The notes: generated by a model from the sequence alone, not told the origin. Positions 1-50,401 are shown, counted from the first letter of the stretch. The stretch is 50,401 nt of DNA from Nemertoderma westbladi (GCA_032718475.1 JAUCBJ010003076.1:1-50401); one strand, 5' to 3'. Program-made: numbers and translations.

Positions 1-204
1 ATTTCAACCTAAAACAAATAATAACAAATACTGTAGGTACTTAATTAATTCATAGTTAGGGTTCTTAAAAAAACAATTTTTTCGAAATATAACATTTAAA
101 AAAATATTTAAAACTAGAAAGACAGCAAGCTAGCTATAAGAAGAACGTCCACAGATAAATGCCGTCTATGGGGGAATATTTTTCTATTCTAAATGTACGG
201 GTGT

Positions 205-360
205 CACAGCTGATATTTATATAGATATATAGATTTATTTATATATAAATATTTTTTTATATATTTTTATATAAATATTTTTTTATATATTTTTATATTT
301 ATTTATATTTTTTTTTATATTTATTTATATTTATATATTAATTTTTTTATATTTTCATAT
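205..360. repeat. AT-only low-complexity tract
   Basis: Almost pure A/T (TATATTT-type) sequence. Confidence 0.8.
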
Positions 361-425
361 ATTCAGTTTAATTTTCAATGGTTTACTAAAATTTTCGCCT
401 GTCACCAATGATTGAAATGGCCAAG

Positions 426-472
426 CCCCCCCCCCCCCCCCCCCCCGAAAAAAAATCCTGGATCTGCCACTG
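426..472 (-). mobile_element. Probable terminus of a non-autonomous DNA transposon/MITE truncating BEL gag
   Basis: Poly-C then AAAAAAAATCCTGGATCTGCCACTG (reverse complement CAGTGGCAGATCCAGGA), resembling a common invertebrate TIR; BEL gag-like coding begins abruptly at 473. Confidence 0.4.
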
Positions 473-3400
473 GCATCGAGGGTAGCTTCACGACAGCATG
501 GCGGGCCCTAGGCAGGGAATACGGGCACCCGGCCAAGATCATCCGGCAGACCCTGAGGGGTATAACATCGGGTGGCCTACAGGATAACCCCGTTAGCATA
601 AAGACGTTTGCGAACAAAGTCGAGAAGGCGTTAATCGTGCTGAAAACACTAGACGCACCATACGAACTCAACGCATCTAATAACATCACCACGATAGCGC
701 AGGCACTGCCGATCTGGCTGCGCAATAAGTGGAGGAAATTCGCCTTCTCCACCCGGGAGAAGAAGGGTGCGGAACCGGGCCTAGAGGAAATGTCGAACTT
801 CCTCAACTACGAAGCCGAGTTGATCACGGACCCAGTCTATAGCGAGGATAGTCTGGGGAAAGGGGCCAAAGACCGAATATAACAGGCCGAAACCAGAACA
901 CAACACGGCAAACGCATTGCCAAAGCTTAGACAATCGCTGCCATACGCGGCGACGCAGGGGACTGCTAGTCCACATGTAGCCGGGGGTAGGGCCACACCA
1001 TGGAGCGGACAGGGGCAAAATAACAACACAAACAAACATAACCCCAACACGCCCAGTAGGCCGAACCCAAACAATAAGAACAGTAGGGATCTAGGTACGA
1101 ACATAAGTGCGATACGCAGCGCACTGTATAGGGACGGCTATAATCCAAACAACAAATGCCAATTGCATACGAACGCACTTCATCAGACCATGAACTGCAG
1201 ATATTGGCAAGCGTTGCCCAAACAAGATCAGGTAGAATATGCAAGAAAGAGTGGAATCTGTCATCGATGTGTGGCGGGCGGACACAGAGCTGATCAATGC
1301 AAAGAAACACCAATTAAGTTCGGTCAAGGCAAAGGGCAGACAATGGCGACAAGCACCGTAGGGGCGAAGAAAAGAGGAATGGTACTACTCGGGGTAGTAC
1401 CAGTGAGGGTGATCGGAGAAGGCGGTCGATCAGTAACCACACTGATGCTGGTCGACAGTGGAGCAGCCTTCACATTGGTGGATAATTGGGTGGCCGAAGA
1501 GATAGGACTAAAGACGAGGCCAAGTAGGATGGCGGTAACAACCATCTCCAGCAAAGATGAGGTCCTGGAGATGAGGACGGGACGGTGCAAGATAGCAGCA
1601 ATAGCACCGGGGTGCGATTATGGGGCGACCATCGACCCCATCCAGGTGATAGAATCGATCAATATCAACACCAGGCGACCAACCAACATCGAGGTCGAAC
1701 AATACAAATTCCTGGACAGTATCGATTTCTCCATACCAGAGGTGGACGTTAGGAAGGTATCCATTATAGTGGTAATGGACTGCCCGGCGGCCCACGAGAG
1801 AATGCAGACGGTCTTCGGCGAAGACAGATAGCGTGACCTGATGGCAATTTTAACACCATTCGGGTGGACGCTAAACGGCCCAATTAAAACTAAGATTCCA
1901 TTTAGGATGTCGGAGAGATCAGGGTGCATGTTTGCGGGAACTATGAGGGAGATGGAAGATGAAGGAGCAGAGGAGCAGCTCACGAGACTACTCAGACAGG
2001 ACTTTGAGGGACTAAAAGAGACCAGGGTCGGATCCTCGGTAGAAGATAAACAAGCGATGCAAAGTGTAAAGGAGTCGATGAGATGCGACAGGGGGCGGTA
2101 CACCATAGGGATGGTGTGGAAACAACCAAAATTACCGCTACCGGATAACAAGGGAATGGTAATCACGAGGCTTCGTAAACTGAAGCAAACGCTGAAGCGG
2201 AGCTCCGAGAAGGATGAGTACATTCACAAGACGATAAGGAAGTATGTCGAGAAAGGATGGGCCGTGGAGTTACCGGTTGACGAACCGAACACGGACAGGA
2301 CCTATTACCTGCCACTTCACGTGGCTCTAGATCCAAAGAAAGGTAACTTGCGGATGGTAGTTGACGCATCGGCTAAAACCAACGGCAAGTGCCTAAACGA
2401 TTATCTGCTGGAGGGCCCAAATATCTATAACTCGGGAATCGAGGTCCTGACTGAGATTTAGAAACAGGAGGCACGCCTTCACCTGTGACATTGAAGGCAT
2501 GTTTAACCAAGTCCGTGTGACGGAGGAGGATAGTGACAACCAGCGCTTCCTATGGTACAATGGCGACGAGGAACCGTCGACAATACCGATGTACAAGATG
2601 GTGGTGCAGAATATGGGGGCCAAGTCGTCCTCATTTACGACGACTGTGGCTGTAAGGGATACAGTAGAGGGGAAAGAGGAGAAGTATAGCGCCAAAGCCG
2701 TCGATATGATTCGGCGCGGCTTCTATGTAGACGACGGAATGGAGTCTGGAAATACGGTTAAAGAACTACTGGATACAGGGCGCAAGGTTCGCGACATCCT
2801 GAAGGGATCTGGGTTTAACCTGACCAAGTTCCAATCCAGCTCAGAGGAGTTTATGAAAGCCATAGAGGACAGACGGCCAGAGTTGACCATGGATAACCCT
2901 ACAACAGCCAAGGGACAGGACATGGCGAACAAAAGAGTAGAGTCTCAGCAGAAGGCACTGGGAATCGTGTGGAACCGGGAGACAGACGAGTTCAAGTATC
3001 AGCTGAGCCAGGAGGGTGCGGACATCCACACAAAGAGGGGCTATATATCGTACATGGCAAGGATATACGATCCCCTAGGCCTAGCATCCCCACTGTTAGT
3101 CACGGGGAAACAGATACTTAAGAAAGTATATAAGCTAAAGGACGAATAGGATACAGAGGTCCTGGAAGAAATCTGCAAGCAGTGGAGTAAGTGGACGGAG
3201 AGTTTAGAACATATGGGGACGTACAGCATGCCACGCGTGTACTTCCCGGATGGGGACATGACGAATCTGGATCTACATATGTTCTCCGATGCGTCATTGG
3301 AAGCATACGGAGTGGCACTCTACCTAGTACAATGAGAGGGGGCTCATAAGCCCAGACTTGCATTCAGCAAAGCAAAGTCGACGCCGCCAGATTCAGCATC

Positions 3401-5311
3401 GGTCCCAAAACTCGAGTTGACAGCTGCGAGATTAGGAGTAATGGCCACAGCCTACTTGATGGACACTATTCCCAACATAGTGGAAACACACTACTGGACA
3501 GACTCCATGGTAGTGCTCGGTTGGCTACACAATGAGAAGACGAGATACCCTATATTCGTTGCAAATAGGGTGGACAAAATAAGGGCGATGACAGAGTTGG
3601 AAAGGTGGCACTACTGCCCAACGGACGAGAACCCAGCAGACTTATTATCGAGGGGCGTGGCATGCCACACTTTCTTAAAGAAGGAAGTATTGTGGCAGCA
3701 CGGGCCACAGTTCCTGAATGATAGGATGGCCTTGCCACCAATGAAGAAGGTGGACCCGGGCTCAGAGGAAGTAGTACCAGAGGAAGAGGGAGAAGACTCA
3801 GAAGGTGAAGAGATATATAGTCAGATGGCAAGGGAGATCAGGGAGATGCAACCAAAATCAGAAGAATCGTGCGACAACCCCACGGATAAGCTCCTCAGCT
3901 ACAGCTCAAGTTGGTACAAGACCAAGAAGTTGGTAGCGTACTGGAGGCCCTTTGGGGATTTCCTCAAGGGAGTTGGCAAGGATGCCAAGAAGAAACCAAA
4001 CATCGATCTGGAGGGTGCGGCCAAGGCCGTAATACGATATGAACAGAGAAAGAACTACGGCGACGAAGTGGAGCGCATCAACAAACAACAACATCTTCGT
4101 CGGGACAGCGAGCTCATCACGCTGTCGCCACAACTCAATGATGATGGGATTCTAGTAATGAACTCCAGAGTGCTGAATAACAACAGCCTCATCATCCCAC
4201 CGAAACCCATTATCATCCCAAACAGATCGCCGATAGTCCACCAGATCATTTGGGACTCCCACAAGTCGATATTGCACGTGGGCACCAACCAGACCCTCAC
4301 AGAGATACGGAGGACCTTCTGGATCATGCAGCTAAGAAAGAAGGTAAAGGCGGTAGGGGCAGTGCCAGATCTGACGACGGATGAGAAAGGATCGGGCCGT
4401 ACAGGAGATGGCGCCATTACCGGCCAGTAGGGTGAGACAGCACGACCCGCCATTCACGCACTGCGGCATAGATATGTTCAGGCCGATAAAGATCAAGGTG
4501 ATGCGACACACGGAGAAACGCTACGGCATCATCTTCGTATGTAACAAGACGAGGGCAGTAGGAATAGAACTAGCCCAAGATGCAACCGCATCGGCATTCA
4601 TCAATGCCCTAGAGAGATTCAGAGACCGCAAAGGTGGGACGATCACAGTGATCTACTCCGACAATGTAACCAACTTTGTGGGGGTGGAGAACGAGCTGGC
4701 GGTGGCCTTGGACATCCTGGAAGGAGAGGAAGTCAGGGCAGCCATGAGGAGACGACAGATCAAGTAGGAGAGGAGGACGCCGTATGCTCCGCATACTTTA
4801 GGATGCGTCGAGAGACTCGTGGGTAGTTCCAAGCATCTGATGACGAAGTTGATGAACACCCACATGGTGACAGAAGATATACTAAGGACGGTGCTAGCTA
4901 AGTGCGAGGGCAACATCAATAGCAGACCGTTATACCCAGAAAATGACGACCCAGAATCACTAGACGTACTGACATCCAGTCATTTTCTGATGGAAAGGCC
5001 AGCGACCATCGACATGCGGGGTATAGACCCAGATGACATACCGGTACACTTCCGACAGAGTTGGAAAGTCGCTAAGGCGATAAGTGCAGAGTACTGGAGG
5101 AGGTGGGTTGAGGAATACCTACCCACACTGCATAGGAGGAGCAAGTGGAGAAATACCACTAGAGAGCTAAAGAAAGGTGATTTAGTAAGGTGACGAGGAT
5201 GGAAGAGTCCGATCGGTGGAAGTGCGGATAGGGGGTAAGATAGGAGCGAAAGACAGGAAAACCTACAGGAGGGCCGTAGGTAAATGTTGCCTGCTAGAAG
5301 GAGCACCATAG
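473..5311 (+). pseudogene. BEL gag-pol polyprotein, disrupted by stops and frameshifts
   Basis: Capsid-like region; Zn knuckles CQLHTNALHQTMNC and CHRCVAGGHRADQC; protease LVDSGA; RT FYVDDG; Pao RNase H (DLHMFSDASLEAYG, HYWTDSMVVL, NPADLLSRG); integrase HCGIDMFRP / IYSDNVTNF; C-terminal YWRRWVEEYLPTL. Confidence 0.93.
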
Positions 5312-5320
5312 AGTTTAGTC

Positions 5321-5378
5321 GTCCAAGTGTTGGATTGGGGGGGTGGGATTGAGGGCGAGACGCCCTTCCCACACAAAA
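5321..5378 (+). promoter_or_regulatory. Conserved double hairpin with internal polypurine (PPT-like) tract after the pol stop
   Basis: GTCCAA/TTGGAT stem, G7, then GTGGGA..AGGGCG-AGA-CGCCCT-TCCCAC stem and an A-tract; nearly identical at 20596-20653. Confidence 0.55.
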
Positions 5379-5485
5379 TATAAAAAAAAAATAATAATAA
5401 AATAATAAAATAATAGAAAGAGAGTAAGAGAAAGGAAAGTAATAGTACATAGTAAGTACGTAGTAAGTAAGTAGGCAGATAGAGG

Positions 5486-5905
5486 AGTTGGTTAGTAGTA
5501 AGAGGGTACGTAGTACCGTTAGAGGAGTTAGTTAGTAGTAAGAGGGTACATGTAGTACCGTTAGTGGAGTTAGTTAGTAGTAAGAGGGTACATGTAGTAC
5601 CGTTAGTGGAGTTAGTTAGTAGTAAGAGGGTACGTGTAGTACCGTTAGAGGTGTTAGTTAGTAGTAAGAGGGTACGTGTAGTACCGTTAGTGGAGTTAGT
5701 TAGTAGTAAGAGGGTATGTGTAGTACCGTTAGTGGAGTTAGTTAGTAGTAAGAGGGTACGTAGTTCCGTTAGTGGAGTTAGTTAGTAGTAAGAGGGTACG
5801 TAATACCGTAAGTGGAGTTAGTAAGTTAGTAGTTAGAGGGTATGCAGTACCGTTAGGAGAGTTAGTAGTAAGAGGGTACATAGAACCGTTAGAGGAGTTA
5901 GTTAG
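5486..5905 (+). repeat. ~42-bp tandem array (~10 copies) inside BEL copy 1
   Basis: Unit GTAGTACCGTTAGTGGAGTTAGTTAGTAGTAAGAGGGTAC(A/G)T; 14-aa periodicity in ORF 5564-5785; GGTAC/GTACC stem in each unit. Confidence 0.9.
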
Positions 5906-6345
5906 AGTGTTAGTAAGAGTTAGTAGTGTTAGTAAGAGTTAGTAGAGTTAGAGAGTTAGTAGGGTTAGTAGTGAGTAGTGAGAGGAGAGGGGGGCACGTG
6001 GGTACAGCAGCACAGATCGTGTAGGCCACACGAGACATACTACTGTACTGCACAGCCCGCAGAGTAGGTCAGAATGTTTGATACAGGGCCAGGAGGTTAC
6101 CTGGTGCAGACTAGCACAGCAAGGAGTAGCTAGTCTATCCTGTATACAAACCATAGGGGTTATTGAAATAAATAATCCATTATAAGTATTGATAGCACAG
6201 TTGTGGAATTAAAAATTAATGTTAAAATCAAAATTCGACAAATTATAGCAACAGTAGATAAAATATTCTAGAAGATAATAAAAGTAACTGACAAATTTAG
6301 GGAATTTAGGAAATTTAGTACTTTAAGGGGTAAAAATACTAGTAG

Positions 6346-8825
6346 ATACTAGTAGATTTCACCGAGAGGCATCCGGAGGAGAAGACGAGGGGATACTACG
6401 AGCGGTTAGAGAAGGGTCACAAGGCGCGAGCGCTGCAGGACCATTTCAGGGAGGTGCACGAGAGGCGGCTGGTCGGGACCTACGGGACGCCGTCGCTAGA
6501 CAACGCGATCCTCGAGCATTTCCACTACATGGTGAAGGGAGACGAGGCGAAGTTCGGGATACTGAAGTATCCAAGGGAACCACCGAGAAAGGATTGGAAG
6601 AGGTTCGTAGAGTCCGTCAGCAGGGGAGGATACATGGTCCTAGACGACGAAGGGACCGTGGAAGATGAGGAGGGGTTGGCCAGAACCATACTTCTGCATT
6701 TGGCTGCGCCAAATGGGGACATATTCCTGTTCGATCTGGGAATGTATTGGAAGAAGAACGGGCCGAAGTTGAACCGGTTGCCAAGGGCGGTGCAGAACGT
6801 AGTAAGGGAGAAGTTGACGATAAAGGTGGGATCGGCGATCCGCGACGATGCGGAGAGGATCATCGGTCCGGAGACCCCCAACCTCCTGGACATGCAAACG
6901 GTCTACATGGCTATGACAGGGCCAGCCGGGTTGGGACTAGTAGAGAACACAAGACATTGCGGAGCAGTGGCGATGGGCCAGCTAATGGGGCTCGAATGCC
7001 ACAAGCCAATGGACTGGGGTAAATTCAGGGAGGAGTACGGAGCGGAGTTGGCGAACTCGCTGAAGTGGGGAGCGAGGCCGGGGAAACAGGAGGTGTATCA
7101 ATTCCGGAGAGGAGCGATAAAGATATATCAGAAGTGATACATCCTGCAGGAGGATTGGATAATGATAGGTTTACTAAACCTATTCATGGCCGTGGTTATC
7201 GGAAGAGAGCCAATGGCTTTTCTGCTGTTGGGATCATCCCTGAACTACAGAAGAGCCTTCAAAGTGGCCTTCGAGGGTCTGGCAGACCACCCGGGGCTGA
7301 AGGGCGAGTCGGTATACTACAACTGCCGATATCTAGTAGACGGGGGGTGGATACACCATATCAGAGGTGGGAGAAGATGGAGGCGGATAGACTAGAGGAG
7401 AAGCGATTGGAAGAAATTGCTAGACGAGAAAGGAGGGAGGCAGATGAAAGAGAGGTGGAAGCTAGAGGAGAGGGCTATGGGTTCGAGGCTCAGGCCTTGG
7501 ACGATTTGCAGTGGGCATCAGGGAGCTCGGGCGAGTCTCTGGGGCGAGAGTTGGGATGGACGGGAGGATCGCCGAAACAGTCGACATTGGGATTGCAGGC
7601 AACACCCATGCCAGCGGGCGCCGAGGGCGATTTCGCGCAGAAAAGACCAGGGGAACTGGAAGGATGGAAAGTCACGGGCGAGAGCCAAGGTGGGAAGGGA
7701 CACAGCGGGTCTACCGGGATGCCGGGTTTGGATCTACTCCCAGCGGAGGATGAGGATGACGATGAGTTCGGGGAGATACCGCCCATCGAGAGGATCAGCC
7801 ACTCAGACAGGGACTGGTTTGGCGGGAGTGGTGACGGCCAGCGGGTCAAGGGCCTTCTGGGATAAAACTGGCAAGCGGGCCTCGGTGCATGAGGAGCCGG
7901 CGATGGATTTCGCGGGGAGCACCATCAGGTTGGGCGAGCAACTGGGAACGGCACCACGGGTAGTACTCGGAGAGATGATGCCAAGGCGAGATGAGGACAT
8001 AGACATGGACAGAGACGTCAACGTCCAGAAGTTTGCTTACCAGCGGCTCCATAGACCGAGGAGATCGCTTGGGGCGAAGGACGACTTGGGGCGGGATGCA
8101 TTGATACTTGGCTGTGATTACTGCGGGAGGCTTTAAAAAAAAGAGCTGCTTGTATCGATTCCAGAAGGGGACAAGTTGCCTCTACTGCCACAAGTCGAGT
8201 CACAGGATGGGGGCGCGTCCACGGTTGCACAACCGGTGTTCTAAGTGTAACTTCCGGGGGCACTACGGATGCCAGTGCGACTGGATGGACGACGAGGAGA
8301 AGTTTAAGATCTTCGAGGAGTGGGCCGATGTCGGCGTCATGACGCGGCAGCGAATGAAGGCCCAGAAATTCCGGTGGGGTTTCTTCAATATTAACCAGGA
8401 GGCCCACCTGGAAATCATTAAACGGAGACTTCCGTTTACTTACCAAGAAGTATCAACGGCGGCATCATATGCTGGAGTGATGAATACACAGGTATTTAGA
8501 TAGATGGGCGCCAGAGAACCGGGGAGAGTTCAGAGATTACCTGGCGGAGCATGTGCCGCAGGCCATGAAGGTGATCTTATGGGACGCTACTAGGGGAAAG
8601 CAGCAGGGGCATTCGGAGGGGCCACCTGCGAAGCGATACCGGGAGCTAATAACACCAGCGCCCAAGGAATCGACCATGGGAATCAGTAGGGAAGTAATGG
8701 CAAGGATGAGGAACCTTAAGGAGGACAAGAGCAAGGGAGCGGCGACAACCAGGAAGCGACCGAGACAGGACAACAACAGAGGGAAGGAACTGAGATGGTT
8801 CCCAAAGATGGGAGGAGTGGAGTAG
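6346..8825 (+). pseudogene. Extra ORF (ORF3) of BEL copy 1: DEDDy/WRN-like 3'-5' exonuclease + charged linker + zinc knuckles, disrupted
   Basis: YMVLDDEG (ExoI-like), LLHLAAPNGDIFLFDL, LPRAVQNVV..LTIKVGSAIRDDAERI (ExoII-like), NLLDMQ, Q(K*)YILQED (ExoIII-like); E/R/K-rich stretch; CDYCG, CLYCHKSSH, CSKCNFRGHYGCQC. Pieced together from ORFs 6454-7137, 7162-7395, 7065-7865, 7417-8136, 8108-8503 and 8553-8825. Confidence 0.75.
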
Positions 8826-9436
8826 GACTCGGAGGGGAGATGTGGGGATGCCTGGAAGGCACCACATGCGAAGTAATACGAACTTCTAAGTGCAAATTTA
8901 ATAAAAGTGCAATTAGTATATACGTATGTAGTAATCAATAGACTATGATCATATAATCAATATCCAATATAATCAAAGTAAATACTATAGTCATGTAACC
9001 TTTTTCCAACTAGCTAGTGGGAGTGGGGACCAACTGACTATGACAGGACGGGACACTAGGCAACTCACACTTCTTGAGTGCGACGGCACGAGAGTGGAGG
9101 GTGAGGCTCGTCAGGAGTGAGTGGAACGGAACGAGTAGGGGTTGAGTACAGGAACGCAGGGGAGAGAGTGAGAGGTGGTGTTGACGCGTGTGGAGAGAAT
9201 ACGGGTGCGATTCAAATGTGGGGGGCGAGGAGTAAGAGGCAGAGTGAGGGACAAAGAGGTCCGAAAGTAGAGTGGAGTTAGAGTGGAACTAGAGAAGTCA
9301 GAGTCAGTGCAGGGTAGAGTGGAGATATACAATTGTGTGAGATGAGTCCACAATTGTCTCGAACCGAGACGCCAGATGTCTTGGTGCAACATAGGTTGCG
9401 GTTGCACCAACAGGGGGTAGTAACATCATCCCCAGA

Positions 9437-9560
9437 GGGAGTGGCCTGGAAAGCCGACTCCAAGAAAAGAACTCCACCCCACACCCGTTAGTAGATCGGG
9501 TTCCAGCGGAATTGAAGCGCACTTATGGGTGATGCTATCTTCTCACCGGGAAGATAGCAT
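9437..9560 (+). other. Conserved structured 3' UTR block ending in a perfect hairpin
   Basis: Near-identical at 22021-22145; ATGCTATCTTC/GAAGATAGCAT 11-bp inverted repeat at 9532-9560. Confidence 0.65.
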
Positions 9561-9569
9561 GGGGGGGAG
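9561..9569 (+). promoter_or_regulatory. Polypurine tract
   Basis: GGGGGGGAG immediately before the TGT start of the LTR; same at 22146-22154. Confidence 0.85.
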
Positions 9570-10184
9570 TGTAAGCGGATTCAGTTCCGCTGCATTACCC
9601 TCATAAATGGGAAGTGGCACATTTTCAGTAATTTGTTGGAGGTATGAGATTGGGAATAACCAATCTCGTATCACAATCCAACACCAGGGACAACACAGCC
9701 CCAAAGCCACACAAAGGGAGGTTAGAGGTCAAACCACCTCAGGAGGGAAAGTAACCAACAGGGGCCAACAGGGGGGAAACACTCCCAGAAAGGGGAGAGG
9801 CGTGAAGTAGATCATTAGCCAATGGGGGCAAAGGAAGCATCCGCTAGGTAAAGGCCACAATAGTGTAGGAATAATGATAGATATATATATTATGCCGTTA
9901 CCGGTCTGGCTATCATTCAGTTGCTCAGTTATTGGTTTTAGTGCAGAGCGGTGACATCCTTCACCGTCACCGTCACCAATATATCCACACCTACCGGTAT
10001 ACCATACTGTTACCGAGCTGTCATCATCAAACTATACTGTGCTATCATTCAGTCATTCGGTTATTGATATTAATATTCAGAGCATCAAAGAGATAACAAC
10101 GAACTCTTATTTTTACTATTCCGCGAACACGGTGACGCATAGTCTAACTAACCGGTCGGAGCCGTCACAATTGATCCCGTCACA
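9570..10184 (+). repeat. 3' LTR of BEL copy 1
   Basis: Starts TGTAAGCGGATTC and ends GATCCCGTCACA as in copy 2 LTRs; CCAAT (~9819), TATA-like (~9881) and TCAGT initiator-like motifs. Confidence 0.85.
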
Positions 10185-11255
10185 AACGAGATTAGGGCAA
10201 ACAACTGGCTGTGTCTGCTTCTCCTATCAGGCAGGAGGTCTACAAACACGACATTGCAAAGTCCCTCCCCCGTTGCTATAGGTCACAGCAAGAGGCCTCC
10301 AGTTATTAGTGAGAAGAACACCTTAGGAGGGGAGGGGGGGGGGGACTGGACGCAAAACCCACCTTGGCGAATTATTATCCCGCTTCAATGTTAAATTCTG
10401 AAATTAGGGAAAGGAGCAGATTAAGCACTACATAAACAAACAAATAAATCCTAAAAGGAGAGCCAATCCAATCCAAACAATAACAATTTATTTTAGAATA
10501 TGAATAATATACAGTATATACAATTTGTGTTTACCACTTTTACCTTAATTAAAAGGAATATTTCATCAAGTCTTTCCATAATTAATGTCACTAAATATGC
10601 ATTTTGGTGAATATAATAAAGGTATAAATGAAATGTTATATTTCTTTGCGGATAGGAGTTTGGTCGACCAGTTTCAAGTATGTAGTGAAAATGGACCGTG
10701 GTGGTACAATAGCAGCTTTGGGATGTACTGGTATTGAAATTGAAACAATACGTAGAAGCGGAAATACTTACCTTACTGAGAAGGCCAAGATAACGAAACT
10801 ATATTTTGTATGTAGTAATCATATGCTGATTGGATTCATGTTTCGCTCAAGATAAATAACCTGTAATAATTTAATGTACTACCGGTACTATAATATTCAT
10901 ATGTAAGATAATGGATATCATAGGTGCGGTATCAAGGCAACAATTAAATTATCATATATATATGTACATACTGGATTTATATATATGGCGTTTGTATATG
11001 GAATATATGGAATTGAAATGAATCTTGCTATTGAAAATTAATGACAATTTTAATTGATGTTTCCGTGAATTAAATAAGCGCACCTGCCAATTTGATTGAA
11101 TTGATATAATATATATACGTAAACTACTAATCAGTATTATTTTACTGTTTAAAATATATTTGGTTTCACTAAATTTCCCAGAATCCCAATAGTATCTACT
11201 CTAGAATGATATAATTTAGAATCCAAAATTTTTAGAATACAGCAGTGAATATAGT

Positions 11256-11473
11256 ATGACTCATCAAAATCAGCTGTTACTAATCATTGTGCTGCTGAAC
11301 TTGAGAGCTCAAATATGTTGTAGCAAAGGAAAATCAAGTGTCAGTTGCTACAGAGACACCACCTTTGGTGAAGGTAACCATGGCTCAACTTCAGACCATC
11401 AGCTGATTAATCACGTTATCAAAAATATATCGAAGTCTGTCTCAAAGATACGTTGCAGTCGTATTTGCCTCAG
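11256..11473 (+). CDS. Host gene exon: signal peptide + N-terminal half of a PAN/Apple domain
   Basis: MTHQNQLLLIIVLLNLRAQICC hydrophobic leader; LINHVIKNI...CSRICL; donor AG|GTAAAC, phase 2. Confidence 0.8.
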
Positions 11474-11851
11474 GTAAACATATACATATAGGCCTATATA
11501 TATTTATAATTTTCTATATTTATAAATGTACACCACTCAGTCACTTAAAAATATAGCTACTATTGGCACTACTACAGTATGTGTACCCATGACCGGTATT
11601 TTTTTTGTAGTAGCTAGTTTTTGCTACTTTTTTTTTTTAATGTTCTATGTCATATTAGCTATAGTTTTGCAAAAAAAATGTTCTAGAACAAATCTTTTTT
11701 GTTCAAGAACATTTTTTTAAAAATTTATACTGTAATTCCTAATAATACACCTTAAAATGTTAATCTGTTGCCTTTAAATACTTCAAACTATTATTCTAGA
11801 ATGGTTTTTAATGTTTACAGTAGTAGGTTCACTTTAGCTGTTTTCATTAAA

Positions 11852-12060
11852 AGAAAAAAACAATGGTGTAAGGACTTTCAGCCACAAAATGTGTTATAGT
11901 GTATTGCAGACGTTTCAATAAACTGTATCACTGCATTAATAAAGATAAACATTGTTTATTGAAACGTCTGCAATACACTATAACACCTTTTGTGGCTGAA
12001 AGTCCTTACACCATTGTTTTTTCTATTATTCTCGCCACATTCAATTAATCATGTCTTAAT
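11852..12060. mobile_element. Inverted-repeat insertion, probably a Penelope-like terminal fragment
   Basis: ~70-bp near-perfect inverted arms (11852-11923 / 11954-12024), flanking 13-bp direct repeat TGTTTTCATTAAA (11839-11851, 12061-12073), degenerate hammerhead-like core at 11930-11974. Confidence 0.55.
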
Positions 12061-12621
12061 TGTTTTCATTAAATAAAATGCCACGTCACGAAAACAAAAA
12101 GTGCTCTAAAGATCCAAATATTATTGAGATTTCCAAAGAATAGTTATAAAAGAAAAGTATATAATTTTGAAAAAACCTTTTTTTTAATAATAGCTAACTT
12201 GGAAAATCACTAGCTAGCCTTATAATTTGTATTTCTTAAAAAAAATGTTAAATGTTTATAGATAAATAAACTATTTATTACAAATAATTACTAATTTTTA
12301 AGAAATTTTTTTTATTTAATTTTTTTTATTAATTATTTTTATTAATTAATTTAATTAAATCAACTCTACCCCACTATATCGAGTATAAGGAAAAATATGC
12401 AATATGTTTTACTTTCTAGATGCCATGGCAACGCGTCAGAATTGTTAATAAAGTGTCTTTAATATCTGTTCTCCTAAAATAATTGGTAAACACGATTCGT
12501 TTTACTATTAGAAAAAATATTAAATATTAATTATTCTATTTGGGGGACGTGTGTTAACATAACCGGAAAGTGTTATTTAATTAAAAAATATAATAATGGC
12601 TCATAATAAATTGTATTACAG

Positions 12622-12796
12622 CAATAAAAAATGCAAGTCTTTCAACTATCGAAAGAAGAAAACACATTCCTGCCAGTTGAACGATCAGTATGCGGAAGAT
12701 GTACCAGATGTTGATCTAATAAGCAACGATGCATACGATTACGTGGCCGTTAGTGACGATGCTACAAATGCTGACAAACCTGAAATATCTCCTCCA
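12622..12796 (+). CDS. Host gene exon: C-terminal half of PAN/Apple domain
   Basis: Acceptor TTACAG|C restores the phase-2 Ser codon; SNKKCKSFNYRKKKTHSCQLND...DLISNDAYDY is a typical PAN pattern; putative donor CCA|GTTAGT. Confidence 0.8.
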
Positions 12797-13364
12797 GTTA
12801 GTAATTCATTAACAATAAATACTGTCACTTCAATTGAAGTGTGGCTCATTCGAAAATATAGTACAGTAGTTAGCTGACAATGGTAGTCACAATGCTGCAC
12901 TACAGTATGTACAACCCTGACACACCTAATGTAGACATCAGTAGGCCTATGGAGTTTACTATGTTGTTTCATCTCATTTCATCACATTTCCTTAAGTGCC
13001 TTTTCCAACTCAATCTAAGAAAATGCAAATTTGCCGTTTTTGTCCTTTTTGAAAGTACCGCTTCAAATATAAGTGTAACTCTCACATAATGTAAATTAAC
13101 AACTGCATCACTTTCAACGTGCTTGAGGAACCTCAATGCATAGCGACAGCATTTAATGATTTTTATTATTTAGTAGGCTCTGACTAGGCAGCAACAATTT
13201 CGCCTGTGAAAAAATGTCCGCTGTCATATATTACTTACAGATTATTATTAGGGATTTGTGGATACATCTCCTGTAGAGATTAAATATCATTTCCTCCATC
13301 TTGAAAAGGAAACCTCTACAAACGATACTTTTCCGGTGCAATTAGTTAAAAAAAGGTGCTGACA

Positions 13365-14490
13365 TACTACTAGTACTAGTATCGGTATGCTGCATTGCAG
13401 CTGCATTTTTAAGAATACTGTGCCGGCTTGTCGACAAAATTGCGCCGCCACAACTCCATATCACCCATGACATTTGCTGGATCATCCGCATCTTCAAGGC
13501 CAGTGTCCTTTAAGATGCGTCTCAAGAAAGTGTCATGGGCTGTCCACCATGCTTATTCACTCCATGAGGCCGCCAAAGTACAAGATTATGCACTGGCTGG
13601 TCCTCACGGCGAAATCAATGTCCTGAAAAGCGGAGGCCATTTTGTTCTAGTGTCAAGCTTGGGGGAATCAATGAGACACCTCCAATGTTATATAGTGTCT
13701 GGTTGGAGATGTGTGCATTGTACTTGACACAATGAACCCGGCGTAGCATTCTTGTGAATGTGCTATCCAGAGATTTGGTGTCCTCAGCAGTTAGAGCCCA
13801 GCATGGACTCCCATAGAGGAGTACTGGAACTACTGCTGCTCTAAATAATCGGACCTTAAGTTTCCGATTAATTCTCGGTGACTTCCAAGTCCTGGAGAGC
13901 CTATTCAAGGCTGCCCATGCCTTTCCCTTACGTATTCGAAGGTCCTCACCTGACTTCCGGATCCATGATCCCAGGTAACAGAAGTCGTCCACATGCTCAA
14001 GCATACCATCATTTGAGCTTATGCTCATCCGATCAGAGACTTGCTTAGGACTTTCAAAGTTAACTGTCAGAATTTTGGTCTTTCTGGAGTTAATAAAAAG
14101 ACCAACACTAGAAGCAGCATGTTCTAATGAGCTGAGGAGCCGTTGGGCTCCCTCTAATGATTCTGAGAGTACTCCTAAGTCATCAGCAAAGTCTAGATCA
14201 GTTAGGTACTTGGCAGGATTTCCTCGACTTCTGGAGCTGGCGGGGTGGAGTTATCATCACCCCATCATCATTATGATGATCTAAGGACATGCGTAGAACA
14301 TAGTCAACCACAATTATGAACAAGAATGGTGCAAGTGTGTCTCCCTGGAGGACACCCCATAACACTTCAAATGGTTCTGTGTCACCATCAACAGTAGACA
14401 CAAATGTTGTCGAACCAGAACAGATCTGATTGCTGCAATAATTTCATCAGGAATCCCATATAATGAAAGTATGCTGAACAATCGCTCAAT
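13365..14490 (-). mobile_element. RTE-like LINE remnant (RT C-terminal half)
   Basis: GVLQGDTLAPFLFIIVVDYVLR, DLDFADD, VDDFCYLGSW, LLYGSPCW; short-repeat tail near 13365-13385. Confidence 0.85.
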
Positions 14491-14589
14491 GTGTGAGCAA
14501 TTTCCCACATTATCAACAGGTAGCCATGTGGCTCGAACACAATAATGTCGGCATTGATATCGATACCAACATGTCCTGTCCATAAACGA

Positions 14590-16140
14590 AATATTAACAG
14601 CTGTACGTAATCACTTGCGCAAACAGCGAAATCAATATATCGACTGGCGCAACTTCCAACCAGCAGGAATGTCAATGCTGATACTTCGAGTAAAAATTGA
14701 GGAGTTTGCAGACATATGTGATATCCAAAATGTTAATGAGGATATACTAATACGTGCCGTCCTCGACAAAGAACCAAGCAGTATTAATGAAGCATGGAAA
14801 TTCTTATTCTTACATGAAACCACCATTAAAGGTGCTAAATCAGTTACCACAACTACCTCCATGTTGACATTAATGCGTTTAAACGTACACTATACCAACG
14901 CTCAAAAGCAACGACTACAATGCAGTACAGCCAAGCTCCATCAATCTTACCTTCTAATGCCACAACTTCACAATCCAGATACAATTATTCATCAGAAAAA
15001 CATTGCAGCAATTGTAATCAAAATGGACATACTCGCTGGGATGACCACTGACCAGTGTCCAGCACGAAATACAAACTGCATATAATGTGGTAAACGGGGT
15101 CACTACTCCATTTGTTGCAGGAGTTCAAAACCAAAGAAAATTAATGCTGTAGATGTTGGAGAACCAGATAGAGATTGATATAGCTTGCTGGATTCACGCC
15201 CATGCGAATTAGCAACAGAAACTTCCCTGTTACGTCCATTGTTACATTCAAAACATGTCTTTCAATGGTTACCAGAACACACCACGGCTGTGTCCAGAAT
15301 TAAAGACATTCCCCTCTCTCCCAAAGTGCTAGGTATGTTTCACTATGGAGCCCCATTAAAACTATTACAAACAATTAAAGCTAACCGTTTACATGGACTT
15401 GGATATGGTCACTCTGAGACAGAAGACTTATCCAAGGAAATGCTAGAACTATCAATCAATCATCAAATGCAACCATCAATTGCCACAGAGATGGCACCAT
15501 CCACGCTCATGTTTGGACGCCCATTGCGGACCACCATACCAGTACACCCATCTGCCCTGTTACCAATCTCCACGTCTTAACATGAGGATAGTGCCAACAA
15601 GAAGGCACTATATATGGCGAAACAATAGACTAACTTTTATCAACGAACCAAAACTGCAAAACCATTACAGCACAGTGCTTAACATATGTTGCAGTTTTCA
15701 ATCCTGAAACAAAAAGATGGGATAACACTGGTGTAGTTGAACTCATTCTTCCCAACTGTCAAAACCGTATTGCTTTATCGCGATCAAAATCATATTACCA
15801 TAACAGGATACACTTATGAGAACTCACTACCACTGCCTCGGGAAGGAAAGATACCATCTTAGCCCTCCTTGATTATATATCACTGCCAAACCCCATCCTG
15901 TGACACGAAATGGACTCAGTTTTAATGATTATGAGAGAATTGACTCTTTTTAAGAAACATATTTAACTGCGCTCGATATTATTCTTAACTAAAGGAGGGA
16001 CATGTATGGATATGTATAATAACGATAATATATAAAAATATAAAATTATATAAGTACATGGTGGAGGTTAGTTTAACATGTTTGTAAGATGTTTTGTAGG
16101 TGGTGGGAAGTTTAAATCAGTTTATTATTATCAAATTATT
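14590..16140 (+). mobile_element. Heavily deleted Gypsy-type LTR retrotransposon remnant
   Basis: Gag knuckle CPARNTNCI*CGKRGHYSICC; LRPLL..FQW RT/RNase H linker; integrase tail APSTLMFGRPLRTTIP; purine tract AAAGGAGGGA before TGT at 16003. Confidence 0.7.
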
Positions 16141-16218
16141 AATACTCTGTGTTCTGCGGTACCGGAGCCCGGATCTAGGTTTGTTTTACCCGTTGCTAAT
16201 AATTATTTCTAAGTTTCT

Positions 16219-16765
16219 TGTTAGCGAATCAATTCCGCCTCACCAAACCCCATAAAGTGAGCCATTAAACCGTAAAGCAATATTGGGAGCACGAGGTTGA
16301 TTACCAATATCAACCTCATGTCACCCCAATAAAGTGGGAAGGAGAAACACACAACAAGGGTCAGGGGCCAAACCCCTAACAGAGAGAGAACAACAGGGGC
16401 AACGGGAAACACACCAGGGAAGGTGAAAGGGCGAGAAGTGGGATATTAGCCAATGGCGGGGGACAGCATCGACTAGGTACAGTAATATGGCCAACTGTGC
16501 AGTACATATATTACCTGTTGGTGCTTCCCTATTCAGTCAGTTTACTCAGTCAGATCAGTAGGGTGGAACGGTGACTTCTATCACCATCCGCTACCACCAT
16601 CATACTTATCTACCAGTAACCGTGTCATACTATACTATATATGTCAACTATATTATGCCTTTATACATATTACCGAACATCAGAACTCTTTTACCTTTCA
16701 CACACGGCGGGGACGCATAGATAGAAAACCCAACGGATAAACCGGGATCCGTAGATCCCGTCACA
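16219..16765 (+). repeat. 5' LTR of BEL copy 2
   Basis: TGTTAGCGAATC...GATCCCGTCACA, directly repeated at 22155. Confidence 0.92.
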
Positions 16766-16868
16766 GTGATAGAAACAAACTGCCCGAGCTGACTGCAACA
16801 GTGATAGAATTAGATCCACCCAGCTGCCCTGACAGTGATAGAACTAGATCCAACCAACTGGGCTGACA
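16763..16868 (+). repeat. Three 34-35 bp leader repeats at the PBS position
   Basis: ACAGTGATAGAA at 16763, 16798 and 16832; no TGG-initiated PBS directly after the LTR. Confidence 0.8.
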
Positions 16869-16898
16869 GACTGTGGCTGCCAGCCACCAAAGACAAAG

Positions 16899-19800
16899 AT
16901 GAGTCGAGAGAGAGAAACGACACCGCCGCGGACCCCGGACGGCGATCTAACGATCCGCGAGGCCACGGCGAGACGATACGGACCCACGACGCCGGTCGAT
17001 GCTACGTCGACCATGTCGATACGAGTAACCCGGCGAACCAAGATGTGGGGGGTCGTCTACGAGGAGAGAGCGAGTCGAGTAGAGGAGAGAGTGAGACGGG
17101 AGAGGAGAGAGACGAGTCGACACAGGGCGGCGGTCGATATGCCGATGTCGCCGGCCAGCCACAGGCCGAGAAGGACGAACGGCCCACCGGAACGGCAACG
17201 GTGGAGCCGACGGTACGACGTCGGACCCGGAGGGAGAGAGGAGATGTCGACGACGAGGACGTCGGGGTCGTCCGGCTCCGACGAGCCTACGCCGCGACCC
17301 GGGAACAACTGAAGGAAGCTAGAGGAGGGGCTGAGATAGACCAGGTGAAGTTGAGGAGACGACTAGGTGAGTCGAACAGATACTTTGATTACCTAGTGCG
17401 TTCTGGGCAGGGAGAACTGGCCGAGGAGAGAGCAAGAGGGGTTGCCTTCGATCTGTTTGGGCTATGGGAACATAGGGGTATGGGGCCTGGTGTAGTGTAC
17501 ATAGGGCCATACTTAGTCGATGCCAGGGAAGTTAAGTTAGTGGGTTGGGCGGGACCGCACGAGGGCGAATCCAAGGTTAGCTCCGAGGATTCGGCCTCGT
17601 CGGTCAGCGAGGACCCCGGAAAGCGGGGGAAAGTTAGTAGGACGGAGGGGCGGCGGAAGTCCGTCGCAACCGATAAGTCTGCTACATCCTCCGCAAAAGA
17701 AAGACGGGTGCGAGAGAGTGAACGCATGGCATATAAATTAAAAATGGAAGAATTAGAGTGGCGACTGAGGGGAAGGAAGGAGCAAGAGAGTGAACGCGAA
17801 GAGCGTGAGGCAAGAGAACAGAGCGTGCGGTACACTTTACAGTACGTACAGCAACCGTACGGGCGAGGGGGGTAGTAGTAGTACGTTAGAAATAGTTAAT
17901 ATTAATAGTACCGTAGTAGATAACCCTAATCCCTTTATTACAGGAAATAATATTTTACCTGGCAGTAGTAATTTAAATTTAAATTCAAATAATAATATTA
18001 ATTCAAATATTCAGAATAATCAAAATAATTCAAATAATTCGAATAGCAATTTAAATTTTGAAAATAATAATAATTCTAATTTAAATAATTTAAATAATAA
18101 TCCCGTTTCAAATTCTAATAATTCTAATAATTTAATTGATTTAGGGGATTTAATTGATTTAACAAATAATATTGGGTATGGTGCTATTAATGTGAACGTG
18201 CCAGACGTGTATAGCCCGGCAGACGGCGGCCTGGCAGGCCACGTAGTTAGTAGGCAGGAAGTGGCAGGGTTGAGCCAACCCGACGGCGGCCTGGTAGGCC
18301 ACGTAGTTGGTAGGCAGGAGGTAGCGGGGTTGAGCCAACCCCAGGTGGGCCTAATGGGCCACGCAGTAGTAGAGAGAGAGGCGGGGGTGAATAGACCCAG
18401 CCCTAGTAGAGACAGTGCGTCGACTAGAAAGGGGTGTAGAGACGAAGTGAGAGATAGTGAAGTTAGATGTGGCGAGTGGGGGGGGGGGCTACGAGCGCCC
18501 CACCACATAAGATTAGTGGCGAGAGAAAGGGGGTAGAGAGTGTCCGACAAGAGGGACGCAGAAGTGTAGTAAGAGATAGTGAAGTTAGAAGTAGCGGGTG
18601 GGGGGGGGGCTACGGGCACCCCACCGCGAGGGATTAGTAGCGAGAGAGGGGGGGCAGGGAGTGTCCCACAGGCGTCGGCGGATAATGCGCGGGCCGAATT
18701 AGGTAAACCGCAACACCCGGCGACGGAGAGTAATAGGGGGATTGCGAGTATCCCCAGCGGCGTGCGATCGAGCAGAGAGAGACAGGTTGACGTCGCGAGA
18801 GGGCGGGCGACGGAACGTCGAGCCCAGTCAGAAGAGAGAAGATTAGCAGAGTTTAACCGAGAGGTCGAAGAGAGAAGAAAGGAAGATAATAGAAGAGTCG
18901 TTGCTAGGAGCAACCGGAGAGCGAGGACGGATAGCGAGCCGTCGCTAGTAGAGATGGAGGTAGGGAGTCAGTGGGGTCGAACTTCGGGAGATTGCCGTCA
19001 CCCCGGAGAAACGCACCGCACGCCAAGAGAGGGGTACAGGACGTACCGATACGAAGACGAGAGCAAGATAGGGGATCGAAGAGAAGCTTCCCAACGGGAT
19101 ATAGCTGCCGATCGAGAGTACGGTAGTCGCGGGGAGATTCGAGATTCAAGAAAAATAAACTTCGATTCGGAAGGGCACATGCAGACTGCAGGACATACTG
19201 TAGGCCTTACTGCACATACTATTATAGGCCATGCTGGGAGAGATAGAGTAAGCGATAGGGTAGCGCGGACGACGGGATTAAACCCGGAAGTCGCGGAGTA
19301 CATACCGGTAGGTAGGCAGGAAGTGGGTAGGCCTATATCGGTACAGCAGCATGACTATAATACACAGGGACATAACATATATCCAGGGGAGGGGGGAGTT
19401 ATTGGAGATAGATGTATGGGCCCCAATACATTAACATCAACCCCAGTACCAAACATACCGGCCGGGGGGGGGGACAGGGTGACATTCCCCCATCACAATA
19501 TCGACAATATACCCCAATAGGAGCAAGAACATCGAACCCCTTGGACGAGAGAAGGTCGTGCGGACAGTCGCTACCACACGCGGCCATACAGGGGACTGCT
19601 AGTCCACAGCTAGCTGGTAGCAGAGCCACACTGTGGCAGGGACGGAAAGAAAATAACACCAAAAATAAACACAATCCCAATATACCCAGTAGGCCGAGTC
19701 TAGACAATCGAAACACTAAATCGGTACATATAAACCTAGGCGCGATACGTGAAGGACTATACAGGAAACGCTATAATCCAGGATTCGAATGTCAATTACA

Positions 19801-20584
19801 TCGGGACGGAACCCATAAGACCAGGAGTTGTAAGCACTGGCAAGCGTTGCCCAAACAAGATCATATAGCCTACACAGACGCAAACGGACTATGTCATCGA
19901 TGTGTGGTAGAAGGACACAGATCCGGAGAGTGTAGAGAAACAGCAGCTACAAACACGACGGGAGAGAAGAAGAAGAGAAAAGTACTACTCGGGGTAGTGA
20001 AGATATCAGAAGAGGGCGGTCGATCAGTAACGACATGTTACCATGGGTGCATGCTACCAGGCACCGTAGACGCAGAGCGCAAAGAGGAGAAACAGGAGAT
20101 AGTAGATCCAGATAGGGAGGTGACAGTAAGAAAGTGGGCAGAGGAGAGTAGGTTTCCCAGCAAGCATCGGTATGGAGATGGAGCGGAGCGGATGGCGAGG
20201 TGTCCGGAGGACAACACTCCGGGGGAGTGTCCAGAGGAGTGTCCGGAAGAGACGCAGGTCCGGTTTGGAGGCATACCGACAAGGGGGAAGTCGGGAAGGA
20301 AGGCAGGACGGAAAGGGATAGGACTACTATTGTACCTACTGTTCTGCCTGTTCTTTCACTTTCTATTCATTCTGCCGGCGGGAGACAACAAGGAGAGAGG
20401 TGGCATTTTGATGCCAGGAGATGAGCTAGTTAAGAAGGCGGCGGAGAGACCCGATTTCAGGGTGGCAGAAGAGGGAGAACCAATTCCTGGTGAGATGGAA
20501 TTGGCGAAGAGAGTGCGGCGAATCCTACAGGACCTACAGGAGCAGCAGTGGGAGAGTGCCTGTTGGAAGAATCGCCCTAGTTAG
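16899..20584 (+). pseudogene. Disrupted gag-like polyprotein of BEL copy 2
   Basis: R/E-rich N-terminal ORFs, Asn-rich stretch, knuckles CQLHRDGTHKTRSC and CHRCVVEGHRSGEC, start of protease (VLLGVV..GGRSVTT), then deletion; the last ~50 nt match the pol end of copy 1. Confidence 0.8.
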
Positions 20585-20719
20585 GAGGTTTAGTCGTCCA
20601 ATATTTTGGACCGAGGGGGGTGGGAATGAGGGCGAGACGCCCTTCCCACAAAAATAATTATTTAATTAAAAATAATAAAATAATTAAATAATAGTTAGTA
20701 GAGGATAGTAAGAAGTAGT

Positions 20720-21560
20720 AGTTAGATGTTAGATAGGGAGAGTAGGTTAGAAGGCGGCGGAGTATAGGGAGTGTGGTATAAACATACCACGGGAGTAGAG
20801 GGTACGTAGTACCGGGAGTAGGTTAGAAGGCGGCAGGGTAAGGGAGTGTGGCATATTGTCATGCCACGAGTAGTAGTAGGGAGGTTGTGGGCACCGTAAG
20901 CGCCACGTAGAAGGATAGTAAGTAGAGAAGTTAGAAGGCGGCGGGGTAAGAGAGTGTGGCATATTGTCATGCCACGAGTAGTAGTAGGGGGGTCGTGGGC
21001 ACCGGAAGCGCCACGTAGAAAGTAGTAGTAGGGGGGTCGTGGGCACCGGAAGCGCCACGTAGAAAGTAGCGGTGGTAGAGAGGTTGTGGGCACCGGAAGC
21101 GCCACGTAGAAAGTAGCAAGAGAGTGGTTGTGGGCACCGGAAGCGCCACGTAGAAAGTAGTAGCGGAGAGTGGTCGTGGGCACCGGAAGCGCCACGTAGA
21201 AAGTAGTAAGAGAGGGGTTGTGGGCACCGGAAGCGCCACGTAGAAAGTAGTAAGAGAGTGGTTGTGGGCACCGGAAGCGCCACGTAGAAAGTAGTAGCAG
21301 AGAGTGGTTGTGGGCACCGCAAGCGCCACGTAGATAGAGGTATTAGTGGAGGTAGAGTTAGTAAGAGGGTACGTAGTACCGGTTGTGGTTGTGGGCACCG
21401 TTAGCGCCACGTAGATGGAGGTAGAGTTAGTAAGAGGGTACGTTGTACCGGTTGTGGTTGTGGGCACCGTTAGCGCCACGTAGATAAAGGTAGAGTTAGT
21501 AAGAGGGTTTTAGTTAGAAGTAGTAGTAGAATGGTTGTGGGCACCACAAGCGCCACGTAG
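20720..21560 (+). repeat. Tandem array of 12 hairpin-containing units (~44-47 bp core period) in BEL copy 2
   Basis: GTGGGCACCGGAAGCGCCACGTAG core x12 with purine-rich spacers; also includes copy-1-type GAGGGTACGTAGTACC units. Confidence 0.9.
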
Positions 21561-22154
21561 ATGGAGGATTTTAATCAGAGTTAGAAAAGAGTTAGTAGAC
21601 TTAGCAGAAAGTTAGAGAGTTCTAGTTAGAGTTAGTAGAAAGTTAGAGGCTTTTAGTTAGAGCTAAAAGTAGTATGAGTTAGCAGAGAGTAGAGTTAGTA
21701 GTTAGTAGAGTTAGGAGTTAGTTAGAGTTAGTAAGAGAGTTAGATAGTTAGCAAGTGAGTAGTAGGTAGATAGTATGATAGCACAGGGGTAGCATTAGAG
21801 GTCAGGGCCTTAAAGAGTGGCAGGGAGTAGAGAGGAGATAGTGAAAGGAACTGTTGGCGAGAGAGAAGAGTGCGATTCAGGTGTGGGGAGAGGGTAAGAG
21901 CGAGTTGAGTCAGAGAGCGGAGTTAGAGTGGTGAGAGTGTTGGGGAAACAAAAATTGTGTGAGAGAAGCGCACGATCGGCCCGACACGAGACGCCAGAGG
22001 GTAGTGAGATCATACCCATAGGGAGCGGCCTGGAAAGCCGACTCCAAGAAAATAACTCCATCCCACACCCGATAATTGATCGAGTTCCAGCGGAATTGAA
22101 GCGCACTTAGTGGTTGATGCTATCTTCTCACCGGGAAGATAGCATGGGGGGGAG

Positions 22155-22559
22155 TGTTAGCGAATCAATTCCGCCTCACCAAACCCCATAAAGTGAGCCA
22201 TTAAACCATAAAGGCGAGAAGTAAGGGCGAGAAGTGGGATATTAGCCAATGGGGGGACAGCATCGACTAGGTACAGTAATATGGCCAACTGTGCAGTACA
22301 TATATTACCTGTTGGTGCTTCCCTATTCAGTCAGTTTACTCAGTCAGATCAGTAGGGTGGAACGGTGACTTCTATCACCGTCCGCTACCGCCATCATACT
22401 TATCTACCGGTAACCGTGTCATACTATACTATATATGTCAACTATATTATACCTTTATACATATTACCGAACATCAGAACTCTTTTACCTTTCACACACG
22501 GCGGGGACGCGTAGATAGAAAACCCAACGGATAAACCGGGATCCGTAGATCCCGTCACA
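22155..22559 (+). repeat. 3' LTR of BEL copy 2 (about 140 bp shorter than the 5' LTR in U3)
   Basis: Same ends as the 5' LTR; deletion after CCATAAAG with a small GGCGAGAAGT duplication. Confidence 0.92.
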
Positions 22560-22564
22560 TTTCT

Positions 22565-24250
22565 TTCTATATTAAACAAATACAAATAAATTTTTGAGCG
22601 TGTAATCTATGAGAAACTGATTTCTTATTTTAATATTAATTCATTATTGTTTTTTTTAAATACAATTTGGTTTTCGTAAGAACCACACAACATTTCAAGC
22701 TTTAATCTTAACAGCTGAAAAAATTCGTGAAATTTTCGATAATATAAATGTGCTTGTATCTTTAATATTGATATCAAAAAGGCGTTTGACACGCTGAATC
22801 ACAATATTTTATTAAGAAAACTTGAAATGTATGGTGTACATGGTAGGATACATGCATTGTTGAAACATTATTTGTGTGATCGTACTAAGTTTGTAGTCAT
22901 AAACAATTCATGTTCTAGAACTAAACCTATTTCATGTGTTATCCCTCAAGGAAGTATTTTGAGACCCCTGCTGTTTTTTAATTATATTAATGATCTTACA
23001 AATGCGTCATCTTTTTTTCAGTTCTGTTTGTTGACGGTGATACCAGTCTCTTAGCAATGTCAAATAATGCATCTAACTTAATTGTAGCTGTTAATATAAA
23101 CTTGGACATGCTAAGTGATTTTTGTTGAGTACTAATAAATTATCCCTAAACCTCTCACAAACTGAATATTTAATATTCTGTAATTCAATGTACGACTGAG
23201 GACGGTCTCTTCCAAAAGTTAAAATTAAGCAAAATACAGTTAAGGAAGTGCTTAGTACTAAATATCTGGGAACTATGGTAGATATAATAAACTTAATTTT
23301 ATGTGCCATGTTTAACTACGTGTTAATAAAAAAATATATCAAAACCAATAGGTATTTTCTATAAACTGAGACATTTGTTTCCATTATCTATTTTGTAATT
23401 ATTGTATTTTTCTTAAATACATCCTTACATTCAGTACTCTCCTATTGTTTGGGGATCGGCGTGCGCATCTCACATTTATTGTATCAAAGTTTGTGTTAAT
23501 AAATTACTAAGTACAATTAGTTGCAGCGACTGGAGATCGCCATCAAGCCCTTTGTATAAACGTTTACATATTCTACCAGTATCTGAACTATATAGACTCC
23601 AAGTAGCGCAAACCATGTTTGATGTTTTTCACAACAGTCGACACCAATTATCTTATTTATTTTCTAAAGTAGTAAACCTCTGCAGATATCAAACTAGATC
23701 TGCATCTAATAATTTATTTTTTGTTCCGCGTGTGTCCTTAGTCGTTGCTTAAAATGGTCTAACTTACAAAAGGACAATTATTTGGAATAATCTTCCATCC
23801 AGGATTAGGAATTGTATGTCTAAAGGTAGCTTCACCAATAACTTTAAGAAATTCCTTTACCAATCTTTGTAGTAATGCCTATCTCTAGAGAAGTTCAGTT
23901 ATATTGTTAATATTTATGGGGAATTATGGTATCTGTTATTTGTGACTATTTGTGACTATATGATGGTGCTTTTCATTTATAGACATTGTTGGTATATAAA
24001 AATCTGTATTTTCAAATTATTACTCCATTAGTGACATGATAACCTAACCTTGCTTGGCTAGCCACTAGCATATAAATGTATTAAATATTATATGTTTATT
24101 ATGTATAAATTAGCCAATGGTTGTATGTAATATTTGCAATATACAGTACAGTAATATTTGTCTAATATTTTGTAACGTATATTTGTGCGATTCGCCTTAT
24201 GTAACATTTATTTACAAGGTAATAAATAAATGAAATGAATGAATGAATAC
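22565..24250 (+). mobile_element. CR1/L2-like LINE remnant (RT and 3' tail), interrupted near its 5' end by BEL copy 2
   Basis: KIFERVI, QFGFRKNHTT, KKAFDTLNHNILLRKLEMYG, IPQGSILRPLLF..YINDL; AATAAA then (ATGA)n tail at ~24220-24249. Confidence 0.82.
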
Positions 24251-24583
24251 TTCAACACTTTTAAAGAAATTAACAACTACTAATTAACTAGTTTATATAC
24301 CCAGTGATTGGGATAATTTTTATGGTTGGCCTTCGGACAAAATGGGTAAAGTCCATGAATAGTCTGAGAGTGATACTTGGAATAGTATGCTGAACAATCA
24401 TGTGTAATATAATAAGTCTAGGAAGTCAATTGTTCCACCTTGCCTTGTATGAGTATGAGGGATTGCTTTAAATATTTTGGCATGAAACAAATATATGGTA
24501 GGGTGGATTCCTTGTCGCTAATTATTACTAAATAAATAAATAAATAAATAACATACTAAACAATAAAATATTTGTCATTTTAG

Positions 24584-24665
24584 TGCAAATGTGAGGAAAT
24601 AAACAAAGATGAAGAAGGAAAAGAAGACAGACAAAAGGAAATGTGCGCTTTGGAAGATAAAAAAC
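24584..24665 (+). CDS. Candidate host gene exon 3 (CKCEEINKDEEGKEDRQKEMCALEDKK)
   Basis: TTTTAG acceptor, GTAAAT donor, phase 0 start compatible with exon 12622-12796 and phase 1 end compatible with exon 33796. Confidence 0.45.
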
Positions 24666-25007
24666 GTAAATAACTAAATAACTACATTATTTATAGTTAA
24701 AAAATTAGTCAAATGGCAATTAGGCCAGTTACTGCAAAAAATGTATCTCAAGTGAGTGAAAATATCAGGGTTAGTTAGTGGATGAGTGGATAATCCGGGT
24801 GGGTCCTCCATTAATTGGATGCATACTGGAGTCCCTGGTATTATCACATAGGCCTACACTTAATATGGTAAAGTTAACTGATCCATGCAGGTTGTTTCAC
24901 TGACAACTGATCCTATGGTGTAGTAGACAGTAGACTTCTGCCAAGTATACAGATAAAAATCATTATTAATAACAAAATTGCTGTGTTGAAACGTAGTAGT
25001 CCATAGA

Positions 25008-28000
25008 TGTTAATAGGATTACTATTTGGCAAAATATAAGTTTGTTTATAATCAGATAACTTATATATTAGGCTCCATGCACAGACTATAAAGTACCGGT
25101 ATAAAATATATGTTCAGTTTACTACCAACACCAAGTACCAGTTAAATCTATGTATCAGTTAGTCCGGTAGCCTACTAGGCCTTAGGCCTAATCTAACAAT
25201 CTCACTTTCTTTATATTTGTAAAAAAAAAACTTTTGATCCTTCATCGTTGCAAGTACTAAGTTATTTAATATTTGTGGTCCTTGGCAATATTTAACATAG
25301 TGTTGTTTAGTTTATCGAAATATATTTTTCCATTCAAAATACCAATAAGTTTAGCAGCCTTGTTTAGTTAAATAATCTGCAAGTTGATTGTATGTTGGAA
25401 CCCACGTTAATCCATCGACGTCTCCTTTATCCACCATTTCCTTGAGTACAGCAATCTCGAGTTGAAGTCGTTTCTCAATAACCGACTTTGAAGAGTCAAT
25501 AGCATCTACCAATGATTGGTTATCAGTTAGGACATATATTGGTGTATGTTTAGTATTTATAATGTCTGATACAGTGCAAGACAAAGCATATGCATCCTCA
25601 CAGGCTGCAGAACATGCAAGAGCTTCCGCTGCCAATGTACTCTTCACTACTCGTCGTATACGATGGCTCTTCCAGCTAATTGGAGCACAATGACCATCCC
25701 CACCAACTAGAAATGCTATATAGCCAGCCTGAGAACCTGAATCAGGAAGATTTCCGAAACTGGCATCAGTATATATGACAATGTATGATTTAGATAAATT
25801 ACCAATCTAAGGATAACATAAAATATATTCTGTATTCTTTAATTTCACTAATGTCTTATTAGCATAATACAAGTCTTTCACAGTTCCTTTCCAGGCATCG
25901 GCTAAGTAACAAGATTCAAAGAAGCAATCAGGTCGAGATTGGCTAACTATCCAGTTGAGTTTCCCACAAAAACTCCGAAGGTCAGTAATTTCCTCCTGTG
26001 TTAAAGCACTATCTTTATGACGCTTAGAATCAACGTTCACTCCTTTGGTATTACGTATATAGTCATTTAAGTCAAGTGATATGACATTATTACTTTGCTT
26101 TAGATTTAAACCAACATATTTCAACATAGTATTTTCCGCAGTACTTATAAGGAACTCTTTGCCCAATTTCGTGATTATTTGTTGAACAAATATGTCAGTA
26201 CCTCCCCATAGGATGTCGTCAACATGACAGCAGATAATACCTTGAAGAAGTTCTTGATAATGATAAAATATTATTGTAGGGTTATATTTAGACTTTACCA
26301 TACCAACAGACTTTAAGGTTTGTTCTGTTTAAGTACCACTGTCTACCAGCCTCACTTAAACCATATACGCATTTATTCAACCTCCATAGCTTGTTGGTAA
26401 GTGCCTCTTTTGGAGGCTTTATAAATAAATCTCTGTCAACATCAAGCCCTTGCAGGAATGCCCTCTTTATATCAATTGTGTTCAACCTCCATTTATTAGA
26501 TGCAATAATGACAAGACCAATTCTAATGGAGTCCTTACCACAGGTTGGGGAATCTGAACGCATTGAATAAAAAAGATCATAACCTCTGGCACACAATCTT
26601 GCCTTAAGACGTAATATTCCACCTTTAATTCGTTTATCAAAATTCCAAGCCATTGTAATTAAAGGTTAGGTTGCTCAACATTTTCAATTTCAGTATAGGT
26701 GTTCATATCCTTCCATTTTTGCAGTTCTTCAGTTATAGCCTGTTTTACCCTCACAGGTTCAAATGAATCTCAAATGAAATATAAACAATATTGCAGGACT
26801 TATCTTCATCTTCTGTTCCATTGTCAAAATTCCACTGTTGGATGTCGTCCTTGAAACATTTGGGATCACCAGATATTTTATCTTTTATATTGTAGCAATG
26901 CCAATATTTTCCTCAAGCCTTTCCAGCTCTCCCTATAACTTTTCTTGTTTTCCAGTCAGAACTACCCATTGGCTGATATTTTATATTATCATTTGTCTTA
27001 GGCATTTCCAGCATACCATCCTGGGTACTTGGCTTTATAGTAGTTTGATTATTGGCAGTTGTGATATCATGTGGAGTGGAATTATTTGGTTGTTTCTTCC
27101 CATCCGTTTCATCGTCTCCATCACTTGGTGTGTTCTTGACATCACTTGGTTGTCATTCTTTGGATCTATAGACCTTTCCTTAAGTTCTAGCGGAATCGAT
27201 GACAATGTCATCGATTGGCAAGGGTGAACTCTATAATAAAGTCCACCAAGCTTGACTAGGAATTGTTGACCATCAGATCCAAGAGTACTTGCTGGACCTT
27301 TCCAAGCAGAGGAATTATTTCGTTTATAATAAACATTATCACCATTCAGGAAAATAGTATCGCTGTAGGACCGTACTTGTATATTTTAATGCTCTATGTA
27401 GTTTTTCTGAACTTTCTTGTTGAATGTAGGCATTATGCGCACTGTGGAGGGCTTTAATATTCGCACATATAAGGTCAATTATATCAAGTCCACTAAGAGC
27501 TGGTGGTTTAATTACCATATTGGAAAGGATTATGGATTACAGCCAAATACCAAGGAAATAGTGGTATAACCATAAACATTCTGTAAGCTGTTTTTGGCAG
27601 CAACAGCCCAATGTACTCCGATTTCGAGTTTACATGGTGTAAGAACTATGATTTGGTACTAAGTATACCATTATGTCTCTCTACTAAACCATTCGACCAT
27701 GGACTCTCTGCAGCTGTAGTTTTAATTAATATATTAAATTGTTTACTTAACTCAATTAGCTCATGGTTAATGAACTCTCCTCCATTGTCAGAAAGGAATT
27801 TCTTGGGGTCCCCAAAAATTCGTATCCAATATTCCATTAGTTTTTCAACTACAACTTCTTTCTTTTTGCTTCTAATAACAGCAGCTGATCCATAACATGT
27901 AACATGGTCTGTCTACCATATGTAAGAAATATACCCAAGGGCGGAATTCCTTCAAATCGAGGCCAACCAATTCATTCAATTGCGTAGCTGTTGGTAATCC

Positions 28001-29821
28001 AACCACAGGGCGAGGTGATGGTTTCTTACAAATCCAACATATTTTGCATTCTTTGCTTATTTCATCTACAATAGACAACATCTCTGGGTTTTTACACTCA
28101 GCAATCTTTATCAAGTTCTTCAATGCATCTGCATGTGGATGAGCAAATTGTCTATGAAGTTTATAACTGCATTATTCAGATCAGATCCCTCCAACTCATC
28201 AAGTGGAGCAGCGAATAAACACCGTCTAGTATCGGAATTACTAGGATTCATAGATCTAGAAAGGGTCAAACAATAATGGCCAGTTTTTGTAACCATAACC
28301 TTTTGTGGTTCTCCGAACATTATTACAGTATCATTTTTAAAATTGATAACTGCTTTCGCTTTCTTTAGACTGGGCTGTGAGAAGAGTAATGGGATTTCAC
28401 AATCAACCACATCTGTTGCTAGAAAAATTTTTCTTGAACCAATATATATTGGAATTTCTAATTTACATAAGGAAACATCCCGATTTCCATCTCCAAATTT
28501 AAATACAGTTGAGCTCGGAGTTTTTTTTAACCAATCTTTGATCAGATCCATTCAGACTGTCTATATAAATCGCTACCCAACTCTTTCCACATACTGTCGC
28601 CGTAAAACCACTATCAATAATGGCGCAACCAATGGTTTCTCCAAATAACCCGGTATAATATCTTTATCTGTAAATAGTGTAATTTTACAATCCTCCTGTT
28701 GTGGAAGTTCTGGACAGTTGGCTGCCCAGTTGTATATAGAATGGCAAACGGAGCAACCACTGGGTTTTCCATCATAATCCAAAGGATTAATTTTACTTGT
28801 ACTTCCTGTTCTACCATAATATCATCTTAAATTTGCTACTCGAACTGGTTGTTGTTTGGGGAATCGTTGTTTAAAGCTTCGATAATAATTACCACTTCGT
28901 CTTGGCCCTCTATATCCACCATGGAATGGGCCACGGTAGGTATAACAAACATCTTCTTCATGGGGATTTGTTTCATTCCACTGATAACCGTCATTATAGT
29001 CTTGATAATATTATTCCTCGAATATAGGCTCCATTGTGTGAACAGCTGGAAATGTTGGATTAACCATAATATTCATAGTATCACTGTTATTTGATTCTCC
29101 GGATATTCGGGAGTCACCATGTAGGTAATTTGTAACTTCATATCCTTGTAAGTAAACTCGACTGACGCTCGTGCAAGGTGGGAATCTGTTTCCAATAATC
29201 TCGCACATTCAATAAGTTGGTAGGCGCGAAATTCTTTGGGAAAATTTAGGTTATACATTTTACATTTATTATAAAGTTGTTCAAAGTCTATAGGATAATC
29301 AACCATTGACATGTCAGCTGGGCGCCGGAACTTTACAAATGAGTTTATTGCCTGGAAGATCACTAACGGACGACTTAGTTCATATAACGAATCGGGTTTA
29401 TGGATGACCAAATCAAGCCCTCCAGCAGAATTTAATTGGGCGAGTTCTAGTTCAAAAGCTGGATCTCTAGCCTTACCACTGAGGCTTAGAGTCAATGCAG
29501 TTCCTTGTTTATCAGCCCTAATATCCGTAAAGTGTTTCCAAGCACTTCTTCCAAATTTCGTATGAAACGCCATCTTGTAATTGGGGAAGAGCCTTGTATG
29601 AAGAAGTAGATCGATTGGAAGCTGTTGAAGAGGACATCGTTAATATGATTAGTATTTGGCAAAATATAAGTTTGTTTATAATCAGATAACTTCTATATTA
29701 GGCTCCATGCCCAAACTATCCAGTACCAGTATATAATATATGTTCAGTTTACTACCAACACCAAGTACCAGTTAAATCTATGTATCAGTTAGTCCGGTAG
29801 CCTAGTAGGCCTAATCTAACA
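25008..29821 (-). mobile_element. Copia LTR retrotransposon, GalEa-like, degraded
   Basis: LTRs 25008-25198 and 29638-29821; gag (KQGTALTLSLSGKAR, CSVCHSIYNWAANC), protease region FKFGDG, integrase FLSDNGGEF / SPWSNGLVER, RT KARLCARG / CHVDD, RNase H KSTLAAE / TDNQSL / LADYLTK; integrase precedes RT; PPT AAGAAAGTGAGAT. Confidence 0.9.
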
Positions 29822-30499
29822 TAAGTATCCTGACTGACTGATATATACATTGTGAAGAGTACTGGTAATCTTCACTGCACATAGACAGCTAGTGTCCTGG
29901 CAGCTAGTGCTACATATCAAACCGTGCTAAGCACGGTTTAGACTAGCGGCAGGCAGAGGAACTGTAAAAGACAGTCTGTATGTAGAATTTATAATTAAGA
30001 AATGCTCGTAGGTTACTATTACCAAATGTCAGATGAATATTGATTCTTGTTGATGATGATGATTCTACAATAATCAGCCTCTCAGCCAAACAGCCATTTT
30101 TACTTTCTGTGAATTCGCCCCCTGGCAATAACGGACATAGGAACTATAGAAGTCTGTCTGTGTGTGGAATTTCTAAATTTGTGATAGACTGCATGTGTAC
30201 CAGGTTTGGTTCCAATTCATCCATGATTAACCGACTTATTAGCGTTCCAACTAATAATAGCTGCAGGAACTCGAGCAGAGCTCCAGTGATAACAACAATG
30301 CTAAGTCCATGGCCAAATACTGTACGTATACAGCAACTTCCCTTTTCAAAACTTTGCAAAATATACGTCTCCATAAGAAAAACCCATCACCGTTACAAAT
30401 AATACAGTTATATAGGTTATTGCATATTTTTTCCTTAAACTTTCTGAAAAAAATCTGAAAGTATAAAATGATAATAACAGTTGTTATTCTATCGAATGT

Positions 30500-30820
30500 T
30501 ACATGTTTCTTTCTGTTACGTAGTTTATAAGGTTTGCTTATAAATGATTCATCGTGTTGGCATGGCTTTTGTAGACCGTTTTTATTGGGTGCATTTGTGT
30601 AGTCGTTAGTTTAATCGTTATCAAGAGTGGTATAGTTCTGCTGTAAAAACCATCGGTTCCACCAATATGTTCTTCCAGAGGTAAGTTTCAATATGTAATC
30701 TCTATGTAACTGCTACAATTTCCCCTGTCTTGACCAACCGTTTGTTCGATGGATCGTAAATCCACACTTTATCGCCTATCCGGAATTGTGTTTAGTCATG
30801 TGCTATGCTGTAGAGTTATA
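30500..30820 (-). mobile_element. Gypsy-type integrase C-terminal fragment
   Basis: Minus-strand translation FRIGDKVWIYDPSNKRLVKTGEIV resembles the tail of Gypsy integrases. Confidence 0.45.
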
Positions 30821-31318
30821 ATGCGATGTATTATATGAATACTTTGCAATATTTTTTTATTCACTTTCATCGGATAGAGGCTGCCATTTTTTTAAGAATG
30901 CACACTGATGGACAGGTATTCGAGATTATAACCAAATAATATTTGTTAGGGGACTTTCCATTAGCCTTCAAATATATTCATTCAAATATATTTAATCTGA
31001 CCAAGGTTTATTTTAGGTTTATTTTTTATATAAAGAGGATAATCAAATATTACTAGAAACGCAAATGCAAGCGTTGTGGTACCGTTGTGGCGTTGATGAA
31101 GAATCTGAAATTGGTATGATTTTTTTGTAAATGTTCAGTTTATTTACCGTCGATTGGATCAACATTTCGGAGAGCTGGAGTAGAATTATAACCCGACATC
31201 GCGACACCTTTATTAGTGTGTATGTGTGTGGATGTGGATATGTTTGTGATTCCACTATAGCACTTCAGGACTCCAGCCTATTCGAACATCTCGCAGTATA
31301 TAAATAAACGTGCGTGTA

Positions 31319-31469
31319 GCTGCTTACTCGAGAACGGGTAACCCGAGTACTTGACTCGCGCAGCACGAGCGGCTGCTTACTCGAGAACGGGTAACCCGAG
31401 TACTTGACTCGCGCAGCACGAGCGGCTGCTTACTCGAGAACGGGTAACCCGAGTACTTGACTCGTGCAG
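31319..31469. repeat. 53-bp tandem repeat (~2.8 copies)
   Basis: GCTGCTTACTCGAGAACGGGTAACCCGAGTACTTGACTCGCGCAGCACGAGCG at 31319, 31372 and 31425. Confidence 0.9.
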
Positions 31470-32115
31470 TATTCCCCACGAAAATTTTCAAAATATTGAA
31501 ACTTTTCCTCTAGTAGGTTCATCCAAATTAGGTTAAAATTGAGTAAAGGCTTCAAAACGATTGAATTTTCTATTACAGACAGACGGACAGACAAAAAAAT
31601 AAAACATGATATTAGGCCCTAATACTAATTGAAATTGTGCACTAGTAGCTTCACTAACTAATTGTTTCTCGTTCCACAGTATATTAATTTAATACAACGT
31701 ACGATGTTTCCCATAGTTCCATCTAACTTTTGTTATTGGGTTATTTAATATGCATGACCATTCAGTTTGACAAAACTTTAACTTTTGTTACATTATGTCA
31801 ACTTAACAGCTTATTCGTAACGCTGCAAAGTACAGTGAAATTTAGAATACACAACACATGTCAGTTGAGTTGAATGACTTGGTAAGACCGTCAATAGCCC
31901 CATAACACGAAAATTGCCATAGACTCAATGATAGAAATACCAGCTGGTGCGGATACGCCCAAACTACAGAGAAGTATTTTACTTGCCAAGTTTTAGTAAG
32001 GTTCTGTTTACTCACTCACACTATCACAAACAGTAATCAAACATCAACTGTTTATAATATATTACCCGGTCAGCTGAATATCTCTTCCCAGTGAATTCTA
32101 TAGGAATATGTGGAA

Positions 32116-32290
32116 TATTGGTGAAGTGACTCATAGGGTGGGCAAAAGTCTCATTGGGGAAGTGTCTCTATTGGGCCTCTGACAGTTAACCTTTAGGGTG
32201 TACCATTAAAGACAAGGACTCCAATCGAGAGTTTGGTTAACTGTGAGATGCCCAACAGGGACACTTCCCCAATGAGTCACTTCACCAATA
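32116..32290. mobile_element. Small MITE
   Basis: 19-bp TIR TATTGGTGAAGTGACTCAT / ATGAGTCACTTCACCAATA plus internal inverted TCATTGGGGAAGTGTC. Confidence 0.7.
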
Positions 32291-32654
32291 ACTAGATCTG
32301 GTATGGTCACTGGTCACATGTTACAGTGGCGGTTTTTTCTAACAAAACAATAAACTATAAATTATTTCACTTGCGGTCAATTTTAGCTGAGGATCACTAT
32401 TTTCACTTCCGCGCTTAATGTGCGCCACTGTCTGATTACATGAAGTAGTTGGCCTAGCAACAGTCAAAATGAAGTGAATGGAAATTATGGTCTCAAAAAA
32501 CTTATTGGGCATGACTTATTCTGTAAGTCGAGTATTGGGCAAGTGACATATTGGTAAAGTGACCTACTTTTGGTTAAAAATTAAATATATTGGGCAAGTG
32601 ACATAAAAAATTTTTGTAATTGGCAAGTGACCTATTGGGCAAGCGTCTGCATCC

Positions 32655-33631
32655 CATCCTAAAAAGGCAAACGAGCTGAAACTACTTGAAACGAGCTGAA
32701 ACGACCCGAAACGAGCTGAAACGAGTTGAAACGCGCTGTAAAACAATAATATAAGATTATCTTAGGATCTTAGATCTGGGTGTGAACCAGGGGTGCAAAC
32801 TTAATAGATCCTAGATGTGAACTCAGATCATAGACATGAACTTATATCCTGGTTGCGATTGTAAAGGTGCGACCTTAACTATGAACGTAGATCCTAGGTG
32901 CAAACTTAGATCCTAGATGTGAACTTAGATCCTGCGGATATTGGTCGGTATGGGTCGGTATAACTCTGCATTATTCATATATATACTCGATGTATGTCGA
33001 TATGGCTCTGCATTTCATCCATTTGTCGTGCCAAATATTACAGTATCTCTCTTTTTTTCTCTTTTTTTTTTTCAAAGCTAAAATTCGATTAATTCATTGG
33101 CTACCTATGCAAAAAATTTACTTACGCGAAACGGCTTTCCATTGCCTGTAGCATATTCATAGGCTACGCCATTGGCTACATCTACGCGGAAAAGTCAAAC
33201 CCCATTATGCCTAAGTACAGAAGTAGGCCAGTCCGTCTCAACCAGTGCGCGGTACCCTAGTATGGAAATCTAGCTTGTAGTCTTGTCTAGATGGTTCAGT
33301 AGTTGACCTAACAAAAGCATACTGGTGGTAGCAAGCAATCCAGTATTGAACTAGGCAGGCATAGAAAAATAGATGGCCTTCCAGCATACAATAATAACGA
33401 AATATAAATATTCAATAATGATAATAAAATAATTTTGCATCCAGGTGCATCTATGATCTAAGATCGCACCTTTAGAATGCACCCAACATCTAAGTTTACG
33501 TGGAGGATCTAAGTTCGCACCCCTGGTTCCCAACCGAGATCTAAGTCCCCCCTAGAATCTAATATTATTAGTTTTCACAGCTCGTTTCTGCTCGTTTAAA
33601 CTCGTTCCAGCTCATTTGCCCTTTTAGGATG
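32655..33631. mobile_element. ~980-bp non-autonomous DNA transposon with TIRs
   Basis: CATCCTAAAAAGGCAAACGAGCTG vs CAGCTCATTTGCCCTTTTAGGATG; inverted subterminal AAACGAGCTG and AGATCCTAGGTG-type repeats. Confidence 0.75.
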
Positions 33632-33795
33632 TACCGTGTTTAATGCTAATTGTCATCAAAACAATAATAACACAAACTTGTGTTATTGTTGTAACTGGCG
33701 GTTGGTTGGTTGGCTAGTTGGTTGGTGTTATTGTAGTGATTACAACATTACAATTCTATCCTAAGTGGGTAATTTCACAACATTAATCATTGTAG

Positions 33796-33960
33796 ATGTT
33801 GGTGTTTGGACTGCGTGGTTTCAGGATCCAAGTTTGTGTCCAGAAGAGACTCCTCCAGAACACAGAAGATGGAGGCGATGCGTGAAGGAGAGATGGGGCG
33901 GTGGGTGTGAAGGAAGTGAAGATATGGCTGTCTGCATTTTAGATAAAACCCTTTATTACG
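33796..33960 (+). CDS. Candidate host exon with TSP1-like motif
   Basis: TTGTAG acceptor (phase 1); GVWTAWFQDPSLC...RRWRRC..RWGGGCEG...C matches the WxxW-C-RxRxC-GGxCxG-C pattern. Confidence 0.55.
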
Positions 33961-34385
33961 GTTCGTTAATTGTTCGCGTTATTTTAATTTTGCACCAGGT
34001 ATCCACCAAATTTATAAATCAAAACTAGAAAGCCAGTGGCCATTCGGGCCACGGCGTTCTAATTCACAAGCCTACCCGGATCAGAATTCTTATTAAAATT
34101 GTTAAGTTCGTGTTAAGCAGTTGGATCAACTGCAATGCAAGTACTTACTCAAACTTGATAAGTTTAAAACCAATTATTTTACAGTTTAGCAAGCATTTAT
34201 TTGTCAAGTACTTATTAATTGGCCAGTCATTGTAACTTTTTTTCCTGTTTAGTAAGCATTTGTTAAGTTATTATTAAGTATGACCAAGTCCTATCTAATT
34301 TATTAACCCGCTTTACCAAGCATCTCCCAAGTACTTATTAGGAATTAAGTCCTATTAAGTACTACCTCATTCGTGTTAGTTTGGG

Positions 34386-34562
34386 TGAATTCTTAGCCTG
34401 CGAGTATTCTTAGCCCGCGGGTATACTTAGCCCGTGAGTATCCTTAGCAAAATTAAAGGAGCATGTTAGTAAAGGAGCAGGGTTCAGAGGCGTATTGGGG
34501 GAATCAAAACAGTAAACTTTATTGTTTTGCGGGCTAAGAATACTCGCGGGCTAAGAATTCCT
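34386..34562. mobile_element. Small MITE with inverted subterminal repeats
   Basis: GAATTCTTAGCC(C/T)GCGAGTA repeats on the left, GCGGGCTAAGAATACTCGCGGGCTAAGAATTC inverted on the right. Confidence 0.6.
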
Positions 34563-34706
34563 GAGACCTCGTGTTACTGTCGTGCTATGTGTCGTGTTAC
34601 TTTCTGACTTTATTAACAAATGAAAACATTATTTAGTTACAGAATCGAAACTGTATTTAAATTCAAATATAGCATCGATATTAATGAATACTATTAAACA
34701 GATTTA

Positions 34707-36812
34707 ACTGAAAAGTCCAGTAGTATACCGCTTACCAGATCCTAGTAACGATGTATCTTACCGTAAGATCCAGTAATGTATACGGGCTCGTACAGTATCT
34801 GACAACAAATCCCAGTCCAGGGTATCTAAACAAACAGATACAAATACGCGAACAACTACTGGCGAGGAACAGAGCCTAGTGTCTATTCTACGTACGTGAG
34901 CGGGTCTAATGCCTACGAACTAGACAAAAGGATGCCTGTCCTCTAACCGGTGAGGCAGATGTACAGTTACAGTGACAGACCAAACTCACGGGAAAACAAT
35001 CCCCGCGCAGCGAATCCTAACTATCGCTGACAGACCTAAATGCCGTAACTTGCCGCGGTGTGATTTATATGGCTTATATACGAGCTAGTGGGTTAACAGA
35101 CCTAGCGTAACAATACTGACACCTGTACTTAATCAGTCTAAAGGGGGTCGTGCCTAAAGTAACAATACTGTCGTCAGGAAAAAACAGTCTAATAAGTAAA
35201 TACTCCATTTTTGCCGTAACTAAATATCAGATCCTAAATTTACAAACTACGAATAGTAAATTACAAATAAATACTGCCTAAAAGTAATCTAAAGTGCGCT
35301 ATAACTAGTAGAACTCTAAGGGTACATATGTTTTAGGGCGTGTGTGTGTGGGTGTGTTACAATAAAACAATTTTGGTGTATCCCATTGTACTAGGTTTTA
35401 GTGATTTCTGACCAAAACAATACCGTGCGCTAGCTACGAAAATAAGCTAGTCGCGCTCTGTAGAACTTTATTTATACTTACAAAATGACGTCAAAGCTCT
35501 CTCCTTCCTATCCACAACTCAACCGGGCAATTACGGTGTTAGTAACTACACCCGTGATCAGCACAAATACCAGATTCTGGTTGTAAGATAAGAAATAGGG
35601 GTTAATTGCTACCGTACGTTAGCTGCTCTGGTATACAAATTTGATTCTAGAATTTTGTTGCCGTGGTGGTTAGCAGCAATACCTATCAGTACGTGGCAAG
35701 GCGCGGTAGGATATTAATAAACCTCCCTAGACCAAGCGAAGTGCCGGTAGAAGAAATACTCCTTGCCTGATCAAATAACTCAGGTTCAGACAGGGGGGGG
35801 GGGGGGTACTAAATGTATAATCTACAAAGCAAACCGGTACCGAACTGTCAGTATTGCGAATCACTAAATTATGGAACATATGCTGTCTGTACCTAATATG
35901 TACTCGTGTACTGACGAACGGCAATAGTTCACACCTGTAAGAGATACAGGTTAACCCAGGGATTTGCAATACAGCATCCTGACTGAATCTAGCTATCTGA
36001 TCCTAAATTTTGCGGCATCCCAGGACGGCGTCACGCTTACCCTGATCTATAGGTCTTACTTCAGGCAAGGGCGTCAAACAAAGTCTTACCTTCCTCTGAA
36101 ATCGGGCGCTGCATGGCAAAGTGGAGTATTTCGAAGGGGTGAAGGGGGTGCGCGGTCTAATCTAATGTGGGGGCTAGCGTGTTGTGGACATCTTCCCTGC
36201 GTTGCTGACGGCCTAACGGTCTAGGCGGCCATCCTCCCAATGCTTGGCTGTCCCAATGGTGGACAATTAGAAATATACATGTTCAAAAGTTTACAGTATA
36301 TTTACGTAATTTACAAAGATTTATCAACCTGAACACTAACAAATAATTCAAGGTTAACAAGATAAGTCAAGAGTAGGATAGCTAACAAGTTACAAGATAG
36401 TGTGTTAACAAGTAAGATTAGGTTAGAAGTAAGATTAGGTTAGTGATAACTGAAGGGCAAACCGGCCCTTATATAGAAAATCTGGGACATAGAATCCGCT
36501 AGAACCTTCCAGGGCATTCCATTGCCTCACATTGGAGCAATAAGATGTTCCATGCCCTATGATTGGCCCAACTCATCGTTCCATACGTTGTACGCACCTC
36601 ATTGGTTTATCAAATTAGATCAAATGAAAATAAATTGCCCAAAAATTGCCTTAACCATCTGACCACTGCGCCATTAGAATTACCTACGGGTTTATGTGTA
36701 CCAATATGAATAGGCATATTACATTACTGTAATTTAATCAAAATGTGTCGGATTTTAGAAAGTTTTTACGTTAAACTACAAATGCTACTTTATAGTGAAA
36801 TAATCCATCACG
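34707..36812. repeat. ~2.1 kb direct repeat, copy A
   Basis: Highly similar to 44265-46423; lacks about 60 bp of the tRNA-like segment. Confidence 0.92.
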
Positions 36813-36819
36813 ATCTGAT

Positions 36820-39800
36820 GATCGTGATGGTCGTTGTAGGAAATCGGGTCCTCTAAACCAAAAGGGTTTATTGTCCGGTTTACAAAAGTCTATCGGTAGC
36901 ATCCCCCGTGATGTGATGTCAGCTGGGTTCAGCTTCCCTGGACAGTGATGCGCAATCTTGTTTGAGCGACCGGTCTAATATTTCAGCCCGTCTGTTGGCT
37001 ACGAAAGTCTTGAACTTGAACGTTTCGTTGTTTATGTACCAAAGTACCAACGTCGCATCCGTCCAATATGTGACCTTCAAGTTAGCCTCCAGCTCGCGTT
37101 GAACTAGATTGACAATATCGGTGGATATCGTCCCGGCTTGCAGCTCTCCACGAGGTACAGTCATATACTTCAACGGCATTGTTCTAGCCCTTGAAGTAAC
37201 GAGAGACACTTCGTAGCTGTCCGATGTCACTTGTCGTCTAAGGTACAAATTAACCCCCAGTTCATCCTTACTAGCGTCACTGAAGCTGTGAAGCTCTAAA
37301 TCGGCAGGAAAGGTGGTCTGCAAAGATAAGTATACCCTTGGTATGGTATAGTCTTGTAGGAAAGTCAGTTGGGCTTCCCAGTCCCTCCATTGCTCAGGTA
37401 ACTTTTCTGGAATGGGATCTTCCCATTCCAGTCCGGCTTGCCAAATGCTGCGGAGTATGATCCTAGCATGTAGGATCACTGGACTAATGAAACACAATGG
37501 GTCATACAATCTACTCATGGTCGATAAGCAAGTCCTCTTAGTGAGAGGTCTAGTCTGGTCATTGGACCTTACACGTACCCTAAAATTGTCGGTGTTCGGG
37601 TCCCAACTAAGTCCTGATACCTTGGACATAGGTAGAGATTCTAGTTCTAAGTCTAAGTCTCCTCCACTGCGATCCGTCGGGTCGAATGAGTTCACTAATT
37701 CGGGTACGTTGGAAGCGAACTTCGTAAGGCGGAATCCGCCCTCAGCGAGACAATCTTGGGGTTGGTGTGCTTGAGGCCGTCATCCACGTAGAAATCTCGT
37801 TCCACTGTCCGAACTACTTCTGGGTCAAATTGGTCTTGTCTGTCCAATGCAGTCTGCTTTAAGGCGTACATGGTGCAGTTGGGGCTGTCCCTGGCTCTGA
37901 AAACTCTTACCTGAATTTGGTAAGTTTCTGGCGGAAGTTCTAAATTTCCGTCCGGATACCAAAGAAACCTCAAACTGTCCCTGTCCCGCTCCAAAGCCTT
38001 AACCTGGTGAAACATGGCCTCTACGTCACAGGTAAAAGCCACTTTGCGTTGTCTAAAACGCATTAGGACTCCCATGAGGTAATTATTCATATTCGGCCCG
38101 TCCATCAGTTCGCTGTTCATAGACATCCCTTGGTAAAGCGCAGTGCAGTCATTGACTACACGCACCTTGCCAGGTTTGTCTGGGTGTCGAACAAAATGAT
38201 GTGGCAGGTAATATGTCTGATCTGTGGTTACCTCGGGATTTAACATCCTAATGGCATATCCCTTTTGGAGATACGTCTGAAGTTGCGCATTGTATTGTAT
38301 ATGGGCCATCTCATCATGCAACAATCACTGCCTTATTGATTTGAGTCGCCTCAAAGCAAGCGGGTAGTTGTTAACGAGCTTAGGTTGTCCATTGCGCCAC
38401 AACATGCCAACTTCGTAGTGGCCATTCGCGGTCTGGCGAATGGTATCTCTCATAATATTTAATGACCGTTTTTCCTGTTCTGACATAGTGGTCTCGTAAC
38501 TGCTGGGTTCTGCTGAGTCCTGTTCTAGCCATTTAATGGTCTGTTCAGTCAGCAGTCGGTCAAGCGCTGCTTGCACTGCGCCATGGTCCTCGTCCACGTC
38601 TTCGTCCGCTGCGGTGGCTAGTGTCAATGTGTCTGGTAGGCTCGCAAGCCTTCCGGTGTCACTAGTCGGTGTCGAATCGTCGTGTGGCGGTTTGACAACC
38701 TTCTGATCTGTCGGTAGACTCGCAAGCCTTCCAAGATCAACGACAGGTGTCGAAGCCTGGTGGGTGGGGTCAATGACCTTCGGATTTTTCGGTAGGCTCG
38801 CAAGCCTTCCAAAACCCTCGTTCATCGAGTCATCCACAGCAACAACCCTATGGTCTTCAGTAGTCAATACAACCTGTTTTACTGCAAGTAGTTGTAAGTC
38901 AGAGGTCCGTGTGGTCGTGTCCAGATCAGTTACGTCAGTATTGGTTACGTCAGCGTTAGCGATGCAAATCTGTCGTAGTGCAGTCTGTACAATTGGACCA
39001 CAGGAGTGTGAAGGAGAATTATCTATCGTAGTAGTCAATAAACTACACGTACTCAAAATGTCGTCCTCCTGGTCACTTACCTCTAGTGAATGCACTGGTG
39101 CTCTAGTATACAAACCTATGGGAGTTCTATATGCGTAGGGGTTGCCCGCTGTAATAACAGATGGGCGTGTCTCCTATACCTGATGTAAGTTAAACTGGTC
39201 TGTCCCAATCAACATCGCGATTGAACGATAGTTAACAGGACATTCCGGTATTCCAAGGTGTCGGAAATACTTACGATCTTCCGGTGATTGCTCTGGCACA
39301 GGGCCAAGCAAGTTACTAAAGTCCTTCGTAGCTGCAAAGGTCAAATTTATTACCGGAAGTAATGAGCGCTCCTCCTTGCTGTGTTCCGCTTTGGAAAGAA
39401 GAGTGTCTAAGGTTAATTTTACTCTCGTCATAGGATTCGCTCTCTTACCATGCATGCTGCTTACAGTATACTGAGCAGTCTTACCTTTACTCATGTCCGT
39501 AACTATGTCGGCTACTTGTTCGTCGACGTAACTATGCGATGACGCAGAGTCTAAGGTAGCGTATATACGCTTGCTCCCTCGGGTTCCGGTAATCTTTATA
39601 GGAATCACGCTAAACCCTTTCAATTGGTTCTGTGTGAGGAGTGTTATTGATGGTTGTTCCTCCCCCGCCTGCATGTAAAAGGTGTCGTCTTCCTCCTCGT
39701 CCTCGTCCGATGATCCCGATTGATCCATACAATCCGTATAGAAAGTATGAATCTTGCGCGGCACACGCTCCTTGTAAAGTGCGTCGCATCTAGCCGCTTT

Positions 39801-42800
39801 ATCTGGATGCTCTCGTCGAAAGCGTTTGGTCGGAGTATGGCTGTTCGTGTGAAGTAACGCCTCATGGTTACATCCACATAGAGGACATGTATCGTCGCTC
39901 GGGCAATCCTTCCAGACGTGTCCAGGCTTAGTACATCTCCAACAAGAATCTAAAGATCGAATCTGAAGTCTCCTTTCTTCGACTCCTAACTCCTTAAAAG
40001 CGCGACATCCACGTAGTTTATGTCCGCTGTGGTTTCTGCCATTCCGCTCGCAATATGAGCATCCCACAAAGTCCGCCGGCAACTGTTGTCATGGCTGCTT
40101 GGTGCCAATAGGCGTCAGAACTTTAGAAGTTTCGGTCGGGGTGGCATAGGTAACTGCTTTCGCGTTCATGGGAAATTGTTTGGTCCGAGTTGGCGCAGCA
40201 ATAGCTATTCCTTCTGCCGCTATATGGTGATCGGTATAGTTGGATCGAGTCTCCACTACGGCCTCCCGCGAAATTAGTTGGTAGACGTCGGTGAGTTTTA
40301 GTAGCCCGCCAGCCTCTTCATGCTGATATTCGATGCGTCGCCATTCTCGTCGTAATCGATGATGGAGTCGACTGATTATCCTAATGAGAACTGTCAGTGC
40401 ATTAGCGTATTCGAGTTGTCCAATGGACCGTAAAGTTCCTATAGCATTCTTGATTTCGTCCGCGAGTCGTAAAAGATCGATCGGTTTCGAAATACTTCCT
40501 CTTCTACAGAGGTCTTCGATAATAGATTTAGCCGTGGCTACGTTGCCGCCGTAAATCGAATATAGACGGTCGTACGCCAACTCAAAGGCATCTGGAACAC
40601 AGATGAAGGTTTCCGCTAATCGTTTCAGCTCACCAGACAGAACCTGGAGCAAGTAATTAAACTTCTCCGTCGAGGTGAAGGCACACTTAGCGATCTGGGA
40701 CTCTACGTAGTCTACCAGCATACGCCAGTGCTTTGCGTTGCCAGAGAACTTCAGCAGTTGTTGTGCCGGTAATCCGTGTCTAGCCGCAAACTTCGCAATC
40801 TCGCTAACCAAATCCAACTGTCCGCGTCCCTGTTCGGTTGCGTCATCCAGTCGTTCCCTTCCGCGCGTTGTCCGTCGGTAGGAAATATTAACGGGATCTT
40901 CTTCTCGATGTTTCGGAGTCTGTCTAGTCTCCTGTTCTCTCCTTGGTGGTTGATGTTGTCTAGGTTGTTCTACTTCCACACTGGTCCGTGATCTATCCGA
41001 TGATCGCGCTTCGAGTCGCTCTTCAAGTTGAGCTAGTCGGTCCGCCATAGGTCGCATTATTTCGGCGAGTCTGTTAGTGCTAATCGTCTCAGTCAGTTGT
41101 AACACAGGTTTCTGGACGGGTGTTTCTCGTGGAGGATTGTCGATGTACTGATTCTTAGATCTCTCCTCTCGTTTGTAATCATCCGCCGCTCCAGTACGGA
41201 ATATTTCTCTCTCCATCGACTCCGAGTCGCTAGGTGAGTCGCTGTCGTCCGGATAAGGTGGTTGACGGGTTCGCGTCCGAAGTATTAATTTCGGTCGCGC
41301 TCGTCGTGGTCTGGGATCTACGGCTCTCCATTGTTCGGTAGGCTCGCAAGCCTTCCACGAAGTCGTAGTTCTCGTTAAACGTGGTTCGATCCTGTGGGTA
41401 CTACCCACAAGGTTAGTCCTTTGTTGTTTGGTAGGCTCGCAAGCCTTCCACAAAGTTGTAGGTCTCGTCGAACATTGTGTCAATGGTCGTATAAAATGGT
41501 CGGGTTTTGTAGTCGGTCTGTAAATGACTGGGTTCGCACAGCACGTCACAGGTTTAACTGCTAACGGCTTACTTACCTGTTTAATTGTCATAAATGTAGG
41601 TTCCTCTCTTTCTACAAGTAGACTACGACTTACTGTAGGTGTACTATTTACTTTACCTGCTAAAATTGGCGATGAAGTTGCCCTAGGTTGCGGCATTTCC
41701 ATCACAACAAACCTGTTACCTTGCGTCGAGCGCACAGGTGATATTTCTTTAGGTTTCGTAACAAAGATCGGTTTTATCGGAGTTGTAGGTTTGAGCATAG
41801 GAATCACTTGCGGAAAACGTTTACAGTAATCCTCGACGAACTCCTCTCCTCGTTCTATCGCTCCCATACTTCCTTCCTCGATTCGCTTCTGAATCCCGCG
41901 GTATCGAGTTTCCATGCGATCCAGGGCAGACAAGTCATGTCCAGCTCGAGATTTTATAGATCTATCTCTCGCATCGAGTTTGAGGTCCGCTTGCGCGTTC
42001 GCTGCCTCGCGTGATCTACGATTTGGTTCAAACTGTAGTTGCATCTCCCTTTCACATCTAACTCCGCTTCTTGTATAGCTAATCGAGCGTTTATTTGTCT
42101 CGCTTCCAACTTGGCACGAGTGTCGGATGCTGCTTTCTTCTGTGCTAACTCTGCTGTGTTTACCGTCGCAACTCGTGCTGCAGCCGCTGCTGCCGCTTCT
42201 TGCGCCAAGTCCTCCTCTAATCTTCACATTTCTGAGGCTTCGAATTCGGCTTGAGCCATGAGTTTTGCAATTCTTGCTTCATCCTCTCTATGTTGTTTCT
42301 GTCCCTCGATGGCGATCTGTGCCATCTGCCGTTGCGCTTCTTCCTCGACTACTTGTTGTCGGCGTGCAACCTCCTGTTGTTGTCGAGTAATTACAGACGC
42401 TGTCCTACTAACGTCGCCAACGTCGCTCCGTACACTAACGAATGATCTATCCAGTGGTGGAATTTGGTAGGCTCGCGAGCCTTCCATAGTTAGAACTTCC
42501 GTCATCCCTCGCGGTTCGACTTGCGGTTCTTCGATCGGTACGCCGCATCTACGAAGAAATTTGGTGAGCGTCTCCAACCTCCCGTCTAGGCAATATAGTT
42601 CTTCTTCCTCTTCGGGTTCTAACAACGCGTCCGAAACTGACTCAACTAGCAGTTGATCGAACTGCTCCTGTTGAGCCAATCTTATTACTGACTTAAACTT
42701 GATGAGGCTTTCCCTCGCACTTACCAAATTATCTATTATCTTTACCTGAGTAAAGTTGTCGCCACGCAACTCTGCAAGTTCATGTAAACCTTTTAGTTTA

Positions 42801-43150
42801 TCTACGGAAGCATGTACCCTACTTTCTATCCTTACCTGTAATGTGTAGAACTCATATCTCGACATCGGGGCGGTTAACTCGTGTAAAACGCGAAAACCTT
42901 CTCCAAGGTTTCGAGTAATCTGGGCCATGTGTCCTCCTATACTCCTAATAACATTTTCTTGTCTTCCCGCCAAGCTTACCATGTCTGGTTCCCGTGACCT
43001 GGTCTGCGGGACTGTAAGGAAATCTTCGATTCTGCTGTCGCCACGCGTTGCGGCTTCCGGTATTTCCGTTCGGGGTACTGGAGACGCACGCGGTGTGACA
43101 TCGGTGGAATCTCGGGTTCTCCTTCTCGGTTCGTCTACTGTCGATCTGTC
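36820..43150 (-). mobile_element. BEL/Pao element of a second family; gag-pol disrupted and truncated before integrase
   Basis: Coiled-coil N-terminus, capsid (KFSG...EKFNYL), knuckles CSYC..H..C / CWRCTKPGHVWKDC / CPLCGCNHEALLH, protease LDSASS, RT DVEAMFHQV / FYVDDG, RNase H LHSFSDAS / YWTDA / FVANR / WFRGPDFL. Confidence 0.92.
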
Positions 43151-43244
43151 CGGTTCGCACGAGTCATAGTCGGTAGGTGGGTATCAAGTCGAATGTGGTG
43201 TGTCACTAATGTCTTATTATATACGTCAAGTATGGGTAATAAAA

Positions 43245-43443
43245 TGTCAAAGTATCAGAATGTCGAAATGTCAAAATGGCAAACTTACCTTGATATATAT
43301 ATATCATATATATACCCTAACCAGTACAAATAAAATTAACAAAGTCAGAATGTCGAAATGTCAAAATGTCGAAATGTCAAAATGTCAAACTTACCTTGAT
43401 ATATATATATCATATATATACCCTAACTGGTACAAATAAAATC
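43245..43443. repeat. ~115-bp tandem duplication in the leader of the second BEL family
   Basis: AATGTCGAAATGTCAAA...AAACTTACCTTGATATATATATATCATATATATACCCTAAC x2. Confidence 0.8.
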
Positions 43444-44264
43444 AAAGTATATAATAAAATATGTAATAATCTAGCCTACCGGCTAAATTTGTACGAATAA
43501 GTGAGATAACGGTGTACGTTACCAAAATGTAGATCAACAAGTACAAATAATAGGCAAAACAGCAACGTCTAACGGGAAATAAGTACCAACAACACTACTA
43601 ATTAGACAGTGAAACCCACAAATTTTGAGTACTACTGTGCTCTTCAGTTTGAACGACACGAGTCGTAAAACTTACGCTCCTTTGATTTTCCAGTCGTGCA
43701 AATTCCCAAATACAAACCGGACGTGGGTCGTTCCATTTTTTGGCGTCGCGGACGAATTTTGTGTCTCCCAAACTTTGCGAAAAGCGGTCTAATCCCTCGA
43801 GGGGGCAGAAATGAGTCCTTGAGTCCTGAAAAGTCGAAGGTGAGAGTTTTACTTCTACTCTACGAAAAATCTTCCTAGGTACCGATGATACAACTTGGTC
43901 TTTAAAACCTATGTACCTTTTCAAGTACCGAAAGTAACACCGCACACACACGGCGTAAAACAAATTGCTATAAACTAACTATTAGCTAGTCAAATATTAA
44001 ATACGAAACTACTAGCTACCCTAAAGCCTACTGAAGCAACGTACAAATGTTGCCTTTCAGAAATGACAAATACTATTCCTACTAAATAATTAATAAGAAT
44101 ATCTCTTAGTGAATAGTGCGCACGCACTTTTCAGAGCGTACAAATACTATTCAGACTCTACTTAGAATATTTAATAAAAAAAATATCTCTTACTGAAAAG
44201 TGCATGCACTTTTCAGCGCACACAGATCTAACAATACTATACACTGATTTATATAGAATCTCTT

Positions 44265-46423
44265 ACTGAAAAGTCCAGTAGTATACCGCTTACCAGATCC
44301 TAGTAACGATGTATCTTACCGTAAGATCCAGTAATGTATACGGGCTCGTACAGTATCTGACAACAAATCCCAGTCCAGGGTATCTAAACAAACAGATACA
44401 AATACGCGAACAACTACTGGCGAGGAACAGAGCCTAGTGTCTATTCTACGAATGTGAGCGGGTCTAATGCCTATGAACTAGACAAAAGGATGCCTGTCCT
44501 CTAACCGGTGAGGCAGATGTACAGTTACGGTGACAGACCAAACTCACGGGAAAACAATCCCCACGCAGCGAATCCTAACTATCGCTGACAGACCTAAATG
44601 GCGTAACTTGCCGCGGTGTGAATTATATGGTTTATATACGAGCTAGTGGGTTAACAGACCTAGCATAACAATACTGACACCTGTACTTAATCAGTCTAAA
44701 GGGGGTTGTGCCTAAAGTAACAGTACTGACGTCAGGAAAAAACAGTCTAATAAGTAAATACTCCCTTTTTGCTGTAAATAAATATCAGATCCTAAATTTA
44801 CAAACTACGAATAGTAAATTACAAATAAATTCTGCCTAAAAGTAATATAAAGTACGCTATAACTAGTAGAACTCTAAGGGTACATATGTTTTAGGGCGTG
44901 TGTGTGTGGGTGTGTTACAATAAAACAATTTTGGTGTATCCCATTGTACTAGGTTTTAGTGATTTCTGACCAAAACAATACCGTGCGCTAGCTACGAAAA
45001 TAAGCTAGTCGCGCTCTGTAGAACTTTATACTTACAAAATGACGTCAAAGCTGTCTCCTTCCTATCCACAACTCAACCGGGCAATTACGGTGTTAGTAAC
45101 TACACCCGTGATCGGCACAAATACCAGATTCTGGTTGTAAGATAAGAAATAGGGGTTAATTGCTGCCGTACGTTAGCTGATCTGGTATACAAATTTGATT
45201 CTAGAATTTTATTGCCGCGGTGGTTAGCAGCAATACCTATCAGTACGTGGCAAGGCACGGTGGGATATTAATAAACCTCCCTAGGCCAAGCGAAGTGCCG
45301 GTAGCAGAAATACTCCTTGCCTGATCAAATATCTCAGGTTCAGACAGGGGGGGGGGGGGGGTACTAATGTATATTCTACAAAGCAAACCGGTACCGAACT
45401 GTCAGTATTGCGAATCACTAAATTATGGAACATATGCTGTCTGTGTACCTAAAATGTGCTCGCATACTGACGAACGGCAATAGTTCACACCTGTAAGAGA
45501 TACAGGTTAACCCAGGGATTTGCAATACAGGGTCCTGACTGAATCTAGCTATCTGATCCTAAATTTTGCGGCGTCCCAGGACGGCGTCACGTTTACCCTG
45601 ATCTATAGGTCTTACGTCAGGCAAGGGCGTCAAAACAAAGTCTTACCTTCCTCGGAAATCAGGTGCTGCATGGCAAAGTGGAGTATTTCGAAGGGGCGAA
45701 GGGGGTGCGCGGTCTAATCTAATGTGGGCGCTAGCGTGTTGTGGACATCTTCCCTGCGTTGCTGACGGCCTAACGGTCTAGGCGGCCATCCTCCCAATGC
45801 TTGGCTGTCCCAATGGTGGACAATTAGAAATATACATGTTCAAAAGTTTACAGTATATTTACGTAATTTACAAAGATTTATCAACCTGAACACTAACAAA
45901 TAATTCAAAGTTAACAAGATAAGTCAAGAGTAGAATAGCTAACAAGTTACAAGATAATGTGTTAACAAGTAAGATTAGGTTAGAAGTAAGATTAGTTTGT
46001 GATAACCGAAGGGCAAACCAGCCCTTATATAGCAAATCTGGGACATAGAATCCGCTAGAACCTTCCAGAGCATTCCATGGCCTCACATTGGAGCAATAAT
46101 ATACCATTCCCTATGATTGGCCCAACTCATCGTTCCATACGTTGTACGCACCTCATTGGTTTATCAAATTAGATCAAATGAAAATAAATTGCCCAAAAAT
46201 GCAAATTTCCCGACTGGGATTCGAACTCGTAACCTACAGTATCTGTAATGTAACCAACGCCTTAACCATCTGACCACTGCGCCATTAGAATTACCTACGG
46301 GTTTATGTGTACCAATATGAATAGGCATATTACATTACTGTAATTTAATCAAAATGCGTCGGATTTTAGAAAGCTTTTACGTTAAACTACAAATGCTACT
46401 TTATAGTGAAATAATCCATCACG
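44265..46423. repeat. ~2.1 kb direct repeat, copy B
   Basis: Matches 34707-36812; followed by a more diverged partial third copy at 46422-46760 (equivalent to 34789-35120). Confidence 0.92.
46208..46283 (-). ncRNA. tRNA-derived (SINE-head-like) Pol III unit
   Basis: Minus strand GGCGCAGTGGTCAGATGGTTAAGGCG (A box) ... GAGTTCGAATCCC (B box), followed by TTTTT; acceptor stem does not pair. Confidence 0.6.
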
Positions 46424-46817
46424 TACAGTATCTGACAATAAATCCCAGTCCAAGGTGTCAAAATAAACAGATACAAAATACGCGAACTACTACTGGCGAG
46501 GAACAGAGCCTGGTGTCTATTCTAATACGTGGGTGAGTGAAATGCCCAGGCGAACTAGACAAAACAGGATACCTGGCCTCTAACTGGTGAGGCAGATGTA
46601 CAGTCTACGGTGACAGACCAAACTCACGAGGAAACAATCCCCGCGCAGCGAATCCTAACTATCGCTAATGGTCCTAAATACCGTAAACTTGCCGCCAGTG
46701 TGATTTATATGGTTTATATACGAGCTAGTTGATTAACAGACTAGCGTAACAATACTGACAGTACAAAAATTAATTCTCGGTGACTTCCAAATCCTGGAAG
46801 CCTATTCAAGGCTGCCC

Positions 46818-49245
46818 CTATCCGTTGGGTTGTCGCATGGTTCACTCGGTTTCGGTGGCGCCTCCTTAATCTCCCTCGCCAATTGTCTTTTATATCTCTT
46901 ACCCCTCCGACTCCTCTCCCTCCTCCTCTACTGCTACTTCCTCCGTACCTGGGTCTACCTTCCTCATTGGTAGCCAACTCGACTTATCATTAAGGAAGTG
47001 CGGCCCATGCTGCCACAACTCCTGCTTTCTCGAGAAAGAGTGGCGTACAACGCCCCTCGATAGCAGATCTGCTGGATTGTCGTCAGTTGGGCAGTAGTGC
47101 CACTTCCCTTGATCGGTCGTTGCCCTTATCTCTTCTACCATATTCGCCACAAATATAGGGTAACGTGTCTTCTCGTTGTGTAGCCACCCTAACACTACCA
47201 TAGAATCTGTCCAGTATTGCGTCTCCACTATGCTGGATATGGTGTCCATCAAGTATGCTGTCACCCTTACTCCTAATCTCGCAGCCGTTAGCTCGAGTGT
47301 CGGCACCGATGCTTAATCTGGTGGCGTCGACTTCGCTTTACTAAACGCAAGCCTGGGCGTATGAGCCCCCTTTCACTGTACCAGATAAAGTGCTGCTCCA
47401 TATGCTTCCAAGGATACGTCGGAAAACATATGTAGGTCCAGATCAGTCATGTCTCCGTCCGGGAAGTATACACGTGGCATACTGTACGTCCCCATCACCT
47501 CTAGGCTCCCCGTCCACTTGTTCTTCTGTCTACTTATCTCCTCCAGAAGCTCCGCATCCCAATCGTCTTTCAACTTATACACTTTCTTTAGTATTAGTTT
47601 CCCGGTGACTAACAACATGGATGCCAGGCCTAGGGGATCGTATATCCTCGCTATGTACGACACATAGCCTCGTTTGGTATGGATTTCGGCGCCCTCTTGA
47701 CTTAGCTGATACTCATCAACTCATCCGTCTCCCGGTTCCATACGATACCTAGCGCCTTTTGCTGCAACTCCATCCTCTTATCCGCCATAATCTGTCCCTT
47801 TGCCGTTGTGGGGTTGTCTATCATTGTCTCCAGTCGTTTATCTTCTATGGCCTCCGTAAATTCTTTGGAATAGGACTGGAATTTTGTGAGGTTGAACCCA
47901 GGTCCTTTTAGGATGTCGCGAACTTCGCGTCCTATCTCGAGTATTTTTTCAACCGTGTTTCCAGATCCCATCCCATCGTCCACAATGAATCCGCGTCGAA
48001 TCATGTCGATCGCCTTCCCACTGTATTATCCCTCCTTACCCTCCACTGTGTCTCTCACAGCTGTAGTCGTTGTGAACGAGGACGATTTGGCCCCCATGTT
48101 CTGCACTACCATCTTGTACATCGGTATCTCCGACGGTTCCTCGTCGCCATTGTACCACAGGAAACTCTGACTATTGCTGTCTTGCTCCGTCACTCGGACC
48201 TGGTTGAACATGCCTTCGATTTCGCACATGAAGGCGTGCCTTCCGTTTCTAAATCTCAACAGGACCTCTATCCCCGAGTTGTAAATGTTGGGGCCTTCCA
48301 GCAGGTAGTCATTGAAGCTCTAGCCGTTAGTCTTGGCCTACGCGTCGACCACCATCCGTAGTTTGCCCTTCTTAGGATCCACATGCAGTGGCAAATAGTA
48401 GGTCCTGTCAGTGTTTGGTTCATCGACCGGTAACTCCACGGCCCACCCCCTATCAACATACTTCTTGATCGTCTTGTTGATATATTCATCCTTTTTGGGG
48501 CTCCGTTTGAGTGTTTGTTTCAACTTTCGAAGCCTTGTCAAGACCATCCTTTTGTTATCTGGTAGCGGTAACTTCGGTTGTTTCCATACCATCCCTATGG
48601 TATACAGCCCTCCTTCACACTTCATTGAGTTCTTCACGCTCTCCAGCGCCTGCTTTTCCTCCACCGAGGTCCCAACCCCGGTCTCCTTCAACCCCTCGAA
48701 GTCCTGCCGCTGCAGCCTCTTGAGTTCCTCCTCTGCTCCTTCGTCCTCCATTTCCTTCATTGTGCCAGCGAACATGCACCCTGAGGATTCCGACACGCTA
48801 AACGGAATTCTAGTCTTAATTGGGTCGCTGAGTGTCCATCCAAATGGCGTGAGAATCACCATCGGGTCTCGCTCCCTATCCTCTCCGAATATGGTCTGTA
48901 GTCTCTCGTGGGCCGTACACTACTGGGCGGCCTCTAATACCCAATGGATGCGCTCTTGTCCTCCCCAACGTGCTTCCCTGCCCGCTATTGGCTTATATAC
49001 TAATTGTGACTTCGCCACTCCCTGTTGGTGTTACCTCCTGGTGCTAGCCTCACCAGCTGGTTTCTCCCTCTGAGGTGGTTTGACCTCTCACCTCTCTCCT
49101 TGGCTTACGGCGTGTATCCCCCCCCCCCCCCCCAGTTGGTTATGAGGTGAGATTATTATTGGTAATCTCACATCACCTACTATATTGGTAAAATGCCACT
49201 GGTCCCATTTTGGGTGGGTAATGTAGGGAATTGAATCCGCTTACA
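46818..49245 (-). mobile_element. BEL/Pao copy 3 (family of copy 1): partial LTR fused to RT-RNase H
   Basis: 49245-48916 matches the start of the copy 1 LTR (TGTAAGCGGATTCAATTCC); 48915-46818 closely resembles copy 1 pol (TPFGWTL, FIVDDG, DLHMFSD, NPADLLSRG). Confidence 0.9.
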
Positions 49246-50401
49246 ACAGATAAATAATTTACCAACAACATTAATAATAAATAATATAAGAACATCAACA
49301 ATAACAATAGATATAGTCAGAACAGTTTTTATTAATTAAGACTGTTTATATTGATAGGGTTGCTGGCCTCCAAGAATAACGTTTGGTTTAACCCTTTTAG
49401 GGTCCGATACTATTAACGGTTGTGATAATTTTCTCTTTAATAGCTTGTTGAGATAACCTTTTCTTGGGGGGTGAAATAGGTTAAGATGTGTTTGCTTGGG
49501 AATAGAAGAGAGGACTGCATGTATAATACGAGATGCCTAGATACAGCAAAGGGACCAAGCGACGCCAGCTATAGTATCATCGGAGGAGGGCTGTTGGAAC
49601 ATTAATGAAATACCCTTGGGCTATATACGGATTTGATGTAGTCAAGGCTGCGCTGGGATTATTAGTGAGTCATCAAAGGGGTTGCTAACAGAGGGGACCG
49701 CTGATTTATTTGCTTTGGGGTATACGTGTAGATTCAATGCAATAGAGATCGCGTTGGATTGATAGTGAGGCATTGAAGTGTCCACTGCGTATTGGTAATG
49801 GTTGTCTCACTGAAATGTGGCACGTGGGAGCGATGACAAAGGAGGGGGGCCGCCGATGAGTGTAGTTGATGGTGGGCTCACTGTAAATGCAGCATGTGGG
49901 ATGCAATAGAGTAATTAGTTGCCAGTAATGGGGCTGTATACCATAGAGCTAAAAATAGACATTGTCATAGAGATGTCATTAGCAGCGGTAAATACTATAA
50001 AAACTAATTAATTCTAAAAATAGAAATCATTGTATAGAGTAAAAGTAATACGGTTAATTAATTAATGCCAGACCCCCTATGGGTGTCTAGCATGGCCTGT
50101 GGATATATGGGGTGAAGGATGAACCGGTCGGCAGTCGGGATGCCTATTCATTCTGGCTTAGAGATAAAGGACTCTGTATCCGACTCCATTCTGTCCAGCT
50201 ATCTGCCTGTCTGCACTTCCCGCAGTACAGCAGTGCCGGTACTCGTCGGGCTGTCAGCTCCCCGGCAACCCGGCCTATCTACCTGGCCGTGTAGTACCAG
50301 TATCCAGCCGGTATCTACCAACCGGTATCGATACGTACCCATTACCCGCCTACCCAGCCTACCTACCTGGCCGGGCGTCCGCCAATACATTGCCCTACCT
50401 G

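What the first reader, a model, noticed from the sequence alone, without database searches (positions are those of the whole stretch)
6346..8825. BEL/Pao retrotransposon carrying an extra DEDDy 3'-5' exonuclease / zinc-knuckle gene
Seen: between the pol stop (5311) and the PPT/LTR (9561) lies a same-strand, ~800-codon disrupted frame with LDDEG, LLHLA..IFLFDL, IKVGSAIRDD, NLLDMQ and YILQED motifs, then a charged helical linker, an acidic patch and three Cys/His clusters (CDYC, CLYCHKSSH, CSKCNFRGHYGCQC). Established: this motif spacing is that of DnaQ-superfamily DEDDy exonucleases (WRN-exo/RNase D/EXD type); BEL elements normally have only gag-pol, occasionally env; DEDDy ORF3s have been reported in bdelloid rotifer LTR elements, so the domain has precedent. 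Inference: a BEL lineage with an exonuclease-knuckle fusion may be undescribed, and the protein could trim primers or cDNA ends, proofread RT, or counter small-RNA silencing.
Basis: partly seen in the sequence, partly recalled or inferred. Interest (0 to 1): 0.85.

Follow-up and report, generated by a model that had tools for sequence, protein, structure and literature searches.

The report
BEL retrotransposon carries exonuclease-knuckle gene
A multi-copy BEL/Pao jumping gene carries, between its polymerase gene and its right-hand end, a broken extra gene whose reading frame differs between copies mostly at silent sites and whose protein is likely an RNA-trimming nuclease joined to zinc knuckles; similar cargo is known from another group of jumping genes in rotifers, so this looks like a new host for a known kind of cargo, with an untested job.

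Summary
Observation confirmed. Between the pol stop (5311) and the polypurine tract/LTR (9561/9570) of a 5'-truncated BEL/Pao element lies a same-strand frame path 6346-8825 (about 826 codons; one stop, four frame changes). It looks like an old part of the family. Its synonymous codon use matches the element's own pol rather than a neighbouring BEL family. Public runs cover it at the same order of summed depth as pol. 21 of 31 listed segregating differences fall on third codon positions. The DEDDy call is likely but rests on remote signals. No Pfam, NCBIfam or sequence hit was found. Glocal alignment to DEDDy profiles gave z 4.9-6.4 (0 of 1000 shuffles) and a language-model search gave a PF01612 lead. 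A DEDDy-guided model is supportive but partly circular. ExoI and ExoII are clear; ExoIII reads YxxxE-D, not YxxxD. One complete and two partial CCHC knuckles follow. Precedents are the rotifer Juno/Vesta DEDDy ORF3 and trypanosome RNase D (exonuclease plus CCHC). Ten literature searches showed no BEL case, but I recall, unverified, an exonuclease in nematode BEL elements. Likeliest role: trans-acting 3'-5' RNA trimming, perhaps of host small RNAs; untested. New variant of a known kind; interest 0.55.

The parts
470..1390 (+). 3' part of gag (5' end and 5' LTR missing in this copy); two Cys/His boxes seen, one atypical
   Evidence: DUF1759 E 6e-4, below the curated cut-off; 70% match of 930-1312 to the non-autonomous relative
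1391..5311 (+). broken pol: protease, RT, RNase H, integrase, DUF5641; stop at 5309-5311
   Evidence: Asp_protease_2, RVT_1, Peptidase_A17, Integrase_H2C2, rve and DUF5641 in that order; end frame
5313..5990 (+). post-pol spacer with a 42-bp tandem array; first 130 bp and the repeat motif shared with the non-autonomous relative
   Evidence: (families D2, D5)
6151..6343 (+). AT-rich block (25% GC) in front of the extra frame; apparently not shared by most copies
   Evidence: composition; low depth at 6300-6338 and loose ends at 6344
6346..7340 (+). ORF3 part 1: likely DEDDy 3'-5' exonuclease domain (ExoI D6643/E6649, ExoII D6847, WxxRP 7066-7080, ExoIII-like Y7138...E7150-D7153); in-frame stop at 7135-7137
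   Evidence: selection
7341..8100 (+). ORF3 part 2: charged linker, Gly/Ser-rich stretch and acidic patch; two frame changes
   Evidence: no family hit
8113..8278 (+). ORF3 part 3: three Cys/His clusters, one complete CCHC knuckle (8237-8278) and two partial
   Evidence: shuffle test; atlas lead zf-CCHC 0.88 with recognition 2286, just under the 2300 guide
8279..8825 (+). ORF3 part 4: unassigned C-terminal region with one frame change; stop 8823-8825
   Evidence: no family hit
8900..8905 (+). AATAAA in an AT-rich stretch after the ORF3 stop; possible polyadenylation signal (inference)
   Evidence: sequence
9561..9569 (+). polypurine tract
   Evidence: sequence; same tract before the relative's 3' LTR
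9570..10184 (+). 3' LTR, 615 bp, TG...CA; same terminal 12 bases as the relative's LTRs
   Evidence: a contig of depth 21.7 spans the junction to the flank (record 8)
16219..22559 (+). non-autonomous relative with two LTRs and a 5-bp target duplication; lacks both pol and ORF3
   Evidence: (D7, 98% over 300 nt)

Best explanation
This is a third gene of a multi-copy BEL/Pao retrotransposon family, broken in this copy, that likely encodes a DEDDy 3'-5' exonuclease joined by a long linker to CCHC zinc knuckles and likely works in trans by gripping single-stranded RNA with the knuckles and trimming its 3' end, most likely host small RNAs of the silencing pathway. Shown: position, strand, frame path, element-like codon use, presence in many copies, excess of silent differences, one full knuckle. 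Inferred from remote similarity (about 0.9): the DEDDy fold. Inferred (about 0.85): it travels with pol in other copies. Inferred by analogy (about 0.6): intact copies are catalytically active on RNA, as trypanosome RNase D is. Guessed (about 0.4 of the functional options): the targets are piRNA/siRNA-type molecules. Expression from a separate subgenomic RNA is inferred from the 1-kb gap after pol and from the rotifer case.
For: Residency. Synonymous codon use of all 5 of 5 ORF3 pieces favours the element's own pol over the second BEL family in the window (log-likelihood ratios 60.8, 17.1, 9.2, 10.6, 9.9); controls were held-out gag +34.7 and BEL2 second half -65.0. Purine share is 0.62-0.65 against 0.61 in pol and 0.46-0.50 in the flanks. 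Multi-copy. In run X1, summed contig depth is 6.8-32 thousand over ORF3 bins, 15-45 thousand over pol bins and 22 at the 5' flank bin; X2 and X3 are similar; a diverged sample (X5) also holds pol and ORF3 pieces, and one 712-base X5 contig spans 8193-8899 across the ORF3 stop. The tool warns that depth is no copy number. Selection. Of 40 listed differences in 6300-7450, 31 segregate: 21 at third positions (p 9e-5) and 20 synonymous (p 4e-4). The 9 nearly fixed against this copy are 7 non-synonymous, as expected of decay. Dropping 6 rows beside an indel pair leaves 17 of 25 (p 4e-4). Fold. Atlas top three clusters carry PF01612 on 11-31% of members, scores 0.87-0.89. hmmsearch P 0.0012 and 0.0008 with two profiles, 0 of 1000 shuffles each. 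Glocal z 4.9 and 6.4, 0 of 1000 shuffles, 0 of 35 real control windows. MAFFT put D, E, K, W, Q and Y of the query on columns invariant in 64 DEDDy proteins. The guided model has pLDDT 74 and pTM 0.71, with block means of 81-90 in the blocks that hold the three motifs. Its best Foldseek rows are Egalitarian, trypanosome RNase D, EXD2, Exd1 and Nibbler, none of which was in the alignment. Analogy: TbRND has Exo plus C-terminal CCHC fingers that bind the RNA (PMC7797062, abstract and passages). Trans action: the relative at 16219-22559 moved (TSD, 98% LTRs) without ORF3.
Against: No Pfam or NCBIfam hit. No homologue in 2912 and 1888 word-sharing candidates, among PDB sequences, or among 1.84 billion representatives, whose only 2 hits were repeat proteins. 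Three of five local profiles gave nothing. hhalign probabilities were 0.15-5%. The NrnC profile was not significant glocally (138 of 1000). With native gap costs the best path did not reach YILQED; it did so only after I cheapened insertions, and the C-terminal half alone was weak (61, 5 and 52 of 1000). 5 of 300 shuffles matched as many conserved columns as the query (8 of 14). The unguided model failed (pLDDT 34), and the guided one is biased by its alignment. ExoIII has Glu at the last Asp column. Only 40 of 248 differences were listed, chosen by the tool. No contig bridges pol and ORF3 in another copy. There is no functional or expression evidence of any kind.
Confidence: 0.45

Rival explanations
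1. The protein keeps the DEDDy fold but works as a non-catalytic RNA binder: an Egalitarian-like adaptor that carries element RNA, or an Exd1/Nibbler-like decoy in the small-RNA pathway.
For: Egalitarian gives the six best Foldseek rows. Egalitarian keeps all five catalytic residues yet does not need them for RNA binding or function, and it binds the I-factor retrotransposon signal (10.1101/2025.08.03.668247, passages). ExoIII here is non-canonical, and there are insertions around it.
Against: ExoI D/E, ExoII D and ExoIII Y are all present in this copy, and the listed difference at 7140 leaves the Tyr unchanged in all four runs. In the wider structural search RNase D-type enzymes rank first and Egalitarian 13th. 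Ranks from a guided model are weak evidence either way.
Confidence: 0.2
2. The enzyme acts inside the particle on the element's own nucleic acids: the knuckles bring it in on genomic RNA, and it trims the tRNA primer, RNA 3' ends or cDNA ends, or proofreads for RT.
For: CCHC knuckles are the nucleocapsid RNA-binding module (established knowledge; atlas rows include Gag clusters). The rotifer paper proposes 3'-end processing of element RNA (PMC5408684, discussion). RNase D trims structured RNA.
Against: BEL/Pao elements are described with gag, pol and sometimes env only (PMC8742986, whole text), so replication does not generally need this step. The domain is not fused to RT, and family-A polymerase exonuclease domains mostly rank below stand-alone RNases.
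Confidence: 0.2
3. The segment is an independent nested insertion or a recently captured host gene riding passively in some copies.
For: AT-rich blocks lie on both sides. The non-autonomous relative lacks the segment. No contig links pol and ORF3 in other copies.
Against: Codon use and purine bias are those of the element. Differences among copies are mostly silent. No terminal inverted repeats were found; the only direct matches across the two edges are a 9-mer and an AT-rich 10-mer, the size expected by chance. The relative also lacks pol, so it is a deletion derivative. The 3' junction is kept in a diverged sample.
Confidence: 0.07
4. The frame is a real accessory gene, but the exonuclease likeness is a chance pattern and the fold is something else.
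For: No curated family or sequence hit; hhalign not significant; unguided folding failed.
Against: The language-model lead came before any targeted test. Collinear ExoI-ExoII alignment has z 4.9-6.4 against shuffles and real controls. A WxxRP match to E. coli RNase D appears in a plain pairwise comparison (E 0.002).
Confidence: 0.08

Closest known systems
DEDDy-type ORF3 of bdelloid rotifer LTR retrotransposons Juno1/2 and Vesta2/5, and of Athena Terminons (PMC5408684; parts 1-3 of 5 read, abstract to discussion)
   Same: Non-env third ORF downstream of pol in an LTR retrotransposon; RNase D-like DEDDy domain; function untested there too.
   Different: Here the carrier is BEL/Pao. The protein is about 800 codons with a long linker, CCHC knuckles and a further tail. 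The rotifer motif is reported as DEED, while ExoII here keeps Asp and the last position reads Glu-Asp. Common origin could not be tested: no rotifer sequence was at hand.
Trypanosoma brucei RNase D, TbRND (PMC7797062; abstract and passages)
   Same: 3'-5' Exo domain followed by CCHC zinc fingers; among the best structural rows (Foldseek rank 7; Z 13.1, rmsd 3.5, 184 aligned).
   Different: TbRND is a cellular enzyme with four fingers on a 28-residue linker. Here about 300 codons separate ExoIII from the knuckles, and only one knuckle is complete. No sequence similarity was detected; the shared architecture is probably convergent (inference).
Egalitarian / EXD1 / EXD2 / Nibbler (mut-7) / WRN-exo group of PF01612
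   Same: KVG..I..D form of ExoII fits the WRN/EXD2-like profile best among the single profiles; top Foldseek rows.
   Different: No assignment to a subfamily is possible: identity to any row is 21% or less, and no tree could be built.
Canonical BEL/Pao (Belpaoviridae) elements (PMC8742986 whole text; PMC3118150 passages)
   Same: gag, PR-RT-RH-IN order, Peptidase_A17, DUF5641, short PPT, LTR within 0.2-1.2 kb.
   Different: Those texts list only gag, pol and sometimes env; the word exonuclease does not occur in PMC3118150. I recall, from no call, that an exonuclease domain may have been noted in nematode Cer-type BEL elements; the paper I tried was not held.

Membership tests
BEL/Pao LTR retrotransposon (Belpaoviridae) | pol order protease, RT, RNase H, integrase | tested here: met
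BEL/Pao LTR retrotransposon (Belpaoviridae) | BEL-type domains Peptidase_A17 (PF05380) and DUF5641 | tested here: met
   29.8 and 25 bits against cut-off 22.3; 45.4 against 23.1. DUF1759 only below cut-off.
BEL/Pao LTR retrotransposon (Belpaoviridae) | PPT of about 10 nt followed by a TG...CA LTR of 0.2-1.2 kb | tested here: met
   9561-9569; 9570-10184
BEL/Pao LTR retrotransposon (Belpaoviridae) | 5' LTR, primer-binding site and target-site duplication | tested here: inconclusive
   this copy is 5'-truncated; the relative at 16219-22559 has both LTRs and a 5-bp TSD
BEL/Pao LTR retrotransposon (Belpaoviridae) | three Cys-His boxes in gag | tested here: inconclusive
   two boxes seen by eye, one atypical
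DEDDy 3'-5' exonucleases (PF01612; RNase D/WRN/EXD) | ExoI DxE after a hydrophobic strand | tested here: met
   D6643, E6649 on invariant columns
DEDDy 3'-5' exonucleases (PF01612; RNase D/WRN/EXD) | ExoII K...D | tested here: met
DEDDy 3'-5' exonucleases (PF01612; RNase D/WRN/EXD) | ExoIII YxxxD | tested here: inconclusive
   Tyr present, Glu at the Asp column with Asp next; reached only with long insertions; stop codon just before it
DEDDy 3'-5' exonucleases (PF01612; RNase D/WRN/EXD) | score above the Pfam gathering threshold | tested here: not met
   0 families; so this is filed as working like, and probably derived from, a DEDDy enzyme, not as a curated member
DEDDy 3'-5' exonucleases (PF01612; RNase D/WRN/EXD) | DnaQ/RNase H-like fold | tested here: inconclusive
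   guided model matches at Z 14.1, rmsd 3.5, 172 aligned but was built on a DEDDy alignment; unguided model pLDDT 34
DEDDy 3'-5' exonucleases (PF01612; RNase D/WRN/EXD) | two-metal 3'-5' exonuclease activity | not testable with these tools
   needs an assay
Rotifer Juno/Vesta DEDDy ORF3 | separate ORF downstream of pol, inside the 3' LTR | tested here: met
Rotifer Juno/Vesta DEDDy ORF3 | carried by Juno/Vesta (or Athena) elements | tested here: not met
   carrier is BEL/Pao
Rotifer Juno/Vesta DEDDy ORF3 | common descent with the rotifer ORF pool | not testable with these tools
   no rotifer ORF3 sequence was retrieved
TbRND-type RNase D with zinc fingers | Exo domain plus C-terminal CCHC fingers | tested here: met
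   one full and two partial knuckles, subject to the frame path
TbRND-type RNase D with zinc fingers | four fingers on a short linker | tested here: not met
   linker of about 300 codons against 28 residues

The most novel reading that the evidence does not exclude
A BEL/Pao lineage captured a eukaryotic Egalitarian/EXD/Nibbler-type nuclease long ago, fused it to zinc knuckles and keeps it under selection as a retrotransposon-encoded suppressor that destroys host piRNAs or siRNAs. With the rotifer cases and unreviewed Gypsy cases from this scan, that would make 'DEDD nuclease plus knuckle' a convergent anti-silencing weapon of LTR elements.
Probability: 0.2. Interest if true: 0.85.

Novelty: new variant of a known kind. 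Interest (0 to 1): 0.55.

Why it matters
BEL/Pao elements are described as gag-pol with an occasional env. A selected, non-env enzymatic third gene in this group extends the rotifer observation to a separate LTR superfamily and points to repeated recruitment of DEDDy nucleases by retroelements. The rotifer paper left the function open. A high-copy family with an exonuclease-knuckle protein gives a tractable case for asking whether animal retrotransposons encode their own small-RNA-degrading or RNA-processing enzymes. The protein has no detectable relative in the large protein collections searched, so such genes are being missed by standard annotation.

Tried and rejected
No whole genome is held, so other copies could not be read directly. 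Sequence searches that found nothing useful: (two repeat-protein artefacts). The metagenome scan for BEL pol gave 3 loci of 1.6-3.4 kb, too short to show what follows integrase. No RNA holder was listed, which says nothing on expression. Single-sequence folding failed and was not used for fold searches. One search used wrong frames for some comparison proteins and was discarded; one search repeated it. The set first taken for EXD2-like proteins was NrnC and gave no signal. Alignment A1 had a wrong frame in one row and was replaced by A2. The hhalign shuffle run timed out. A 10-mer shared by 6276 and 8899 was considered as a target duplication and rejected: both lie in AT-rich blocks, the match is chance-sized, and no poly(A) tail precedes the second. 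A non-standard genetic code was considered because two pol copies share a TGA; stops in the window's elements are a mix of TAG, TGA and TAA, so it was not pursued. No tree was built: there are no homologues to place. The two other BEL pol copies in the window end before or in the integrase region and cannot show ORF3. Literature searches for a BEL element with an exonuclease (one search was for TbRND) showed none; the library lacks most subscription papers. Also read in passages without bearing on the question: PMC5718144, PMC6431247, PMC11662393, PMC5603734, PMC554778, PMC2774666, PMC3985635. No supplements were read; those of PMC3118150 hold BEL sequences that could bear on how widespread such genes are. 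Genome G139 (unpublished) appeared; nothing rests on it.

Full report
The element. Pfam finds DUF1759 (weak), aspartyl protease, RT, Peptidase_A17, the integrase zinc domain and core, and DUF5641, in that order on the + strand between about 480 and 5190. The pol frame ends at 5309-5311. A 9-nt polypurine tract at 9561-9569 is followed by a 615-bp LTR, 9570-10184, whose first and last bases match those of a related element at 16219-22559. That relative has two LTRs 98% alike over 300 nt and a 5-bp target duplication, but it has only gag-like sequence and lacks pol and the segment in question. The copy under study has lost its 5' LTR and the start of gag. No whole genome is held.

The observation. 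The coding path runs from 6346 to 8825 with one in-frame stop (7135-7137) and four frame changes. A codon model trained on the element's gag-pol frames picks this same path in 150-nt windows and scores the AT-rich blocks on either side as non-coding. One CX2CX4HX4C knuckle is complete (5 of 20000 shuffles), a second lacks its last ligand, and a third is cut by a frame change. The start at 6346 is only where this copy's frame opens: loose ends at 6344 in runs X2 and X5 show different upstream sequence in other copies, and one contig in run X4 carries about 21 more bases near 6665-6674.

Is it part of the family? Three lines say yes. First, synonymous codon use in 5 of 5 pieces favours the element's own pol over the second BEL family in the window (60.8, 17.1, 9.2, 10.6, 9.9 log units). 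The controls behave: held-out gag +34.7, the other family's second half -65.0. Second, public DNA runs of the same species cover the segment at the same order of summed contig depth as pol and far above the 5' flank (X1: 6.8-32 thousand, 15-45 thousand, 22). A diverged sample also holds both, with one contig crossing the ORF3 stop into the 3' region. The tool warns that this depth is not a copy number; X2 and X3 are one sample; the best holder may be the window's source; and no contig bridges pol and ORF3. Third, of the 40 differences listed (of 248) in 6300-7450, the 31 that segregate among copies fall 21 times on third positions (p 9e-5) and are synonymous 20 times (p 4e-4), while 7 of the 9 nearly private to this copy change the amino acid. 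Leaving out 6 rows next to an indel pair gives 17 of 25. No inverted ends or convincing target duplication bound the segment. A nested insertion is therefore unlikely.

Is it a DEDDy exonuclease? Standard searches fail: 0 Pfam or NCBIfam families, no homologues, and only two repeat-protein artefacts among 1.84 billion representatives. The untargeted language-model search put PF01612-bearing clusters first (0.87-0.89, a lead only). I then built profiles from bacterial DEDDy proteins: 30 RNase D, 40 NrnC and 38 mostly bacterial WRN/EXD2-like. With local HMMER, 3 of 5 profiles gave nothing significant; the WRN/EXD2-like and the combined profile gave P 0.0012 and 0.0008, with 0 of 1000 shuffles as high. 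A glocal alignment gave z 4.9 (WRN/EXD2-like), 2.5 (RNase D; 15 of 1000), 1.2 (NrnC; 138 of 1000) and 6.4 (combined; 0 of 1000 shuffles, 0 of 35 real control windows), with ExoI to ExoII collinear. The YILQED motif was reached only after I made insertions cheaper, and the C-terminal half alone is weak. MAFFT placed the query's D, E, K, W, Q and Y on invariant columns, but 5 of 300 shuffles matched as many of 14 conserved columns. hhalign was never significant. An unguided model failed. A model guided by 64 DEDDy rows reached pLDDT 74, high in the blocks holding the three motifs and lowest in an insertion and at the C-terminal end. It matched RNase D-type chains at Z 13-14 and, in Foldseek, Egalitarian, trypanosome RNase D, EXD2, Exd1 and Nibbler first. 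That match is partly circular; the eukaryotic ranking is a weak hint of origin. Overall I put the DEDDy fold at about 0.9. ExoI and ExoII are canonical; ExoIII has Glu at the usual Asp column with Asp next, so activity is less sure.

How it likely works. The closest worked example of this architecture is trypanosome RNase D, where CCHC fingers hold single-stranded RNA for a 3'-5' Exo domain (PMC7797062, abstract and passages). By analogy the intact protein likely binds RNA through its knuckles and trims 3' ends. It likely acts in trans, since the relative lacking it still moved. BEL/Pao replication does not generally need such a gene (PMC8742986, whole text), and several structural neighbours are small-RNA or RNA-localisation factors, so I favour host small RNAs as targets. 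This last step is a guess. A non-catalytic binder is a real rival, because Egalitarian keeps its catalytic residues without needing them (10.1101/2025.08.03.668247, passages). Processing of the element's own RNA, primer or cDNA is the other.

Compared with what is known. DEDDy third ORFs are described in rotifer Juno and Vesta elements and in Terminons, with activity undemonstrated (PMC5408684, parts 1-3 of 5). The exonuclease-knuckle pairing is known from TbRND. Nine searches aimed at BEL or LTR elements with an exonuclease showed no BEL case, and a survey of BEL/Pao in 62 genomes does not use the word (PMC3118150, passages). I recall, from no call, that nematode Cer-type BEL elements may have been reported with an exonuclease domain; the paper I tried is not held, so novelty for BEL is not secure. 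Unchecked notes from this scan describe Gypsy elements with Rrp6-like exonuclease plus knuckle genes in other genomes; these are leads, not support.

Verdict. The feature is real, selected and very likely a DEDDy-knuckle accessory gene of a BEL/Pao family, seen here in a decayed copy. It is a new variant of a known kind. Interest 0.55; the anti-silencing reading, at about 0.2 in its full form, would deserve 0.85.

Noticed in passing
window 3333-3335 and the matching codon of the minus-strand pol copy at 46819-48915: Two pol copies only 77% alike share an in-frame TGA at the same codon of the RNase H region. Independent decay at one codon, a shared dead ancestor or read-through are all possible; unexplained.
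   Followed up: partly
window 16219-22559: Young non-autonomous BEL relative (5-bp TSD, LTRs 98% alike over 300 nt) with about 3.8 kb of long, unassigned frames in the gag position, including an Asn-rich stretch, and a 44-46-bp tandem array sharing a motif with the 42-bp array at 5468-5990.
   Followed up: partly
window about 34700-46450, minus strand: A second BEL family (DUF1759, Peptidase_A17) between long direct repeats about 9.56 kb apart and more than 2 kb long, well above the 0.2-1.2 kb given for the family; its pol stops after RNase H.
   Followed up: partly
window 7135-7137: No difference at the ORF3 in-frame stop appears among the 40 listed rows in either read-laying run (22, 37), although a site three bases away is listed in all runs. 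The lists are cut, so whether the stop is shared by many copies is open.
   Followed up: partly
window 10185-10280: The sequence right after the 3' LTR loosely resembles the start of the relative's internal region; it may be a stub of a tandem unit.
   Followed up: no
window 11855-12022: A 69-bp inverted repeat, 99% complementary, with a 30-bp spacer.
   Followed up: no
window 46220-46295, minus strand: A tRNA-like stretch inside the long repeat of the second BEL element, by eye; ARAGORN found no tRNA gene in the window.
   Followed up: partly
window 13615-14250 and 25351-26328, minus strand: Fragments of a LINE-type RT and of a Copia-like RT/RNase H (the class labels are mine, from recall).
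   Followed up: no
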